Shown: positions 1-64,000 of the stretch, piece by piece
Position numbering within the stretch: position 1 is the first letter of the stretch
Layout: each line of letters begins with the position of its first letter
Origin: Nitrospirota bacterium
GTDB lineage: Bacteria; Nitrospirota; UBA9217
DNA length: 64,000 bases
Assembly (NCBI GenBank): GCA_963818475.1
Contig: CAWFSF010000006.1
Span: 800,001-864,000, forward strand
Reading direction: 5' to 3'
Notes under the pieces: model-generated
Databases searched by the model: none
Told to the model about the DNA's origin: nothing
The model's input: only the letters and a program-made list of their open reading frames with translations
Position numbers and translations under genes: made by a program

Positions 1-1
1 A

Positions 2-85
2 GTAGAGAAGACCCGTGAGTACAAACCGGTCATTGTAGAGATCCTCTCCCGGCCTGAAGACGGCAAGGCGGTCCCCACACGATGA
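2..85 (+). CDS. 3' end of a truncated upstream gene, product unknown
   Basis: Open frame VEKTREYKPVIVEILSRPEDGKAVPTR* ends with an ATGA overlap on the next start. Confidence 0.45.
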   Translation, partial: VEKTREYKPVIVEILSRPEDGKAVPTR

Positions 86-348
86 GAATGATCAAAAAAC
101 CAGAGGAGGCGAAGCGGCTCGCACGGACGATCGTCTCCGATATCGTTCTGTACAACCAGCAGAAGGTCAAGGAAGGCATCGAAAAGGACAGCCTTTTTGA
201 CGTGCTTACCGATGAGCTTGCTGAAGGGAAAAAATATTACGAAAGCATGGTGGAAGAGGAAATCCGTCAATCCACCAACTTTTTCAATGAAGCGCTGGTC
301 GACGTGCTGTTGAAGCAAAATGCGAAAATAAAATCAGAGATCTGGTAG
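82..348 (+). CDS. small helical hypothetical protein
   Basis: 88-aa ORF, EAKRLARTIVSDIVLYN motif, operonic context. Confidence 0.75.
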   Translation: MRMIKKPEEAKRLARTIVSDIVLYNQQKVKEGIEKDSLFDVLTDELAEGKKYYESMVEEEIRQSTNFFNEALVDVLLKQNAKIKSEIW

Positions 349-387
349 CTCATAAGATAAGCGAAATCTCTCATCAAGGGGTGTCTT

Positions 388-2505
388 ATGAAAAACGCAG
401 AGAGTAAAGAATTTCGCAATATCGCCATCCTTTCTCACGGGTCGGCAGGCAAGTCATCGCTGGCCGATGCCATGCTGTTCTCCGGCGGCGCGGTCGATGC
501 CCAGGGAAGCGTGGACGCGGACACCTCGGTGTTCATGCACGAGCCCGAGGAGATCGCGCGCAAGATCACGATCACGTCCTCCTTCGGGTATGTTGACTGG
601 AAGGGCGTGCGGATCAACATCATCGACACTCCGGGCTATATCAATTTTCTTGAAGAGATCAAAGGTACGCTCCGGGCGGCCGACGGCGCCATTGTGATCG
701 TTTCCGCGCTTTCGGGCGTCAAGGCCGAGACGGAAAAGATATACAAGTTTGCCTGCGAATATGAGATCCCGCGCATCGCCTTTGTGAGCAAGCTGGACAA
801 GGAACGGGCGGATTTCTTTCGCGCGATCGGCGACATGGAAAAGTACTTTTGCAAGAACGCCCTTGTGCTTCAGCTTCCGATCGGCCATGAGGACAGCTTC
901 CGGGGTGTCATCGACCTTATTAAAATGAAGGCACTCTTCTTCACCACCGACGGAAGCGGAAAAACGGAAGAGCAAGAAATCCCCGGAACGATGATGCAGG
1001 ATGCAGCCATGTACCGGAAAAAGCTTGTGGAACAGATCGCGGAATCGGAAGACAGTTTGCTCGAAAAGTATCTCGACAAGGGAGATCTTACGCAGGAAGA
1101 CCTTATTGCAGGACTGAAGCACGGCACGCTGGTCGGCGGCTTGTTGCCGGTCCTGTGCGGCTCCCCGGTGAAGAACATGGGCATTCACCAGCTCATGGAT
1201 GCGGTGATCACCTGTCTTCCTTCTCCAGTCGAACGGGCTGGGATCGTAGCGATCAAGGGAACGGACCCGAAGTCCGGCGGCGAGATAACGCGCAAACCGC
1301 TTCCCGAAGAACCCCTTGCCGCGCTCGTCGTCAAGACCATCATCGATCCCTTTGCCGGAAAACTCTCGGTGGTCCGTGTCTTTTCCGGCACGCTCAAGTC
1401 CGATCATGCGGTCTACAATTCCACCCGCCAGGTGAAGGAAAAGATCGGTACGCTGTTCCTGCTCCAGGGGAAGAAGCAGGTCGCGGTGCAGTCGATCCCT
1501 GCCGGTCAGATCGGCGCGATCGCCAAAATGAAGGAAACAATCACCGGCGATACGCTTTGTGCCGAGGCGCAGCCGATAACACTGGAGTTTGCGAAATTCA
1601 TCGACCCGGTCATGTCCTTCGCCATCGAACCCCGGTCCCGGGGGGACGAAGACAAGGTGAGCATCGGCATCCATAAGCTCCTGGATGAAGATCCGACGCT
1701 CCGTTTTACCATGGACGACCAGACCAAGGAAATGATCCTCTCCGGCATGGGGCAGGTGCATCTCGAGGTGACGCTCGAAAAGCTCAGACGGAAATTCGGC
1801 GTGGATGTGAAGATGAAGACACCCAAGGTCCCTTATAAGGAAACGATAAGGGCCAGGGCCAGCGCACAGGGCAAGTACAAAAAACAGAGCGGCGGCCATG
1901 GGCAGTACGGCGACGCCTGGATCGAGATCGAGCCCCTGCCGCGGGGCGGGGGATTCGAGTTCGTCGACAAGATCGTGGGAGGGGTGATCCCCCGGCAGTA
2001 TATCCCGGCAGTTGAAAAAGGCGTCCTCGAGGCCATGCATGAAGGTGCGCTGGCCGGCTATCCCATGGTCGATGTACGGGTCACGGTTTTTGACGGTTCC
2101 TACCATACGGTAGACTCGTCGGAAATGGCCTTCAAGGTCGCTGCATCCATGGGCTTCAAAAAAGCAGTGGATGCAGCCAGGCCCGTACTGCTCGAACCGA
2201 CCATGAGCGTCGAGGTCGTGTCCCCTGACGATGCCCTGGGCGCGGTCATCGGCGATATCAACTCGCGCCGGGGCAAAGTGCTGGGTGTTGTACCGCAGGC
2301 GAACGGACAGGCCATCAAAGCGCTGGTGCCCATGTCGGAAATGCTTTCCTACGCACCGTCGCTCAATTCACTCACGAGCGGCAGGGGCATGTATACTATG
2401 GAATTTTACGGCTTCGAGGACGTGCCCAGCCACTTGGCGCAAAAGATCATTGCAGAACGAAGCGCACACCTCCAGGGCGTCAATCACCATCAGAAAGAAA
2501 AATAA
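388..2505 (+). CDS. fusA: elongation factor G paralog (EF-G2)
   Basis: G-domain RNIAILSHGSAGKSS, DTPGYINF, SKLD; KKQSGGHGQYG and DSSEMAF motifs; not in the str operon. Confidence 0.92.
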   Translation: MKNAESKEFRNIAILSHGSAGKSSLADAMLFSGGAVDAQGSVDADTSVFMHEPEEIARKITITSSFGYVDWKGVRINIIDTPGYINFLEEIKGTLRAADGAIVIVSALSGVKAETEKIYKFACEYEIPRIAFVSKLDKERADFFRAIGDMEKYFCKNALVLQLPIGHEDSFRGVIDLIKMKALFFTTDGSGKTEEQEIPGTMMQDAAMYRKKLVEQIAESEDSLLEKYLDKGDLTQEDLIAGLKHGTLVGGLLPVLCGSPVKNMGIHQLMDAVITCLPSPVERAGIVAIKGTDPKSGGEITRKPLPEEPLAALVVKTIIDPFAGKLSVVRVFSGTLKSDHAVYNSTRQVKEKIGTLFLLQGKKQVAVQSIPAGQIGAIAKMKETITGDTLCAEAQPITLEFAKFIDPVMSFAIEPRSRGDEDKVSIGIHKLLDEDPTLRFTMDDQTKEMILSGMGQVHLEVTLEKLRRKFGVDVKMKTPKVPYKETIRARASAQGKYKKQSGGHGQYGDAWIEIEPLPRGGGFEFVDKIVGGVIPRQYIPAVEKGVLEAMHEGALAGYPMVDVRVTVFDGSYHTVDSSEMAFKVAASMGFKKAVDAARPVLLEPTMSVEVVSPDDALGAVIGDINSRRGKVLGVVPQANGQAIKALVPMSEMLSYAPSLNSLTSGRGMYTMEFYGFEDVPSHLAQKIIAERSAHLQGVNHHQKEK

Positions 2506-3762
2506 ATGTATAGAAAAGATACCCTCGCAAACGGGATCCGCGTTGTGTCGGAAACTCTTCCCAAGTCACGCTCGGTTTCCATCGGCGTATGGGTAAAGGT
2601 CGGCTCACGCCACGAACCGCAGGAACTGGGCGGCGTTTCGCACTTTATCGAACATATGTTCTTTAAGGGGACGGAACGGCGGAGCGCAAAGGACATCGCC
2701 ATTGAAATGGATTCCCTGGGCGGCGAGATGAACGCCTTCACCTCCCAGGAAACGACCACCTACTATGCCAAGGTGGTCGACGAGCATCTGCCGACCGTCA
2801 TCGATATCCTGGCAGATATTCTTCTCGCATCGCGTTTCGACCCTGCCGACATGGAGAAGGAGCGCAAGGTCATTCTCGAAGAGATCAAAAGCGTCGAAGA
2901 TACTCCCGATGACTACATTCACGAGCTTTTCACGAGCACGGTCTGGCCGGACAACTCCCTGGGGCGGCCCATTTTGGGGATTCCGGGTACCATCAAGACA
3001 CTTACTCACCAGAACATCATCTCCTACATCGAGAGCTATTATCTGCCCAAAGAGATCGTGATCTCCGTGGCAGGGAACTTTGAGCACAGCCGGCTGATCG
3101 AACTCCTTAATACCAGCTTCGGCAGGCTGTCGAGGGCCGGTGTCCCGAAGAAGGACCTGACCCCGGGTTTCACCCGGGCGACGGTGGTCAAAAAAAAGCA
3201 GCTGGAACAGGTGCAGATCTGTCTTGGATGCGGAGGCCTCAAGTATGCCCATGAGGACCGCTTCGTGCTCATGGCCCTTAATACCGTGCTCGGGAACAGC
3301 ATGAGCTCCCGCCTGTTCCAGGAGATCCGCGAACAGAATGCGCTGGCCTATTCCATTTATTCCTATATCACTTCGTACCGCGATACCGGCCTGCTCACGA
3401 TCTATGCAGGGACGGACCCCTCCAATGCCCTTGAAGTGGTCCGGCTCGTGACCCGTGAGCTCAAAAAGATCAAGGACGAGGGGATCACCCAGGCGGAAGG
3501 TCTGCGGGTGAAGAACCAGATCAAGGGCAGCCTGGTCCTTTCTCTTGAGAGCAGCAACAGCCATATGAGCAGGCTGGCACGGCAGGAAATATACTTCGGC
3601 AGGTATCATTCGATGGATGATATCATTAAGAGCGTTGAATCTGTGGCTCTTGATCAGGTGCAGCAACTGGCTCAGCAGCTTTTTACGCCCGAGAATCTTT
3701 CCCTCACGATCCTCGGACCGCTCAGCAAGGCCGAGGTGCCGGATGCGGTGCTGGAGATATAA
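2506..3762 (+). CDS. M16 family (pitrilysin-like) zinc peptidase
   Basis: HFIEH inverted zinc motif, NAFTSQE, SRLFQEIRE. Confidence 0.93.
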   Translation: MYRKDTLANGIRVVSETLPKSRSVSIGVWVKVGSRHEPQELGGVSHFIEHMFFKGTERRSAKDIAIEMDSLGGEMNAFTSQETTTYYAKVVDEHLPTVIDILADILLASRFDPADMEKERKVILEEIKSVEDTPDDYIHELFTSTVWPDNSLGRPILGIPGTIKTLTHQNIISYIESYYLPKEIVISVAGNFEHSRLIELLNTSFGRLSRAGVPKKDLTPGFTRATVVKKKQLEQVQICLGCGGLKYAHEDRFVLMALNTVLGNSMSSRLFQEIREQNALAYSIYSYITSYRDTGLLTIYAGTDPSNALEVVRLVTRELKKIKDEGITQAEGLRVKNQIKGSLVLSLESSNSHMSRLARQEIYFGRYHSMDDIIKSVESVALDQVQQLAQQLFTPENLSLTILGPLSKAEVPDAVLEI

Positions 3763-3771
3763 ATACCTAAA

Positions 3772-3815
3772 CAGGAGATCAGGAGACAATCTACTTCTGT
3801 TTTGGCTCCTGACTA
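3772..3815. repeat. degenerate short-period palindromic element (CAGGAG / CTCCTG arms)
   Basis: caggagatcaggag ... ggctcctgactac. Confidence 0.4.
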
Positions 3816-3827
3816 CGTTATCATACT

Positions 3828-4280
3828 ATGACTGAACATCTTGCCGTACACATAACCCAACTCAAGAATTCCGATGGACTTCCCGTTCCTCACTATCAGA
3901 CCGAGCATGCCGCGGGCGTTGACCTCTATGCGGCAGTTGACGGGTCGGTCACGATCGAAGCGGGGCGCTGGAAGCTCGTTCCCACCGGCATTGCTGTTGC
4001 CATCCCTGAGGGATACGAAGGCCAGGTTCGGCCGCGCAGCGGCCTGGCGCTTAAGCATGGGATAGGCATGCTGAACGCACCCGGGACCATCGACGCGGAC
4101 TACCGGGGAGAGATCGGTGTAATCCTCTTTAATTTCAGCGATACCTCGTTCAGCATTCGACGTGGCGACCGCATCGCACAACTGGTGCTGGCAAAAGTCG
4201 AAAAGGCGCAATTCGTAACCGTCGACGCACTGGCCGCAACGGGACGGGGTGCAGGCGGCTTCGGCCATACGGGGACGTGA
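3828..4280 (+). CDS. dut: dUTP diphosphatase
   Basis: AGVDL, RPRSGLA, GTIDADYRGE, RIAQL, RGAGGFGHTG motifs. Confidence 0.97.
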   Translation: MTEHLAVHITQLKNSDGLPVPHYQTEHAAGVDLYAAVDGSVTIEAGRWKLVPTGIAVAIPEGYEGQVRPRSGLALKHGIGMLNAPGTIDADYRGEIGVILFNFSDTSFSIRRGDRIAQLVLAKVEKAQFVTVDALAATGRGAGGFGHTGT

Positions 4281-4283
4281 GGC

Positions 4284-4415
4284 AATCATCAAATGACAAA
4301 CACCAAATGACAAATAAATATCAATCACCATGCACAAATGTTCAAACTTTTTTTGAAATTTAGTGTTTTTGTATTTGGTGCTTATTTGAAATTTGCTATT
4401 TGAGATTTACGATTT
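4284..4415. repeat. AT-rich heptamer-unit palindromic element (CAAAT units / ATTTG units)
   Basis: Left arm caaatgacaaacaccaaatgacaaataaa mirrors right arm tttgtatttggtgcttatttgaaatttg. Confidence 0.7.
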
Positions 4416-4429
4416 AGGAGATAGGTACG

Positions 4430-5750
4430 ATGAACTCTTATAGAAAAATTCTTGTCACCGTCCTGCTCTTGCTATTCACGACGGCGCCGGTCTTTTCCCA
4501 GGACCTCAAGGTCACCGAGAAGGTGCTTCCGAACGGGCTCAAGGTGTTGCTCAAGGAAGAGCATAAGGCCCCGGTGGTCACCTTTCAGATATGGTACAAG
4601 GTAGGTTCCCGCAATGAAAAACTGGGGACGACCGGCATATCGCATGTGCTGGAACATTTAATGTTCAAGGGCACGAAGAAGTACGGTCCCAAGCAGTTTT
4701 CGCAGATCGTGCAGCGGAACGGTGGCAATGACAACGCCTTTACGGGCAAGGACTATACAGCCTATTTTGAGAACTTCGCCTCAGACCGCATCGCCATCTC
4801 GCTCGACCTCGAATCCGACCGGATGCAAAATCTGCTGCTCGACCCCAAGGAGTTCCTGTCCGAACGGGATGTCGTAAAAGAAGAGCGGCGCATGCGGACG
4901 GACGATGATCCGACGAATACGATGGTGGAGCAGATGACGGCTGCCGCGTTCATTGCCCACCCCTATCAGTGGCCGGTGATCGGCTGGATGGCCGACCTCG
5001 GCAGCATCACCCGCGATGACCTTGCCGAGCATTATCACCGGTACTACGCTCCCAATAACGCAACGATCGTCGTGGCCGGGGATTTCGACACCAAGACCCT
5101 GCTGCCGATGATCGAAACGTATTTCGGGCAGATCCCCCAAGGGCCGGCCGTACCCAAGGTCGGTGCTGTCGAGCCCGGGCAGCTCGGCGAGCGCCGCATC
5201 ATCGTGAAGGAAACAGGCTGAACTGCCTGCCGTGTTCGCAGGATATCATACGCCGGACATCAAGCACGCGGACTCCTTTGCCCTCGAAGTGCTGCAGGGC
5301 ATTCTTTCGTCAGGGAAAAGTTCGCGGCTTTACAAGGCGCTCGTATACGAGAAGCAGCTCGCATTGTATGCGGGCGGTGATTACGATAATGTCGCCAATG
5401 ATCCCAGCCTGTTCTATGTGTATGCCGGCGTTATGCCCGGCAAGACAACCGATGAGGTGGAGAAGGCGCTCTATGCAGAGATCGAGAAGCTGAAGGAAGC
5501 GCCTGTTGCGGACGATGAGCTCCAAAAGGCCAAGAACCAGATAGAATCGAGCTTCATCATGGGCCAGGACTCCATTTTCTACCAGGCCATGCTCTTAGGC
5601 CAGTTCGAAACCGTGGCAAACTGGAGACTGCTTGAAAAGTACGTCGAGAACATACGAGCAGTGACCAAAGAGGACGTGATGCGGGTGGCGAAGCAGTATT
5701 TTACCGAGGACAACAGAACGGTCGGCATTCTTGTCCCGACCAACAAATAA
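4430..5750 (+). CDS. secreted M16 peptidase, catalytic subunit (one frameshift near 5215)
   Basis: Signal peptide, HVLEH motif; ORFs 4430-5221 and 5232-5750 join into one M16 protein. Confidence 0.88.
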
Positions 5751-5751
5751 A

Positions 5752-7122
5752 ATGCGGAATGCGGAGTTCGGAATGCGAAATACCGGTCTCAAACTAAAAA
5801 ATGTTCTTTGTTTGCTAACGTTCATGGTATTGGCGGCACAGCCTGCTGCGGCTGTTGCAGCAGAGCCGCTCGGCAAGCGTATTGTGCTTGAGAACGGGAT
5901 GATCCTCCTGCTCTCTGAAAAACATGATATTCCCATGGTCACGGTCAGTATGGCGATCAAGGCCGGCAATACTGCAGCACCAGCTGACAAACCCGGCATC
6001 GCTTCGCTCACGGCATCGCTCCTCACCCAGGGGACTGCACGGCGCACAGCCAGCCAGATCAGCAAAGAGATCGATTTTATCGGTGGTTCTCTCTCCGTGT
6101 CAGGCGGCGACGATTTTGCCTCGGCCGGGCTGCGGGTGCTCAAGAAGGACCTCACGACCGGTTTTGACCTCCTTGCCGATGTGCTGATGAACCCTGTTTT
6201 TGACCAGAAGGAGATCGACCGCAAGGTCAAGGAGATCCTCGCGTCCATCCAGCAGCAAAAGGACGAACCCGGCGTGGTGGCTGATGAGGCATTCACCAAA
6301 GCGGTCTTTGGCAGGAACAGCTACGGCCAGACAAACGAGGATATTGCTGCGTATCTGCCGAAGCTTACGCGACAGGAGGTCGTCGATTTCTACCATGCCC
6401 GATACGGTCCGAACAATGCGGTCATTGCCGTAGTGGGCGATGTGACCGAAGCGGAGATCGTGCAGTTGCTGAACCGGTATTTCAAAGGGTGGAAACAAGG
6501 CGAGCGGACATTGCCTGCCTCTATCGATGCGCCCAGTATCGACAAGAACGTTGTGCACAAGATAAACAAGGATATCACGCAGGCGAACATCGCCATGGGG
6601 CATCTTGGCATCAGCCGCAACAATCCTGACTACTATGCGGTAATGATCATGAACTATATCCTGGGCGGCGGCGGTTTTTCCTCCCGATTGATGGATTCTA
6701 TCCGTGACAATAAAGGACTGGCCTATGACGTGCATAGTTCTGTCGTCGCGCTCAAGGAGCCGGGGCGGTTTGAGATCACCATTCAGACCAAGAACGAGTC
6801 TGCCAATGAAGTGATCGCCGAGTCGCTGAAGGAAGTCCGCAGGATCAGGTCCGAACTCGTTGCGGAGAAGGAGCTTGCTGATGCAAAAGCATACCTGACA
6901 GGCAGTTTCCCGCTCCGGATGGATACCTCTGCAAAGATAGCCGGCATGCTGGTCTCCATTGAACTCTATGACCTCGGGCTTGACTATCCGCAGAAATATG
7001 CCGGGATCATCAACAGCGTGACCCGCGAGGACATTCTCCGCGTCGCAAAAAAATATCTCCATCCCGACCGGATGGTGATCGTCGTGGTCGCAAACCAGGA
7101 AAAAGCAAAGCTGAAATATTAA
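5752..7122 (+). CDS. secreted M16 peptidase, non-catalytic partner subunit
   Basis: M16 fold without HxxEH (ASLTASLL), ILGGGGFSSRL; N-terminus MRNAEFGMRN derives from heptamer repeats. Confidence 0.88.
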   Translation: MRNAEFGMRNTGLKLKNVLCLLTFMVLAAQPAAAVAAEPLGKRIVLENGMILLLSEKHDIPMVTVSMAIKAGNTAAPADKPGIASLTASLLTQGTARRTASQISKEIDFIGGSLSVSGGDDFASAGLRVLKKDLTTGFDLLADVLMNPVFDQKEIDRKVKEILASIQQQKDEPGVVADEAFTKAVFGRNSYGQTNEDIAAYLPKLTRQEVVDFYHARYGPNNAVIAVVGDVTEAEIVQLLNRYFKGWKQGERTLPASIDAPSIDKNVVHKINKDITQANIAMGHLGISRNNPDYYAVMIMNYILGGGGFSSRLMDSIRDNKGLAYDVHSSVVALKEPGRFEITIQTKNESANEVIAESLKEVRRIRSELVAEKELADAKAYLTGSFPLRMDTSAKIAGMLVSIELYDLGLDYPQKYAGIINSVTREDILRVAKKYLHPDRMVIVVVANQEKAKLKY

Positions 7123-7125
7123 GAA

Positions 7126-7213
7126 GGTGCAAGCAGGAAGTTGGAAGGCGGAAGTCAGATGGAATTCATTTCTTCTGGTTCCTGCCGACTGCCCTCTGAA
7201 TTCTGAATGACTG
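7126..7213. repeat. heptamer-unit palindromic element abutting the mutL start
   Basis: gcaggaagttggaaggcggaagtcag ... ctggttcctgccgactgccctctgaattctg. Confidence 0.55.
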
Positions 7214-8983
7214 CCCTCCATCGTCAAAATACTCCCCGACCTCCTGGTCAACAAGATCGCAGCCGGTGAGGTCGTCGAACGTCCGGCGTCGGTCGTCAAG
7301 GAACTGATCGAAAACTCCCTGGATGCCGGAGCGTCCGATATCTCGGTGGACATCGAACAGTCCGGCAAACGGCTGATTCGCATCATTGATAACGGCAGCG
7401 GCATGTCGAAGGACGATGCCCAGGCCGCATTTCTGCGTCACGCAACGAGCAAAATATCGACTGAGGCTGATCTTGAGGCTATCATGACCATGGGTTTTCG
7501 CGGAGAGGCCCTGGCAAGCATAGCTTCCGTGTCGCAGGTACGCCTGCAAAGCTGTCTGCGTGGCGCCCCGTCCGGCGTGGTAGTCGATATCGAAGGCGGC
7601 GCCATGAGGAGCGTGTCGGATGCCGCAGTGCCGCAGGGAACATCGCTTGAGATCGCCCACCTTTTTTACAATACGCCTGCCAGGCTCAAGTTCCTGAAAA
7701 GCCCGGCAACGGAGTTTTCCCATATCATTTCCACGGTGTCGCACCTTTCACTGGCCCATCCTGAGATCAGGTTCCGCCTGACGCACAATAAAAAGCCGGT
7801 TCTTGACCTGCCAACAGCCTCGAATCTGAAAGAACGGGTGTTCCAGATATACGGTGATGAGATCGCTGAAAATCTGGTCTCGTTCTCCGGCGGAAGAGAC
7901 AGCGTTGTTGTGGCCGGTCTGCTGAGCCGTCCCGCTTACACCCGTGCTGACCGCACCTATCAGGATTTTTTTGTGAACGGACGGTATATCAAGAATGCGT
8001 CCCTGACGCATGCGCTCTACAGCGCCTATAGCGACATGCTCTTGCGGGACCGGCACCCGCTCGGATTTATTTTTCTGCAAATAGACCCCTCGCTCGTTGA
8101 TGTGAATGTTCACCCCGCCAAGTCCGAGGTCAGATTCCGCAATCAATCGCAGATCCATGACCTGGTGCGTGACGTGGTCAGGGAAGGACTGAGGGGAGCG
8201 GGGATGTCGGCAGGAGCCAGTTCTTCTGCACATGCCGACGGCGTGAGAGAGGCGATTGGAAATTATCTTCAGAATGCGGAATTCGAAATGCGGAATGCGG
8301 ATTACACATCAGAGCAGGGAAGGTTTACGTCATCATCCCTATTTTTGCACTCAAACCCTCCTTCAAAGGAGGATCAGGCTAATTCCGAATTCCGCATTCC
8401 GCATTCCGAATTGCTCTTCCCCCTCGCCCAGGTCCATGATTCCTTTATCATCGCCCAGTCACGGGAGGGGATGGCGATCATCGACCAGCATGCTGCCCAT
8501 GAACGGGTATTGTTCGAAAAACTGCAGGACCAATACGATGCAGGGTCTCAGCTCGGACAGCATCTGCTTATTCCGGTGCAGGTGGAGCTGGGTACGGCGG
8601 AGCAGGCAGAGATCGCTGAACATCTTTCAGAGTTGGATCGTCTCGGTTTTGCTGTTGAGGATTACGGCAACGGCACCTTCATGATCAAGACCGTACCGTC
8701 GCTCCTTGCAGGCGCTGATCCCAAGCAGCTGTTCCTGGATATTCTGGATGAACTCCGGGCACTGGGTCACAGCAGGCAGATGGACAGGCTCCGGGATGCC
8801 CTGTTGAGCGTCATGGCGTGCCACCCGGCGATCAAGGTGAACCGCCATCTGGACCGTCGTGAAATGGAAGTTCTCATGGCCGACCTGTTCAAATGCCGCA
8901 TGCCCCATACCTGTCCCCATGGCAGGCCGACGATCGTGCGTTTTTCGATGGATGAGATCAAAAAAATGTTCAAGCGCCTGTAA
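7211..8983 (+). CDS. mutL: DNA mismatch repair endonuclease MutL
   Basis: In-frame upstream extension ILPDLLVNKIAAGEVVERPASVVKELIENSLDA; GFRGEAL, DVNVHPAK, DQHAAHERVLFE, CPHGRP. Confidence 0.96.
   Translation: MPSIVKILPDLLVNKIAAGEVVERPASVVKELIENSLDAGASDISVDIEQSGKRLIRIIDNGSGMSKDDAQAAFLRHATSKISTEADLEAIMTMGFRGEALASIASVSQVRLQSCLRGAPSGVVVDIEGGAMRSVSDAAVPQGTSLEIAHLFYNTPARLKFLKSPATEFSHIISTVSHLSLAHPEIRFRLTHNKKPVLDLPTASNLKERVFQIYGDEIAENLVSFSGGRDSVVVAGLLSRPAYTRADRTYQDFFVNGRYIKNASLTHALYSAYSDMLLRDRHPLGFIFLQIDPSLVDVNVHPAKSEVRFRNQSQIHDLVRDVVREGLRGAGMSAGASSSAHADGVREAIGNYLQNAEFEMRNADYTSEQGRFTSSSLFLHSNPPSKEDQANSEFRIPHSELLFPLAQVHDSFIIAQSREGMAIIDQHAAHERVLFEKLQDQYDAGSQLGQHLLIPVQVELGTAEQAEIAEHLSELDRLGFAVEDYGNGTFMIKTVPSLLAGADPKQLFLDILDELRALGHSRQMDRLRDALLSVMACHPAIKVNRHLDRREMEVLMADLFKCRMPHTCPHGRPTIVRFSMDEIKKMFKRL
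8273..8412. repeat. AATGCGG/CCGCATT heptamer palindromic element in frame within the MutL linker
   Basis: aatgcggaattcgaaatgcggaatgcggatt ... aattccgaattccgcattccgcattccgaatt. Confidence 0.85.
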
Positions 8984-9018
8984 CAACAGGCCTCATGTAT
9001 AGAAAGGACCCGTATATT

Positions 9019-9774
9019 ATGGAATGGCTCACCAACCCTGAAGCCTGGATCGCGCTCCTGACGCTGACCGCGCTCGAGATCGTGCTCGGCATCGACAACA
9101 TCATCTTCATCTCCATCCTGGTCGGCAGGCTGCCCCGCGAGAAGCGTGACAAGGCGCGCGTTCTGGGACTGGGGCTGGCCATGGTAACCAGAATCATGCT
9201 GTTGCTCTCCATTACCTGGGTCATGCGGCTGACCACGCCGTTCTTCAGCGTTCTCGGCCGGGACATCTCCGGCAGGGACCTGATCCTGATCATCGGCGGG
9301 CTTTTTCTTCTCTGGAAGAGCACTATGGAGATCCATGAAAGCCTGGAAGGAGAGGAGGAGACCAGGACAGCAAAAGCGGCCGCAGGTTTCATGGCGATTC
9401 TGGCCCAGATCGCGGTCCTGGACATTGTTTTTTCCCTCGACTCGGTGATCACTGCTGTGGGTCTTGCGAAGGATGTCATGGTGATGGTCCTCGCGATCAT
9501 GACCGCCGTGGTCGTGATGATGTTCGCTTCACGCAGCATCGGCGAATTCGTCGACCGCCACCCGACCATCAAGGTACTGGCGCTGAGCTTCCTTGTGATG
9601 ATCGGCGTAACCCTGATCATTGAAGGTTTCGGCCTGCATATTCCCAAGGGATATATTTACTTTGCCATGGCATTCTCGGTTACGGTGGAAATGCTGAACA
9701 TCAGAATGAGGAAAAAAGCGGTCCATCCGGTCAAGCTCCATAAAGCGATCGGCGATGGAGACAGCACGGAGTGA
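9019..9774 (+). CDS. TerC family membrane protein
   Basis: LEIVLGIDNIIFI and DIVFSLDSVITAVG motifs. Confidence 0.93.
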   Translation: MEWLTNPEAWIALLTLTALEIVLGIDNIIFISILVGRLPREKRDKARVLGLGLAMVTRIMLLLSITWVMRLTTPFFSVLGRDISGRDLILIIGGLFLLWKSTMEIHESLEGEEETRTAKAAAGFMAILAQIAVLDIVFSLDSVITAVGLAKDVMVMVLAIMTAVVVMMFASRSIGEFVDRHPTIKVLALSFLVMIGVTLIIEGFGLHIPKGYIYFAMAFSVTVEMLNIRMRKKAVHPVKLHKAIGDGDSTE

Positions 9775-10218
9775 TTTACCGGGGAGAGAACGTTGACGCA
9801 GGGCGAAGGGGCCGGCATTCCCTGATCGTTTCATGCATGATCTCGCTGGCGATGATCGGTATCGGATGCGCGTCCAGCCTCACCCGGGAGGAACTTCTGG
9901 GAAAGATGTCATCCGGCGCGCAACATGCTCATTATCGATGTCCGGTCGCAGGCGGAATACGACCGCGACCATTTGCCCGGCGCTGTGCATATCCCTTTTT
10001 ACGCCATACGCTCAGGACTGGGCGGTCTCGGTCAAACAAAAACCAATCCGCTGGTTCTGTACTGTGAGCACGGGCCCCGGGCCAGCATCGCCGCTCTGAC
10101 GCTCTCCCTTTCGGGCTACAAGTCGATTTATTCGCTCGAAGGACATATGAAAGGCTGGAGGAAGAGCGCCTTCCCGATCGAGATCATTTCTTATGGATCC
10201 CCAACGAACCAACACTAA
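9771..10218 (+). CDS. rhodanese-like domain (lipo)protein (frameshift near 9920)
   Basis: IIDVRSQAEYDRDHLPGA, LYCEHGPRA, LEGHMKGW; lipobox-like GIGC in the upstream frame. Confidence 0.75.
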
Positions 10219-11153
10219 ACCGATACTCATCATTGCCGGTCCGACGGCCGTGGGCAAGACCGACGCATCGATCCTGCTTGCCCGGGAGCTCGGCGCGGAG
10301 ATCGTGAGCGCCGATTCCATGCAGATCTACCGGGGGATGGACATCGGTACGGCCAAGCCGACGAAAGAACAGCGTCGTCTTGTGTACCACCATATGATCG
10401 ACATTGTTGAACCGGACCAGCCCTACAGTGTCGGCGACTATCTCCGTGATGCGCGGACGGCGCTGGACGGCATTCTTGCCTCTGAAGGCACGCCGATCGT
10501 GGTCGGCGGGTCGGGTTTGTATATTCGTGCATTGATGCGGGGGCTTTTTCATGGGCCGCCGGCGGACCTGGCACTGCGTGAGCAGCTGCTCAAACGCGAG
10601 GCAGAGGGCGAGAGCGGCATCCTCTATTCCGACCTGGTGAAGGTGGACCCCGAGGCAGCCGTCAAAATTCACCCCAACGACCTGCGGCGTACGATCAGGG
10701 CGCTGGAGGTCTATTACCTCCGGGACCGGAAACTTTCAGACGTTCCAGGAAGAGCACGCGTTTCAGGACAAACCATACCGGTTCCGGCTGCTCTTCCTGG
10801 TCAGGAACAGGGCGGAGCTCTACGCCAGGATCGAGCAGCGCGTCGACCAGATGCTGGCCGATGGGCTGGAGGCTGAGATCAAGACCCTGATGGAACGAGG
10901 GTATCGTCCCGATCTCATTGCCATGCAGGGACTGGGATACAAACAACTTATGGAGCATTTTCTCGGCAACATGCCGCGCGAAGAGACGATCACGCTCCTG
11001 AAACGTGATACGAGGCGGTATGCCAAGCGACAGTTCACCTGGTTCCGCCGGGAACCCGATGCCTGCTGGGTGGATATAACCGGCGTCACCGAACCAGAGG
11101 AAATTGCCGTCAGAATAAAGAAAAACATTGAAATTTCAAATGAGCTGGTATAA
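10193..11153 (+). CDS. miaA: tRNA dimethylallyltransferase (frameshift near 10740)
   Basis: [36 protein letters not shown]. Confidence 0.95.
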
Positions 11154-11230
11154 GATGACCAAAAATATTGTGTGCAGTGATATGGCTTGTAACAGTCGCT
11201 GCTTTGTTCTCATGCTTCACGGAGGGATGG

Positions 11231-11495
11231 ATGGGAAAGTCACAGGTAAATCTTCAGGACATTTTCTTGAACCAGATGCGCAAGGAAAAGATCCCGGTGA
11301 CGATGTATCTCGTGAACGGCGCGCGCCTCACGGGTACGATCAAGGGCTTCGACAACTTCGTGATCCTCATGAAGCAGGAAAACCAGCAGTTGGTGTACAA
11401 GCATGCCATATCCACGATCATTCCCGAGAAGCCGGTGGAACTGCTCGACAGCATGGAAGCCGAAAGAAGCAGAACAGGGTGCGGTCGAGGCGTAG
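11231..11495 (+). CDS. hfq: RNA chaperone Hfq (probable 1-nt indel near 11463; as read it extends to 11590)
   Basis: [35 protein letters not shown]; follows miaA. Confidence 0.93.
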
Positions 11496-11613
11496 TTCTG
11501 CCTGCCGATCTCACGGAAGGGTGTTGCGGTCTGACGCGCAGGCCCTTCAGTTCGCTGAGGATCGCCGCATTTCGCAGCACGATCTGTTAAACAAGCTCAG
11601 ATGGAGTAGAAGA

Positions 11614-12545
11614 ATGGAATCAGTCAGCATCGGCGTGATCGGCGGCAGTGGTTTATACGAGATGGAAGGGCTGACGCGGGTAACGTCCGTGAAGGTGACA
11701 ACGCCCTTTGGCAAAACCTCCGATGACTTCATCATCGGCACGCTGCATGGCAGACGGGTGGCATTCCTGCCGCGCCATGGCCGCGGACACCGGCTGCTCC
11801 CGACGGACATAAACTACCGGGCGAACATCTACGGCATGAAGAAGCTCGGCGTTCAGCGGATCATCTCGGTGAGCGCCGTGGGCAGCATGAAGGAAAAGAT
11901 CAAGCCCGGTGACATCGTTATTCCCGGACAGTTCTACGATCATGACCAAACACCGGCGGAGCACCTTTTTCGGAAACGGAGTCGTGGCGCATGTGGGCAT
12001 GGCCGAACCGGTTTGCGCCGACCTGGGCAAGGTCCTTATTGCATGCAGGAAAGAAGGTAGGGGCCAGGGTCCACCGGAGCGGGACCTATATCTGCATGGA
12101 GGGGCCGCAGTTCTCGACCCGTGCCGAGTCGCTTACCTACCGGAAATGGGACGTTGATGTGATCGGCATGACGAATGCCACCGAGGCGAAGCTGGCGCGC
12201 GAGGCGGAGATCTGTTACAGCACCATTGCGCTGGCCACGGACTATGATTGCTGGCACCACAGCGAGGAGGCGGTGACCGTGGAAGCCGTGCTTGCCGTGA
12301 TGAAGCATAACATCGAAACGTCCAAGGCAATGATCCGGGAGGCCGTGAAGATGCTGCCCACGGAACGGACCTGCGGCTGCGGCGAAGCGCTCAGGAATAC
12401 GATCATGACGCCGGAAAAACTGATCCCGGCGAAGACCAAGAAGGATCTTGCGCCTGATCATCGGGAAGTATCTGAAGAAGATAGTACCGTGCACAGGTCA
12501 TATCTTCCTTATCGGTCAGAATACTGTCTGGAGGTCATTTCGTGA
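11614..12545 (+). CDS. mtnP: S-methyl-5'-thioadenosine phosphorylase (several frameshifts)
   Basis: [51 protein letters not shown]. Confidence 0.9.
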
Positions 12546-13451
12546 GTCTGCTTGTTGTCGGCACGGTCGCACTGGATTCGGTAAAAACTCCTTTCGGAAA
12601 TGTTGATAATGCTCTCGGCGGTTCAGCCACGTATTTTTCCACTTCAGCCAGCTATTTTACCGACGTCCGGCTTGTTGCCGTCATCGGAGAGGACTTTCCC
12701 AAGGAGCACATCCAGTTCCTGAAAAGCAAAAGCATCGACACCCGCGGCCTTGAGGTCCAGAAGGGCGAGACCTTTCGCTGGAAGGGCGAGTATGGTTATG
12801 ATCTGAACGAAGCCCATACCCTGGCCACGCACTTGAATGTGCTGGCGACCTTCAAACCGAGCATCATCTGACGATTACAAGAATTCCGATGTCGTTTTTC
12901 TGGCGAACGTGGACCCGGAGATCCAGCTCGATGTTCTGAAGCAGGTAAAGAAACCGAAGCTGGTCGCGTGCGACACCATGAACTACTGGATCTCAAGCAA
13001 GCTTGAGGCACTGAAACGGACGCTCAAGGAAGTTGATCTGCTCACCATCAACGAGGCCGAGCTCAGGCAGCTGGCGGGCGAAGCAAGCCTGGTAAAGGCA
13101 GCCAAGAGCGTGCAGGCCATGGGGCCGAAGACGATCGTTGTCAAGCAGGGGAGCTACGGCGCCATCATGTTCAGCGGTAACAGCGTTTTCAGCGCACCGG
13201 CCTATCCGCTCGAAACCGTATTCGACCCCACCGGGGCGGGTGATACCTTCGCGGGCGGTTTCATGGGATATCTGGCGAGCACCATGAACTTTTCCGAGGA
13301 CAGCATGCGCAAGGCCGTTATCTTCGGCAGCGTCATGGCTTCGTTGAACGTTGAGGCGTTCAGTCTTGACCGTCTTCGCAGCCTGGATTATAAAGAGATC
13401 GAAGGACGATACCGTGAATTCAAGCAGCTGACGCATTTTGAGAATATTTGA
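12542..13451 (+). CDS. PfkB family carbohydrate/nucleoside kinase (frameshift near 12865)
   Basis: LGGSATY and DPTGAGDTFAGG motifs. Confidence 0.9.
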
Positions 13452-13475
13452 TCAGAACGTTCACTCGTTCTGATC
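13450..13475 (+). terminator. stem-loop after pfkB
   Basis: GATCAGAACG-ttcact-CGTTCTGATC perfect 10-bp stem, no U tract. Confidence 0.45.
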
Positions 13476-13494
13476 GGGTGAATACTCGATAACT

Positions 13495-14551
13495 ATGTTT
13501 ACCACTGATCCAACCATTGTTGATCTGAAAATCAAGGAAAGGAACCTGTACAAGGCGATCTTTTCCATGAATTTTCACCAGGTCGCAACTCCGGAACTTG
13601 GCGTTGATGAAGCGCGGTGTTATATGTTCTTTTTCCGTGAAGGGGAAAAATTATCGGCATATATTGTGCTCTATATGCCGAGCACCGAACGTCGACTATT
13701 CTATACCTATTCATCCAATCCTTTTCCCGAAGCAGACTTGCCCATGGTGGAAGAGATCGCCCGTGCATTCGGCGAGGAAATGGGCTTTTTTCTTGACGAA
13801 AAATCATTTACGTCCTCGTCGGTCGCGGAAAAGAACCTGTGGATCGATGAGCAGCCCCTATTCGGATTTAAGACCCCGGAGGAGCGTGAGGACGCTGCCC
13901 GGACGGAAGAAACCGCAGCGGAACCTGCTGCACAAACGCCACCACCGACAGCTCCCGTTAAAGAGGGCGCGGACACTATTACAGCGCCAGCACCACCTGT
14001 TGCCCAGCAGATTCCATTAGCGACGGAGTACCAACCAGCACCGGCAGCTCCATCACCACCTGCTCCCCCGTCGCCACCTGCAGCTCCGGAGTACAACCAG
14101 CCGGCACCGCCGTTACCGACATCGCAGCCGATGCCGGTAACGGTATACCAGCAAGTGCCGTCACCACCTGCTCCTCCGGCACCACCTGCAGCTCCGGTAT
14201 ACTATCAGCCTGTTCCACCACCAGCACCGGCTGCCCCGCAAACACCTCCTCAGCCGGTGTATAGTAAAGAGATAGAGATAGAACCTCAGGTTGAGATCGA
14301 GGAAGAGGTTAATGCTCGTCCTCCGCGTCAAAAGAGCACTGCTGTGCCGCATTCCTCAACGGAAAGAGCGAAAACAGCAGGAGCAGCACCGCGGGCAGCG
14401 CGACCGCTCCGATCGAACCCTCACGAAGAAGAATACCAATGCAGCACAGAAGACCCCAGCGCCGAAACAGCAGATTAAAAAGGAAACACGCGGCGTCGGT
14501 GTCGTGGGCCGTGAATTGGAAGCGCTTGCACGGTTGATGGCATCGTTTTGA
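13495..14551 (+). CDS. hypothetical protein with Pro-rich linker (frameshift near 14400)
   Basis: Globular N-terminus, repeated YQPAPxxP tracts, C-terminal EALARLMASF in the second frame. Confidence 0.7.
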
Positions 14552-14567
14552 AAGGAGTCCGTTTTTT

Positions 14568-15311
14568 ATGAGACTGTTCGCGTTCGTTCTTGTTCTGTTC
14601 CTGACAGCCTGTGCTACCGCACAGGTCAGCAATGTGGACAATATAAAGATGGCCGAGGGATACTATATGAAGGGAGTTTCATACCTTCAGAAGAAGAACT
14701 ATGAGCTGGCCCTGGTTGAATTCCAGCGTTCTATCCAGACGGACAAAAAGAATAAAAATGCCTATTTCGCGCTCGGCAGCGTCAATGAAACCATGGGTAA
14801 GTTTGCAGACGCAGTGCGGTATTATGAGGAAGCACTCGATATCGATCCTGACTACTCAGAGGCGTATAACGCGCTGGGCGTCGTCTATTCCAGGCAGGAG
14901 CGCTGGAATGATGCGCTCAAATCGTTCAACAAGGCGCTCGAGAACAAACTGTATACGACTCCCCATATTGCTTACTACAATATTGCGCACGTATATATGG
15001 CACAAAGGAACTATGGAAAAGCAATCGAGGCATACCGTGAATCGAAACGGTTCGCTAACTATGATCAGACCATCTATGAACTGGGAACAGCCCTGTTCGA
15101 TGCGGGAAAAGTGAAGGAAGCGATCAGCGAGTTCCAGGAAGGCGTAGCGTTATCGCCGAGCAACGCCTCTATCAGGTATGGACTGGCGCTGGCGCTGTTG
15201 AAGGACGGCAGTAAAAAAGCGGCGCTTGCTGAGTTTAAAAAGACGACAGAGCTTGCCCCAAAAAGTGAACTTGCTAAAAAGGCGAGCGATTACATAACGA
15301 CCCTGAGGTGA
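14568..15311 (+). CDS. TPR lipoprotein, PilF/PilW/Tgl-like pilotin
   Basis: Lipobox LTAC, TPR repeats, LENKLYTTPH motif, upstream of rodZ. Confidence 0.8.
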   Translation: MRLFAFVLVLFLTACATAQVSNVDNIKMAEGYYMKGVSYLQKKNYELALVEFQRSIQTDKKNKNAYFALGSVNETMGKFADAVRYYEEALDIDPDYSEAYNALGVVYSRQERWNDALKSFNKALENKLYTTPHIAYYNIAHVYMAQRNYGKAIEAYRESKRFANYDQTIYELGTALFDAGKVKEAISEFQEGVALSPSNASIRYGLALALLKDGSKKAALAEFKKTTELAPKSELAKKASDYITTLR

Positions 15312-15315
15312 TCCG

Positions 15316-16263
15316 GTGGGGACATTAGGACAGTACTTGAGTAGTGCGCGCGAGTTGAAGGGGCTCGATCTGCATGATGCGGCGCAGCAGACCCGCATCA
15401 GCATACAGTATCTTAGAGCGCTGGAACAGGAAGACTTTGCAAAACTGCCGGGTGAGGTTTTTGTCAGGGGCTTTCTGAAAAACTATGCTAAGTTCCTGGG
15501 TCTTCCCGAGGAGGACGTGCTGAAAAAGTACGGTGAGTTGCAGCATGCTGCAGCGGGTGCAACCGTGGCAGCCCCGCCGCCGGTTGCCGCTGAAAAGGCA
15601 CCGGCACCGGTACCGCAGGCTGGGGAAAAGCCTGCAAAAGTATCTCTGGAGCCGTGGCTCTGGGGCACGGCCATATTCATCTCGATCCTCGGCTTTTTGT
15701 TCATGGCCACGCCGGAAAAACAGCCGGAGCCCGTGGCGCCCCTTGAAGAGCATACCGCTGTGCTGCACTCTGATATGACCGGCAGCGCTCCCGGGGCAAA
15801 ACCGGAGAAGCTCTATCTCCAGATCGTTGCCTTGGAGGATGTCTGGCTGCTCGTGAGAACGGATTCAGGGCCGCAGAAGAAAGCGGTTCTGAAAAAAGAC
15901 GAGAACGTTGTCTGGAGCGCTGATGAACGTTTCTTGCTGAGTTATGGAAGCGTCGGCGCCGTGAAACTGCTCCTGAATGGCGAAGAATTGATCGTGACTG
16001 GGCAGAAAAATGAAGTAGTGAGGGACCTCGAGATCACTGCAGCCGGAATCACCAGTGCAAAGGCAGCACCGGTGCCCCCAAGTGTATCAAAGCCCAAGAA
16101 GCAACCGTTGCCCAAGCCAGCAGCGCCTCTGACAGGGCCGGCGACGGGAACTCAGCCAGTGCCGCAACCGCAGGCAGAACCCGCTGTTCCCGCGCCGGCA
16201 CAGCAACCGGTACCGGTGCCAGAAACGCCAACGCCATCTCCGGAGCCGAGTCCTCTGCCGTAA
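15316..16263 (+). CDS. rodZ: RodZ-like protein (HTH, TM, DUF4115-like)
   Basis: LGQYLSSARE...ALEQEDFAKLPGEVFVRGFLKNYAKFLGL, single TM. Confidence 0.8.
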   Translation: MGTLGQYLSSARELKGLDLHDAAQQTRISIQYLRALEQEDFAKLPGEVFVRGFLKNYAKFLGLPEEDVLKKYGELQHAAAGATVAAPPPVAAEKAPAPVPQAGEKPAKVSLEPWLWGTAIFISILGFLFMATPEKQPEPVAPLEEHTAVLHSDMTGSAPGAKPEKLYLQIVALEDVWLLVRTDSGPQKKAVLKKDENVVWSADERFLLSYGSVGAVKLLLNGEELIVTGQKNEVVRDLEITAAGITSAKAAPVPPSVSKPKKQPLPKPAAPLTGPATGTQPVPQPQAEPAVPAPAQQPVPVPETPTPSPEPSPLP

Positions 16264-16297
16264 TATCCGCTATTTGCTGAACAGCCTGTTGGGGATT

Positions 16298-16792
16298 TCA
16301 GCGTTTACTTGTTGGACCAGCACCGGGCACAGGCTGTGTGTTCTGATCAGCACAATCCTGGAGCATCAAATTCCTCACATGGTTACCCTTCCAGTATACT
16401 CTTCCGCAGCAAGAACATTGCAGGAACCTGTTGATCCGGTCGTAGACGTAGGAGGGGACCAGATCGCGAACCTCCTGTTTTGCCGTTGATTTCAACGGTT
16501 CATTACACACAGAACAACGGGTGAGGAATGCTGCGGGATCGAGGATAGGCCTGATCGTTTTCAGCACCTGTTCGAGCTGGTCATGCACGTTCTCGCTGCT
16601 GATCAGGAGATGTCGTGCAGCAAGCGGTCTTTTGGACAGGCCGTGGTCCCGCGTAAGGATGACGCGGTCCTGCTCCAGCGAAAGCCTGATGATCTCGTTG
16701 TCCCGGAGTCCTGGGTCGTACAAAACATCGAGACCCATCAACCGCAATCGCTTTGCGAGCTTGCCCAGCATGACGTCGGCGATGAACTTCAT
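16298..16792 (-). CDS. Mut7-C RNase (PIN-like) domain protein
   Basis: FIADVMLGKLAKRLRLMGLD, ILTRD, RCSVCN...CSCCGRVYWKG. Confidence 0.9.
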   Translation of the reverse strand: MKFIADVMLGKLAKRLRLMGLDVLYDPGLRDNEIIRLSLEQDRVILTRDHGLSKRPLAARHLLISSENVHDQLEQVLKTIRPILDPAAFLTRCSVCNEPLKSTAKQEVRDLVPSYVYDRINRFLQCSCCGRVYWKGNHVRNLMLQDCADQNTQPVPGAGPTSKR

Positions 16793-16805
16793 AAGAAACA
16801 ACCTC

Positions 16806-16972
16806 AACATCCAAAAAACGGTGGTTGGACGCAGATGAACGCAGATTCCCGCAGATAAAACCTGGCATTCAGAATAAAAGTATTTTTAGCACAGCGGCGA
16901 GTTTTTATTCGAATCGTAAGATTTTTATTATCTGTATTTATCAGCGTTTATCAGATTTTATCTGCGTCCAAA
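16806..16972. repeat. MITE-like palindromic element, copy A (GCAGAT 10-nt period)
   Basis: Terminal inverted repeats ttggacgcagat / atctgcgtccaa; inverted homolog at 34455-34626. Confidence 0.8.
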
Positions 16973-17000
16973 GGTTCTTCCCCCAGGCATCCACCTGCGG

Positions 17001-19441
17001 CTAAGAAAATCGTTTGAGCCTGAGCGAATTAGACACGACACTTACCGAGCTGAACGCCATGGCCGCAGACGCGAACATCGGGTTTAATAATCCCTTCGCA
17101 CCCAGCAGGGGATAGAGGACGCCGGCTGCCACGGGTATCCCGATGATGTTGTAAAAGAATGCCCAGAACAGGTTCATCCTGATGGTGGTCATGGTGCGGC
17201 GCGAAAGCCTGATCGCTGTTGCCACGACCCTGAGATCGTCCTTGATCAGCGTGACGTCAGACGCTTCGATGGCCACGTCCGTGCCGGTGCCGATCGCGAT
17301 TCCCACATCAGCCTGGGTCAGGGCAGGGGCGTCGTTAATGCCGTCGCCGACCATGGCAACGATCCTGCCTTCCGCCTGGAGTTTCTTTACCGTATCCATC
17401 TTGTCCTGAGGGAGGACCTCCGCCATGACGCGGCTGATGCCAAGCTCGTTGGCGATGGCCTGCGCCGTGCGCTGGTTGTCGCCGGTGAGCATGACGACCT
17501 CGAGCCCAAGTTCCTTCAGGATGGCGATTGCTGCTTTCGAATGTTCTCTGGCCGTATCCGCAACAGCAATGATGCCGGCTGCCTGGTTGTCCACCGCCAC
17601 GAACATGGGCGTCTTGCCCTGGGAAGAGAGCCTTTCCGCTTCAGAGGTGAATTTCCCGAAATCGATCTTGCGGTCTGCCATGAGCCGCGCATTGCCCAGG
17701 ACAACATCCCTTTCGTTCAGCAAAGCCCTTATCCCGTGGCCGGGAAGCGCCTCGAACTCGTCGCTTTGCTGGAGCGTGATGCCCGTGCGAGGGCGGCCTG
17801 CACAATGGCCTCTCCCAGCGGATGTTCTGAACCTTTTTCCGCAGACCCCGCCAGGAACAGGAGCTCTTTCTCGCTCATGCTGTCTTTGATGATATCCGTT
17901 ACCATAGGTTCGCCGCGGGTGAGCGTGCCTGTTTTGTCGAGGACGATGGTGTCGATCTTCTGGGCCCGCTCAAGACTTTCGGCGTTCTTGAACAGGATGC
18001 CCGATTCCGCTCCCTTGCCGGTGCCGACCATGATGGCCGTGGGCGTGGCAAGTCCCATGGCGCAGGGACAGGCGATGATCAGGACGGCGATGAAGTTTAC
18101 GAGCGCGAAGGTGAAGCGTGTTTCTGCAGGTCCGAAGATATACCAGACGCCGAAGGTGACGAGTCCGATGGAGATGACCGTGGGCACAAAGATACTCGAT
18201 ATGTAGTCCGCAAGCCGCTGGATCGGGGCTTTAGAACCCTGTGCTTCCTGGACCATGCGGATGATCTGGGCAAGCATGGTATCGCGCCCCACTTTGGTCG
18301 CTTCGAAGGTGAAGCTGCCCGTCTTGTTGATCGTTGCGCCGATAACGAGGTCTCCGCTCTTCTTCTCGATCGGCAGGCTTTCGCCGGTCAGCATGGACTC
18401 GTCGATCGAGGAATAACCATCGCGGATCACGCCGTCCACCGGCACCTTTTCTCCGGGCCGCACCAGGATGCGGTCTCCGGCCTCGACCTCTTCGATGGGG
18501 ATATCGGTTTCCTGACCTTCGCGCACCACCCGTGCAGTGCGCGGCTGGAGTCCCATGAGCTTCTTGATCGCTTCTCCGGCCCGGGTCTTGGCGCGGGCTT
18601 CGAGATATTTGCCGAACAGGATCAGCGTGATGATCGTGGCTGCCGTGTCGTAGTAAGCCCCGCCGTGGGCTGCGTGCTGTCCGAGCAGAGCGGGGAAGAA
18701 GGTAAGTACCGCGCTGTACCCGTATGCAGCCGTGGTCCCGACCACGACCAGCGTGTTCATGTTCGTGCTCCCGTGTTTGAGCGAGGCCCAGGCATTCTGG
18801 TAGAAGTGTCGTCCCGCCCAGAACTGGACGGGCGTGCACAGGGCAAAAAGGACATACCACATGGTCTGCTGCGGCAGGAGGGTGATGCCCGGCAGCATGT
18901 CCTGAAGGCTGCCGATCATGATCATGAGGGAGAGGACCGCACTGAAGATCAGCTTGTTCCTGAGCGCTGCCAGCTCCTGTTCACGCGCTTCTTTTTCGAT
19001 ATCGAGAGCGGAGCGGCCCTCTGCCTGGGCAGGGAGGCGGAAACCCGACCGTTCGATCGCCCGCCTGATGTCCCGCAGCCCGAGCTGGCCGGGGATGTAC
19101 TCGACCTCGACGGTCTCAGCTCCCGCGTTCACCACGGTCTTGAGTACGCCGTCCATGGAAGAGACGATCTGTTCCAGCTCTTTCGTGCGCGAAGCATCGA
19201 GGTCCAGGACCGGGATCGTTATCCGGTCGATGACCGGCTGGTAGCCCAATTCCTGGATCGTTGAGATGAATCGGTCCAGGCCCACGGCAGCCGGGTCGAA
19301 CTCGACCACGGCTTTCTCGTTGGCATAGTTCACGTTCGCGGAAGATACTCCGACGAGCTTTGAGATGTCCTTCTGGATGGCAGCCGCGCAGTTCACGCAG
19401 GTCATGCCTTTGACGGGGATGACAGTTTTCTTAGTTTCCAT
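17001..19441 (-). CDS. copA: copper-translocating P1B-type ATPase (frameshifts near 17720-17790)
   Basis: [33 protein letters not shown] and MAFSS motifs. Confidence 0.93.
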
Positions 19442-19968
19442 GGGAGCATATTACCACAAAGAAGGACGAGCTGCAAAATGAGAAGTCATTGGCCGATCTG
19501 TGATTAAAACGATGTTTGGAAGCGTTTCTTATACAATCGTGCAGAGCGCGACGGTTCGTCCCCGGCCATTTGGAGCGCGTTCGGGATCCACCATAGTGCG
19601 ATCAGGAGCGACGACATTCGTACTTTTCGTATGCTCCGCGGTTGGAAAGCAATAAAGCCCAATTTGCGAATGTATTGTACACGTAACTGTGCACCTCAAT
19701 CTGGAACTTTATTACCCTTAAATTACCCCGATTTAAAAGTGTTTTTTCCTTTACATGCTGATGACGTTATGTTACATTTTGCGTCACATTAATAAATGCA
19801 TTGTATCATTCGACCATTCGGGCCCGAAGCTGCTCCCTCGTATTTCAGAATTCCTCCTTGCCAGCCTTGCCGCACCATGCAAGAGTTGTATGCTCGCTCC
19901 ATTTAAATTTGAATATTTCCATATTATTACGGTTGCTACGAATATGTCGTTACATCCCGGAGGACTTC

Positions 19969-22900
19969 ATGACGGATCTCAGAATGCGAAATGACTTTGT
20001 AACGCGTCCCACGCGAAAGTCAATTGTGATGGTAGTATTGACCACTCTCCTGATGCTCCTGCCGGTTTTTACCACAAACGTATTCGCCAGCCCGCCATCT
20101 GTTTTAATTACTTCACCGACAGCAACCCTCGGGAACAATAATACTCCGTTGCTCTCTTACAGTGTCAGTGACGGTATAACAACCGTCAAGGTAGATGGCG
20201 TCGTTGTATCAAAGGTCTCTGGAGACAATCTTGATGCGCTGCCCGACGGCCCACATACCGTCCATGTGGAGGCTACGAATGCATCTTTAGAAACCGGTTT
20301 CGCAGAAGTCGCGTTTACTGTTGATGCCACGCCGCCGACAGAGAACGTATATATAAAGATAGTCGCCGGCACGTATCATACCGTGGCTATAAAATCCGAC
20401 GGGTCGTTGTGGGCTTGGGGAAATAACGGTAACGGTCAACTGGGCGACGGAAGCGTAGTAAACAAATATTCCCCTGTGCAGGTTGGGACCGATACAAATT
20501 GGGCGGCGATCTCGGCAGGGAGCGCACATACAATCGCGTTGAAATCCGATGGGACTTTATGGGCTTGGGGATTCAACGGGAACGGTCGCCTGGGAGACGG
20601 AACCACAACGGAGAGGACCGCGCCGGTAAAGATTGGGACCGATTCGAATTGGGCGGCGATCTCGGCAGGAGGTACATACACAATAGCGTTAAAGTCGGAC
20701 GGAACGCTGTGGGCGTGGGGCTATAATGGAAACGGACAACTGGGGGATGGTACGACTGTAGACCGGTATTCCTCTGTCAGAATTGGCACTGACAGCAATT
20801 GGGTAGTCATAGCGACTGGCGCACAGCACACGTTGGCCCTCAAATCGGACGGCACCCTCTGGGCATGGGGGTATAACAATGCGGGGCAGCTGGGCGACGG
20901 CAGCACCGTAAACAAATATTCCCCAGTGCAGATCGGGAGCGGGACAACGTGGACCTCCGTTGCATCGGGAAATAGTCACACCGTGGCCTTGAAGTCAGAC
21001 GGCACCCTCTGGGCATGGGGGTATAACAATGCGGGGCAGCTGGGCGACGGCAGCTACGTAAGCAAATATTCCCCAGTGCAAATCGGGAGCGGGACAACGT
21101 GGACCTCCGTTGAAGCGGGAACTAGTCACACCATGGCCTTGAAGTCAGACAACACCCTCTGGACCTGGGGGTATAATAATGCGGGGCAGCTGGGCAATGG
21201 CACCACGACGAACAGCAGCACGCCGGTACAGGTAGGTACGGGGATGATGTGGACCGCGGTCTCGGGAGGAAACTGGCATACCGTTGCCCTAAGAACCGAC
21301 GGCACCCTGTCCGTCTGGGGTGATAATTCTTATGGGCAGTTAGGCAACGCCGCCAGCGTCAACAGCGCCACCCCTGTTCAGATAGGATTTGATACTTCCT
21401 GGTCCATGGCCGCGGCAGGGGGTTCACATACCGCAGCTTTAAAGAACGATGGAACCTTATGGTCGTGGGGAAGTAACGGCAGCGGGCAGTTGGGAGACGG
21501 CACGACAACTCAACGAACTACACCGGTCAAGATCGGGAGCGATGCAAATTGGGAGGCGATCTCGGCAGGGCGCTTACACACAATGGCGTTGAAGTCGGAC
21601 GGGACGCTGTGGGCATGGGGAAATAACGGGAATGGACAGCTGGGTGACGGAACGACTATCAATAAAACCTCGCCCGTGCAAGTAGGGATCGCGGACAACT
21701 GGTCGGCTGTTTCAGCGGGGTGGGCATATACCGTAGCCTTGCAGTCCGGGACACTCTGGACCTGGGGGCAGAACAACGCAGGGCAATTGGGCGACGGCAC
21801 CACGACGAACAGGGCTACTCCAGCCCAAATAGGCACAGATACAACATGGACGCATGTTGCAGCAGGTCTTTACCACACCATCGCACTCAAATCAGACGGG
21901 TCTCTCTGGGCGTGGGGCATCAACTGGAACGGACGGCTTGGAGACGGAACCAGCGTTCAGAGACTTTCCCCTGTTCGCATAGGCGGCGAGACAACGTGGT
22001 CAGTGATCGCCGCCGGCGCGGCCCATACTGTTGCATTGAAAACGGATGGCACGCTCTGGGTGTGGGGCCTCAACGCCAATGGTCAATTGGGCGATGGCAC
22101 TACAACAACCAGGTTTGCCCCGGTGCAAATCGGGAGCGATGCCGTGTGGACGCATATTGCCGCGGGCGAGTATCACACCATCGCACTCAAATCAGACGGA
22201 TCCCTCTGGGCTTGGGGCAATAATTGTTATGGTCAACTGGGAGACGGCACCACCGCAGACAAGCATGTACCGACCCGGATTGGAGTTGAAAATGTGTGGG
22301 TGTCTATTGCGAACGGTCAATATCACACCGCAGCGCGAAAATCCAACGGTTCGCTCTGGGCTTGGGGCTATAACGCGTCAGGCCAGCTTGGGAATGGCGT
22401 AATCTCCAGGGAAACGACGCCGTATCAGATCGCATCAGGGAATATTGTGATCAACGACGGAGCGATTACCACAAACAATGCAACGGTGACCCTCGGTTTG
22501 ACAGCTCTGGATGCGAGCAATATCGCCGAGATGCGGTTTAGAAATGAGGACGCTGCATGGTCCGTTCCGGAGCCTTACGCCGCGACAAAGGCCTGGACGC
22601 TCTCGGCGGAAGACGGGACTAAGACCGTCTCGGTGATGTTCAAGGATGCAGCGGGAAACTGGTCGGGCGCATATGCCGCTGCGATTACACTGGATAGGGC
22701 CGCACCCGAAGTAATCATTACATCTCCTGCCGCGGGGACGACTAATAATAAAACGCCGCTTCTCTCATACACGGTGAGCGATGGCAGCGTTATTGTAATG
22801 GTGGACGGTGTTCTCGTCTCCGCGGTTTCTGGAACAATGCTCGATCATCTTTCAGACGGTGCTCATACGGTACGGGTGGAAGCCATGGATACTGCCGGTA

Positions 22901-25900
22901 ACACAGGAGTTGCCGAGCGGTCCTTCACGGTGGACACGTTTGCGCCTGTTATTGCTATCACCTCTCCTGCATCAGGCCCGACCGGACAGAACGCGCCGCT
23001 GCTCACGTATTCAGTAAGTGACGGATTGGTCGTTGTCAAAGTGGATTCAAATATTGTGTCCAAGGTCTCCGGAACAACGCTTGATCCACTCCCTGACGGT
23101 CCCCACGAAATCCTGGTGGAGGCCACGGATGAAGCGGGAAATACCGGTGTTGCCATAGCTAATATTACGATCGATACGGCCGCTCCGGTCGTGAACATAA
23201 GCTTCCCGGTGGCCGGTACCAAGATCAAGGATACCACTCCGCTCCTGTCTTACACGGCAAGCGAGGGCACCGTCGTGGTCAGGGTTGACAATGGTGCTCC
23301 GATTTCAAAAGTTTCAGGCGACAGCCTCGATATTCTCGGCAATGGACTTCACACGGTGCGAGTTGAAGCGACGGACACCGCAGGAAATATCGGCGTCAAA
23401 GAGGTCAGCTTCAGGATAGATACGAATTTAGCCTCCTATGACTCTTATGTCGAAGCTGATATCACGACAAACACCACCTGGACACTCGCCGGAAGTCCCT
23501 ATATCGTCACATCAAGTACAGTGCTCGTCAACTCCGGCTCCACCCTCACGATCGAACCCGGGGTGACGGTCAAGTTCAAAAACGGCCAAGGGATGAGCAT
23601 TTCCGCATTTCCGACCAATTTCGGAGCTCTGAAGGCACAGGGCACGGCAAGTGCACCGATCATCTTCACGTCGAACGATCCTGCGCCCACGCCGGGAATT
23701 GGGCAGGGATAACCTTCGGCAAAAGCTCCGCACGTCTTATCCAGCGTGCTCGATTACGTGACGTGGAGTATGGTGGCGGGGTGCAGTCTGGTGGTGTGTA
23801 CAGCTACGGAAATATAGCTCTGTCTTCAGCATCACCCACAATCACGAACTCTATTATTCAGAAGAGCTCGACGGCAGGGATTTATGTGGCAGGGATCACA
23901 ACGTCTGCCGTAATTCAGAACAACGCTATCATAAACAATGCGACCTACGGGTTTAATGACTTCTACGGTTCGGCGGTACGGTGATTTCAGGCAACACCTT
24001 CTCAGGAAACGGATCGTACCCTGTGCGTATCGAAATAAAACAGACAGGAAGTGCCAACACTTACGGGACGAATGGCATCAACGCCATCGAGGTGGTTTCC
24101 GGAACAGTAAACCAGAACGTTACCATGAAGAACAGCGGTCTGCCTTACGTTGTAACGTCCAACATCATGTTAATTCCACCTCGGGTGCCACGCTCACGAT
24201 CGAGCCTGGGGTGACGGTCAAGTTCAAAGACGGCACAAGAATGTCCATCTCCTCGACCTTCGAACAATTTCGGGGCTCTAAAGGCCAGGGTACGGCAAGT
24301 GCACCGATCGTCTTTACGTCGAAAAAATCCCGTGCCCACACCAGGCAAATGGCGCGGGATCACCTTCAACAGAAGTTCTGCAGGTTTATCCAGCGTGCTC
24401 GATTACGTGACAGTGGAGTATGGTGGCGGATTGCCATCTGGGGCCGAACGGCAACGGCAACATATATATCGTCTGCGTTTCGCCCACGATCACGAATTCT
24501 ATTATTCAGAAATAGCTCGACCGCCGGAATTCATGCGGCCAGTTCGTCGGCTGCGTTCATAACTCGCAACACTGTTATGAACAATACGACCTATGGTATT
24601 TATGTTTCCGCTTCTCAAAATTTAAAGATGAACAGCAACGACATTGTTAATAACGCACAGTACGGCGTTTACAATGCTTCTCATCACCGCAACTCGATGC
24701 CAAGAGTAACTGGTGGGGAGACCCGAGCGGACCCTATCATGTACAGCCAATCCGTCAGGCTTAGGCAATAAGGTAAGCGTTATGTTGACTTTTACGCCCT
24801 GGCTCGGTGTGAGCTACAAAATTGACACTATTCCGCCTACGTTCAGCGTGGATCCTGTTACGTCACCCACGTATACCGCGAGCCAGACGTTAACCGGAAC
24901 CATGGAACTTGATGCGGTAATTACGGTCACGGAAGATACCTCTGCTGTCGTGGGACCGGTGTACCTACCCGACGCTGACGACCTGGATCTGCACGGTAAC
25001 GGAATTGGTCCCGGGCACCAATACCCTCACGGTCATGGCACGGGATGCTGTCGGAAATACGTCGTCGGTTTCAACAGCAATATGGCTGGATGCGATAGCT
25101 ATATCATCGGTTGATACTAGCACGAATGTATTAAATACGGAAACGGCCGAGTCCTCGACTATCTTCTTTACGCTGAGCAGATCCGCTGATGCTACGCTCA
25201 AGATCATTTCCCAGAGAAGCAGGGACTCAGGCATGCCGGTGTACGAGTCCACTCAGAACTGTCGGAACGGCAGGACCATTTTTCTTTACGTGGGACGGAC
25301 ACGACAGGCTGGGCAATATCGTTCCTGACGAGGCCTATCTTTTCGTGATCGAGGCGTCGAGCGGCCTGATGCTACGCGACCTACAGCCCAGCTGCGCCCG
25401 TTTTGAATCCAACATACTGCAGACCTGCACTGTACGCAGGATTCCTATAATCCCTATACGAATGATCCCTTGACTATAAGTTATACCTTAGCTCAAGCCG
25501 TCGCGCGTCGATGCCAGCATCGCATGGGGACCGTCGCTCATTCAAGGTGATGGACAATGTAGCTCAGTGCCGGGAACGTATACGTTCAGACTGGGATGGC
25601 CACAACTCTGGACAGGATTAATGCTCATTCGAAGGCGCCAAAGCACATTGTTCTAGGCGTCCCTTCTTCCAGAGAAACTGTTATCCTCGTTTCAACACGG
25701 CGCTGTCGGTGGAAATTACTTCTCTTTTGCCGATCCGTTACGAGATTCACCTTTCGTACGGCCAGTTTACCCGTATAGGGTATACGCTTTCGCGAGATGC
25801 AAACGTTACCGCGAAATTAATTCTCCGAGCAACGCGTCCGTGAGTCTGATTAACAATGCAGTACCAGGCTGCGGGCGCTCATACGGTATGCGATGCCACG

Positions 25901-26050
25901 ATGCACCGTAGACCTGCATTCGATCTGACCGATGTAATGGGAAAGAAATTTGTTGTGTCTGAGGAAGGGGATTATACGATCTGGATGCAGGCGGTGAATC
26001 CGGTAAACGCGAACAAGCAAGGTATGTGAGGGAATATCAAGATATATCAC
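19969..26050 (+). CDS. giant secreted surface protein: Ig-like, 14 RCC1 repeats, Ig-like repeats, beta-helix and FlgD-like Ig; intact to 23712, then many frameshifts
   Basis: GGAGG RBS, signal peptide, 14 LWAWGxNxxGQLG repeats, D(T)xAP Ig repeats, TLTIEPGVTVKF beta-helix units, FTWDG motif; 3' end uncertain. Confidence 0.75.
20851..21150 (+). repeat. near-identical 150-bp tandem duplication of one RCC1 unit
   Basis: 20851-21000 and 21001-21150 differ at only a few positions. Confidence 0.85.
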
Positions 26051-26226
26051 TCAGAAGACGTGTAAATGAACAACAGCGGAGGTTTTTAGTGTGAATATTG
26101 AACGTTTACCTGCGTCGATCAAGCTATTCACCAGGCCATTGCGGAGGTTTTCGTACGAGAGGCAATCGTGACTATAGAGCTATGGTTGAACTTCAGGTCG
26201 GCTAATGTCGTTATGCTGAGTGCACG

Positions 26227-26601
26227 ATGGTATTACGACCTGCTTCTTTTGCAGATATGCGATACAAAGTGGGAATGAACTATGCACTGCGGCAAGGCGA
26301 AGCATGGGAGCTTTTGCGTGGTTGCCATTTGTCCGCCCGAGGTGCGGATCAATTTCACGCAAGCCAAGCCACTGTTTGGAATTACCAGCCGGTACATTGG
26401 AATCGGGAATGGCATTGCAGTACTACTAGGCAAACAGTTTGCATGTTCAGATGGCAGGCAGACTGCACAGTCGACAAGTGCTGCGGCAGCACCGATCCCT
26501 GCTGCGGAAGCAAGGATCCCTGCTGCGGTGATCCTTTTTGCGGTAACCCCTTTGGTGGTAGTGCTGGCGGCCCCGATCCCGGTCCAGGTCAATGTCAATG
26601 A
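26227..26601 (+). CDS. frameshifted protein with Cys-rich DPCCG-repeat C-terminus
   Basis: DKCCGSTDPCCGSKDPCCGDPFCGNP; true start unresolved. Confidence 0.5.
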   Translation: MVLRPASFADMRYKVGMNYALRQGEAWELLRGCHLSARGADQFHASQATVWNYQPVHWNREWHCSTTRQTVCMFRWQADCTVDKCCGSTDPCCGSKDPCCGDPFCGNPFGGSAGGPDPGPGQCQ

Positions 26602-26657
26602 TCAAAGTTCCGTATAGATTCTCGATGATGAAGTGTGGTTTTACGAGGAGGATTTTC

Positions 26658-29600
26658 ATGCGCAGGAACATTGTGGTCTTATTCATTCTCTTTCTTTGTC
26701 TTGGTGCTTTGTCCCCAATGGCAGCCCTAGCCTTGGGCACTGATAGCACCGCCATTAATACGCCTACCGACACCGACGACATCGCCGCCTGCGCAGACGA
26801 TCCTGCACCCAGCATGAACGGCCACATCCCCGGCCTTGCCGGCAAACCCATCAACCTGCTGGCCGGCGCTGAAACCACCTCCCGCACCGATCTTACCATC
26901 GGGAACCTTTACCCTATCGCGGTTCGGCGGATCTACAATAGCCGCTCAGGCTACGACAGCCCCCTGGGCTACGGCTGGGGGATTAATTACGACCGCAGAC
27001 TCTACACCTACCCAGACGGCTCCGTCACCCTCAGGAAAGAATGCGGCTGGAAACGGCGGTTCACCTGGAGCGTAGGAGGCTACATCACCCCCCTCGGCGA
27101 AAGCGGCACCCTTGTCCAGAACGCTGACGACAGCTACACCTTCACCGACAAAAGCGGCGCCAGGGACATTTATGATCCCCAGGGCCGGCTTATCCAGCTT
27201 ATAGACGCAACAGGAGCCTCCATCACGATCACCTATACCGCCCAGGTCCGTGACGGTCTCATGGGCCTGCTGCTCTACAATGTCGGGACGACCCCGCTTA
27301 TCGTGGCATACGATTACAAGATCTACAAAATAGAGGAAAAAAACGCCTCCGGGAACCTGACCGGCGCACAAGTAACCTTCGCATACGACCTTAACGGCAG
27401 GCTCAGCAGCATCACCGACAGCAGAAGGACGGTTAACTACGGTCACGACAACATCGGCAACCTTACCTCAGTCACCGGCCCCGAGGCAAGCATCACCTAC
27501 GGATATACCAATCCCAACAACATGCATCTCATGACGAGCGTGGACGAAGGAAAGGGCGAGTATGTAAATACCTATACCAACGGACGGGTGACCAGGCAGA
27601 CCCACGGAACAGGCGTAATCGATTTCGAGTACATCACGCTTATGCAAAGACAAAGGTCACGACCACGATCAAAGACAGCTCCGGCGCGGTCCTGAACACG
27701 AACATTCGGACCGTAGAGTTCGGAGAGAACGGACAGGTCGTAAAAGAGACCGACACCGTAGGCAACGTCACGACCTATGCAAGAAACAGCCAGACAAAGA
27801 TCACCCGCGAAGAATACTGGGAAAACACGGGAACCGTTTCAGTACCGGTTCTTGTGCTCAGATCAGCCAACGATTTCACCTACGACACCTACGGCAACCT
27901 AAAGACCAAGACAGAGGCAAGCAAACCCAGCCCTAGCGACTGGGCTGCTATTCAGAAGACCACGACGTACATCTACCAGTATGAGATCGATCCGTTAGCC
28001 ACAGCTGCTACGTTCCACAAGCTGGCCCAGGAGATCGTCAAGAGCGTAGTTGACCCGAATCAAAACAAGATCGTCACCAACACCTATGACAATACCACCG
28101 GCAATCTTCTGACCACGACCGATGCCGGGCTTCTTGGCAGCGGCACGGCCTACTCCTATACCACGACCTATGGTTATACCAACGGCAAGCTCACGAGCAT
28201 CGACGGCCCCAGGACCGATGTGACGGACGTTACGAGCTATGCCTACGATCCCACAACCGGGTACCTGACCTCATTGACCCAGCCCATTATCGGCACAACG
28301 ACCTACAGTAACCACGACGCCCTCGGCAATCCCCGGAACGTCCTTGACCCGAACGGCAACAGCACAGCCTATACCTATGACGAAAACGGACGAGTGCTTA
28401 CGGTCACGGCAGCGGGCGACACCAGCCCCACGCAATATGCCTACGTCGCGGGAGGCTGCACTTCCTGCGGAGGGGCGAACAAGATCGATCATATTACCCT
28501 GCCGGAAGGGAACACCATAACCTACGGCTATGACGCCAACAGCAATCTCGCCGACATCACCGACAGTCTCGGCAACAGCATCAACTATACCTACGACTCC
28601 GAGGGGAACAGGCTGACGGAAGAGATCAGGGATGCGGGCAATGCTCTCCAGAAGAGCTTGAGCTACCAGTATGATGCTCTGAACAGGCTTAAAAGGACTA
28701 CCAATCCCGATGCCAGCTATGCGGAAAACTCATACGACTCCAGAGGCAACAAATCCGCAATCCGCAACCCGAATTCAACGCTCACAACTTACTCGTATGA
28801 CGCGCTGAACCGATTGCTAGCAACCATCCAGCCCGGAACGATCAGCACCGGCTACGGCTACAACTCGAATAACAACCTGACCTCGGTCACCGATGCCAAC
28901 AATAACGCCACCACCTACATATACGATGACAGGGGCAGAGTGTACCGGGTTATCTCTCCGGATACCGGCACGACTACCTATACCTATGACCCTGCAGGGA
29001 ATCTCTGACTAAAACCGACGCCAAGGTAGTCACGATTTCCTATACCTATGACGCCCTGAATCGGTTGACGACCATCGACTATCCGGCTGATACAGACACG
29101 GTCTATTCCTACGATACCTGCGTAAACGGCAAGGGCCGTCTCTGTTCCATGACCGATGCATCAGGAACGACCAGCTACGAGTACACGCCAAAAGGGCAGG
29201 TCAAAAAAGAGACCAAGGTAATCGACACCGTGACGTACGTAACGCAATACACCTACGACATGAACGGGAACATGAAAACCATGACCTATCCGTCAGGCAA
29301 GGTCATCACCTACAACTACACCAACGACAAGGCAGTAAGTGTTCTAAACGGTGCAGCCAACCTCGCATCGAATATCACTTACAAGCCCTTCGGCGGGATG
29401 AATGCGATCACCTACGGCAATGGCCTGAGCGGCACGATCGGATACGATAACCAGTACAGGATCAGCTCCATAACGGCAGGGGCGGCACTGAGCCTCAGCT
29501 ATACCGGATATGATAACAATGGGAACATAACAACCATTACGGACAGTCTCGATGCTACAAAGAACAAGAGCTTCACCTACGATAATCTTGACCGGCTTGG

Positions 29601-30601
29601 GACAGCCACATCATCGGGCATATGGGGCAGTTTGGCCTGGACGTATGACGGGGTAGGGAACAGGCAGACAGAGAATGCGAGTGCCTATACGTATTACCAG
29701 AATACCAATAAGCTGAATACTGCCAATGGAATGTCTTTCGGATACGACAACAACGGAAATACGACGACAGAAGCTGCACGACAGTATGTCTACAATCAAA
29801 ACCAGCGATTGATCCAGGTGAATGACGGGTCAATGACGGCCAATTACACCTACAACGGCAACGGCCAGCGGGTGAAGAAGATCGTGAATGGAACAACGAC
29901 GATCTTCCATTACAGCCTGAGCGGACAGATCATTGCAGAGTCGAATAGCGCTGGAACTATCACAGCGGAATATGTATACTTCAATGGTCAACCGTTGGCG
30001 AAGCTGGAGGGGGCGAATACGTACTACTATCACAACGATCATTTAGGTACACCGCAGAAGCTTACCGACTCAACCGGCACCGTCGTCTGGGCTGCGGACT
30101 ACAAACCCTTCGGAGAAGCGACCGTCACAGTCGCCACGATCACGAATAATCTGCGATTCCCAGGACAGTACTTCGATGCTGAGACAGGGCTGCAATTACA
30201 ATTATTTCCGTGATTATAATCCTGCCATCGGTAGTTACATTGAGGCTGACCCTTGGAATTCAGGAGTAAACCGGCGGTCTCGATCCCGTTTTAAAATGAG
30301 TATACGTGTACTTGGACCAGCGATTCTAGATGATATGAATTCGTACTCATATGTCCACAACAATCCAAATAGATATATAGATGTCTTTGGGTTGACGTCA
30401 GATGCTGGAAAAGATGATCCAGATAAGTATGATCCAGAAAAATACGACCCAGATATTAATGACCCCCAATATTGTCAAAAAAAATTAGTAATAGATACTC
30501 TTGTCTGCGAAAAGGAATGTAATCTTGCAAAAAAAGTTATTTGTAAGTGGAAGGCCATTTTTAAAATGGATCAATGTCTTGCTGACCAGATAGGTAAGTA
30601 G
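26658..30601 (+). CDS. RHS/YD-repeat polymorphic toxin with signal peptide (about 3 frameshifts)
   Basis: GAGGAGG RBS, signal peptide, DUF6531-like RIYNSR...PLGYGW, YD repeats, YYHNDHLGTP, LRFPGQYFD, YVHNNPNRYIDVFGL. Confidence 0.88.
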
Positions 30602-30606
30602 GGGGG

Positions 30607-31038
30607 ATGAGAATGAGAAAAAAAATAGTATCAATTGTATTAGTGATGTTATCGCCACTAATTTATTATTATTTGACATTCTTGTTTAGAGTAAATATTA
30701 CGTATCAACTAATATATAGTTTTGAAATTAAATCAAAAATACTAGTTGCGAGTGTTATCCTCTTGAGTGATTTTGTGTGCGCAATTATTATTGCTGGTGT
30801 TACTGCATGGCCACTTAGCTATTTATTTAAATTTAAACCGACATATATTACACTAGTATTACTGATTACAATTTTAGGTTTTCCAGCTTTTACTTTTATC
30901 GTGCAGTCAAATTTTAATTATTTAGCATCTATAGATATTATTGGACAATTTGTTTCAGTATCGATTTTTATTTATTATTTTGCGAAGTTTGGTTATCGCG
31001 CAGCTCAAAAAAAGGATCATCAACTCATAAAATCTTAG
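30607..31038 (+). CDS. AT-rich 4-TM protein, candidate immunity protein
   Basis: Directly after the toxin tip, very low GC, hydrophobic helices. Confidence 0.65.
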   Translation: MRMRKKIVSIVLVMLSPLIYYYLTFLFRVNITYQLIYSFEIKSKILVASVILLSDFVCAIIIAGVTAWPLSYLFKFKPTYITLVLLITILGFPAFTFIVQSNFNYLASIDIIGQFVSVSIFIYYFAKFGYRAAQKKDHQLIKS

Positions 31039-31264
31039 GTAAGTGGCCTCTTTCTCTGTCTGCTTGCGCTTCGGTGCGCGGGAGTCGCGTGGGCTGACCC
31101 CGCCTAATTTATGCGTATATTTGCGAGTTAGATTGTCAGCATCATTTGGACTGGCGATTCAAGGGTAAAGTTACATTGGATACGCCGTATTATACTCAGA
31201 CTACAACTATAACAGAACTATGGATTCCATTGTGGCAAGAACCAACTGGTCCCGGGGAGATGAT

Positions 31265-32005
31265 ATGAAAAAATGTAAACCATGCCCTGTATTAGTAACA
31301 ACTATGATGATAACATTACTGTGCGTTGCTGTTCTTGGTACTAATTGCATAGCCTTTCCAGCCAATCTTCAAATTGCTATGGAAAAGAACAATGTGATTG
31401 CGGAAAAAAATGTTGCTTCATCTAATTCTAAATCCGCAAAGAACGTGATTTTCGAAATAATTGGTGAAAACGGCGAGCCGTTACGAGGGGCCTCAATAGA
31501 CGTCTTTAACATTAATGGTGCAAAAACGACTTTTTATTTAAAGGAGATGTTAACCAATAAAGATGGTAAAATGACGGCGTCAATAGATTTGCCGTCATTG
31601 CCTTCAGAAACACAAATAGGGATTCTTTCTGAAGATAATTTTTACTGCTATTATGCAAAGATTACAGATCTAATCGTAAGCAATGGGACCGTAAGGATGA
31701 CTGTTCCTAAGTCCGGTATTATATTGGCTACTTTAAAAAAATATCCTACCCGAATAAAAAAACCGGTAGTAGCTGAAATATTTAAGAAGAATAATGGAGG
31801 TAGATACGAAAGTTATAAAGGGATCGGATTTTTTTTGAGCGAAGGTAAACTTGAGGTGGAGTGTTTGCCAGCCGGTATATATAAAATTCAAATTAAAAAT
31901 AGTTATGATTCATCGACATTCCTCTTTGAAAAAGAAAACATTAAAGTTACGTCTGGAATAAAAACTGATTTAGATGGAATTGATTTGACTGATGATTTGA
32001 GGTAG
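31265..32005 (+). CDS. AT-rich secreted hypothetical protein, possible orphan immunity protein
   Basis: Signal-like N-terminus, beta-rich GEPLRGASIDV segments, low GC. Confidence 0.65.
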   Translation: MKKCKPCPVLVTTMMITLLCVAVLGTNCIAFPANLQIAMEKNNVIAEKNVASSNSKSAKNVIFEIIGENGEPLRGASIDVFNINGAKTTFYLKEMLTNKDGKMTASIDLPSLPSETQIGILSEDNFYCYYAKITDLIVSNGTVRMTVPKSGIILATLKKYPTRIKKPVVAEIFKKNNGGRYESYKGIGFFLSEGKLEVECLPAGIYKIQIKNSYDSSTFLFEKENIKVTSGIKTDLDGIDLTDDLR

Positions 32006-32028
32006 TAAAGAAACCAGCGGCAATTGGC

Positions 32029-32149
32029 AGGGGCGAATACGTACTACTACCACAACGATCATTTATATACCCCGCAGAAGATGACGGATAGCACCGGGAC
32101 GGTTGTATGGGCTGCGGATTATAAACCGTTCGGTGAAGCGACGATCACG
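32029..32149 (+). pseudogene. orphan RHS core fragment
   Basis: GANTYYYHNDHLYTPQKMTDSTGTVVWAADYKPFGEAT, a copy of 30009-30129. Confidence 0.85.
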
Positions 32150-32156
32150 AGGTATT

Positions 32157-32200
32157 GGGTAGAGTAGAGAGCTGGTCAATACCAGCTCTCTACTCTACCC
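32157..32200. repeat. perfect 20-bp inverted repeat (REP-like)
   Basis: GGGTAGAGTAGAGAGCTGGT-caat-ACCAGCTCTCTACTCTACCC. Confidence 0.85.
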
Positions 32201-32348
32201 CAATGATCCAATGATCCCTGACATTCTACCGTCGATGGTCGATCATATATAAATCATTCTTAAGTCCTATTGACACCGGATGGGCCTGTGTTAAATTTAT
32301 TCATATATAGCGATGAAGCGTGAAATCCTGCGAAGGAGGAATAGATCA

Positions 32349-32876
32349 ATGAAAAGAGGATTTTTTGCGGCAGTGGTTGCCTTTTGCGTTTTGGTAACGC
32401 TCCCCGTATTTGCAGCGGATGTGGTGGTTTCGATGAATCTCGTCACCGAGCAGGGCATCGGCAAAAGCATCGGCACGATCACGATCAGCGAAGGGCCGGC
32501 AGGACTCGTATTCACGCCTCAGCTCACCGATCTGCCCCCCGGCTTTCATGGATTTCACGTTCACCAGAACGCGGACTGTGCGGCAGGCATGAAGGACGGT
32601 AAGATGGTCCCCGGCCTTGCGGCAGGCGGGCATTACGATCCTGCCAATACCGCCAAACATGAAGGTCCGCACGGCAAGGGTCATATCGGCGACCTCCCAT
32701 TGCTCACTGTCGGAGCTGACGGCAAAGCCGTGACAGCGGTCTCCGCCCCCCGTTTGAAGATGGCGGACGTGAAAGGCCGCTCTCTGATGATCCATGCAGG
32801 CGGCGACAACTATTCCGATCTGCCGGCATCGCTGGGCGGTGGCGGCGCGAGGGTTGCCTGCGGCGTCATCAAATAG
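32349..32876 (+). CDS. sodC: periplasmic Cu/Zn superoxide dismutase
   Basis: [41 protein letters not shown]. Confidence 0.96.
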
Positions 32877-32930
32877 CGCTTTCACGCGTCGGGCCTACCA
32901 TAATCTGCTTTTTTCTAAATAATAATATTA

Positions 32931-32952
32931 TCCCCCGCTAAAGAGCGGGGGA
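32931..32952 (+). terminator. stem-loop after sodC
   Basis: TCCCCCGCT-aaag-AGCGGGGGA. Confidence 0.55.
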
Positions 32953-33130
32953 TACCTCATCAAACCTCGAATTCTCGCCAAACTCACCTCTGAATGTTTT
33001 TCATTGAAACTTCGTCGATTTTAGTCAATAATGCACTTCGCGGAACTAAGGATCGGCTGTTTCTGGTCTTGGTTATAAAGACCGGAACGAAAGCAAAATG
33101 CAGATCTGTTAAGATCCGCCGGAGGGTATT

Positions 33131-34417
33131 ATGGTTAAAAGTTCGCAGAGGACGTTCCTTGTTCTCTTGTCCGTTGTTCTTCTTGCCCTGTTCTCCGGAC
33201 TGTTTCTCAGGGGGATGATCATCAAGGATTTCCAGGATTATGTCGAGGGCGAGCGATCAGCTCTGGTTCGCCTGGTTTCGTCTGACATGGAAGAGTCCTA
33301 CGAAAAAAACCGGAAATGGGACCGGGAGGCAGTGGCCGGCATCGCGGTCCGGGCACTGCAGCTTGGATTGCAGATGAAGCTGGTTGATATGCGCGGCGAC
33401 GTCGTGATCGACACGGAACAAGCCCTTGCGTTTCTGCCTTCCGACAGGGCATCCCGGATCCGTGAAACAGCAGGGTTTGTCGGGGATGACAACGTAACGG
33501 ACTATCGATCTTACCCACTCGTTATAGGTAGTGAAAATGCGGGCCGCCTTGACGTTAAGTTTCCAGGGAAGGGCAGGTCCGACGCATTCACCAGCCGCGC
33601 CGGCACCATTGTTCTGACAGGAGCGTTTTTGCTGGCAGTGCTGGTATTGGCGCTGATGAAGCTCATTTCGCGGAAACAAACCATGCCGGTCAGAAGGCCT
33701 GTCCCAACATCCGATGCTGCTGCTGTGCTGCAGGGAGTTATGCCGGTTTCAGTTAAGGGTGAAACGGCAACTGTCCCTGTGGCTGAGAAAGAAAAGGCCT
33801 CTGAGGTCAATTCTCCTGCATTAAGCATTGCTGTTGCCACGGAGGAAGAACCGGAAGACCCGCTCGACGCGGATGATGAGGATATGCAGCCGCTTGCAGG
33901 CGATCCGGACAGAATATCCAAGATCGTTAAGGGATTGGATGGACTGGCAAAGGCACAAGCGATCCGCAGCGCGCTGCAGAAGCAGCCACTTGAACTCTCA
34001 TCGTATCTGAACAGCATCGTTGAAAAAACACGTCAGTCTTTGACAGGCACTGATGTCACCTTTAGTGTGGAATGCAGGAACGATCTCGTCATATCAGCTG
34101 ACCCTGAGTGTCTGATGGGGATCATGACCAACCTTCTGGAGAATGCAGCAAAAGCGGTGAAGCATGACGGGACCGTGACCGTCAGTGCATCGGAGAAGGG
34201 CGACCAGATAGAGTTCGCGGTCAGCGATACGGGATGCGGGATCAGGCGGAAGGCTCTTCCGCATATTTACGAGCGTTTTTATCGAGGGTCGGGAGACGGC
34301 ATCGGCCTGGGGCTTACCATTGTAAAGGAACTGGTCGATGCCTGCGCAGGGACCATAGCGGTTCAATCAACAAGGGGCAAGGGCTCGGTTTTTACCGTTT
34401 CCATCCCTCGTTCCTGA
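33131..34417 (+). CDS. membrane sensor kinase-like protein without a recognisable H-box
   Basis: 2 TM, HATPase N/G1/F/G2 boxes (NLLENA, DTGCGI, ERFYRG, GIGLGL). Confidence 0.85.
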   Translation: MVKSSQRTFLVLLSVVLLALFSGLFLRGMIIKDFQDYVEGERSALVRLVSSDMEESYEKNRKWDREAVAGIAVRALQLGLQMKLVDMRGDVVIDTEQALAFLPSDRASRIRETAGFVGDDNVTDYRSYPLVIGSENAGRLDVKFPGKGRSDAFTSRAGTIVLTGAFLLAVLVLALMKLISRKQTMPVRRPVPTSDAAAVLQGVMPVSVKGETATVPVAEKEKASEVNSPALSIAVATEEEPEDPLDADDEDMQPLAGDPDRISKIVKGLDGLAKAQAIRSALQKQPLELSSYLNSIVEKTRQSLTGTDVTFSVECRNDLVISADPECLMGIMTNLLENAAKAVKHDGTVTVSASEKGDQIEFAVSDTGCGIRRKALPHIYERFYRGSGDGIGLGLTIVKELVDACAGTIAVQSTRGKGSVFTVSIPRS

Positions 34418-34454
34418 CCGGCAGGACAGCGAAAGCATGAACCTGAAAAGATTA

Positions 34455-34626
34455 TTTGGACGCAGATAAAATCTGATGAACGCGGATAAACCTGAAAAAG
34501 CATTTAACACGGGAGGAGCGGATTAAATAAAGACTCGCCCTTGTGGTGAAAGTTCTGTCACCTGAATGCCTGGCTTTATCAGCGAAAATCTGCATAAATC
34601 TGCGTCCTACTGCCGTTATTAGGATG
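34455..34626. repeat. MITE-like palindromic element, copy B (inverted relative to copy A)
   Basis: tttggacgcagataaaatctgatgaacgcggataaa matches the reverse complement of 16937-16972 at 34 of 36 positions. Confidence 0.8.
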
Positions 34627-34647
34627 AAAGCTAAACATCATAAAGAA

Positions 34648-34672
34648 GCCCCGTCTGCAATGCAGGCGGGGC
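34648..34672. terminator. bidirectional terminator between convergent genes
   Basis: GC-rich inverted repeat GCCCCGTCTGC / GCAGGCGGGGC, flanked by A-rich and T-rich tracts. Confidence 0.65.
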
Positions 34673-34703
34673 CTTTATTTTTAAAAGATGACGGTCGGCG
34701 TTC

Positions 34704-35788
34704 TTACTTCTTTCGATAGAACGGCAGCTCCATGGTCTTTGCCGCGATCTCGCGGTCCTTGAGCTTCGATCTCGATCTCCTGTCCGGGCTGCGCGTAGCG
34801 GCTGATGACATAGCCGAGGCCGATGCCGTTCCGGAGGTAGGGCGAATGGTTGCCGCTCGTCACGACCCCGATATCGCGGCTTTCGGAAAAGATGCTGCCC
34901 CCTTCGCGCGGGATCCCCTTGTCGAGCAGCATGAACCCGGCAAGTTTCTGCTTGATGTCATCAGGTTTCAGCTTGAGGAGCGCTTCTTTGCCGATGAAAT
35001 CTTTTTTGAAATTCACGAAGCGGTCGAGGCCGGACTCGATCGGCGTGCGGGTCTCGTCTATTTCGTTCCCGTACAGAGCATACCCCATTTCAAGGCGAAG
35101 CATGTCCCGGCTGCCCTGGCCGCAGGGGAGCAGTCCGCTCTCCTGACCTGCTTCCAGGATGGCGTCCCAGAGCTGTTCTGCGTGCGAGGCGGGAACGAAG
35201 AGCTCATAGCCGTGCTCGCCGGTATAGCCCGTGCGGGAAACGATCGCCGTTATTCCGACGAGCTTGCGTTCACGGACTCCCCGGAGTCTCATCGCTTTCA
35301 CATGGGCGCCGGTGAGCTTCTCGAGGACCTTAAGCGACCGTGGGCCCTGGAGCGCAATTTGTGCCAGGGAACGGGTCTGGTCAATGATCTCCACGTTCGT
35401 ACCCGCGTTCGTCGTGAGCCACGAGATGATCTTTTCCGTGTTCGATGCGTTGGTGCAGAGCAGAAATCCGTCATCACCCGGCAGATGGAGCAGCATGGCG
35501 TTGTCCAGGATGCGGCCGTGCATTATTGCAGAGAAGTCCGTAGGCAGCTGCTCCTGGGGCCAGATTATCTATGTTCCGGGTAAAGACCCGCTGCAGGAAA
35601 GCACCGGCATCGGCGCCTTTGATCGCAATGCGGCCGAGAAAGCTGACATCGAAGAGGCCGGCAGCAGTGCGCACGGCATGGTATTCATCAAGCACCGTGG
35701 AATACTGGAGCGGGATCTGCCAGCCCTGGAAATCGGTCATCTTTGCCTGTAACTGCAGCTGTTTCTGGTGGAGAATGGTCTGTTTCAT
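34704..35788 (-). CDS. gcvT: GcvT-like aminomethyltransferase (frameshifts near 35520 and 34760)
   Basis: EYHAVRTAAGLFDVS, IALQGP, SRTGYTGEHGYEL, LRLEMG; no gcvH/gcvP nearby. Confidence 0.8.
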
Positions 35789-35867
35789 GGCGCCTCCAAG
35801 TTCATCTCGCTGGTACAGACATTCCCGGCACACAACACCATGCGGTTCAGTACGATCAGGTAAGGTC

Positions 35868-36930
35868 TTATTTTATGCGGAGCTTCTCGGTATCCGTGGA
35901 GGCATTTGCCAGCTTATGCAGGTCCTTGGGATGGAAAGCGCCCTTTTCAGTAATGATGGCGGTGATGTAGCGTGCAGGCGTCACGTCAAAGGCAGGATTG
36001 GCCACCTTGACGTTGTCCGGCGCGATCTGGACCTTGCCGAACACGTGGGTCACTTCGCGGGGATCGCGCTCCTCGATCGGGATGCCAGCGCCCGATTCAG
36101 TATTAAAGTCGATCGTCGAGAACGGCGCTGCCACGTAGAAGGGGATGCCGTGCTCCTTGCAGAGCACTGCCAGGCTGTAGGTCCCGATCTTGTTCGCCAC
36201 GTCTCCGTTTTTGGCAATGCGGTCCGCACCGACAATGGCCAGATCGACCATATCGCGGAACATGAAATAGCCCGCCATGTTGTCGGTAATGAGCGTGCAG
36301 GGGATCTTTTCTTCCATCAGCTCCCAGGCAGTCAGGCGCGCGCCCTGCAGGACCGGACGGGTCTCGTCCACGTACACATGGATCTTTTTTCCCGCTTCCA
36401 CGGCGGCGCGCATGACGCCCTCGGCGGTACCGTAGCCGGCGGTCGCGATCGATCCGGCATTGCAGTGCGTGATGACGTTGTCGCCGTCGGCGACGAACGC
36501 AGCGCCGAAGGCGCCCATTTTTCTGTTCGTGGCGATATCTTCGTCATGCATGCGCTGCGATTCATCGACGAGCATTTCACGGAGCGCATCAAGGGACTGG
36601 TCCTTGTTCTTCTGCACGAACTGCTTGATGCTGGTCGATGGCCCAGAACAGATTGACCGCCGTAGGCCGCGTGGCCGCCATATGGGAGCAGATCTCTTCG
36701 AATTGGGGCCAGAAGGCATCAAAGGTATTCGCCTTGATCTGGCGCGATCCGAGAGCAAGCCCCATGGCCGCTGAAACGCCGATGGCAGGCGCTCCGCGAA
36801 CCCACAGCTCCTTGATGCCCCTCGCGACGGTCTGATAGTCCTTGCAGTCGTTATACACGATCTCGATCGGCAGTTTTGTCTGGTCAAGCATACGGACGAT
36901 GCCGTCTTTCCATTCGACGGTAGGTATCAT
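35868..36930 (-). CDS. mtnA: methylthioribose-1-phosphate isomerase (frameshift near 36640)
   Basis: [56 protein letters not shown]. Confidence 0.94.
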
Positions 36931-37104
36931 GGGGAAGTTCTCCTTTAGGATTACGTGCAGGTGAGTAGCAGTACTGATTTAAATATAAAGGATACGGAAG
37001 GAATTGTCAAAAAAAAACTGGCGAATGGCTTAGATTGGCACTGTTATAAGGGCGTTTTTACGGCGCGCTACCTGTCTCTGTAGTTTGCCGGTTCTGAATT
37101 AAAT

Positions 37105-37140
37105 CCGTAGGGGCAAACCCTGTGAGGCCTGCCCCTATGG
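37105..37140. repeat. GTAG-type REP-like hairpin
   Basis: CCGTAGGGGCA-aaccctgtgaggcc-TGCCCCTATGG. Confidence 0.6.
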
Positions 37141-37153
37141 ATCATTTTGCTGA

Positions 37154-38074
37154 TCACTTCCCCAGCACCTGCCCGACCTTCAACTCCGGCTCTTCGGCAG
37201 AGCTATCGTCGTTACTTGTTTCTTCCCATTCCATGTTGATTATTTCAAGGCTGCCATTGCCCGTTGCCACGAGCAGCGGGTCGAGCGACAGCACTTCTCC
37301 CGGGGTTCCCTTGGCGGGGCCGGCTGGTGTGGCCCACCAGATAAGCATCTTCATACCGCCCGCTTCGGTAAATGCGCCGGGGTAGGGCTGGGTGAGCGCG
37401 CGGACCAGACTGTAGATGTTGTCGGAGCCTGCTGTCCAGTCGATGCGTCCGTCCTCGGGCTTCCGACGTCCGAAATAGGTCGCCTGCGATTCGTCCTGCG
37501 CGCGTCGCGGGGCCGTACCCGCGGTCAATGCGTCGAGCTGGCGTTCTAGCACAACGCGTGCGGCCTTGACGCACTTGCCGAAGACCTCCTGCACCGTATC
37601 TTCCTTTCCGATGAGTACCGCTTCCTGGTCCACGATATCGCCGGCGGCAGCCCGCTTTACCATATGGTGCAGGGTCATGCCGGTCTGCTTCTCGCCGTTC
37701 AGTATGGCCCAGTTGATGGGGTCGTGGCCGCGGTATTTCGGGAGGAGGGAGCCGTGCATATTGAACGCCCCGAGACGAGGCACGCTGAGGGTCTCTTCAG
37801 CGATCATGTTCCGGTAGAAAAAGGAAAGGATGAGGTCGGGAGCCCAGGACCGGATCTTCGCGATCCAATCGGGCGAGTTGACCGACTCCGGTGTATGGAC
37901 CGGAATGTCGTATTTGGCAGCCAGTTTCGCCACCGATTTGAACCAGATATCTTCGTTGGGATCGTCCTTGTGGGTAATGACGGCCATGATGTATTCATCA
38001 TTCTGGATCAGGGCCTGCAGGCATTCATAGCCCACGTCGTGATAGGCGAAAACGAGTATTGCGGGTTTAGTCAT
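37154..38074 (-). CDS. stand-alone ArnA-N-like formyltransferase
   Basis: VFAYHDVG, NMHGSLLPKYRG, ATYFGRRKPEDGRIDW, RALTQPYPGAF. Confidence 0.88.
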   Translation of the reverse strand: MTKPAILVFAYHDVGYECLQALIQNDEYIMAVITHKDDPNEDIWFKSVAKLAAKYDIPVHTPESVNSPDWIAKIRSWAPDLILSFFYRNMIAEETLSVPRLGAFNMHGSLLPKYRGHDPINWAILNGEKQTGMTLHHMVKRAAAGDIVDQEAVLIGKEDTVQEVFGKCVKAARVVLERQLDALTAGTAPRRAQDESQATYFGRRKPEDGRIDWTAGSDNIYSLVRALTQPYPGAFTEAGGMKMLIWWATPAGPAKGTPGEVLSLDPLLVATGNGSLEIINMEWEETSNDDSSAEEPELKVGQVLGK

Positions 38075-38776
38075 GGGTCCCTTCTTTCTGTGTGTCGATC
38101 TTTTCGCAGACCGTCCGAATGACGAGCCGGTGAAGGCGTCGGGATGAGGGCGGCGTCACGCCGCCACAATGCGTTCGAAGCGGCCTGATTTATTGTCAAC
38201 TGAATGCATGGTTATTATAGCGTCGGAATAGCGCCTGGCAGGCGTCGGGGAGGGAGAGGTCGCATGCCCCGGCTGGAGATGAACTATCCGTATGGTTGAA
38301 GGACCGATCCTTGTCAGGTAGAATTTTACTGATTTTACAGTCTGGCATGCGCTTTGTCAAACATATTATCTATGCATTCAGGGAATTACCGGTAAGGAAT
38401 CGCATGTTCTCACCCCATGCTGGTGAATTGCGGTGCGAACGGGGAATGTGTTTCATTTTTCACCGTTGTTTGTTTGGAAATGAGCCGCCTCTGGAGCGTG
38501 TGTTGAATTGTTTAGATTGCATGCGTTCAATAGGCAAGGCCCTTAAACAGAATATGCAGCATGCTGCGGTGAGCGGTCCATTTCATTTACTGTTCCGAGC
38601 AAGAACATATTTGGCCGGGTCTTTCTCCTTGAAATAATCAATTCTATCTGTTATCGTCATAGAACAGTTTGCCCCCACGTTGGGTAGGGCAGGGGGGACG
38701 AAGCCGAGACTCACTACCATGATGCATGGGGGGGGCCGTTTCCCGAACGCTTGACGGGGTTTTTGGAACCATATAA

Positions 38777-39487
38777 ATGAGCTCACCTATCGACAACACA
38801 CCATGTCCCTTGTGCCGTACCGAAAAAGTACGTGAATATTCCCAGGACAAACGGCGTAATTATTACCAGTGTCAGATCTGCAGCCTGGTGTTCGTCCCTT
38901 TCCGTCAGTTCCTGTCCGCAGAAGATGAAAAGAAAAGGTACGATCTGCACCAGAACTCGCCTCAGGACGTGAACTACCGCCGCTTCTTAAGCCGCCTGTT
39001 TTTTCCCCTGCAACAACATCTGACTCCGGGCAGCCAAGGTCTGGATTTCGGCTCCGGTCCCGAGCCAACGCTCTCCCGGATGTTCGTAGATGCCGGTCAT
39101 ACCATGACGCTCTTCGACTATTTTTATGAACCGGTTCCTGCAGTACTGGAGCAACAATACGACTTCATAACCGCCACCGAGGTGGTGGAGCATCTGCATG
39201 ATCCCCAAAAGGAACTGGAACGGTTGTGGACTTGCCTGAAGCCGGGCGGGTGGCTCGGCATCATGACAAATCTTTCTGTTGATCGAGACGCGTTCACGCA
39301 ATGGTATTATAAGAACGACCTTACGCATGTCTGCTTCTTTTCCAGGACGACCTTTGCCTGGCTGGCCCTGCAGTGGCATGCAGAGGTGATCTTTGCAGAC
39401 AGCGATGTCGCGCTCTTCCACAAAATGCCTGTTCCTTCGACGTCCACGCCGGTCGGCGTAAGGAAAAAAGGTGGCTCTTTCGTATAA
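38777..39487 (+). CDS. class I SAM-dependent methyltransferase with N-terminal zinc finger
   Basis: CPLC...CQIC, LDFGSGP, TEVVEHL, LKPGGWL. Confidence 0.88.
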   Translation: MSSPIDNTPCPLCRTEKVREYSQDKRRNYYQCQICSLVFVPFRQFLSAEDEKKRYDLHQNSPQDVNYRRFLSRLFFPLQQHLTPGSQGLDFGSGPEPTLSRMFVDAGHTMTLFDYFYEPVPAVLEQQYDFITATEVVEHLHDPQKELERLWTCLKPGGWLGIMTNLSVDRDAFTQWYYKNDLTHVCFFSRTTFAWLALQWHAEVIFADSDVALFHKMPVPSTSTPVGVRKKGGSFV

Positions 39488-39521
39488 TAGTTTACCTTCA
39501 GAAACTCGAAAAAGAACATTT

Positions 39522-39610
39522 CAGGAGAAATGGAGAGGAATGGTGAAATGGGGTTAAATTGTTATTAAATGACGCTACCCCTTTTCCCCCAGCTTCCCCA
39601 TTTCTCCTCC
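39522..39610. repeat. GGAGAAAT/ATTTCTCC-type short-period palindromic element
   Basis: aggagaaatggagaggaatggtgaaatgggg ... ccccttttccccagcttccccatttctcct. Confidence 0.6.
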
Positions 39611-39682
39611 AAAGAGGTTCTTGATCTTGGATTTCGGTTTTATGAGTCTTTCAACCTAAATACGAATGAACAAAAAACGTAT

Positions 39683-40435
39683 ATGAAAACACTACCTATC
39701 GTATATCAGGATGAGCACCTGGTCGCGGTGAATAAACCGTCGGGACTTCTGGTCCACCGCAGCAGCATCGACCGCCATGAAAATGAAAATGCCATGAAGA
39801 TCGTCCGGGACCAGCTCGGGCAGTGGGTCTATCCTTTCCATCGTCTAGACAAAGCCACCTCGGGAGTACTGGTCTTCGCACTGGACCAGGAAACTGCCCG
39901 TCGTATGACCCAGGCTTTTACCGATGGCAAGATTTCGAAAGAATATCTTGCCATCGTGCGGGGGGTCACCAAAGAGGCGGAGCGCATCGACCATCCCTTG
40001 AAGGACATTGCGGACAAGATGACCGATCAAAAAGCGGATAAGGACAAGCCGGCAAAACAATCGGTTACCGACTATCGGCGGTTGGCGTCAATTGAACTGC
40101 CTCATCCGGTGGGCCGTTATTCCACTGCACGCTATTCCCTCATTGCCGTGAGCCCTTTAACTGGCCGCAATCACCAGATACGGCGCCACATGAAGCACAT
40201 TTTTCACCCTGTTATAGGGGACACCACCTATGGCGACGGCAAACAGAACGACTTTTTCCGCAGGCAGTTCTCCTGTCATCGATTGTTACTGCATGCCTAT
40301 AAGACCGATTTCGTCCATCCTTACACCGGCCAACCGCTCCATATCCGGGCGCCGTTGGACCACACCTTCGCCACTCTGCTGGAGGGACTGCAATGGGGCC
40401 AGCTGAGACGTGAAGTGCTGCAAGGAGGTTCATGA
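39683..40435 (+). CDS. truC: RluA-family pseudouridine synthase, TruC-like
   Basis: VNKPSGLLVHRS, HRLDKATSG, TGRNHQIRRHMKHIFHPVIGD. Confidence 0.85.
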   Translation: MKTLPIVYQDEHLVAVNKPSGLLVHRSSIDRHENENAMKIVRDQLGQWVYPFHRLDKATSGVLVFALDQETARRMTQAFTDGKISKEYLAIVRGVTKEAERIDHPLKDIADKMTDQKADKDKPAKQSVTDYRRLASIELPHPVGRYSTARYSLIAVSPLTGRNHQIRRHMKHIFHPVIGDTTYGDGKQNDFFRRQFSCHRLLLHAYKTDFVHPYTGQPLHIRAPLDHTFATLLEGLQWGQLRREVLQGGS

Positions 40436-40926
40436 TGCAACGAATGTTCATTTCACTAGTTCTGATCATTGGTATGACGATTATTGCGGTTTTGAGCCTG
40501 ACGAGCTGCCATAAAGCAACGGAAGAAGACAAGATAAAAAACATCATCGCCGGGATACAGAAGGCCGCCGCGGAAAAGGACGCACGGACCGTGCTGGGTC
40601 ATCTGTCCAAGAGCTATCACGACCCGCAGGGCAACGACTACGACGGAATAAGGGGATTGCTCCTTTTCTACTTTATGAGACACCGGCAGGTGCACGTGTA
40701 TGTGCCGAATCTCGATATTGCGATCGAAAACTATGCAGCCCAGGCGTCCTTTCAGGCGGTCCTGACTGGTGCAGGAGAAGGCGTCGCAGAGGGGGGCAAG
40801 GGACTGCTGCCCGAAGCACTCGGCGTCTACGCATTTAACGTGGCCATGCAGAAGGAATCCGGCGAATGGAAAATCACCTCTGCAAAGTGGGAGCGCATGG
40901 GTGAAGGGACGGTACCGAACGAATGA
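40432..40926 (+). CDS. lipoprotein, NTF2/SnoaL-like fold
   Basis: Lipobox LTSC, C-terminal GEWKITSAKW. Confidence 0.7.
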   Translation: MMQRMFISLVLIIGMTIIAVLSLTSCHKATEEDKIKNIIAGIQKAAAEKDARTVLGHLSKSYHDPQGNDYDGIRGLLLFYFMRHRQVHVYVPNLDIAIENYAAQASFQAVLTGAGEGVAEGGKGLLPEALGVYAFNVAMQKESGEWKITSAKWERMGEGTVPNE

Positions 40927-41122
40927 TCGGGCGCCGTACACGGTCGCAGGGGCAAATCGGATACGGCACAAGACGACAAAAGGTATTTCGCGCAGTCTCA
41001 GGTGAATCAACTGTGACACGCATGGGCCGGGATGTGTTATAGTACGCTATGGAGAAGCTCGCTTTCTGGGTGCCTCCGCTTGCAGGGCAAACTGCTCATG
41101 ACATAATGAGGAGCATTTCCGG

Positions 41123-43654
41123 ATGAACAGTTTTGAACTCATTGCTTACCCGCTGTTGCCGATCTCTGCGATGGAGCTTCTTCTGGGATTTCTCCTGCTG
41201 ACCCAGAACCAACGAAGCAGTCCCGTACACCGGTCCGTGGCAGCCATGGCATTTTTTTCGGCTGCCTACTCGCTGACTACCGCGGTCATGTATCTCTTGG
41301 CTTCCCAGGGGCACAATTACAGCTTCTTCACCCGGCTGAACTGGATCGGGTGGCTTGCCATTCCCGCCGGTCTGCAATTTCTTTATTATCTCAGGCCTGA
41401 AGCAAGCCGTGCTGCCCGCATGGTAGGGTACGTTTTGTATCCCTACTGGGCTGTTATGCTGACGCTCTGCCTGTTTACCGATCTGATCGTAACGCCTCAC
41501 TATTCGCTCATACCCTACCTGAACCATCCGGGCCCCCTTGAAATTCCTGTACGCATCAGCGGCGCGTTCATGCTCCTTTGGCTGATCGTCGAAGTAATGA
41601 GCATCAGGCGTCATTTGACCGGAATAAAAAAGTTCCAGCTCGATCATTTTTTTTATGGCGTGATGATTTTCGCGATCGCCGGAGTGATCATCGCGGGCAT
41701 CATGCCGGCGATCGGCGGTTTTGGCATCGAACCGAGTCTGGGAGCCTATTTCAGCCTGCCCTGGGTGGTCCTCACTTTTTACGCCATTGTCCGGCACAGC
41801 CTCTTTGAGATACGGACCATTTTATCGAGGGCGATGAGCATCCTTCTTCTGGTCCTCATCTGTTCGGGAATTCAGGCGGCCATCCTGACAACGATCGAAC
41901 CCGCTTTTGGAACAATGCTGTCGCTTGTTGTCTCGCTCTCGGTCCTTGGTTTTTTCCTGTTCGGAACAACCGTCAGCAGAAAACTGCAGTCCATCGTCAA
42001 CAGTCTCATCATCGGCAGCCGTTACAATTATGAGACCCTCATGCGGGAGGCGATCGTAACGCTGAACGCAAAGCATGACGGGCATGGGCTGATTGATTAT
42101 TTGATCGAGACAACCTGCGCCGGGCTTAACGTCAGGGATGTGGGTGTCTACGTCCATGCAGTTGAGGACGGCTTTGTTATGCGGCAGGGGTGCGGCTGCT
42201 TCTCCGCCATGAAGGGCCGGCGCTCGCTCGCAGACATCGCGGTAACAAAGCTGCAGGAAGCGAACCGCTCGCTGATCCTGAAGGAGATCGCAGGGGCGGG
42301 AGAAGAGCGGGAACCGTTCGCTCTCAGCACGTATATGCGGGGGATCGGCGCCGAGGCGCTCGTGCCGCTGCTGTTCCAGGGAAGGCTGCAGGGGGTGCTG
42401 GTACTCGGCGCGAAAACGAGCGGCGAGATGTTCGGGCAGAGCGACGTCGGCTTTCTCGAAACACTGGCCGCGCACGCTGCGAGCGGGCTGGAAAATGCCA
42501 GGCTCCATGAGATCACGCGCAAGGTCCGGTCATCGCTGCTGGAGAGCGAGGAACGTTTCACGACACTGGCGCAGAAGATGCCGGCGGCCGTCTTTATTCA
42601 CCGGGGAGCGTCGATCGTCTATGCCAATAACGCGGCAGAGGAGATGACGGGATATCCGCAGGAACGGCTGATGACGATGCACATCCGCGACATACTCCTT
42701 CCGGAGTACCGGGAGGCGATCCAGCCGCATGGTCTCGAGAGGACCGAACCTCCGTTGCGCTATGCGGAGAAGGAAGTACGGATATCGCGGCTGAACGGGA
42801 GCGAACGGTGGGCGGTCATGACGTCGTCGGTCATTGAATATGGAGAACAGGCGGCGGTTATCTGGATCTTTTTTGACATAACGGAGCACAGGCGGAATGA
42901 AGCCAGGCTTCGGTACGAACGAATCCGGGACGCGGTAGGAAGGATGGCAACCTACATTGCGGGCGATCTCGAGGGCATGGTGAAGGACATCCGCCGCGTC
43001 ACGGAACTTCACTCGCAGGGAGACGACGGTGACGGCACCACAGAACTGGCGCATAAGATCCTGTCCAGGATGCAGCAGGCGGAGCTCCTTGTCCGCACCC
43101 TCAACGAGCTCGGCACCCGCCAGGAAACAAAACGGACCCTCCAGGATATCAGTGAACTCGTCGGGAAAAGACGGCAGATCCTGGCAGCGATACTGAGCGG
43201 AAAGTGCGAACTCGTGATGCGATCTTCACCGGAACCGCTGAAGGTCATGGTTGATCCGATCAAACTGGAAAGTGCGCTCATGAACCTGGTGATCAACGCG
43301 CGTGACCAGATGCCGCACGGTGGGGTCGTGACCGTAGCCATCGGCCGCGCCTCGATCGATGCCGATTTTATCCGGCGGACCGGATATGGAAGGGTCGGGG
43401 CCTATGCCACCGTCTCCGTAAGCGATACCGGGGAAGGCATGGGTTCCGTGGAACAGGAGCGTATCTTTGAGCCCTTCTTCACAGCGCGGGCAGACCGGAA
43501 GGAAAGCGGCATCGGCCTTTCAATGGTGTACGACATCATTAAAGAACATGAGGGGTACCTGACGGTAACGAGCCCGCCCGGACAGGGCTGCTCCTGCATG
43601 GCCTATCTTCCACTGGTGCCCGAGGGGCAAACGGGGAAAAATAATGTTTTATGA
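41123..43654 (+). CDS. multi-TM GAF-PAS sensor kinase-like protein with degenerate H-box
   Basis: N-terminal TM bundle, GAF (LVPLLFQGRLQG), PAS, NLVINARD, DTGEGM, FEPFFT, GIGL. Confidence 0.88.
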   Translation: MNSFELIAYPLLPISAMELLLGFLLLTQNQRSSPVHRSVAAMAFFSAAYSLTTAVMYLLASQGHNYSFFTRLNWIGWLAIPAGLQFLYYLRPEASRAARMVGYVLYPYWAVMLTLCLFTDLIVTPHYSLIPYLNHPGPLEIPVRISGAFMLLWLIVEVMSIRRHLTGIKKFQLDHFFYGVMIFAIAGVIIAGIMPAIGGFGIEPSLGAYFSLPWVVLTFYAIVRHSLFEIRTILSRAMSILLLVLICSGIQAAILTTIEPAFGTMLSLVVSLSVLGFFLFGTTVSRKLQSIVNSLIIGSRYNYETLMREAIVTLNAKHDGHGLIDYLIETTCAGLNVRDVGVYVHAVEDGFVMRQGCGCFSAMKGRRSLADIAVTKLQEANRSLILKEIAGAGEEREPFALSTYMRGIGAEALVPLLFQGRLQGVLVLGAKTSGEMFGQSDVGFLETLAAHAASGLENARLHEITRKVRSSLLESEERFTTLAQKMPAAVFIHRGASIVYANNAAEEMTGYPQERLMTMHIRDILLPEYREAIQPHGLERTEPPLRYAEKEVRISRLNGSERWAVMTSSVIEYGEQAAVIWIFFDITEHRRNEARLRYERIRDAVGRMATYIAGDLEGMVKDIRRVTELHSQGDDGDGTTELAHKILSRMQQAELLVRTLNELGTRQETKRTLQDISELVGKRRQILAAILSGKCELVMRSSPEPLKVMVDPIKLESALMNLVINARDQMPHGGVVTVAIGRASIDADFIRRTGYGRVGAYATVSVSDTGEGMGSVEQERIFEPFFTARADRKESGIGLSMVYDIIKEHEGYLTVTSPPGQGCSCMAYLPLVPEGQTGKNNVL

Positions 43655-43817
43655 ATTGTAACTGTGCAGGTGTCCATAAATAACAGACTAAACCAGCGGG
43701 TTTCGATCTGCCATACCTCGCATTTTTGTCATTTAATCGGGAATCCAGACGTCCCTGGATCCCCGATAGGATCATTCGGGGACGACGGATATGGGGGTGC
43801 TGAATAGTTCCATGAAT

Positions 43818-45578
43818 TTAAGATTTCACCAGGACTTTGACCTTCGTCCCTTTTCCCGGAACGCTTTCGATCTGCAGGTCCCATCCGTGCGCTTTCACCA
43901 GGTGTTTGACGATCGCAAGGCCAAGACCCGTCCCCCCCATGTTTCGTGAACGGCCCGGATCGACCCGGTAGAACCGTTCCCCCAGCCGCGACAGATGTTT
44001 TTTCGCAATGCCGATGCCGGTATCTTCTACATACAGGCAGGTCAATCCGTTCTCCTGCACAGTGCCGAAGGTAACGCCGCCTTTATCCGTGAACTTGATC
44101 GCGTTTTCAACGAGGTTGATAAGGATCTGGATGAGACGGTTCCTGTCAGCTTCGATCGATACCGGCACCGGGAGCAGCTCCATCCTGAGGGTCAGATTCT
44201 TTGCGTCCGCTTTCTCCTGCAGCATTTCCATGATCTGCCCGCCCACATCCTCAAGATCGACCGGGGTTTTCTGCACGGAGATTACACCCAGTTCGAGTTT
44301 TGAGATGGTCATGAGGTCGTCCACCAGGCTGTTGATGCGCTCGCTGTTCGCTTTGATGGTCCTGAGAAACTTATGTACATGTTCTGTATCTTCCAGGGCT
44401 CCTTCCAGGAGCGTCTCGGCAAATCCCTGGATGACCGTTATAGGCGTCTTGATCTCATGAGAGATGTTGGCCACAAAATCTTTTCTGGTTTGCTCGAACT
44501 TTTTGAGCTTCGTTATGTCGTGGAAGATCGCGATGTACCCGGACAGATCTGTCTCGTTATAGGAAAGAGGGGAGACCTGGACCACGCAGTATTGCTCCAG
44601 CGGCGAGTCGATCCTTATTTCAGCGACACCGGCTGCCCGTTTTTTTTGCACCTCTTCCATCAGCGTCAGGAACTCGCTGTTGCGGAAGACCTCGATGAAC
44701 CGTCTTCCCTGGAGCGCCGTCTCGCCGAACAGTTTCCTGGCTGCCAGGCTCGACAGAACGATGACACCCTGAGCGTCGATGATGAACAGGGCGTCGGGTA
44801 TGTTCCTGAGGATCATGTTCAGGCGATATTTCTCTTCATCGCTTTCGGCGACGCTTTTTTGCAGTTCAAGAGACATGGTGTTCAGGCTTTCGGCGATCTC
44901 GTCGAACTCTCCTGCACGCTCAAGGAAGAGTTTTTTGCCCAGTTCTCCGCGCGCAAGCGATCGGGAAAAATCACGGATCCGGCTGGTCAGTCTCCGGATA
45001 TATTCGATCTGCCAGAGAGAGAACAGGCCTGTTGCCAGAAGGATCGAAATGCCGACGGTCAGGACCTTTATCCTGATGATATTGATCGATCGGTCTATGT
45101 CCCTGAGCGGCACGCTCAGCCGGACAAAGCCTGCGGGCTCTCCGCCTACCGTGATCTTCTGAGCCACATAGAGAAAATCGTATCTGGTCGTATCGCTGAA
45201 GCGAATGGCCATGCCCCTGTTGTTCAAAAGCGCCTGCTGTATCTCCTGCCGGTGTGCATGGTTGTCCATGTCCATTGAGGGACTGTCGGAGTCGCCCAGG
45301 ACCCTTCCGTCGAGAGCGATGACCGTTACCCGTGCCCCTGTTTTGTTCTTCAGTTGTTTGCAGGTGTCGTCGAGCGGGGAAAGCGAATGAAAGGAGAGGC
45401 GGTCGGCGATCAGGGACGCCTGAACAGCGAGGTTGTCTCGCAGCGTTGCGATGTGGTTTTCCCGGAGGGCGGTTGTGATATATACTTCGATGAACAGAAT
45501 GGCCAGGAGCATGACGCCGCCGTAGATGATAAAGATGCGCTGGAATATGCCCCGGTTCTTTATCGCGTCATTCGACAT
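43818..45578 (-). CDS. phoR: PhoR-like sensor histidine kinase
   Basis: HAMP, PAS, DFVANISHEIKTP, ERFYRVDPGRSR, GGTGLGL. Confidence 0.85.
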   Translation of the reverse strand: MSNDAIKNRGIFQRIFIIYGGVMLLAILFIEVYITTALRENHIATLRDNLAVQASLIADRLSFHSLSPLDDTCKQLKNKTGARVTVIALDGRVLGDSDSPSMDMDNHAHRQEIQQALLNNRGMAIRFSDTTRYDFLYVAQKITVGGEPAGFVRLSVPLRDIDRSINIIRIKVLTVGISILLATGLFSLWQIEYIRRLTSRIRDFSRSLARGELGKKLFLERAGEFDEIAESLNTMSLELQKSVAESDEEKYRLNMILRNIPDALFIIDAQGVIVLSSLAARKLFGETALQGRRFIEVFRNSEFLTLMEEVQKKRAAGVAEIRIDSPLEQYCVVQVSPLSYNETDLSGYIAIFHDITKLKKFEQTRKDFVANISHEIKTPITVIQGFAETLLEGALEDTEHVHKFLRTIKANSERINSLVDDLMTISKLELGVISVQKTPVDLEDVGGQIMEMLQEKADAKNLTLRMELLPVPVSIEADRNRLIQILINLVENAIKFTDKGGVTFGTVQENGLTCLYVEDTGIGIAKKHLSRLGERFYRVDPGRSRNMGGTGLGLAIVKHLVKAHGWDLQIESVPGKGTKVKVLVKS

Positions 45579-45736
45579 AATAGCCTGCGCCTCGATGCTT
45601 TGATGTGTGCTGCCACGGCTGACCGTTCGAGAAAACTATAACATAAACTGAAAAAAAAAGGAATGCCGGCCCGGAGCAACCACCGGATTTATCTGGTATA
45701 CTTTGGCCAGCATTGAACATTCCAAAGGAGGATGCC

Positions 45737-46222
45737 ATGAAATATACGAATCTATTGGTCCTGGTTGTGGCGCTTTTGCTGCCCTTCGGTCTTGTCGCGT
45801 ATGGGGAGGAGGAAAAACAGCCTGCCAAGGAAGCTGCTCCGACAGCAGCAACGGAAGGTCGCTCCCCCGGTGCGGTCAAAAAAGTGAAACGTGTTGTGGC
45901 TGCCGTGGACGCTGACGGAGTGCAGCGTGTTGAGGTCGTGGGTGGGGGCTATTTCTTCGACCCCAACTACATCATCGTGAAGGTGAACGTGCCGGTTGAG
46001 TTGAAGGTCAGGAAGGAAGACGGATTTGTGCCTCATGATATCGTGGTGAAAGCGCCGGAGGCGGGAATCAATTTCTCGGAATCACTCGGCAAGGCCCCCA
46101 AGGTCATCAAATTCACGCCAACGGCAATTGGGAAATATGAGATGTATTGCGGCAAGAAGCTCTTATTTGTAAAAAGCCACAAGGAACGCGGCATGGACGG
46201 CATAATAGAGGTTGTTCAATAG
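45737..46222 (+). CDS. cupredoxin-like domain periplasmic protein
   Basis: AAAGGAGG RBS, signal peptide, PHDIV...YEMYC...H...GMDG copper ligands. Confidence 0.82.
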   Translation: MKYTNLLVLVVALLLPFGLVAYGEEEKQPAKEAAPTAATEGRSPGAVKKVKRVVAAVDADGVQRVEVVGGGYFFDPNYIIVKVNVPVELKVRKEDGFVPHDIVVKAPEAGINFSESLGKAPKVIKFTPTAIGKYEMYCGKKLLFVKSHKERGMDGIIEVVQ

Positions 46223-46230
46223 AACAAAGG

Positions 46231-46258
46231 ACGGCCGGGCCTTGGTCCCGGCCGTTTC
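46231..46258 (+). terminator. rho-independent terminator
   Basis: ACGGCCGGG-ccttggt-CCCGGCCGT followed by TT. Confidence 0.6.
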
Positions 46259-46422
46259 CATAAAAGCTCCCTTCCACAACCTCGCAGTGTAAATCTTTTC
46301 AGGTTTTCGTGTACCGCCACCCCGCATTATTGCTCAGCATGGTCCTCCAACCGGGGCGCTTCCCGAAGGGGGGAATACTGTTTTGATTGACTTCCCGGCC
46401 GCACCTTGATACTATATTATCA

Positions 46423-47349
46423 ATGTTACGGTTTCTTGCGAAAAGACCTGCCCTCGGGCTTGAAATAACATCAACAGCACTGCGGCTTGCAGCAATTTCC
46501 GGGAAAGGGGCGACTGCCTCTGTTCTCGGGACGGCACGGGCGGTTGTTCCCGCCGGCATGGTGAGCGAAAGCTACGGTGCACCCAACCTTGACGCTCCCC
46601 AAGATCTTTCCCGCCTGTTACGTGACTGCCTGACCGGCCTGGGACGGCCCGACATCCGCCGTGTGGCACTCAGTTTGCCCGACAGCGTATTCCGCGTGCA
46701 GACGCTCGATTTTGACACGCTGCCGGGAAAGGCCCTGGACCGGGAACGGCTGATCCGCTGGCGCCTTGAAAAGACCGCAGCCTTCGATGTTGCGGACACG
46801 TCGCTCCGGTACGAGGTCCTCCGGGGACAGGACCGCGGCCTTACGGTGCTGGCCTGCGTTGCCAAACAGAGCGTGCTGGCCCAGTATGAGGCGATGCTCA
46901 CCATGCTCGGCCTCGAACCCTGGTCCATAGGCCTTTCATCTTTTTCTACCTTGAACTTTTACGCTGCGTACCTGACGAAACGGTCTCCGGTCGCCGTGCT
47001 GGCGCATATCACCGATGATGCTTTCGCCACGGTCATTCTCGAGAACGGCGGGGTGCGCTTCTACCGCTATAAAGAGATCAAACGGGGGGGCGTTGACGAG
47101 ATCCGCGCCCGGACCATCCGGGAGATCGAAGACTCCATTCATTTTTATTCGCACATGGACCGCATCCAGGCCGCGGAGATCGGGCATCTCTTTCTCACCG
47201 GCGATGCAGCAGCGGGCGACGGGCTTGCAGAGGGGCTCCATGACAGGATGGGAGTCACGGTCGAATTGCTGTCCCCGGCAGTCGTCCTGTCCCGGGGGCA
47301 GGCGGAGCCGGACCTTGCTGCGGCCCTCGGAGCCGGAGGTTCTTTGTGA
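46423..47349 (+). CDS. PilM/GspL-like cytoplasmic assembly protein
   Basis: ALGLEI, VALSLPD, FLTGD actin-like motifs; first gene of the cluster. Confidence 0.78.
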   Translation: MLRFLAKRPALGLEITSTALRLAAISGKGATASVLGTARAVVPAGMVSESYGAPNLDAPQDLSRLLRDCLTGLGRPDIRRVALSLPDSVFRVQTLDFDTLPGKALDRERLIRWRLEKTAAFDVADTSLRYEVLRGQDRGLTVLACVAKQSVLAQYEAMLTMLGLEPWSIGLSSFSTLNFYAAYLTKRSPVAVLAHITDDAFATVILENGGVRFYRYKEIKRGGVDEIRARTIREIEDSIHFYSHMDRIQAAEIGHLFLTGDAAAGDGLAEGLHDRMGVTVELLSPAVVLSRGQAEPDLAAALGAGGSL

Positions 47350-47882
47350 TCACGATCAATTTTGCAAGCATAAATTACCGGCTCGCGTCACGCTTGTCAG
47401 CAGGGCTGACTGTCGTTACCGTTTTGCTCACTGCGGTATTGGCGATCCAGATATGGGGTTTCACGGGATCGCGGGCCGACCGTATTGCTCTGGAGCAGAA
47501 ACTGAAACAGCAATCCGACCGGGAGGAGCAGATCCGGCCGGTCCTGCAGGAACGGGCACAGATCGTGAGCGACCTGACGGCCATGGCCGGCCTGATGGAG
47601 GCGCGGCGCTTCTCCTGGACCAGGCTGCTGACCAGTCTGGAAACGGCCTTTCCCACCGGCGTTGCTCTGACAAAACTGGAATTCGATCCCAAAGAGCGGA
47701 CCCTGGTGATCGAAGGCGTGGCACAGTCTCCGGAGGCGCTCCGCAATCTGATGGTCGGACTTGAAAAGTCGACCTACTTTAAGGACCCGCTGCTGAAGCA
47801 TCAATCCGTGGACAAGGGGATCATTTCGTTCAATGTCGCTTCCTTCTATACCGACCATATCGTGGCCCTTCGGGCTCGCTGA
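47346..47882 (+). CDS. PilN-like protein
   Basis: INFAS start, TM, coiled coil, FSWTRLLTSLE..P.GV.L. Confidence 0.8.
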   Translation: MITINFASINYRLASRLSAGLTVVTVLLTAVLAIQIWGFTGSRADRIALEQKLKQQSDREEQIRPVLQERAQIVSDLTAMAGLMEARRFSWTRLLTSLETAFPTGVALTKLEFDPKERTLVIEGVAQSPEALRNLMVGLEKSTYFKDPLLKHQSVDKGIISFNVASFYTDHIVALRAR

Positions 47883-48393
47883 GAACCGCACGCTCAGAAC
47901 CATCGCCCTGATCTGTGCCGTTCTCATCAGTGCGAACGTGCTGTTCTACCTGTTCGTGGCCGCGCCGTCAGCAGCGGGGCTTCGGGAGCTTGGGTCCCGG
48001 CATGCCGAGCTCCGGAAGCGGCATGCCGAAGCAATGCAGTTCCAGAAACAGAAGCAGGCCCTTGCCGGCATCAAGACCGGGATCCAGACGCAGAAGGACA
48101 TGCCGCTCCTCGTCAAGGACCTGGTGCAGACCGCGCGCGGGCTTAACCTCAGGGTTGGGCCGATCAACTACGATATTCCCAAACCCGGAAGCGGGGGGCT
48201 CGCCATGCTCACGTTCTCCTTTCCCGCCCAGGGCAGGTATCCCGATATCAAACGGTTCATTTACGAGACCGAGACCTCACCCCGGCTGGTGGGCATTCAG
48301 GATGTGGAACTGGATTCTGAAAAAGACGGGGTCAAGCTGCAAGTGAAGCTCGTGACCTATATCAGAAGCACCGAAGAAAAGGCGCAACCCTGA
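47833..48393 (+). CDS. PilO/GspM-like protein (start uncertain)
   Basis: TM, coiled coil, GRYPDIKRFIYETE motif. Confidence 0.75.
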   Translation: MSLPSIPTISWPFGLAENRTLRTIALICAVLISANVLFYLFVAAPSAAGLRELGSRHAELRKRHAEAMQFQKQKQALAGIKTGIQTQKDMPLLVKDLVQTARGLNLRVGPINYDIPKPGSGGLAMLTFSFPAQGRYPDIKRFIYETETSPRLVGIQDVELDSEKDGVKLQVKLVTYIRSTEEKAQP

Positions 48394-49007
48394 TGGCGTT
48401 CAGCAAACAGCAGCAAAAAATCGTTCTGAGCGTGCTGGTCGTGGTCCTTGTACTGGCGATCATCTACCGCTTCGTCACTGGCGAAAAGCCGAAGACCGCG
48501 CCGCTTACCTACCCGCGCGGGGCGGTCGCGACCGCGCCAGTCCGGCAGGGGCTCCCGTCCCCAGCGGCATCTTCGGACCCGCTCACTGTTTTTTTTGCAC
48601 GCCAACACGAGCCCTTTCCCGGTGTCGGTCGCGATTTGTTCAGGATGCAAAATCCCGCGCCCAAACCAACAAAGCCGGCACCGGCCGTTCCTGCTGCTCC
48701 GGTTCCGCCGCCCGTGCCGGAGAAGTCGCCGGAGGAGATCGCAGCAGAGTTTGCCAGGGCGGACCTTTCGAAGTTCCGCTTCCTGGGATACCTGACCGAC
48801 AGGGACCGGTCCCTGTTCCTGTCGAAGGACGGGGAAACGTTCATCGTGAAAAGCGGCGACCGGGTCCTCAAAAACTATACGATCAAGGATGCAGGCAAGG
48901 ATTACGTGATCCTGCTCGATACGGTCACGAATGTCGAGGTGCGTATCGAACTCTCGGGAAGCGGACCTGAACCGGCCGCGCCGCCCCAGCCGCAGAGATT
49001 CAGATGA
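48393..49007 (+). CDS. PilP/GspC-position protein
   Basis: TM, RDLF, Pro linker, FRFLGYL...LFLSKDGETFIVKSGD. Confidence 0.7.
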   Translation: MAFSKQQQKIVLSVLVVVLVLAIIYRFVTGEKPKTAPLTYPRGAVATAPVRQGLPSPAASSDPLTVFFARQHEPFPGVGRDLFRMQNPAPKPTKPAPAVPAAPVPPPVPEKSPEEIAAEFARADLSKFRFLGYLTDRDRSLFLSKDGETFIVKSGDRVLKNYTIKDAGKDYVILLDTVTNVEVRIELSGSGPEPAAPPQPQRFR

Positions 49008-51383
49008 GGAGATGGATGATGAAAAAGATCGTGCTATTGCTCATGGCCGGCGTCCTGCCGGCGCTCATCGCCGGCTGCGCCGGTTCCCGGGCGTACCAGC
49101 GGGGCGAGACCTATTCCCACCGCGGAGAATGGGACCTGGCGGTCAAGGAATACCGCGAGGCCAACAAGCAGGCGCCCCAGGATATTGAGTACCGCTCATC
49201 ACTGATGCGCGCGGAGGAAACGGCGGCCAACCAGCATTATCAAAAGGCCCGCTCATTCGTCAAGGAGCGCAAACTCGACCAGGCCATCGTGGAGCTGCAG
49301 CAGGCGCTGTTCCTGAATCCGTCGAACGCGGCGATCCAGGGCGCACTCAAGTCGGTGCTCGACATCAAGCAGGCCGAGGAGCATTACCGGGCGGCGCTGA
49401 CGTTTCAGGAGCTGTCAAGACTGAACGACGCCATCACGGAACTGGGCCAAGCCGTCGAACTTGATCCGGAGAACGCCAAATACCATGACGCCCTGGACAA
49501 ACTGCAGAAGAAGAAGACCGAGATCGAGCCTGATGACGCCCTGAACCTGGCATCGGACAAGCCGATCACGCTGAATTTCAAAAATACGAACATCAAGGAG
49601 GTCTTCGAGCTCTTGGCGAAGCTCTCCGGGATCAATATCATGTTCGACGAAGAGGTCAAGGCCCAGCCCATCACCGTCTTTGTCAAGGATGTTTCGTTCC
49701 AGTATGCGTTGAACCTGCTGCTCTCGACGAACAAGCTTTTCATGAAAAAGATCAGCGCCGACACGATCATCATTATCCCCAAGAACAAGTCCAAGTCCGA
49801 CCAGTACCAGGACCTGATGGTGAAGACCTATTACCTCAACTATGCGAAGTCCAAGGAGATCGTGAACCTCCTGCGGTCCATGCTCGATGTCAAAAAGGTG
49901 TACGTCAACGAGATCCTGAACTCCATCACGATCCGCGATACACCCGAGAAGATCAAGCTGGTTGAAAAAATGATCGCAGCCAACGATCTGAAGGAAGGCG
50001 AGGTCATTCTCGACGTCGAGATCCTCGAGATCTCGCGGAGTAACACCCTGAAGTACGGCTGGAATTTCAGTCCCGGGCTTTCGGTCTCCGGAACGATCCA
50101 GAAAACGGATCCGTCCACAGGCGCGGCCGTGACCGACACGGGGATCACCCTGGCGGATTTGCGGAGCTCGGAAAAAAACGGTCTTTTCCTGAGCCTGCCG
50201 GGCATCGTGGTGAATCTGATCAAGCAGGACTCCGATGCCCAGGTCCTGGCCAATCCCCGTGTTCGCGTGCTGAACAACAAGCCGGCCAAGTTCCATATCG
50301 GCGACAAGATACCGATACAAACGTCGGTTGTGCAGGCAGCGGTGGCAGGCCAGACGACCTCGAACTTCGAGTATAAGGACGTGGGCATCAAGCTGAACAT
50401 CGAGCCGACGATCCACCTCAACAGCACGGTGACGCTCAAACTGGGCCTCGAGATCAGCACGCTTGGCGATGCCCTCGACTTCGGCAACGGCCAGAAACAG
50501 TACAAGTTCGGTACGCGCAACACGGACACGATCATCAACCTTCGGGACGGCGAAACGGTGATCATCGGCGGGCTGATCAAGGACGAGGAGCGCCGGGGCA
50601 GCATCAAGATCCCGCTGCTCGGCGATATCCCGATCCTGGGCAAGCTCTTCTCGTCGTCCGATGACGGCACGATCAAGACCGACATCCTCATGTCCATTAC
50701 CCCCAACATCGTGCGGAGCATGGAGATCCCGGACAAGGAGATGCAGAATTTCTGGTCAGGGACGGAGGAGGCATTCGATATCAAGCCGCTCTTCGTGACC
50801 ACGGCAAGCAAGAGCACGCGCGCCCCTGAAAAGGCCGCTTGATAAGACGGCGGTCCTCGACGCCCTGGCAAAACGGGAGCCTGCGGGTGCGGTCGAAGCG
50901 CCCGGGACGGGGACGGCTGCCCCGATCGAACCGCCCGCGGGGCAAAAGCCGGCCCTGCCGCCGACGGCCGGATCGGTACTGGAAATGAAACCCGCCGACG
51001 TGAGCGTGGCCGTAGGACAGGACATGAGATTTGAGCTCTCGGTGGATAACGTGCGCGATCTTTACGGCGCTATTGTCACGCTCGGCTATGATCCGAAGAT
51101 CACGGAATTCAAGACCGCCAGCGAAGGGGCGCTGCTGAAAAAGGACGGCCAGCAGACCTCTTTCCTGTTCTCGAACAACGTCAAGGCGGGGACGGTGGAC
51201 ATCTATATGACGCGGATCGGCGATGTGGGCGGGATAAGCGGTGCGGGAAGCCTGGGCACGCTCGTATTCCAGAGCAAGGCCGGCGGTTCCGGAGAAATAA
51301 GCCTTCGGAGCGTCAAACTGACGAATTCCAGCCGGGAGCCGATCAAGGCGGAGCTCAAGGGAGCGAAGATCACCGTCAAGTAG
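49004..51383 (+). CDS. lipoprotein secretin (GspD/PilQ-like) with TPR N-terminus and cohesin-like C-terminus (frameshift near 50840)
   Basis: Lipobox IAGC, TPRs, LANPRVRV, YKDVGIKL, IPLLGDIPILGKLF; ORF 50985-51383 is cohesin-like and continues the frame-shifted linker. Confidence 0.85.
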
Positions 51384-51398
51384 CGGGTGTTCCTGATC

Positions 51399-51875
51399 AT
51401 GCAAAAAGGACTTACCCTCATAGAGCTGATGGTCGTGATCGCTATCCTCGGGATCCTCACCGCTGCGGCAATGCCCCTTTCGCGCATGACCGTGAAGCGG
51501 GTCCGGGAGATGGAACTGCGGAGCGACCTCAGGATCCTGCGCAATGCCATCGATGCGTTCAAGAAGGACTGCATCGAAAAAAAGATCGCTTCGGATTATT
51601 GCAAGGCTGAGCGGGACAACTATCCCGAGTCGCTGGAACTGCTGGTCGAACCGGTGAAGCTGGCAGGCGCCGTGGACAGAACAAAAAAATATCTGCGCAG
51701 GATACCGCGCGACCCCATGATGCCGCCTGAGCAGGACGGCAACGCGCACAACTGGGGGCTCCGTGCCTACGGCGATGAGCCTGACTCGACCCAATGGGGC
51801 GGCGACAATGTGTTCGACGTCTATTCCCGGAGCGAGGCGATCGCCCTGGACGGGACCAGGTACAATACGTGGTGA
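51399..51875 (+). CDS. type II secretion pseudopilin (GspG-like)
   Basis: KG|LTLIELMVV prepilin motif, YLRRIPRDPM, YNTW. Confidence 0.88.
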   Translation: MQKGLTLIELMVVIAILGILTAAAMPLSRMTVKRVREMELRSDLRILRNAIDAFKKDCIEKKIASDYCKAERDNYPESLELLVEPVKLAGAVDRTKKYLRRIPRDPMMPPEQDGNAHNWGLRAYGDEPDSTQWGGDNVFDVYSRSEAIALDGTRYNTW

Positions 51876-51904
51876 AGGCGGGACGGAGATAAACCGTAAA
51901 ATGT

Positions 51905-52018
51905 TTTGCCACGAAGACACGAAGACACGAAGACACAAAGTGCAGCCTTAATCTAATCATTAAAGCGATTTATTCATCAGTTTTGTTGTTCTTCGTGACT
52001 TCGAGCCTTCGTGGCAAA
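51905..52018. repeat. CACGAAGA octamer palindromic element
   Basis: tttgccacgaagacacgaagacacgaagacacaaag ... cttcgtgacttcgagccttcgtggcaaa. Confidence 0.85.
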
Positions 52019-52062
52019 TTTTGGTTCCGGATTGTCCGGTCAGGAACAAGCAAATGGATACT

Positions 52063-52467
52063 ATGAACAATAAAAAAAAGCTCCTCAAACAGGCAGGATT
52101 CACGCTGATCGAGCTTATGATCGTGCTGTCGATCATGGGGATTCTGATCACCATTGCCGAGCCCAGCTTCAAGCAGTCCATTATCAGGGCGAGGGAAGCG
52201 GTGCTGAAGGAGGACCTGTTCCAGATCCGTGACGCCATTGACCAGTATTATGCTGACAATAATAAATATCCCGAGCAACTTACCGACTTGATCAACCAGC
52301 AGGACCGTACTCGTAGCTATCTGCGCGAGATCCCCAAAGATCCGTTTACCAGGGCTGCGGACTGGATCACCGTATCACCGGAAGGCGGCGAAGAGGCCGG
52401 CGTCTTCGATGTTCACAGCGCCAGCCCGCTCATTGCGGTTGATGGCACCGCGTATAATACCTGGTAG
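52063..52467 (+). CDS. type II secretion pseudopilin (GspG-like)
   Basis: AG|FTLIELMIV, AIDQYYAD, YLREIPKDPFT, YNTW. Confidence 0.88.
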   Translation: MNNKKKLLKQAGFTLIELMIVLSIMGILITIAEPSFKQSIIRAREAVLKEDLFQIRDAIDQYYADNNKYPEQLTDLINQQDRTRSYLREIPKDPFTRAADWITVSPEGGEEAGVFDVHSASPLIAVDGTAYNTW

Positions 52468-52723
52468 GTTTCCCAGCCGTCCGTACCCGCTCCAGGTTCG
52501 TGCGGCAGCAGGGCGGCCAACTCGTGCAGAATTCTCACTGTTTGAAGCAGGGTTCTATTAACCTCCATTGCAACTCGATTTTTCTTTTCATTAATCCTAA
52601 AAATCCTGACATCGCCCACTCCGGCTTGACCCTCCGCCAAAAGCTCAAAGCGTGACCTCAGCATCCAAAATTACCAGCCGTCAGCTGATTCGCGTCACAA
52701 TCGTTTTTTTGAGCGTCATACAG

Positions 52724-52771
52724 CACCTGTCAATTCTGACAGGTGACAGGTGACACCTTCTCCTATATAAT
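52724..52771 (+). promoter_or_regulatory. palindromic activator site overlapping a sigma70 promoter (copy 1)
   Basis: CACCTGTCA-attc-TGACAGGTG (52724-52745); -35 GTGACA 52743-52748, 17 bp, -10 TATAAT 52766-52771. Confidence 0.8.
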
Positions 52772-53048
52772 TCACGTGCATTGCATCAGCGACATTCTTC
52801 TCTTGGCGCAGTCGATCGTCCGGCTGTGAAAAATATGAATTCGCATTTGCACCGCGACGCTCTTTGACATTCAGCCTAGCTGTCCAACCTGCGAGATTCT
52901 GTTTGCCCTATGCGGCAAATATGGTAAGATACTGCCGTCTGCTTCGTTGACCGATCAATTGCAGATATTGGCTGGTTTGTGCGTCGCCGGCATTCCCTCA
53001 GTGTGGACAAAGCGACCGGGGTAATAATTATCTTGTGGGAGAACTATC

Positions 53049-54923
53049 GTGACGAAAATCGTCAGCAGTTTCACTATTTTTCTTGCCCTGGCCTTCTCCA
53101 TAACCTTCCCCCCCATTACCCTGGCGCAGCCTGATGAAGACAAAAAGTTCCTTCTCATGTATTTTAAGGAAGAGGAGCTCGTCGTGGAGTCGCCGACGCG
53201 CGGCAAAAAACCCCTCACCCAGGTTGCGGAGAACATTACCGTCGTTACCGCGGATGACATCAAACTCATGAACGCCCACACGGTCGCGGACGTGCTGAAT
53301 GGCGTGACCGGTGTGCAGGTGTTCATGACCGGCGGGCCGGGCAGTTCTGCACTGGCATCCATCCAAGGCTCGGATAACAGGCATGTTGCCATATTCATGG
53401 ATGGAATTCCTATGAACAACCTTAGCGACAATGTCACGGAGATCGGTGCTCTACCGGTCCAGAATATAGAAAAGATAGAGATCATCAAGGGACCGGCGTC
53501 TTCTGCCTGGGGCTCCTCCCTCGGCGGTGTAGTGAATATTATTACGAAGTCGGGGAGTGATGATGGATCCCGCAGCACGGTCTCTGCGAGCTACGGCGGA
53601 AAAAGCATGGCTGATATTAGAATGGAAACCCTTGGCAAAGAGGAACGATTCGGTTACTACGTCACCGCAGGCAGGCTTCAAACCGACGGTTTCAGGTCTC
53701 ATAATGATTTTTCCGGGAACAATGTTTACACAAAACTGACGTATGGCTTATCGGATAAAACGACCATCGGTTTTACTGTTGGGTATGACAACCTTTCGAG
53801 GGGTATTGCAGAATATCCTGACCCTGCTTACGATCTGTTTATTAATAATAAAATAGAGACACTGAAATCGTCTTTGATGGTGAAATCTTTGTTGAGTGAC
53901 GACGTAGAAGCTCAGCTCTCATTTTGGAAGTTGAAACAGAATAATGACATTTATTATTATAAGTTGAGTTCCGGAGTAGAGCTTTCAAAATACTACTATA
54001 AAGATAGCGGTTACGGCTCGAGTGCGAAACTCTCCTGGAAACACGATTTACATAATATCGTTCTGGGTGTGGACTTAGATTCTAAAAAACTTGAGTCTAA
54101 TACTATAGCTGACAATGATGGTTTAAAAAAATGGGCTTATTATATCAACGATACTGTTGCGATCGATCGCTTGTCACTTACGCCTGGCATCCGTTATGAT
54201 AAAACAAGCACGAACGGCGATTTCACCAGCCCGAGCCTTGGCGTTACTTATAAAATAACCGACTCATCTTTGCTCCGGGCATATGTTGCGCGGGGCTTCA
54301 GCATTCCGCCGCTTGGTTATACTTATGGAGATAACGATTTTTATATATCAAATCCAGACTTAAAAATGGAAAGAGTTTGGTCCTATGAGCTAGGAGCTGA
54401 ATCTACAGCGTTGCAATATGTCTGGATGAAGCTGTCCCTATTTCGGCACGATATCAGCGGCGGCATAAGACCAGAACCCGTATCAACGACTTCATCTACA
54501 CGGGTCAATGATGGAAGAGAGAGAAGGCAGGGAATGGAAATAGAGATGAAGTCACTGCCTCTCTACCATACTTTAATGGTTGCTGCAGTAACATTTATAA
54601 ACGCGAAAGATCTGGATACGGGTGAAACTATCGTAAACGTTCCTCAGCGAACATATGATATAGGCCTCCAGTTTGAGAATAATTCATTCAAGGCGCTGCT
54701 CAAGGGACATTATATTTATTGGAACGCTGATCCTACGTATAACGGGAAATACGATTCGATAATCGTGGATCTTCATGTTGCGAAGAATCTTTATGCGCAG
54801 CAAGATCAAGCGCTCGAAGCTTATTTTGATATCCATAATATATTCAACGGATCTCAATATCTTGTGGATGTATATACAAACCCGGCACGGTGGTTTGAAG
54901 CCGGCGTACGCTATACGTTCTAA
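53049..54923 (+). CDS. TonB-dependent outer membrane receptor
   Basis: Signal peptide, plug IEKIEIIKGPASSAWGSSLGGVVNIITK, C-terminal GVRYTF. Confidence 0.93.
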   Translation: MTKIVSSFTIFLALAFSITFPPITLAQPDEDKKFLLMYFKEEELVVESPTRGKKPLTQVAENITVVTADDIKLMNAHTVADVLNGVTGVQVFMTGGPGSSALASIQGSDNRHVAIFMDGIPMNNLSDNVTEIGALPVQNIEKIEIIKGPASSAWGSSLGGVVNIITKSGSDDGSRSTVSASYGGKSMADIRMETLGKEERFGYYVTAGRLQTDGFRSHNDFSGNNVYTKLTYGLSDKTTIGFTVGYDNLSRGIAEYPDPAYDLFINNKIETLKSSLMVKSLLSDDVEAQLSFWKLKQNNDIYYYKLSSGVELSKYYYKDSGYGSSAKLSWKHDLHNIVLGVDLDSKKLESNTIADNDGLKKWAYYINDTVAIDRLSLTPGIRYDKTSTNGDFTSPSLGVTYKITDSSLLRAYVARGFSIPPLGYTYGDNDFYISNPDLKMERVWSYELGAESTALQYVWMKLSLFRHDISGGIRPEPVSTTSSTRVNDGRERRQGMEIEMKSLPLYHTLMVAAVTFINAKDLDTGETIVNVPQRTYDIGLQFENNSFKALLKGHYIYWNADPTYNGKYDSIIVDLHVAKNLYAQQDQALEAYFDIHNIFNGSQYLVDVYTNPARWFEAGVRYTF

Positions 54924-54975
54924 TAACTTGAGCACTATTCGCTTTAAATTAAAAAAGGGGGGGAGGTGAGTGGGG

Positions 54976-55071
54976 ATGAAAAATCGTATTATCGTTTTAA
55001 AAAAAGGAGTTGATAAAAAAGGCGTTGTTTCCGGCGGCTGTTGTGCCATGGCTTTTATTCCGATCCGTTAG
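54976..55071 (+). CDS. 31-aa RiPP precursor peptide MKNRIIVLKKGVDKKGVVSGGCCAMAFIPIR
   Basis: Strong GGAGGTG RBS, directly upstream of an rSAM/SPASM gene, CC motif after GG; below the ORF-track cutoff. Confidence 0.8.
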   Translation: MKNRIIVLKKGVDKKGVVSGGCCAMAFIPIR

Positions 55072-55088
55072 TTAACGTACGTTTTAGA

Positions 55089-55121
55089 GAGGGAGGGCTG
55101 CTGGCTCTCCCTCGCATTTTA
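55089..55121 (+). terminator. stem-loop between precursor and maturase
   Basis: GAGGGAGGGC-tgctg-GCTCTCCCTC then gcattttatt. Confidence 0.6.
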
Positions 55122-55168
55122 TTCTTATAAAAGCGACAGATTTTGATCTACCTCATGATGAAAAGACC

Positions 55169-56455
55169 ATGCCATTATCAAAATATACTAAAATATACCC
55201 CTCCCCAGATGGACCTGATTCCGTAATTCTTTATTCTACGAAAAATGCATCGGCACTGCTCGTCCCTTCCGGATCGATTGAAGACATCCAGAAAAACAGC
55301 TTGTCCGACGAGGAAAAAGAAACCCTCACGGATCACGGTTGCCTGGTAAAGGATGCCTCGGAAGAAAGACGTGAGATGCTCACCTTTATCCGGGAAGTGA
55401 ATTCTCTCGATAAAACGCTGAACTATATTGTTGTCTTGAACCTGGACTGCAATCTCGCATGCACATACTGTTTCGAGGGCGAAAGAAAGGGCAAGCTCTA
55501 CCTGTCCGATGAAACAGCCGACCAGTTCGTAGATTTCGTGAAGCGCAGCAGTGTCGGAAAAGAAGAGATCAATATCACCTTTTACGGCGGCGAGCCGCTC
55601 TTAAGCATGGAGCGCATTGCAGGGATCTCTGAAAAACTTCGTTTGTTCTCGGAACAGAAGGGACTTGCTTACGGCTTCTCGCTCGTTACCAACGGGACCC
55701 TGCTCACACCCAGGAATGTAAAGCGCTTAACGCCTCTCGGCTTGAAAAGCGCGAAAGTAACGCTCGATGGGCCGGAATATGTCCATGACATGTTCAGGCC
55801 ATTCAAATCCGGCGAAGGGTCCTTCAATATCATCATGCGGAATATCAAAGACGTCTGCGACATGATACGCATCCAGATCGGGGGTAATTATACGCAGGAA
55901 CATTTTCAGAAGTTTCCCCGGCTTCTTGACGTTCTCGCGGAAAAAGGCCTAACTCCCGACAAGATATATATGGTCAAATTCGACCCCGTGGTCAATGAAA
56001 GCGCAGAGTTTGCGCCGCGTGATTTTCATGACGGGTGCGCGTCGATCAATGAACCCTGGATCAGCGAAGCGAGCCTGTTCCTGCGGGAAGAGATATTGAA
56101 GCGGGGATACAAAACGCCGAAGATCATGCCGTCTCCCTGCGCCATTGAGCGGGAAAGCAGCCTGGTGGTCAACTACGACGGTGCACTGTACAAATGCCCG
56201 GGGCTGATCGGCAGGGCTGACTGCTGCGTGGGCGATCTCAAGAGCGGCTTGATCGACTACGGCAGCTCTCATGATCTCGACGCCTGGAAAAACGAGGAAT
56301 GCCTTGCCTGCGAATATCTCCCGCTCTGTTTCGGCGGATGCAAGTACATGAAGCTGCTGCGCGACGGCACCCTGCGCGGCATCAATTGTCAAAAAGAGTA
56401 TCTTGACCGGACCCTCGCCGGACTGGTGGCACAGGATATTAAATACGATCTATGA
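55169..56455 (+). CDS. radical SAM/SPASM peptide maturase (geopeptide-maturase-like)
   Basis: CNLACTYC, FYGGEPLL, TNGTLL, SPASM C...DGALYKC...CLACEYLPLCFGGC...C; N-terminal extension could be an RRE. Confidence 0.9.
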   Translation: MPLSKYTKIYPSPDGPDSVILYSTKNASALLVPSGSIEDIQKNSLSDEEKETLTDHGCLVKDASEERREMLTFIREVNSLDKTLNYIVVLNLDCNLACTYCFEGERKGKLYLSDETADQFVDFVKRSSVGKEEINITFYGGEPLLSMERIAGISEKLRLFSEQKGLAYGFSLVTNGTLLTPRNVKRLTPLGLKSAKVTLDGPEYVHDMFRPFKSGEGSFNIIMRNIKDVCDMIRIQIGGNYTQEHFQKFPRLLDVLAEKGLTPDKIYMVKFDPVVNESAEFAPRDFHDGCASINEPWISEASLFLREEILKRGYKTPKIMPSPCAIERESSLVVNYDGALYKCPGLIGRADCCVGDLKSGLIDYGSSHDLDAWKNEECLACEYLPLCFGGCKYMKLLRDGTLRGINCQKEYLDRTLAGLVAQDIKYDL

Positions 56456-56464
56456 CCCGTTTCA

Positions 56465-56496
56465 ATATCTGTGAAATCTGCGTAATCTGCGGATAA
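56465..56496. repeat. solo arm of an AATCTGCG nonamer repeat element
   Basis: atatctgtgaaatctgcgtaatctgcggataa. Confidence 0.55.
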
Positions 56497-56572
56497 TACA
56501 TTGACTTGAGCAGTTACTAAAAAAATCTTTTCACTAATCAGCAGGCTTTCGGATAGATAACACAGGCATTCC

Positions 56573-57485
56573 TTGATCAAATTGAATTCATACTTCGCCC
56601 GCAACCTTCTCCTCATCTTTTCCCTGTTCGCAGCGGTTCCGGTGCTCGGACCCGCGTCCGTGAACGCATGCGATGTTGTCGTAGTGAAAAGCGCCGACCT
56701 GAAACCCTACCGCGACGCGCTTCGAGGGTTTCGGGACGCGAGTTCCTGCACCGTGAGCGAAGTGGAATTGAACGACGATCGCGATCTTGAAAGAATACGT
56801 CAGAAAACGGCCCGATGTCGTGCTGGCGATCGGTACAACGGCCTTTAAGAAGCTCAGGCTGTTGAACGATGTTCCCGTTGTGTACGTTATGGCTGTCCTC
56901 TCCGAGGCGGACCGCGCACTTCCTCCGAATATTTCCGGCGTGAGCATGGAGATACCGCCTGCGGCCTATTTTGCCGCCATGAAACAGGTCTTTCCCTCGG
57001 CAAAACAGGTCGGTCTTTTGTACGATCCGCGCAACAGCGAGACCTTTGTCGAAGAAGCGTCACGCGACGCACGCGCCGCCGGTCTCGAGCTGTCGGACAG
57101 GAAGCTCCCCGATCCCGCAGGCCTGGCTGCTGCTCTCGGCAGCATGCGGGACACTATCGACATCCTGTGGATCTTGCCAGATCCGACCGTGGTAACGCCT
57201 GAAACGATCGATTACCTGCTGCGTTTTTCCATTCAAAACAATATTCCGCTCTTCGCTTTTTCAAAAAAATACGTCGAAATGGGCGCGATCGCTTCGCTCG
57301 ATGTTGACCCCTACGACATGGGCGCGCAGGCCGCGGACATAGCAAAGGGGATCGCCGCGGGGGGCAAAGGGTCGGTACGCGTATACGCGCGGAAAACCCG
57401 GCTTTCGATCAACGGGAAGGCCGCGAACAAAATGGGCGTCAAGATCGACAGCGAAACGGCGCGCAGGGTGGACCATGCCGATTAG
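56573..57485 (+). CDS. periplasmic ABC-type substrate-binding-like protein without permease (frameshift near 56800)
   Basis: Signal peptide, PDVVLAIG, VGLLYDP, LWILPD, YVEMGA, DMGAQAA, LSIN. Confidence 0.85.
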
Positions 57486-58927
57486 GAGCTTTCGGAACAG
57501 GATCCGGGAACAATTCGGACTGAAGGTGTTCACCGCCTTCTTCGTCGTCATTGTTGTGCTCCTGACAACCTATACCGGCATCGGCGCTTTCCGTGAATGG
57601 CACAAGGCGAAGGACAAATTGAAGGAACAGGGGGAGATGCTTGCAGACCTGCTCTCACAGAATGTCCTCGTCGGGCTGTTCGCGGAGGACGAAACACTGC
57701 TCGAGGCGGCTGCGGCCGGAATGCTCGGTCTGAAAGACGTCACGTCGATCACGATCTATAACAGCGAGCTGAAGTTGCTCTATGCCGGTAAGCGGTCTTC
57801 GTCCGGGCAAAGCGCAACGCCCCTCCCTGGCGGACCGGTCCCCGGTCTTGGGGGTGTTTCCGGTCCCGACGTCGTCGAAACAGCGGACTCCTTTCAGTTC
57901 ACAAAACCCGTGTCGATCAGGTCGCGGTCCCGAGGCTGTCGAGTCCCTGTATTTCGACGTGCAGGGCACGGGGCGCAGCGGCCGGGTGATAGGATACGCG
58001 CAAGTCGTCCTGAGCAAGGACTCATTTCGCAAGGACATCGCATCGCTCGTGACGCGGAGAGCCGTAATGATGCTCCTGTTCATCGCTGCCGGCTGGGTCA
58101 TCATTTCTTTCGCAGTGAAGCAGGTCACGCGGCCGCTCCGGAACCTGACCGGGAAGGTGCGGTCGCTTGAATTGGGACTGCCCATCGAACCGGCTGTTGT
58201 GGAAACGGAGGATGAGATCGGGAAGCTCGCAGCGGCCTTCAACGCGATGGTTGAGGCGCGCGTCAGAGCGGAAAAATCCATGCGGGAGAGCGAGGAACGG
58301 GAACGGCACCTGATAGCGACCGACCTTCATGATTTCGTGGGACAGAACCTCGTGGCGTCGCAATACCAGCTCGGAGCATTGCGGAAGCTCATCTCCTCCC
58401 CTGAAGCGGCCGCACGCCTGGACGAGGCGCGCGAGCTGATCGCGCAGACCATCCAGTACACGCGGTCGCTCACCATCGAGCTCAGGTCTCCCGTGCTGGA
58501 GGAACTCGGCTTGCAATCGGCCATCGAATCGCTGGCCGAAAGTTATGAAACCACCCACGGGGTCCCTGTGCGGGTGGAGAATGACGGCTTGCCGATGGAG
58601 ATCAGCGACGAGACGGGCTATCTGCTCTTCCGGAGCGTGCGCGAGCTCCTGATGAACATCGTAAAGCACGCGAAGGCGACCGAAGCGAGGATCTCGGTGA
58701 CGAGGACGGGGGACAATGTCCGCATCGCGGTCAGGGACAACGGCATCGGGTTCATTGCAACGGCGGCGCCACAGCCCGGCCATAGCTTTGGTTTATTCAC
58801 CATCCGCGAGAGGCTACGAGGCCTTGGCGGGCATTGCGACGTCGAATCCGCGCCCGGCGCGGGGACAACGGTGGTCCTTACGGCGCCGCTCGTGAGATCC
58901 GGGGAACAGGGAAAGAGGACGCCATGA
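57475..58927 (+). CDS. membrane sensor histidine kinase, HAMP + HisKA_3 (frameshift near 57925)
   Basis: 2 TM, DEIGKLAAAFN, ERERHLIATDLHDFVGQNL, ELLMNIVKHA, DNGIGF, FGLFTIRER. Confidence 0.9.
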
Positions 58928-59568
58928 TAAAGATACTTCTCGTTGACGACCACAAGATCGTGCGCGCCGGGCTCAGGGCGGTGATAGCCGGGCACCCGGA
59001 CATGACCGTTGTTGCCGAAGCGGGCGACGGCAGGACCGCCGTGGAACTCGCCGCCGAAGTGTCGCCGAACGTTATTATCATGGACATCTCCATGCCCGGT
59101 TTGAACGGAACGGAAGCGACCCGCAGGATACTGGAGGCGAACCCGGACGCCAGGATCATAGCGCTGTCGATGCATCTTGAACGGCGCATCGTGCTCCAGA
59201 TGCTGGGCGCCGGCGCAAAAGGATATTTATTGAAAGACGGCGCCGATGACGAGGTGATCGACGCCATTCTCGCTGTTACGCAGAATGCGACCTACCTGAG
59301 TCCGAGGATCAGCAACATGGTCTTGAGGGACTACGTCGAACGGGTCTCGAAAAATGAACTGTCCTCGATCTCCCTTCTGTCGTCGCGGGAGCGGGAAGTT
59401 CTGCAGCTTCTGGCCGAGGGGAAAAAGACAAAGGATATCGCCACGCTCCTTACGGTAAGCATAAAAACCGCAGAATTCTACCGCCAGCAGATCATGGAAA
59501 AACTGGACGTTCATACCATCGCCGAGCTTACGAAGCTGGCTATCCGCGAAGGCCTGACCTCGCTGTAA
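58924..59568 (+). CDS. NarL/LuxR family response regulator
   Basis: LLVDDH, MDISMP, GYLLK, LSSREREVLQLLAEGKKTKDIA HTH. Confidence 0.95.
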   Translation: MIKILLVDDHKIVRAGLRAVIAGHPDMTVVAEAGDGRTAVELAAEVSPNVIIMDISMPGLNGTEATRRILEANPDARIIALSMHLERRIVLQMLGAGAKGYLLKDGADDEVIDAILAVTQNATYLSPRISNMVLRDYVERVSKNELSSISLLSSREREVLQLLAEGKKTKDIATLLTVSIKTAEFYRQQIMEKLDVHTIAELTKLAIREGLTSL

Positions 59569-59682
59569 CATTTCCGCAGTATTCAAACTTCCTGATAGCC
59601 CTATCTGCCATACCTGCTTGTATGAAATCAGGCCCCTGCACGTCATAACCGGCTCAAAACCCAAAAAAGGACTCTCAAAAGG

Positions 59683-59730
59683 CACCTGTCAGTTCTGACA
59701 GGTGACAGCGAACAAAAAATCACTTACAAT
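59683..59730 (+). promoter_or_regulatory. palindromic activator site overlapping a sigma70 promoter (copy 2)
   Basis: CACCTGTCA-gttc-TGACAGGTG (59683-59704); -35 GTGACA 59702-59707, 17 bp, -10 TACAAT 59725-59730. Confidence 0.8.
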
Positions 59731-59856
59731 CCCGCAACTACTGGTTGATGCAGTTCTGGTCTTATGCAGGTTCCGTTTCAACCATGATTCTTATCAACCC
59801 ACGCTGTTTTGTGCGATTACCTGCGACAATGTGCGTAAAAAAAGGAGGATACTATT

Positions 59857-60864
59857 ATGGACATCGAATTTCACTATTACATCACCGCTCTTATAGCACT
59901 TCGCGCCGGATTTACTAAGGAAGAGGCCTATATACTTGCCTATGCTTCGCAGCATGTTGACGATAATACCGACGTCTTTAAGATCAATCAGGGTACCGCC
60001 GAGGCATACAGCAATTACATAAGTCAAACGTCAAACATACTAAAAGCGGAAAAGGAGCTAATGCAAATCTATCCCGTTTTCCACTTTATGCCGGGGAACA
60101 GGGACGAGATTGAATGTGAAGGGGCCATGCGATGTGACGGAAAACTTCATGTTCTCAATACGATACCGGACAATAGCAATGCCTGCGCCGTCCTGCAGGC
60201 GGCTTTCGACGACGGCAATCTCTACCGCATAGGGATAGCAACGCATATGTACGCAGATACGTTCGCGCATCAGAACTTTGTCGGCTACTACGAATCGTTC
60301 AATGCCATGAAAGGCGTTCTCGGTAAAGCTATTCCCGATGTGGGGCATGCGGACGCCCAACACAACCCCGATCTGCCGGGGCTCATCTGGGATGATAAAC
60401 GCCTTATCAACAAGAACAAGGATGTCTGCAACAGGGACCGTTTCCTCAAAGCGGCAGAACGCATCTTTGAGCAGTACCGGCGACATAAAGATCCCCACTG
60501 CTCGCCTGAAGTCATTACAGCGGACAAGACCTCGCTTATGGCCACTATTACTTATGCGATCGGTGAAACCGGCGATCATGCGGTCAACGATCAGGAGCGA
60601 AAGAATCGCATAGCCCGGTATAGAAAAGCCATTGGTGAAGATTTTAAGGACTATGACGAAAAGGAGTGGCTTGGCGAGGCAATTGAACGAAAAGGCCTCC
60701 TTGCCCCGATCAATCCGTGGCCCTCGTATGCATGGAAAGCCGATCACACGGACAGCCACTGGTTCAAGTTCCAGGAAGCGGTCAAGAACCATCAATGGTT
60801 CGCCAAGGACAATGTCCTGAGCCCCATCACCAAAAATCTTCAGCTTGATCGATTTTATAATTGA
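59857..60864 (+). CDS. His-rich putative metallohydrolase (DUF6765-like; phospholipase C/P1 nuclease-like)
   Basis: AAGGAGG RBS; FHYY, SQHVDDN, FHFMPG, GIATHMYADTFAHQNF, GHADA. Confidence 0.7.
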   Translation: MDIEFHYYITALIALRAGFTKEEAYILAYASQHVDDNTDVFKINQGTAEAYSNYISQTSNILKAEKELMQIYPVFHFMPGNRDEIECEGAMRCDGKLHVLNTIPDNSNACAVLQAAFDDGNLYRIGIATHMYADTFAHQNFVGYYESFNAMKGVLGKAIPDVGHADAQHNPDLPGLIWDDKRLINKNKDVCNRDRFLKAAERIFEQYRRHKDPHCSPEVITADKTSLMATITYAIGETGDHAVNDQERKNRIARYRKAIGEDFKDYDEKEWLGEAIERKGLLAPINPWPSYAWKADHTDSHWFKFQEAVKNHQWFAKDNVLSPITKNLQLDRFYN

Positions 60865-60896
60865 GGACTACCTTACGGATGGAGTGTTCCCTTTCC

Positions 60897-61460
60897 ATGA
60901 TACATGAATACGAGATCAACGGTGTGACCCTGCGGACCGGGGATATCATCTGCACGCATGACGGGGGCGCCCCGATTCTGGAGGGCCAGCTCTGGCATTT
61001 TGTCGGGAACCTGATCCCCGGCGATGTCGACCATGTCGCTCTTTATCTTGGACCGGGCGGTCGCTGCATAGAGGCAGGGCCGAAAGGGGTCAACATATTC
61101 GAAATGAAGAGCAGGACCTGGGATTCCGTGAATATGCGGGACCAGCGCGGCCCGGTTGTGGATACGTTCTACGGCGTCGCCTGCCCGGTAGAGGGCAGAG
61201 GTCTTGCGGAAGAAAAAAAAGCCGAGATCCGGGAGAGCGTTGCCCGGTACTGCATTGCGCAGGCAGGAAAGCCGTACAATTTGAATTTTATGAATTCGGA
61301 AACAGAAGATACGTTTTATTGCAGTCAATTAGCGTGTCTGGCGTATCTGAAAAGCGGCATCATTTTGAACACGGACCTGGGGGTGCCTCTGGTTCCCGGG
61401 ACGCACAGCATCATCTTTCCGCAGGAGATATGGAGCGGGTGTGTAAATAAAAAGGCATGA
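60897..61460 (+). CDS. permuted papain-like NlpC/P60 enzyme (YiiX/YebB-like)
   Basis: GDII, HVALY, IEAG, GKPY, FYCSQL with His preceding Cys. Confidence 0.82.
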   Translation: MIHEYEINGVTLRTGDIICTHDGGAPILEGQLWHFVGNLIPGDVDHVALYLGPGGRCIEAGPKGVNIFEMKSRTWDSVNMRDQRGPVVDTFYGVACPVEGRGLAEEKKAEIRESVARYCIAQAGKPYNLNFMNSETEDTFYCSQLACLAYLKSGIILNTDLGVPLVPGTHSIIFPQEIWSGCVNKKA

Positions 61461-61593
61461 GTGTCCCTGTCAAGGGGACCGGAAACAGTTCGATCACCGT
61501 TTCCAGAGCTCATCTGCAGGGTGATAAAAGAAGTTTTTAGGCCAAGATGGCAGATTTGACCGGCATTAGAATAACCTGAAGGAGAACGAGATC

Positions 61594-61950
61594 GTGAAGG
61601 CGAAAAAAAACAATGGCACGGGTGAGAATATCTGCGCTTGTGGAAGCTGGTTGGACCACTGGAAGAAATACGGCAGTCAGGCACTTCCCAGGTACTGCAC
61701 AGAAGCGAAATGTATGCACGCGCCGGAAGTCGGAGCGCATATCCAAAAGGACGGCTCTTCAGACAACGGCTGGTACATTGTTCCGCTCTGCAGTGCCCAC
61801 AATGCCGAAAAGGGCAGATCGCTGAACGTCAGTGATGCTGTACAGCTTGTGCCGGCCGATATCAGTATCACGTGCGGCAAGAAGGATGCTGAAGAGCGCA
61901 ACAACGTTGGCATGACCGAATGGGGCCAATTTACAGGAACGCATAGGTAG
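61594..61950 (+). CDS. small Cys/His protein with HNH-like signature
   Basis: AAGGAG RBS; CACGSWLDHW, CTEAKC, GAH, PLCSAHN. Confidence 0.7.
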   Translation: MKAKKNNGTGENICACGSWLDHWKKYGSQALPRYCTEAKCMHAPEVGAHIQKDGSSDNGWYIVPLCSAHNAEKGRSLNVSDAVQLVPADISITCGKKDAEERNNVGMTEWGQFTGTHR

Positions 61951-61992
61951 AAACAACTTTCCTCAAAAGCGCCGAAAGGGAAAGCGGAGACC

Positions 61993-62115
61993 GTGAAACA
62001 AAATTGCTGGGATTTTAAAAAACGCGGAAGTCTACCGGGTGGAGCGCACGCGGAGGATCTGGGCGTATGTCCGGTTGCGACGTACGCCGCGGTTAGAACA
62101 GTGGGGTCAGATTAA
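61993..62115 (+). pseudogene. truncated two-CW-type Cys domain remnant
   Basis: MKQNCWDFKKRGSLPGGAHAEDLGVCPVAT...* (40 aa) with GGAG RBS. Confidence 0.5.
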
Positions 62116-62125
62116 GGGGGGGCTT

Positions 62126-62584
62126 ATGCAAGGAGCTATAGGGGATGTCGATTTTTTAACGCTTTTGCAATATGGGGCAACAGGCTTTGCCGTCATTTTA
62201 TTATCTCTTGGATATCGGCTCCTGAACCAGCTGATGAACGCCAAGGACAAGGGCGATAACTTTAAACGAAAATTATTCGCCGTTGTTTTTTTCATGTCGA
62301 TCTCAACGATATTTTTTTTCGGGGGACTGGCCGGACAGTATATTTTACAACAACAGGAAAGGCCGGTGAATGTCCTGATAACACCTAACCAAATGCCGGC
62401 AGGTGTGGACCGACCGCAAATACGGCGGGGAGTCGAATCAATTAAGCTGGAGAATGGGGCCGCAGTTGTGGCCGTAAAATACAATGATACCCTGAACTTT
62501 CAAGTCGAATGCCTGACGGATAGAATATTAATGTGTCAACAGGCGCAGCGGTACGCTCCAACAATGAACCAAACATTGCAATGA
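62126..62584 (+). CDS. hypothetical membrane protein
   Basis: Two TM helices followed by a soluble domain. Confidence 0.6.
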   Translation: MQGAIGDVDFLTLLQYGATGFAVILLSLGYRLLNQLMNAKDKGDNFKRKLFAVVFFMSISTIFFFGGLAGQYILQQQERPVNVLITPNQMPAGVDRPQIRRGVESIKLENGAAVVAVKYNDTLNFQVECLTDRILMCQQAQRYAPTMNQTLQ

Positions 62585-62593
62585 GGTGATGCT

Positions 62594-63205
62594 ATGAACA
62601 ATAAATTATGTTATCCGACATGCACCTTGGTTTTGGCTGTCCTGTTATTAGTGTCGCAGAGCGTCGCTCAAGATCGATTTCAATCCGATATTCCGGATGC
62701 AGTGTCAGCGCAACTGGAAGAAGCGAAATTGCTGCGCCAAAAAGGCCAGATCAATCCGGCCATAGAAAAACTGAACGCGATCATTGCGAGTTGTCCCGAT
62801 TATTATATGGCTTACTATAATTTAGCGTTGGCATATAGCACTGCCAGGGATTATCAAAAGGCGGTCGCCGCATTCAACAAAGCATTGGATATCCGGGACC
62901 GCAAGAAGGTCCCCGAAGCGACCATTTTCAACACTATGGGAGTAATGTATATGTACGCGGGCGATTACCCGAATGCCGAATTAATGCTGAAAAAGGCGGA
63001 GCAAAATGTGGATTTGCTTCCGGGAAAATCAAGAGGAAAATTATTTAACAACCTGGGAGTATATTATTTCAACGCTGGAAAATATCCTGAATCGGAAAAA
63101 TATTTTCGAATCGCATCGACTCGATATGCCAGTAAGTCTGCAAAAGACAACATAAAGATATTGGAAAAGATCAAGAGTGATGTTGCAGATATGAAGAAGA
63201 AATAA
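62594..63205 (+). CDS. secreted TPR protein
   Basis: GAGGTG RBS, signal peptide SVA|Q, AYYNLALAY and FNNLGVYY TPRs. Confidence 0.8.
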   Translation: MNNKLCYPTCTLVLAVLLLVSQSVAQDRFQSDIPDAVSAQLEEAKLLRQKGQINPAIEKLNAIIASCPDYYMAYYNLALAYSTARDYQKAVAAFNKALDIRDRKKVPEATIFNTMGVMYMYAGDYPNAELMLKKAEQNVDLLPGKSRGKLFNNLGVYYFNAGKYPESEKYFRIASTRYASKSAKDNIKILEKIKSDVADMKKK

Positions 63206-63327
63206 ACGGGATCATCGCAGGACTTAGGCAAGAAATAAGCAAACACGTGCTTGACCGCTCGAATCCGTTCCCCATAATAGGCGCGATTCGGGGGGCGACG
63301 CAATGGGTGCAACAAGGAGAGATTTTC

Positions 63328-64000
63328 ATGGAACCGGAAGCAGCGCGCAAAAAACACACCATACTTGTCGTGGATGATGACCACGATGTGCTTAGATCAC
63401 TTCGATTAGTGCTGACCACCTGTGAATACAAGGTCATCACGGCCTCCAATGCCGCAGCGGCGCTTGACATACTGCATAATCCGATGGCGGGCGTGGACGT
63501 CGTCCTCACGGACATCAGGATGCCCGGAATGGATGGTCTCGAATTGGCAGTTAAAATTCATCAACTTGACCGGGAGATCCCTGTTCTGGTCATGTCCGCC
63601 TACGCCGAGCTGACCGATGCCATCGACGCGATCCATCGAGGGGCCTTTGATTTCATCATCAAACCGCTCAATCCCGAGTATCTCATCCATTCCATCCGAA
63701 AGGCGGAGACCCTCCTCGACATGAGGACCCTGGAACGGAACTACAAGCAGGCGCTCCAGGAGGACGTCACCATAAAGACCAGGGAACTGCAGGACCTGAA
63801 CAGGGAGATCATCCACCGCCTGACCGTGGTCGCGGAATACCGGGACACGGACACGGGTCTGCACAACTCGCGGGTCGGGAGCTTCGCGGGAACGATCGCG
63901 GAAACGCTCGGGATGTCCGCTGAATTTGTCGAAACAATAACGCTTGCGAGCTCGCTTCATGATATCGGCAAGGTCGGGATCATGGACAGCATCCTTCTGA
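63328..64000 (+). CDS. response regulator with HD-GYP domain (RpfG-like), truncated by window end
   Basis: AAGGAG RBS; ILVVDDD, TDIRMPGMDG, AEYRDTDTGLH, LHDIGKVGI. Confidence 0.9.
   Translation, partial: MEPEAARKKHTILVVDDDHDVLRSLRLVLTTCEYKVITASNAAAALDILHNPMAGVDVVLTDIRMPGMDGLELAVKIHQLDREIPVLVMSAYAELTDAIDAIHRGAFDFIIKPLNPEYLIHSIRKAETLLDMRTLERNYKQALQEDVTIKTRELQDLNREIIHRLTVVAEYRDTDTGLHNSRVGSFAGTIAETLGMSAEFVETITLASSLHDIGKVGIMDSILL

Follow-up and report, generated by a model that had tools for sequence, protein, structure and literature searches.

Two box promoters at the locus

The window, by which we mean the whole 64,000-nucleotide stretch analysed, contains genes for a TonB-dependent receptor, a radical SAM protein, a periplasmic binding protein, a sensor histidine kinase and a response regulator, followed by DUF6765 and Peptidase_C92 genes (Table 1). 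Two stretches, 52723-52749 and 59682-59708, agree at 26 of 27 positions, as the first-pass annotation had reported. Both contain a perfect 22-bp (9-4-9) palindrome, CACCTGTCA-N4-TGACAGGTG, and the repeat family covering the two sites extends to 34 nt at 88%. Scanning the window with up to three mismatches returned two palindrome matches against 0.03 expected (100 shuffles, none of which reached two). A hand count against the quoted Vibrio fischeri lux-box string reproduced the annotation's figures of 14/20 and 15/20.

The promoter geometry described in that annotation also holds. GTGACA starts with the last three bases of either palindrome, and exactly 17 bp separate it from TATAAT (52766-52771) at the first site and from TACAAT (59725-59730) at the second. 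Assuming a start about 7 nt past the -10 element, both dyads center near -43.5, close to the -43 originally claimed. An independent consensus scan of 52300-61600 on the + strand ranked the two as the top promoter-like sites. The right arm of box 1 continues into two more 7-bp repeats (TGACAGG TGACAGG TGACACC), and the spacer of promoter 2, ACAGCGAACAAAAAATCA, is common to many other copies in the genome.

Table 1. Features of the locus and of the distant luxR* operon (window positions, except where a contig of genome G000 is named)
Feature	Position	Strand	Remarks
Left part of 56.6-kb segment (G000:C6:852470-909101)	52470..64000		missing at the same place in a same-genus genome
Lux-type box 1	52724..52745		perfect palindrome CACCTGTCA-ATTC-TGACAGGTG
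Sigma-70-like core promoter 1	52743..52771	+	GTGACA, 17 bp, TATAAT; 11/12 consensus; predicted start near 52778
TonB-dependent receptor gene	53049..54923	+	Plug and beta-barrel; ~270 nt downstream of promoter 1
Terminator-like hairpin	55089..55113	+	11 pairs, 7 G-C, T-rich tail; between receptor and radical SAM genes
Radical SAM protein gene	55169..56455	+	paralogue, 64% identity, at G000:C6:246703-247989
PF04392 (ABC_sub_bind) periplasmic binding protein gene	56651..57485	+	apparent frameshift near 56787-56809 relative to paralogue
Sensor histidine kinase gene	57475..58927	+	HAMP, HisKA_3, HATPase_c
NarL/VraR-type response regulator gene	58924..59568	+	REC and single GerE helix-turn-helix
Lux-type box 2	59683..59704		perfect palindrome CACCTGTCA-GTTC-TGACAGGTG
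Sigma-70-like core promoter 2	59702..59730	+	GTGACA, 17 bp, TACAAT; 10/12 consensus; predicted start near 59737
DUF6765 gene	59857-60864	+	downstream of promoter 2
Peptidase_C92 gene	60861-61460	+	downstream of promoter 2, after DUF6765 gene
luxR* (168-aa LuxR homologue)	G000:C6:886445-886951		outside the window, ~27 kb downstream
luxR* operon: REC, 401-aa protein, PAS histidine kinase, luxR*	box at C6:883020		box is one of the 28

A set of 28 box promoters in one genome

The genome scan that the first-pass annotation proposed defines a promoter set. With up to two mismatches, G000 (assembly completeness 91%) contains 28 copies of the 22-mer, 20 of them perfect, seven with one mismatch and one with two; a control scan with the reversed pattern gave no matches. 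The copies are spread over four contigs upstream of unrelated genes, each oriented toward its downstream gene with the same promoter geometry. GTGAC[AG] directly follows the palindrome at every one of the 28 sites, 27 have a 17-bp spacer, and a -10 element matching TATAAT in at least five of six positions is present in 23 of 28, compared with 0.9% of 20,000 random genome positions. The palindrome arms are invariant and the 4-bp center varies. Conservation begins at the palindrome and stops about 60 nt further on; many copies agree in the spacer and in the initial ~20 transcribed bases. Each of the remaining 63 family genomes has at most one box. The window palindromes are two members of this set, in which putative LuxR-type operators are fused to near-consensus sigma-70 core promoters.

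A 56.6-kb island contains both window sites together with several mobile elements, an operon for a short LuxR homologue (LuxR*, see below) and, in all, six of the 28 box promoters. The first-pass annotation had considered an alternative in which the two sites were att-like repeats bounding a 7-kb insert, with a single copy left at an empty site. This is ruled out by the 28 copies, the 56.6-kb extent of the real insertion and the empty site of the same-genus genome, which contains no box copy.

The box serves luxI in other genomes

G006 and G019, from two other genera, each have a single copy of the box, placed immediately before a PF00765 LuxI gene that is accompanied by a convergent LuxR gene (PF03472+PF00196). 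Metagenome loci L118/L119, L120 and L121 likewise have the box upstream of luxI with a full-length LuxR adjoining, and related LuxI/LuxR loci carry the sister boxes CACCTGGCG-N4-CGCCAGGTG, CACCTACCC-N4-GGGTAGGTG and ACCTGTCC-N4-GGACAGGT. Judged by its position just upstream of luxI and beside a full-length LuxR in these organisms, the 22-mer is a genuine lux box, and the earlier description of lux-type boxes in class II activator-like geometry stands. A domain search of G000 detected neither PF03472, the acyl-homoserine-lactone (AHL)-binding domain, nor PF00765, and LuxI was not found in any of the six genus genomes searched (G000-G005).

A short LuxR homologue is the probable binder

Among the eight GerE proteins of G000, the nearest to the box-associated LuxRs is LuxR*. 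Compared with a quorum-sensing LuxR, this protein retains the helix-turn-helix, the first two helices and the linker helix, and lacks the AHL-binding core. In tblastn comparisons with the box-associated LuxRs it scored 115-120 bits; the second-best match, a REC-GerE-GerE regulator of a paralogous operon (C6:250932-251765), scored 77, and the window regulator 42-51. The corresponding C-terminal identities, over 71-72 aligned residues, were 57-64%, 46-51% and 31-37%. The LuxR* recognition helix, ITERTVYYHSQNI, is nearly identical to that of the box-associated LuxRs (SERTVHFH[AG]QNI; window regulator, VSIKTAEFYRQQI), and the solved structures closest to its profile are CviR, RhlR, SdiA and LasR.

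Twelve LuxR*-type proteins from metagenomes, 166-210 aa long with PF00196 as their only domain, conserve the N-terminal 40 residues and the helix-turn-helix around a variable middle; LuxR* is, by this comparison, a conserved family and not a decayed gene. In the AlphaFold model of LuxR*, the helix-turn-helix (residues 111-160) has a block-mean pLDDT of 90-95 and residues 42-70 are disordered; the pTM of the model is 0.40. An independent contig (L113), whose LuxR* protein is 75% identical, shows the same succession of box, REC and luxR*, and at L117 a 59% identical homologue has a box 34 bp past its stop codon. Autoregulation of LuxR* is apparently conserved, its own operon starting at a box in two organisms.

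On this evidence LuxR*, and not the neighboring NarL-type response regulator, is probably the binder of both boxes (probability about 0.6), and it would act without autoinducer and be autoregulated. Lux boxes are dyad-symmetric and bound by LuxR dimers, according to PMC10134790, and LuxR* would bind as a dimer too; against this, it retains little of the domain through which full-length LuxRs dimerise, and the middle of its model is disordered. Since LuxR* lacks an AHL-binding core and G000 yielded no LuxI, its action should be independent of autoinducer, and output would then be set by the amount of LuxR* made. The box at the start of its operon would feed back on that amount, and the co-transcribed phosphorelay genes (REC and PAS histidine kinase) are the likely input.

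Across the genus, box and LuxR* do not co-occur as neatly as this proposal would have it, which counts against it. G004, a 74%-complete assembly, encodes a LuxR* orthologue with an identical recognition helix and has no box at up to two mismatches; loci of the 209-aa type (L114, L115, L055) have none within up to 10 kb of flank. Conversely, G001, G003 and G005 (65%, 71% and 92% complete) have one box each, and LuxR* was not found in them with the query used.

Sign of regulation and other candidate binders

Class II-type activation by LuxR* seems somewhat favored over repression. Near-consensus core promoters may fire without an activator; repression, or no regulation, is conceivable. As a repressor, LuxR* or another protein would occupy boxes that overlap the -35 of strong constitutive promoters, and genes for accessory, defence and secreted proteins would stay silent until titration or inactivation of the regulator released them. 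A good -35 is usually absent from LuxR-activated promoters; here the -35 matches at five of six positions, the spacer is 17 bp and most -10 elements are good. Single boxes also persist in the relatives without a detected LuxR*. PMC4444344 describes a position-dependent lux box, activating upstream of the promoter and repressing between -35 and -10. The boxes described here lie upstream of the -35 and overlap it by 3 bp, which is the activating position and not the core position of that account, and the same box serves luxI, a classical activated target, in G006, G019, L120 and L121. We regard the repressor explanation as unlikely.

Another LuxR-type protein might occupy the boxes, either an AHL-responsive LuxR of full length, accompanied by LuxI or alone, which could lie in the 9% of G000 left unassembled, or the REC-GerE-GerE regulator. 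The latter has a LuxR-like second helix-turn-helix, and a protein of its type is the only LuxR-like helix-turn-helix found in the same-genus genome G005, which has one box. Yet its own operon bears a different box, ACCTACCC-GAAC-GGGTAGTA (CCTACCC-type), which matches that second helix-turn-helix, and its helix, ISQDTVKFHMKN, matches LuxRs found in G021 and G026 rather than those of the CTGTCA group. Regulators of this type also occur in G010, G024 and G027 (in G027 beside the radical SAM operon) without a CTGTCA-type box. Together with the absence of LuxI from the six genus genomes and the box at the luxR* operon in two organisms, this makes another LuxR-type binder distinctly unlikely.

The first-pass annotation had assigned both boxes to the response regulator encoded between them, which, when phosphorylated by its kinase, would autoregulate its own operon and activate the DUF6765/C92 operon. 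It does combine REC with a GerE helix-turn-helix, and at some positions of the recognition helix (T, F, Q, I, M, K, L) it agrees with the LuxRs, so cross-binding may occur. Moreover, a lux-type box occupies the equivalent distal position upstream of the receptor gene in paralogous operons of G000, G003 and G027, which makes box-dependent control of the operon family plausible. That box is, however, of the other type in G000 and, among five relatives examined, in G003 and G027, fitting a second helix-turn-helix that the window regulator lacks. Its single helix-turn-helix is NarL/VraR-like (best solved matches VraR, NarL, ChrA and DevR), and the TW[DE]IS and HxQN signatures seen in the box-associated LuxRs are missing from it. 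The regulator's nearest homologues (61% identity in G016, 58% in G036 and G017; helix KTVETYRQQIMEKL, nearly the same recognition helix) belong to genomes with no boxes, and genome-wide it adjoins only two of the 28. The terminator-like hairpin separates the receptor gene from the rest of the operon, and apparent frameshifts affect both the binding-protein gene and the cognate kinase gene (between 57795 and 57875, with ~150 residues of the paralogue missing). The assignment, and with it the pairing of autoregulation with one target operon, is not supported, and we judge it very improbable.

Least plausible of all is that the 22-mer belongs to a repeat of selfish or structural nature, such as a MITE, REP element or recombination site, that carries a promoter by chance: the genome is rich in MITEs with multi-copy matches, the conserved spacer and early transcribed bases suggest module copying, and 27-28 copies contrast with at most one per relative, but the ±70-nt flanks showed neither terminal inverted repeats nor target duplications, every copy is directed at a downstream gene, the same 22-mer is a single-copy luxI operator in other genera, and invariant arms around a variable center are expected of a dimer-binding site.

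Comparison with known systems

The boxes share with the V. fischeri lux box a 20-22-bp dyad, a CTG-N10-CAG core and ACCTGT/ACAGGT arms. As at the V. fischeri luxI promoter, they sit just upstream of the -35 and overlap it, the dyad lying near -43, and in relatives of G000 they precede luxI next to luxR. Unlike V. fischeri, G000 is an uncultured Nitrospirota, not a proteobacterium, has no detected LuxI or AHL-binding domain, and carries 28 copies rather than a handful, with good -35 hexamers.

The window regulator resembles two-component regulators of the NarL/VraR/DevR type (REC and GerE), which typically bind their own heptamer or dyad sites; adjacency alone ties it to the lux box. EsaR/ExpR-type LuxR repressors bind DNA without AHL and are released by it. 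LuxR* may resemble them as a LuxR-family protein active on DNA without signal; they differ in keeping the AHL-binding domain, in their release by AHL and in operators that overlap the core promoter.

An engineered C-terminal fragment of LuxR, made by N-terminal deletion, was reportedly an autoinducer-independent activator (Choi and Greenberg, 1991). LuxR* would be comparable as a DNA-binding domain freed of its ligand-binding domain, with signal-independent action expected. Unlike that fragment it is natural and conserved; the linker helix and ~40 N-terminal residues are still present, and its gene belongs to an operon with REC and histidine-kinase genes. Ligand-independent LuxR solos act by expression level according to PMC10134790, where MalR, CarR and CepR2 are placed in class E; like them, LuxR* has no partner synthase, and its output would follow expression level. 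These solos keep a complete PF03472 with six key residues, whereas LuxR* lacks the core of that domain and, at 168 aa against 230-270 for the solos, represents a conserved short clade.

Two lux-type boxes from a genome-wide set of promoters

The first-pass annotation described two near-identical palindromes, each fused to GTGACA-17-TATAAT or GTGACA-17-TACAAT, and this observation is real. The 27-bp stretches at window 52723-52749 and 59682-59708 differ at a single position (26/27 identity), and each holds a perfect dyad of about 20 bp with a CTG-N10-CAG core (box 1 and box 2; table). These are the only matches in the window at up to three mismatches, against 0.03 expected from shuffled sequence. 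At both sites GTGACA begins with the final GTG of the palindrome, and 17 bp further on lies TATAAT (box 1) or TACAAT (box 2). A generic promoter scan placed the two at the top of the promoter-like sites on the + strand of this region, with scores of 11/12 and 10/12. With the start set 7 nt after the -10 hexamer, the dyads are centered about 43.5 bp upstream of the predicted starts, near window 52778 and 59737. Sequencing runs listed for window 52500-61500 comprised two of DNA type, with small shares, and none of RNA. Likeness to the lux box had also been proposed, correctly: by hand count, 14/20 and 15/20 positions agree with the lux-box string used there, and an identical box precedes luxI in relatives.

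The right arm of box 1 is followed by two extra 7-bp repeats, leading to a second GTGACA. This extension is absent at the equivalent place in the other 27 copies described below; the copy at 2012088 of the window's contig CAWFSF010000006.1 (C6) has TGACAGG TGACAGG TAACGCG.

Positions of boxes, genes and repeats on contig C6
Feature	Window	C6	Remark
Type II secretion/pilus-like cluster, left of the island	48393-52467		TPR-repeat secretin, cohesin-domain protein, two N-methyl pseudopilins
Cohesin-domain gene to second pseudopilin	50919-52470		82-91% conserved in same-genus genomes
Inverted repeat of CACGAAGA tandem units	51905-52018		present as dozens of incomplete copies in other genomes of the genus
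Island		852470-909101	left edge at window 52470, right behind pseudopilin gene
Box 1	52724-52745	852724	perfect 9-4-9 palindrome CACCTGTCA-N4-TGACAGGTG; starts 254 bp past island edge
Repeats extending box 1	52738-52758		TGACAGG TGACAGG TGACACC
Terminator-like hairpin	55089-55113
Short AATCTGCG-type tandem motif	56467-56522		right behind radical SAM gene; multi-copy in same-genus genomes
Apparent frameshift, PF04392 binding-protein gene	56787-56809
Apparent frameshift, histidine kinase gene	57795-57875
Window regulator	58924-59568		REC+GerE
Box 2	59683-59704	859683	perfect 9-4-9 palindrome CACCTGTCA-N4-TGACAGGTG
Further island boxes		867286, 874064, 876113
Island box of the LuxR* operon		883020
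LuxR*		886445-886951	168-aa ORF
Paralogous-type box		244208	ACCTACCC-GAAC-GGGTAGTA
Paralogous operon		244.5-251.8 kb
Receptor gene of paralogous operon, split		244491-246477
Paralogue regulator		250932-251765	REC-GerE-GerE
Tandem GGTACCCGTATGGGTAG repeats		256375-256420	between divergent genes, 4.6 kb beyond paralogue regulator

A picture of two sites, one at the regulator's own promoter and one at a target promoter, did not outlast a scan of the source genome (7 contigs, 4.66 Mb, 91% complete). We found 28 copies of the box before unrelated genes on four contigs: 20 perfect, seven with one mismatch and one with two. A reversed-pattern control gave no matches. When the copies are oriented, GTGAC[AG] stands in identical register in all 28 and the 17-bp spacer is kept in 27; at least five of six -10 positions match in 23/28, compared with 0.9% of random positions. 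The predicted -10 hexamers of 27/28 copies fit a dyad centered about 42-44 bp upstream of the start, over the -35 element. T predominates in the 4-bp center when read along the promoter strand (CTTC, GTTC, GTTT and similar), and many copies share the spacer ACAGCGAACAAAAAATCA, which is present at box 2 and absent at box 1. About 14 of the 28 promoters also carry a leader motif, AAATTGTCGAG(GGC), at a fixed offset of roughly +3 to +12 past the predicted start (for example at C6:737655, 867286 and 2221377; absent at box 1 and box 2). It matched no Rfam family and may act as an additional operator or as a signal in the RNA.

The genes downstream of the boxes are mutually unrelated. They encode HNH endonucleases, a Ser/Thr kinase, a DUF2806/Abi-like protein, a SIR2-like protein, an RNase T-like exonuclease, a trypsin-nuclease fusion, a 1130-aa transglutaminase-like protein, NHL and Ig-repeat giants, phospholipase A1, DsrE, XRE-type regulators and a stand-alone REC protein. 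A further copy is found about 1.5 kb away from the gene for tmRNA. Rfam searches gave no matches within the window and, in 18 loci of other copies, only tmRNA, tRNAs and group II introns, none listed at a box. A search of viral contigs for the box followed by GAC returned one match, in an unrelated high-GC prophage-like sequence, and among the literature matches listed for the motif strings there were only primer or eukaryotic contexts.

The box precedes luxI in relatives

Five of 60 relatives carry the box, each as a single copy; family-wide (64 genomes, at most one mismatch), the source genome has 27 copies and every other genome at most one. Two genomes from other genera of the family (G006 and G019) have their lone copy immediately before a gene for a LuxI-type synthase (PF00765), beside which lies a convergent gene for a full-length LuxR (PF03472+PF00196). 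The best 11 of 74 metagenome loci include four (L118 and L119 from the G019 species, plus L120 and L121) with an identical box 17-100 bp upstream of luxI. Other LuxI/LuxR loci, of the phylum and of proteobacterial MAGs (16 of 45 loci scanned in a second set), have sister palindromes in the equivalent place: CACCTGGCG-N4-CGCCAGGTG, CACCTACCC-N4-GGGTAGGTG, ACCTGTCC-N4-GGACAGGT and TACCTGTCA-N4-TGACAGGTT. Because the identical box stands upstream of luxI beside luxR in relatives, the motif is, by sequence and context, strictly speaking a lux box. The G006 and G019 luxI boxes (L022 488-509 and L023 6086-6107) also have a good GTGACG-17-TATAGT promoter directed away from luxI, and may therefore serve both directions.

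LuxI itself (PF00765) was detected in 8 of 61 searched genomes, with no match in the source genome or in five other genomes of its genus. The source genome likewise gave no match to the autoinducer-binding domain (PF03472).

A short LuxR homologue is the candidate binder

Among the eight GerE-domain proteins of the source genome, the one that best matches the LuxRs of G006 and G019 has 168 aa. We call it LuxR*; it is encoded about 27 kb downstream, on the island that also holds the two window boxes. Its helix-turn-helix scores 71.8 bits against PF00196, the only domain in its precomputed Pfam annotation. Alignment indicates that LuxR* retains the two N-terminal helices, the pre-linker helix and the entire helix-turn-helix, and that the segment with the ligand-pocket residues is deleted; six key pocket residues of LuxRs are listed in a section of PMC10134790. 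An AlphaFold model gives block-mean pLDDT values of 90-95 for the helix-turn-helix, with residues 42-70 disordered.

Twelve metagenome proteins of 166-210 aa, all with PF00196 alone, form the same short family, with strong conservation at both ends and a variable middle; five are exactly 168 aa long and 75-80% identical. A 114-aa fragment (P0012) and a protein with no Pfam domain (P0015) were left out of these alignments. The short form is thus, from its sequence conservation, a conserved family rather than a product of decay. When the family profile was compared with solved structures, CviR, RhlR, SdiA and LasR ranked before any two-component regulator.

LuxRs paired with CTGTCA-type boxes (G006, G019, LuxR* and its orthologue in same-genus G004) share the recognition helix TV[HY][FY]H[AGS]QNI. 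LuxRs of other boxes differ at this place, for instance with HIAN where the box is CTGTAC/GGACAG, or IKR or MKN where it is CTACCC, a correlation drawn from few, related sequences.

The operon of luxR* opens with a box. In order, its genes encode a REC protein (C6:883124-883492, 122 aa), a secreted protein of 401 aa that matches no Pfam family, a PAS histidine kinase (C6:884889-886121) and LuxR*. An independent contig, L113, whose LuxR* homologue is 75% identical, has the box with GTGACA-17-TATAAT, a REC gene (66% identical) and luxR*; box-driven luxR* operons, as predicted from sequence, are thus present in two organisms. On L117 a 59% identical homologue has a box 34 bp past its stop codon. 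A 209-aa subtype (L114, L115, L055 and G004) is preceded by a PAS kinase, and the flanking sequence available for it contains no box.

The adjacent response regulator and a paralogous system

From box 1 rightward, the window encodes a TonB-dependent receptor, the terminator-like hairpin, a radical SAM protein, a PF04392 binding protein, a HAMP/HisKA_3 histidine kinase and a REC+GerE response regulator (the window regulator), then box 2, DUF6765 and Peptidase_C92. The first-pass annotation had this regulator binding both boxes, thereby controlling its own operon and one target operon. It does have an adjacent histidine kinase, as a two-component arrangement of this kind would lead one to expect, albeit one whose gene has an apparent frameshift. 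The closest solved structures are VraR, NarL, ChrA and DevR, and over the C-terminal 71-72 aligned residues the window regulator is 31-37% identical to the box-associated LuxRs, compared with 57-64% for LuxR*. Its nearest homologues, in G016 (61%, adjoining that genome's radical SAM operon) and in G036 and G017 (58%), have an almost identical recognition helix, and their genomes contain no boxes. Binding by this NarL/VraR-like protein is not supported by these data, nor by the different box of the paralogous system; autoregulation with a single target fares no better, given 28 copies on four contigs and a box that is not kept with homologous systems.

That paralogous operon and matching operons in G003 and G027 (L187, L189) carry, in the equivalent distal position, a different lux-type box, ACCTACCC-GAAC-GGGTAGTA, followed after 20 nt by TATAAT (read by eye) and resembling the luxI box of G021. 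By eye, none of this type was found within 420 bp in G023, G016 or G010. The regulator of the paralogous and matching operons is an unusual fusion of REC, a degenerate GerE and a LuxR-like GerE domain (277-281 aa), whose LuxR-like second helix-turn-helix fits the box; the window regulator does not have it. With their own lux-type box and this second helix-turn-helix, the paralogous operons may therefore be where the autoregulation model applies, as judged from sequence, and the window operon appears to have been taken over by a CTGTCA-type box. The GGTACCCGTATGGGTAG repeats beyond the paralogue regulator may be sites for it.

Relative to the paralogous operon, the PF04392 and kinase genes of the window have one frame change each, with short homopolymer runs at both places, and the kinase is missing about 150 residues. 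The receptor gene of the paralogous operon is also split, as, seemingly, is the one that follows the box at C6:1641666. These breaks may be assembly indels rather than marks of pseudogenes.

Box 1 and box 2 lie in a larger island

The boxes had alternatively been read as att-like repeats bounding a 7-kb insert, in which case an empty site would hold one repeat. Both lie in one 56.6-kb insertion relative to the same-genus genome G005, and the G005 junction, 8 bp wide, contains no copy of the box; with 28 copies genome-wide, we reject this reading. The island holds six boxes, the LuxR* operon, two IS110-type genes, an ISL3 gene, a Y1 transposase gene, a group II intron, PIN and TIR genes, and Kelch and FG-GAP giants.

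CTGT-N8-ACAG also fits an E. coli-type LexA/SOS box, a reading we dropped because the box associates with luxI and luxR. A MITE or REP element is rejected on account of a conserved block that runs only from the palindrome to about +25 and of the orientation of every copy toward a gene; by eye, the ±70-nt flanks show no target-site duplications. An intrinsic terminator at the box is dismissed, since on the coding strand the palindromic hairpin has no T-run behind it.

Discussion

The motif, its copies and their geometry, its association with luxI and luxR elsewhere, and the homology and conservation of LuxR* are firm. The most likely reading is that this Nitrospirota genome has a predicted 28-promoter lux-box regulon under a LuxR lacking the ligand domain. 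LuxR* would bind the box as a dimer and, by analogy with an engineered C-terminal fragment of LuxR and with ligand-independent LuxR solos, would act without autoinducer. Such solos are described in part of PMC10134790. Since the box is upstream of the -35 element and not between -35 and -10, LuxR* would more probably activate than repress these promoters; a section of PMC4444344 contrasts the two positions and links the upstream one to activation. Against this reading, the core promoters are near consensus, LuxR* occurs without a box in G004 (a 74%-complete assembly), boxes occur singly without a found LuxR* in G001, G003 and G005 (like G004, incomplete assemblies), and the source genome is incomplete. 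More generally, when a gene for a LuxR-type helix-turn-helix adjoins a lux-like box, that closeness is a poor guide to which protein binds there.

We also consider a broader scenario, which we think rather unlikely: a Nitrospirota LuxR lineage dropped acyl-homoserine-lactone sensing and was re-wired to a phosphorelay, and a box-promoter cassette was copied before about 28 mostly accessory genes. Input would run through the single-domain REC protein and PAS histidine kinase of the same box-driven operon. Targets would include defense genes (SIR2, the TIR/PIN neighborhood, HNH, Abi-like, nuclease-protease), large secreted proteins and an outer-membrane receptor, and newly acquired islands would be plugged into one switch.

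To our knowledge, almost no genetic tools exist for Nitrospirota. If LuxR* drives these promoters, the pair would offer a compact, well-defined promoter-regulator system for the phylum. It would also show, in nature, the conversion of a quorum-sensing regulator into a master switch of accessory and defense genes that either needs no signal or is fed by a phosphorelay.

For Proteobacteria, lux boxes and LuxR solos are textbook knowledge. AHL-type LuxRs are called exclusive to that phylum in a passage of the review PMC10134790. The present case stands apart by lux-type operator logic in uncultured Nitrospirota, a conserved Nitrospirota LuxR clade without the ligand-binding core, and an operator-promoter module multiplied 27-fold in one genome, compared with at most one copy in the other sampled genomes of the family. 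Unlike a quorum-sensing LuxR receptor (PF03472+PF00196), LuxR* is without an N-terminal autoinducer-binding domain and has no partner LuxI that we could find; what it shares with such receptors is the GerE/LuxR helix-turn-helix.

Follow-up and report, generated by a model that had tools for sequence, protein, structure and literature searches.

Signalling by peptides is usually seen as a Gram-positive trait, since the outer membrane excludes peptides above porin size, and the locus studied here raises the question of whether a double-membraned bacterium makes and perceives a peptide of its own. We analysed a 64,000-nucleotide stretch of the genome of a Nitrospirota bacterium (contig CAWFSF010000006.1; hereafter, the window), in which a sequence-only reading had described six co-oriented genes as an autoinducing peptide circuit. 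Open reading frame calls and Pfam and NCBIfam profile scores confirmed the positions and identities of the six genes, all on the plus strand. The view that these genes form a self-contained cassette through which a cell produces and senses a peptide is, in our judgement, tentative, falling slightly short of an even balance. The block, which occurs in many sediment bacteria, may represent a new peptide-sensing mode for bacteria with two membranes.

Gene content of the cassette

The precursor gene (54976..55071, + strand), identified by direct reading and preceded by a Shine-Dalgarno-like stretch, encodes 31 aa (codons at 54976-55068) consisting of a basic leader, an invariant Cys22-Cys23 pair, and a variable 8-aa tail. 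Alignment of 18 sequences showed that I5, G11, C22, and C23 are invariant, and the Cys-Cys peptide was found in 15 of 15 loci of one set and 16 of 20 of another. The two geopeptide families named in the sequence-only reading fared differently: TIGR04280 holds for the enzyme (see below), whereas the TIGR04229 model did not hit the 31-aa peptide at E values up to 10, and whole-genome scans with this model detected nothing at any of the three cassette loci or in five further genomes. The 31-aa Cys-Cys peptide belongs to a genuine precursor family that the TIGR04229 model misses. Directly 3′ of the peptide gene lies a terminator-like hairpin with 11 pairs and a T-rich tail (55089..55123, + strand; z-score −2.67), and equivalent hairpins follow the peptide genes at both paralogous loci. 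This element probably acts as an attenuator, increasing peptide mRNA relative to enzyme mRNA.

The adjacent gene (55169..56455, + strand) encodes a 428-aa radical SAM (rSAM)/SPASM peptide maturase of family TIGR04280 (585 bits; family cut-off 400), and the match is full-length, spanning profile positions 1-427 of 428. Its translation contains the CX3CX2C radical SAM motif and a Cys-rich SPASM C-terminus; the Pfam Radical_SAM model scored 48.7 bits, and many SPASM maturase models aligned to the C-terminal part. The closest solved structure is that of the thioether-forming CteB (5wgg, E 7e-20), and the PapB model reached 135.5 bits, which is below its family cut-off. Since the nearest families and structures are thioether-forming enzymes, the maturase probably converts the two invariant cysteines into thioether cross-links. 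rSAM proteins above the TIGR04280 cut-off were present in 43 of the 401 genomes surveyed from the phylum, and we know of no demonstrated function for this geopeptide rSAM family.

Upstream of the peptide gene is a 624-aa TonB-dependent outer-membrane receptor (53049..54923, + strand; Pfam Plug 79.6 bits, barrel 121.1 bits), which has a signal peptide, a plug, and a 22-strand-class barrel and is devoid of an N-terminal signalling extension. Its best NCBIfam match was BtuB-type (141 bits, far below the cut-off of 599.7), and its solved relatives were generic only. Downstream of the maturase are a periplasmic solute-binding protein of family PF04392 that carries a signal peptide (56573..57485, + strand; 94.5 bits) and a sensor kinase (57475..58927, + strand), the start of the kinase gene overlapping the end of the binding-protein gene. 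The kinase is laid out as a transmembrane segment, a periplasmic sCache_4-type domain, a second transmembrane segment, HAMP, HisKA_3, and HATPase_c. sCache_4 was found in three of four kinase homologues scanned (24.7-36.2 bits), and the predicted structure of the sensor domain is PDC-like (pLDDT 70). The last gene encodes a 214-aa NarL/FixJ-type response regulator (58924..59568, + strand; Response_reg 92 bits, GerE 60.2 bits), and its start overlaps the kinase stop codon.

The sequence-only reading overlooked two frame breaks in this assembly, one near 56795-56810 in the binding-protein gene and one between 57795 and 57875 in the kinase gene, both adjoining short homopolymer runs. Intact paralogues of the binding protein (310 aa) and kinase (643 aa) are encoded at a second locus. 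As that reading had claimed, the binding protein is unaccompanied by a permease or ATPase gene: none occurs in the six-gene block, and none is conserved nearby in 13 loci. The gene coupling, the periplasmic sensor domain, and this lack of a nearby permease correspond to a LuxPQ-like kinase that depends on a binding protein, and the arrangement supports coupling of the binding protein to the kinase and not to a transporter. In the 13 loci, neither an exporter nor a leader peptidase is conserved within about 8 kb of the cassette, and we counted this, together with the two broken frames in this copy, against the cassette model.

Conservation and possible functions

The sequence-only reading depended on co-occurrence of these genes in other genomes, and we found their linkage to be widespread, so that this ground for rejecting it falls away. 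The block of receptor, peptide, rSAM, binding protein, and sensor kinase is present in three copies in this genome. Of the 12 family loci in related genomes, 11 contained all four large genes, as did two further loci (L046 and L048). Among 20 loci in the phylum's other families, 18 had the receptor, 15 the binding protein, and 13 the sensor N-terminus, with five divergently oriented; in a second group of genomes, three of six loci carried all three of these. In nearly every locus, the receptor gene immediately precedes the peptide gene. The TM-sCache_4-TM-HAMP portion of the kinase is kept while the transmitter varies between HisKA_3 and HisKA, the latter with or without REC. In this genome, the binding protein and sensor have strong homologues at the three cassettes only, and sensor matches of at least 200 bits, a threshold picked after the scores were known, were confined among 60 relatives to the 12 same-family genomes having the rSAM gene. 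A weaker kinase homologue is likewise coupled to an upstream binding protein. Peptide and/or rSAM genes also occurred without the binding protein or sensor (5 of the 20 other-family loci, plus L038, L091, and L092), indicating that the enzyme-peptide pair can stand alone.

These data are compatible with a secreted thioether peptide that is re-imported via the TonB receptor and detected once inside the periplasm. In the cassette that we propose, the rSAM/SPASM enzyme would bind the basic leader of the precursor and probably link its two cysteines, and the small cyclic product would leave the cell by an unlinked route. Given that this product would be too large for porins, we propose that it re-enters across the outer membrane through the cassette's own receptor. 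The PF04392 protein would then capture it in the periplasm and deliver it to the sCache_4 domain of the neighbouring kinase, which would phosphorylate the NarL-type regulator and so change transcription. The three divergent copies in the genome may constitute three separate channels.

The same parts could instead belong to a peptide metallophore or scavenger, in which the Cys-Cys peptide, modified or not, chelates metal or carries other cargo, the TonB receptor returns the loaded form, and the binding protein and kinase signal that it has arrived and so increase production. A comparable logic is known from siderophore receptors for pyoverdine or ferric citrate, where arrival of the loaded form raises production. 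The invariance of the cysteine pair and the small BtuB/Cir size class of the receptor agree with such a role, and the combination of receptor, small Cys peptide, maturase, and periplasmic binding protein may be likened to methanobactin operons. However, the enzyme's relatives form thioethers, which would consume the thiols, no inner-membrane importer or metal-responsive regulator is conserved nearby, and the highly variable tails and three divergent sets in one genome favour recognition specificity over a single chelating chemistry. We regard the metallophore as fairly unlikely.

Less probable still is that the signal perceived by the receptor, binding protein, and two-component system is an external compound other than the peptide, such as an aromatic amino acid, and that they induce a peptide that acts in the cell or envelope. 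In solved PF04392 proteins, the ligand is free Trp, Tyr, or Phe and not a peptide (PMC10443332, Table 1), and the lack of a linked exporter and the loci with peptide and rSAM alone point in the same direction. An amino acid would nevertheless pass porins, making a TonB receptor superfluous; moreover, the receptor gene stands right before that of the peptide in almost every locus, and the strong binding-protein/sensor subfamily was found only beside rSAM genes, both in this genome and in relatives. We also counted the amino acid ligands of PF04392 structures and the solitary enzyme-peptide pairs against the cassette model.

The promoter palindrome and its regulon

The sequence-only reading had further noted a palindrome at the promoter of this operon and again at that of the next, and both copies are exact. 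The first is a perfect 22-bp palindrome with 9-bp arms and a 4-bp spacer (52724..52745), a lux-box-type activator site centred at about −43.5. Its end overlaps a promoter-like pair, GTGACA-17-TATAAT (52743..52771, + strand; 11 of 12 consensus matches), and a leader of ~270 nt separates this pair from the receptor gene. The second copy (59683..59704) likewise overlaps the start of such a pair, GTGACA-17-TACAAT (59702-59730), and this promoter drives an unrelated operon encoding DUF6765 (59857-60864) and a C92 peptidase (60861-61460), which was not found beside other cassettes. The two exact matches in the window compare with 0.03 expected.

Genome-wide, we found 28 copies (≤2 mismatches) before unrelated genes, 25 of which show the −35/17/−10 geometry of an activator-type promoter; each of 60 relatives has 0-1 copy. 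The six-gene block recurs in other genomes, but its upstream palindrome does not: neither the two paralogous cassettes nor the 13 loci of related genomes that were searched, 12 of them family cassettes, contain the site. In two relatives, the palindrome abuts a luxI/luxR pair (PF00765 genes with 68.1 and 65.5 bits, and a PF03472+GerE gene), and on this basis we identify it as a lux box. The inverted repeat, its position at activator-type promoters, and the link to luxI/luxR in relatives together define a lux-box regulon. LuxI (PF00765) and the autoinducer-binding domain (PF03472) gave no match in this genome, the assembly of which is 91% complete. A truncated LuxR homologue (168 aa) is encoded 27 kb downstream on the same contig; it contains GerE only and is devoid of about 90 aa of autoinducer-binding domain. 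It shares 57% identity over 104 aa with the relatives' LuxR, compared with 35% over 57 aa for the cassette regulator. Over the first 10 residues of the recognition helix, it matches the LuxR of one relative (G006) at seven positions and the cassette regulator, whose recognition helix is dissimilar, at three. These comparisons suggest that the truncated LuxR homologue is the likely binder of the palindrome.

The palindrome is not part of the cassette and probably belongs to another regulator; with its promoter in a 28-promoter lux-box regulon, this cassette copy would be wired under that regulator. The loop drawn in the sequence-only reading, in which the cassette's NarL-type regulator would bind the palindrome and thereby switch on the next operon as well as its own, is highly doubtful: that regulator does carry the GerE helix-turn-helix shared with LuxR and the site does stand at an activator position before the operon, but the spread of 28 sites before unrelated genes, their absence from the two paralogous cassettes and the related loci searched, the luxI/luxR adjacency in relatives, and both the identity and recognition-helix comparisons speak against it. 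A striking promoter palindrome can belong to a genome-wide regulon and should hence be counted genome-wide before it is read as a feedback site. That the promoter site is common to 27 other promoters was also counted against the cassette model. A version of the autoregulation idea survives at one paralogous cassette, where a different 16-bp palindrome, unique in the genome, occupies the equivalent promoter position 23 nt before the −10 hexamer and would be a putative site; palindromes precede the −10 hexamer in this manner at three further related loci.

Returning to the peptide-sensing cassette, transcription at this locus would start from the lux-box promoter, most likely under the truncated LuxR homologue. 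In its most specific form, which we consider rather improbable as a whole, the cassette would be a diderm-specific peptide-pheromone system, combining a TonB-powered gate for a porin-excluded thioether peptide, a binding protein, and a Cache kinase. Tails, gates, and sensors would co-diversify into private channels (three here), one of them under a LuxR-type regulator without a ligand domain that controls 28 promoters. If true, the cassette would show how diderms overcome peptide exclusion, by means of their own energised outer-membrane gate and a periplasmic sensor, and the geopeptide rSAM family would gain a function. Being compact (five proteins and a peptide), the cassette can be rebuilt in a laboratory host.

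Comparison with known systems

The geopeptide system (TIGR04280 with TIGR04229) shares with the cassette its rSAM family and a short peptide gene directly upstream, but another Cys-Cys family here takes the place of the TIGR04229 peptide. In the literature searched, we found no description of a geopeptide rSAM linked to a TonB receptor, binding protein, and kinase. The SCIFF/ranthipeptide maturases (CteB and PapB) likewise pair an rSAM/SPASM enzyme with a Cys-bearing short precursor, and ranthipeptides take part in clostridial quorum sensing. The cassette differs from them in scoring below their cut-offs, in having only two, adjacent cysteines, in its diderm host, and in its import and sensing genes.

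Peptide products also lie beside TonB-dependent transporters in methanobactin (MbnT/MbnE) and lasso-peptide clusters. A methanobactin-type metallophore has MbnB/MbnC-type enzymes, an inner-membrane importer, and metal-responsive regulation; we rejected a methanobactin-type RiPP for the present locus, where the enzyme is an rSAM protein, not MbnB/MbnC, and neither importer nor metal regulator is conserved nearby. A passage in PMC11002830 describes the Bacteroides Itf cluster, in which a peptide natural product is likewise encoded with a TonB-dependent transporter. Such TonB-linked RiPP clusters have exporters, other enzyme classes, or sigma/anti-sigma regulators, whereas the cassette has a binding protein and a two-component kinase.

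Lux boxes are typically inverted repeats at roughly −43, and the promoter site resembles LuxI/LuxR systems in this form and position as well as in its adjacency to luxI/luxR in two relatives; it differs in that the genome gave no match to LuxI or a ligand-binding LuxR and the box has spread to 28 promoters. On the sensing side, LuxP-LuxQ and TorT-TorS offer a close parallel to a transporter-less periplasmic binding protein whose gene overlaps that of a kinase with a PDC/Cache-type domain, although the cassette departs from them in binding-protein family (PF04392) and ligand class, and the interaction here is putative. The agr and ComX/ComP systems similarly encode a short peptide, here one predicted to be modified, beside a histidine kinase and regulator. 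No dedicated exporter/processing gene is conserved near the cassette, and its peptide would have to pass an outer-membrane importer and engage a periplasmic binding protein to be perceived, but the variable tails and several divergent sets recall pherotypes.

Composition and recurrence of the gene block

Between 52724 and 59730 of the window (C6:800001-864000), we confirmed all six plus-strand genes named by the sequence-only reading. The first encodes a TonB-dependent receptor (53049-54923, 624 aa) with a signal peptide and with Plug (79.6 bits) and barrel (121.1 bits) domains. Its top named match was BtuB-type at 141 bits, far below the cut-off of 599.7, and comparison with solved structures returned only generic relatives (BtuB and Cir, about 70-75 bits) that are uninformative on the ligand. 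The precursor peptide ORF follows (54976-55068; 31 codons, Cys22-Cys23), with a purine-rich ribosome-binding stretch upstream and a terminator-like hairpin 3' of it (55089-55113; 11 pairs, z-score -2.67), and then the rSAM gene (55169-56455), whose product belongs to TIGR04280 (585 bits, cut-off 400). The gene for the PF04392 binding protein (94.5 bits) ends at 57485 and overlaps that of the kinase (57475-58927; HAMP, HisKA_3 and HATPase), which in turn overlaps the last gene of the block, a NarL-type regulator starting at 58924. Rfam gave no match over 52400-60000 (E up to 1), so the search revealed no riboswitch in the 270-nt leader.

Between the rSAM and binding-protein genes, the spacer contains a short repeat (56466-56517) that occurs 4-5 times in the genome and at which many unrelated metagenome contigs end. 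We took both flanking genes as unrelated to the cassette, namely a prepilin-type pseudopilin gene upstream (52021-52467) and a receiver-domain protein downstream (63247-63999) that is HD-GYP-like by eye. A mosaic origin, considered for the GC step from receptor (0.45) to kinase (0.61), was dropped because most loci show the same gradient.

Two reading frames in the block are broken, that of the binding protein near 56795-56810 and that of the kinase between 57795 and 57875, each beside a short homopolymer run. The assembly comprises 7 contigs, and the two paralogous cassettes in the same genome also contain split genes (the receptor gene in each of them, and in one also the rSAM gene, which is in three pieces). 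Assembly error is therefore a plausible source of the frameshifts. Among the public sequencing runs listed, two DNA runs from one study contained small shares (0.07 and 0.06) and there was no RNA run; the contigs of both DNA runs were 90-99% alike, representing fragments from relatives, and none of the pieces listed bridged either frameshift.

The whole block is present three times in the source genome, with three divergent peptides and a hairpin 3' of each peptide gene. Across 61 genomes (60 relatives and the source genome), the rSAM score exceeded the cut-off in 13. We fetched 13 loci from relatives, one of which (L039, 256.6 bits) proved to be a non-member of the family without partners, leaving 12. 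The receptor was found at all 12 of these, and the binding protein and kinase at 11, the exception being locus L038; the named relatives with the same gene order are Thermodesulfovibrionia/Nitrospirota MAGs. Phylum-wide, the enzyme scored above the cut-off in 43 of 401 genomes. Of 20 loci of other families, 18 have the receptor, 16 a Cys-Cys peptide, 15 the binding protein and 13 the sensor N-terminus. Five of them have the binding protein and sensor genes oriented divergently from the receptor gene, and the linkage therefore survives rearrangement. A second genome group, reached via a MAG titled Pseudomonadota, carried the enzyme in 5 of 20 genomes, where six loci yielded four receptors and three pairs of binding protein and sensor. 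Nothing else was conserved in the flanks of the 13 loci, which held no conserved exporter, peptidase, permease or ATPase.

Precursor family and maturase

The sequence-only reading had likened the peptide to TIGR04229, an assignment that we could not sustain: this model (22 positions, cut-off 30 bits) missed the peptide both when scanned directly (E up to 10) and in whole-genome scans. The precursors nevertheless group together as a coherent family. Aligning 18 of them shows four invariant residues, I5, G11, C22 and C23 (numbered as in the window peptide), and a basic leader, and the 7-14 residues beyond the Cys pair vary freely; some members have a long Lys-rich insert. These inserts, rich in Lys/Ala/Thr and lying between leader and Cys pair, occur at loci L029, L031, L033, L077, L078 and L079. 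Loci L065 and L067 each have two tandem precursor genes 5' of the rSAM gene, with slightly different tails.

Among characterised enzymes, the rSAM is closest to maturases that form thioethers, as judged by the PapB model (135.5 bits), the SCIFF model (91.6 bits) and the solved structure 5wgg (E 7e-20). On the strength of this relationship, the predicted chemistry is most likely the formation of two thioether bridges.

Two palindromes and their candidate regulators

The 22-bp palindrome CACCTGTCA-N4-TGACAGGTG was present exactly as reported at 52724 and 59683, and the source genome contains 28 copies at no more than two mismatches (20 exact; reversed control, 0). Every copy ends in a -35-like hexamer, with a -10 hexamer 17 nt further on in 25 cases, and this geometry places the palindrome centre near -43.5, the position of a polymerase-contacting activator. 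The genes behind these promoters are mutually unrelated, and include large secreted proteins, a LysE-type translocator, a trypsin-endonuclease fusion and a receiver protein, among others. Behind the second copy in the window lies an operon (59857-61460) encoding DUF6765 (219.9 bits) and a permuted papain-like C92 peptidase, which was not found beside any other cassette examined. Neither the two paralogous cassettes nor the 13 loci searched in related genomes contained the palindrome, and the 60 relatives had 0 or 1 copy each (5 with one). As 28 near-identical promoters precede unrelated genes here, against at most one per relative, the promoter looks to have spread recently in one lineage. There are clusters of copies at 852-883 kb of contig C6 and 748-785 kb of contig C5. 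In many copies the similarity extends for about 25 nt directly 3' of the -10 hexamer and takes in a short palindrome around the probable start of transcription.

For two relatives, the sole copy lies directly 5' of a LuxI-family gene (PF00765, 68.1 and 65.5 bits) whose convergent partner is a LuxR gene (Autoind_bind, 85.3 bits; GerE, 73.8 bits). Since a single copy adjoins a luxI/luxR pair in both, the 22-bp palindrome is, judged by this gene context, a lux box. The source genome itself gave no LuxI match and no match to the autoinducer-binding domain. It does encode a 168-aa LuxR homologue outside the window (C6:886445-886951; L085:14445-14951), with GerE as the only domain, in which the first ~40 residues and GerE are kept and about 90 residues of the ligand-binding core are missing. 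This homologue is 57% identical to a relative's LuxR over 104 aa, compared with 35% over 57 aa for the cassette regulator. At the first 10 recognition-helix residues it agrees with the LuxR of relative G006 in 7 and with the cassette regulator in 3. The palindrome had been proposed as the feedback site of the cassette's own circuit; these comparisons instead suggest that both window copies are probably bound by the 168-aa homologue and not by the cassette regulator. The homologue may activate transcription independently of a ligand, with positive feedback. Its gene ends a co-oriented run, also comprising a receiver protein, a 401-aa protein without a Pfam match and a PAS kinase, that starts at the lux-box promoter C6:883020.

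The second cassette, whose intact binding-protein gene lies at C6:248006-248938, is preceded by a 16-bp palindrome, CTACCCG-AA-CGGGTAG, at C6:244210 (L083:711-726), which is the sole copy in the source genome at up to 2 mismatches. A TATAAT lies 23 nt 3' of it, again placing the centre at -43.5, and a consensus promoter is found nearer to the receptor gene. The same site and spacing recur 5' of related cassettes in three other genomes, one of which (G027) has 10 copies. This pattern fits a putative autoregulation site of the second cassette's own regulator. Upstream of the window locus and its two closest relatives, we found no convincing shared palindrome for its regulator type. The second-cassette regulator (C6:250932-251765, L083:7433-8266; 277 aa) has a second helix-turn-helix remnant between the receiver and the scoring GerE domain, and its C-terminus is 46% identical to a relative's LuxR. 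Just upstream of this cassette, C6:241793-243127 holds a gene that by eye resembles a group II intron reverse transcriptase.

Proposed perception unit and interpretation

The kinases have a common N-terminal module, consisting of a transmembrane helix, a periplasmic domain of ~165 aa, a second transmembrane helix and HAMP. The periplasmic domain matched PF09984 sCache_4 in three of four homologues scanned (24.7-36.2 bits, cut-off 22.1), and its structural model has a PDC-like fold (pLDDT 70) with weak matches to WalK and CitA. The transmitter behind this module is either HisKA_3 or HisKA, with or without a fused receiver, and at nine loci there are both a HisKA_3 kinase and enough downstream sequence, with a NarL regulator coming next in 7 of them. 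With a conserved input and exchangeable outputs, the binding protein and Cache domain stand out as the perception unit.

Strong homologues of both proteins occur in the source genome at the three cassettes only. Among the 60 relatives, sensor matches of at least 200 bits, a threshold picked after the scores were seen and applied to related, non-independent genomes, were found in the 12 same-family genomes with the rSAM and in none of the 48 others, where the best match reached 172 bits, in a genome 65% complete. A weaker kinase homologue elsewhere in the source genome is likewise coupled to an upstream binding protein. The predicted complex of binding protein (41-310) and kinase periplasmic domain (40-205) from the intact paralogue, computed with alignments, scored 0.09 (mark 0.32).

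We tentatively favour, at somewhat under even odds, a scheme drawn from gene content in which the thioether peptide would be secreted, would come back through the cassette's own TonB receptor, and would then be detected by the binding protein together with the Cache kinase. At 10-15 residues, a bicyclic peptide is too large for porins, and a periplasmic sensor would therefore see it only via a dedicated gate. Specific recognition would fit the variable tails and the presence of three divergent sets in one genome. Counting against this scheme are the lack of a linked export or processing gene at the 13 loci, the missing sensor at several loci, and the aromatic amino acids that Table 1 of PMC10443332 gives as ligands of solved PF04392 proteins. 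A metallophore would share the same topology of export and re-import, but we consider it unlikely, as there is no inner-membrane importer and the tail diversity would be left unexplained. Less probable still is a sensor for an outside compound unrelated to the peptide, which accounts for neither the receptor nor the strict co-occurrence.

Our literature searches found nothing naming 'geopeptide' or 'TIGR04280', and nothing comparable on ranthipeptides or rSAM enzymes with TonB receptors, kinases and binding proteins. The TIGR04280 family is known by name only, and its link with an importer and sensor module appears undescribed. The kinds of component are already known, namely RiPP maturation, binding-protein/kinase sensing and TonB uptake, and a passage of PMC11002830 describes a RiPP cluster in Bacteroides that includes a TonB transporter.
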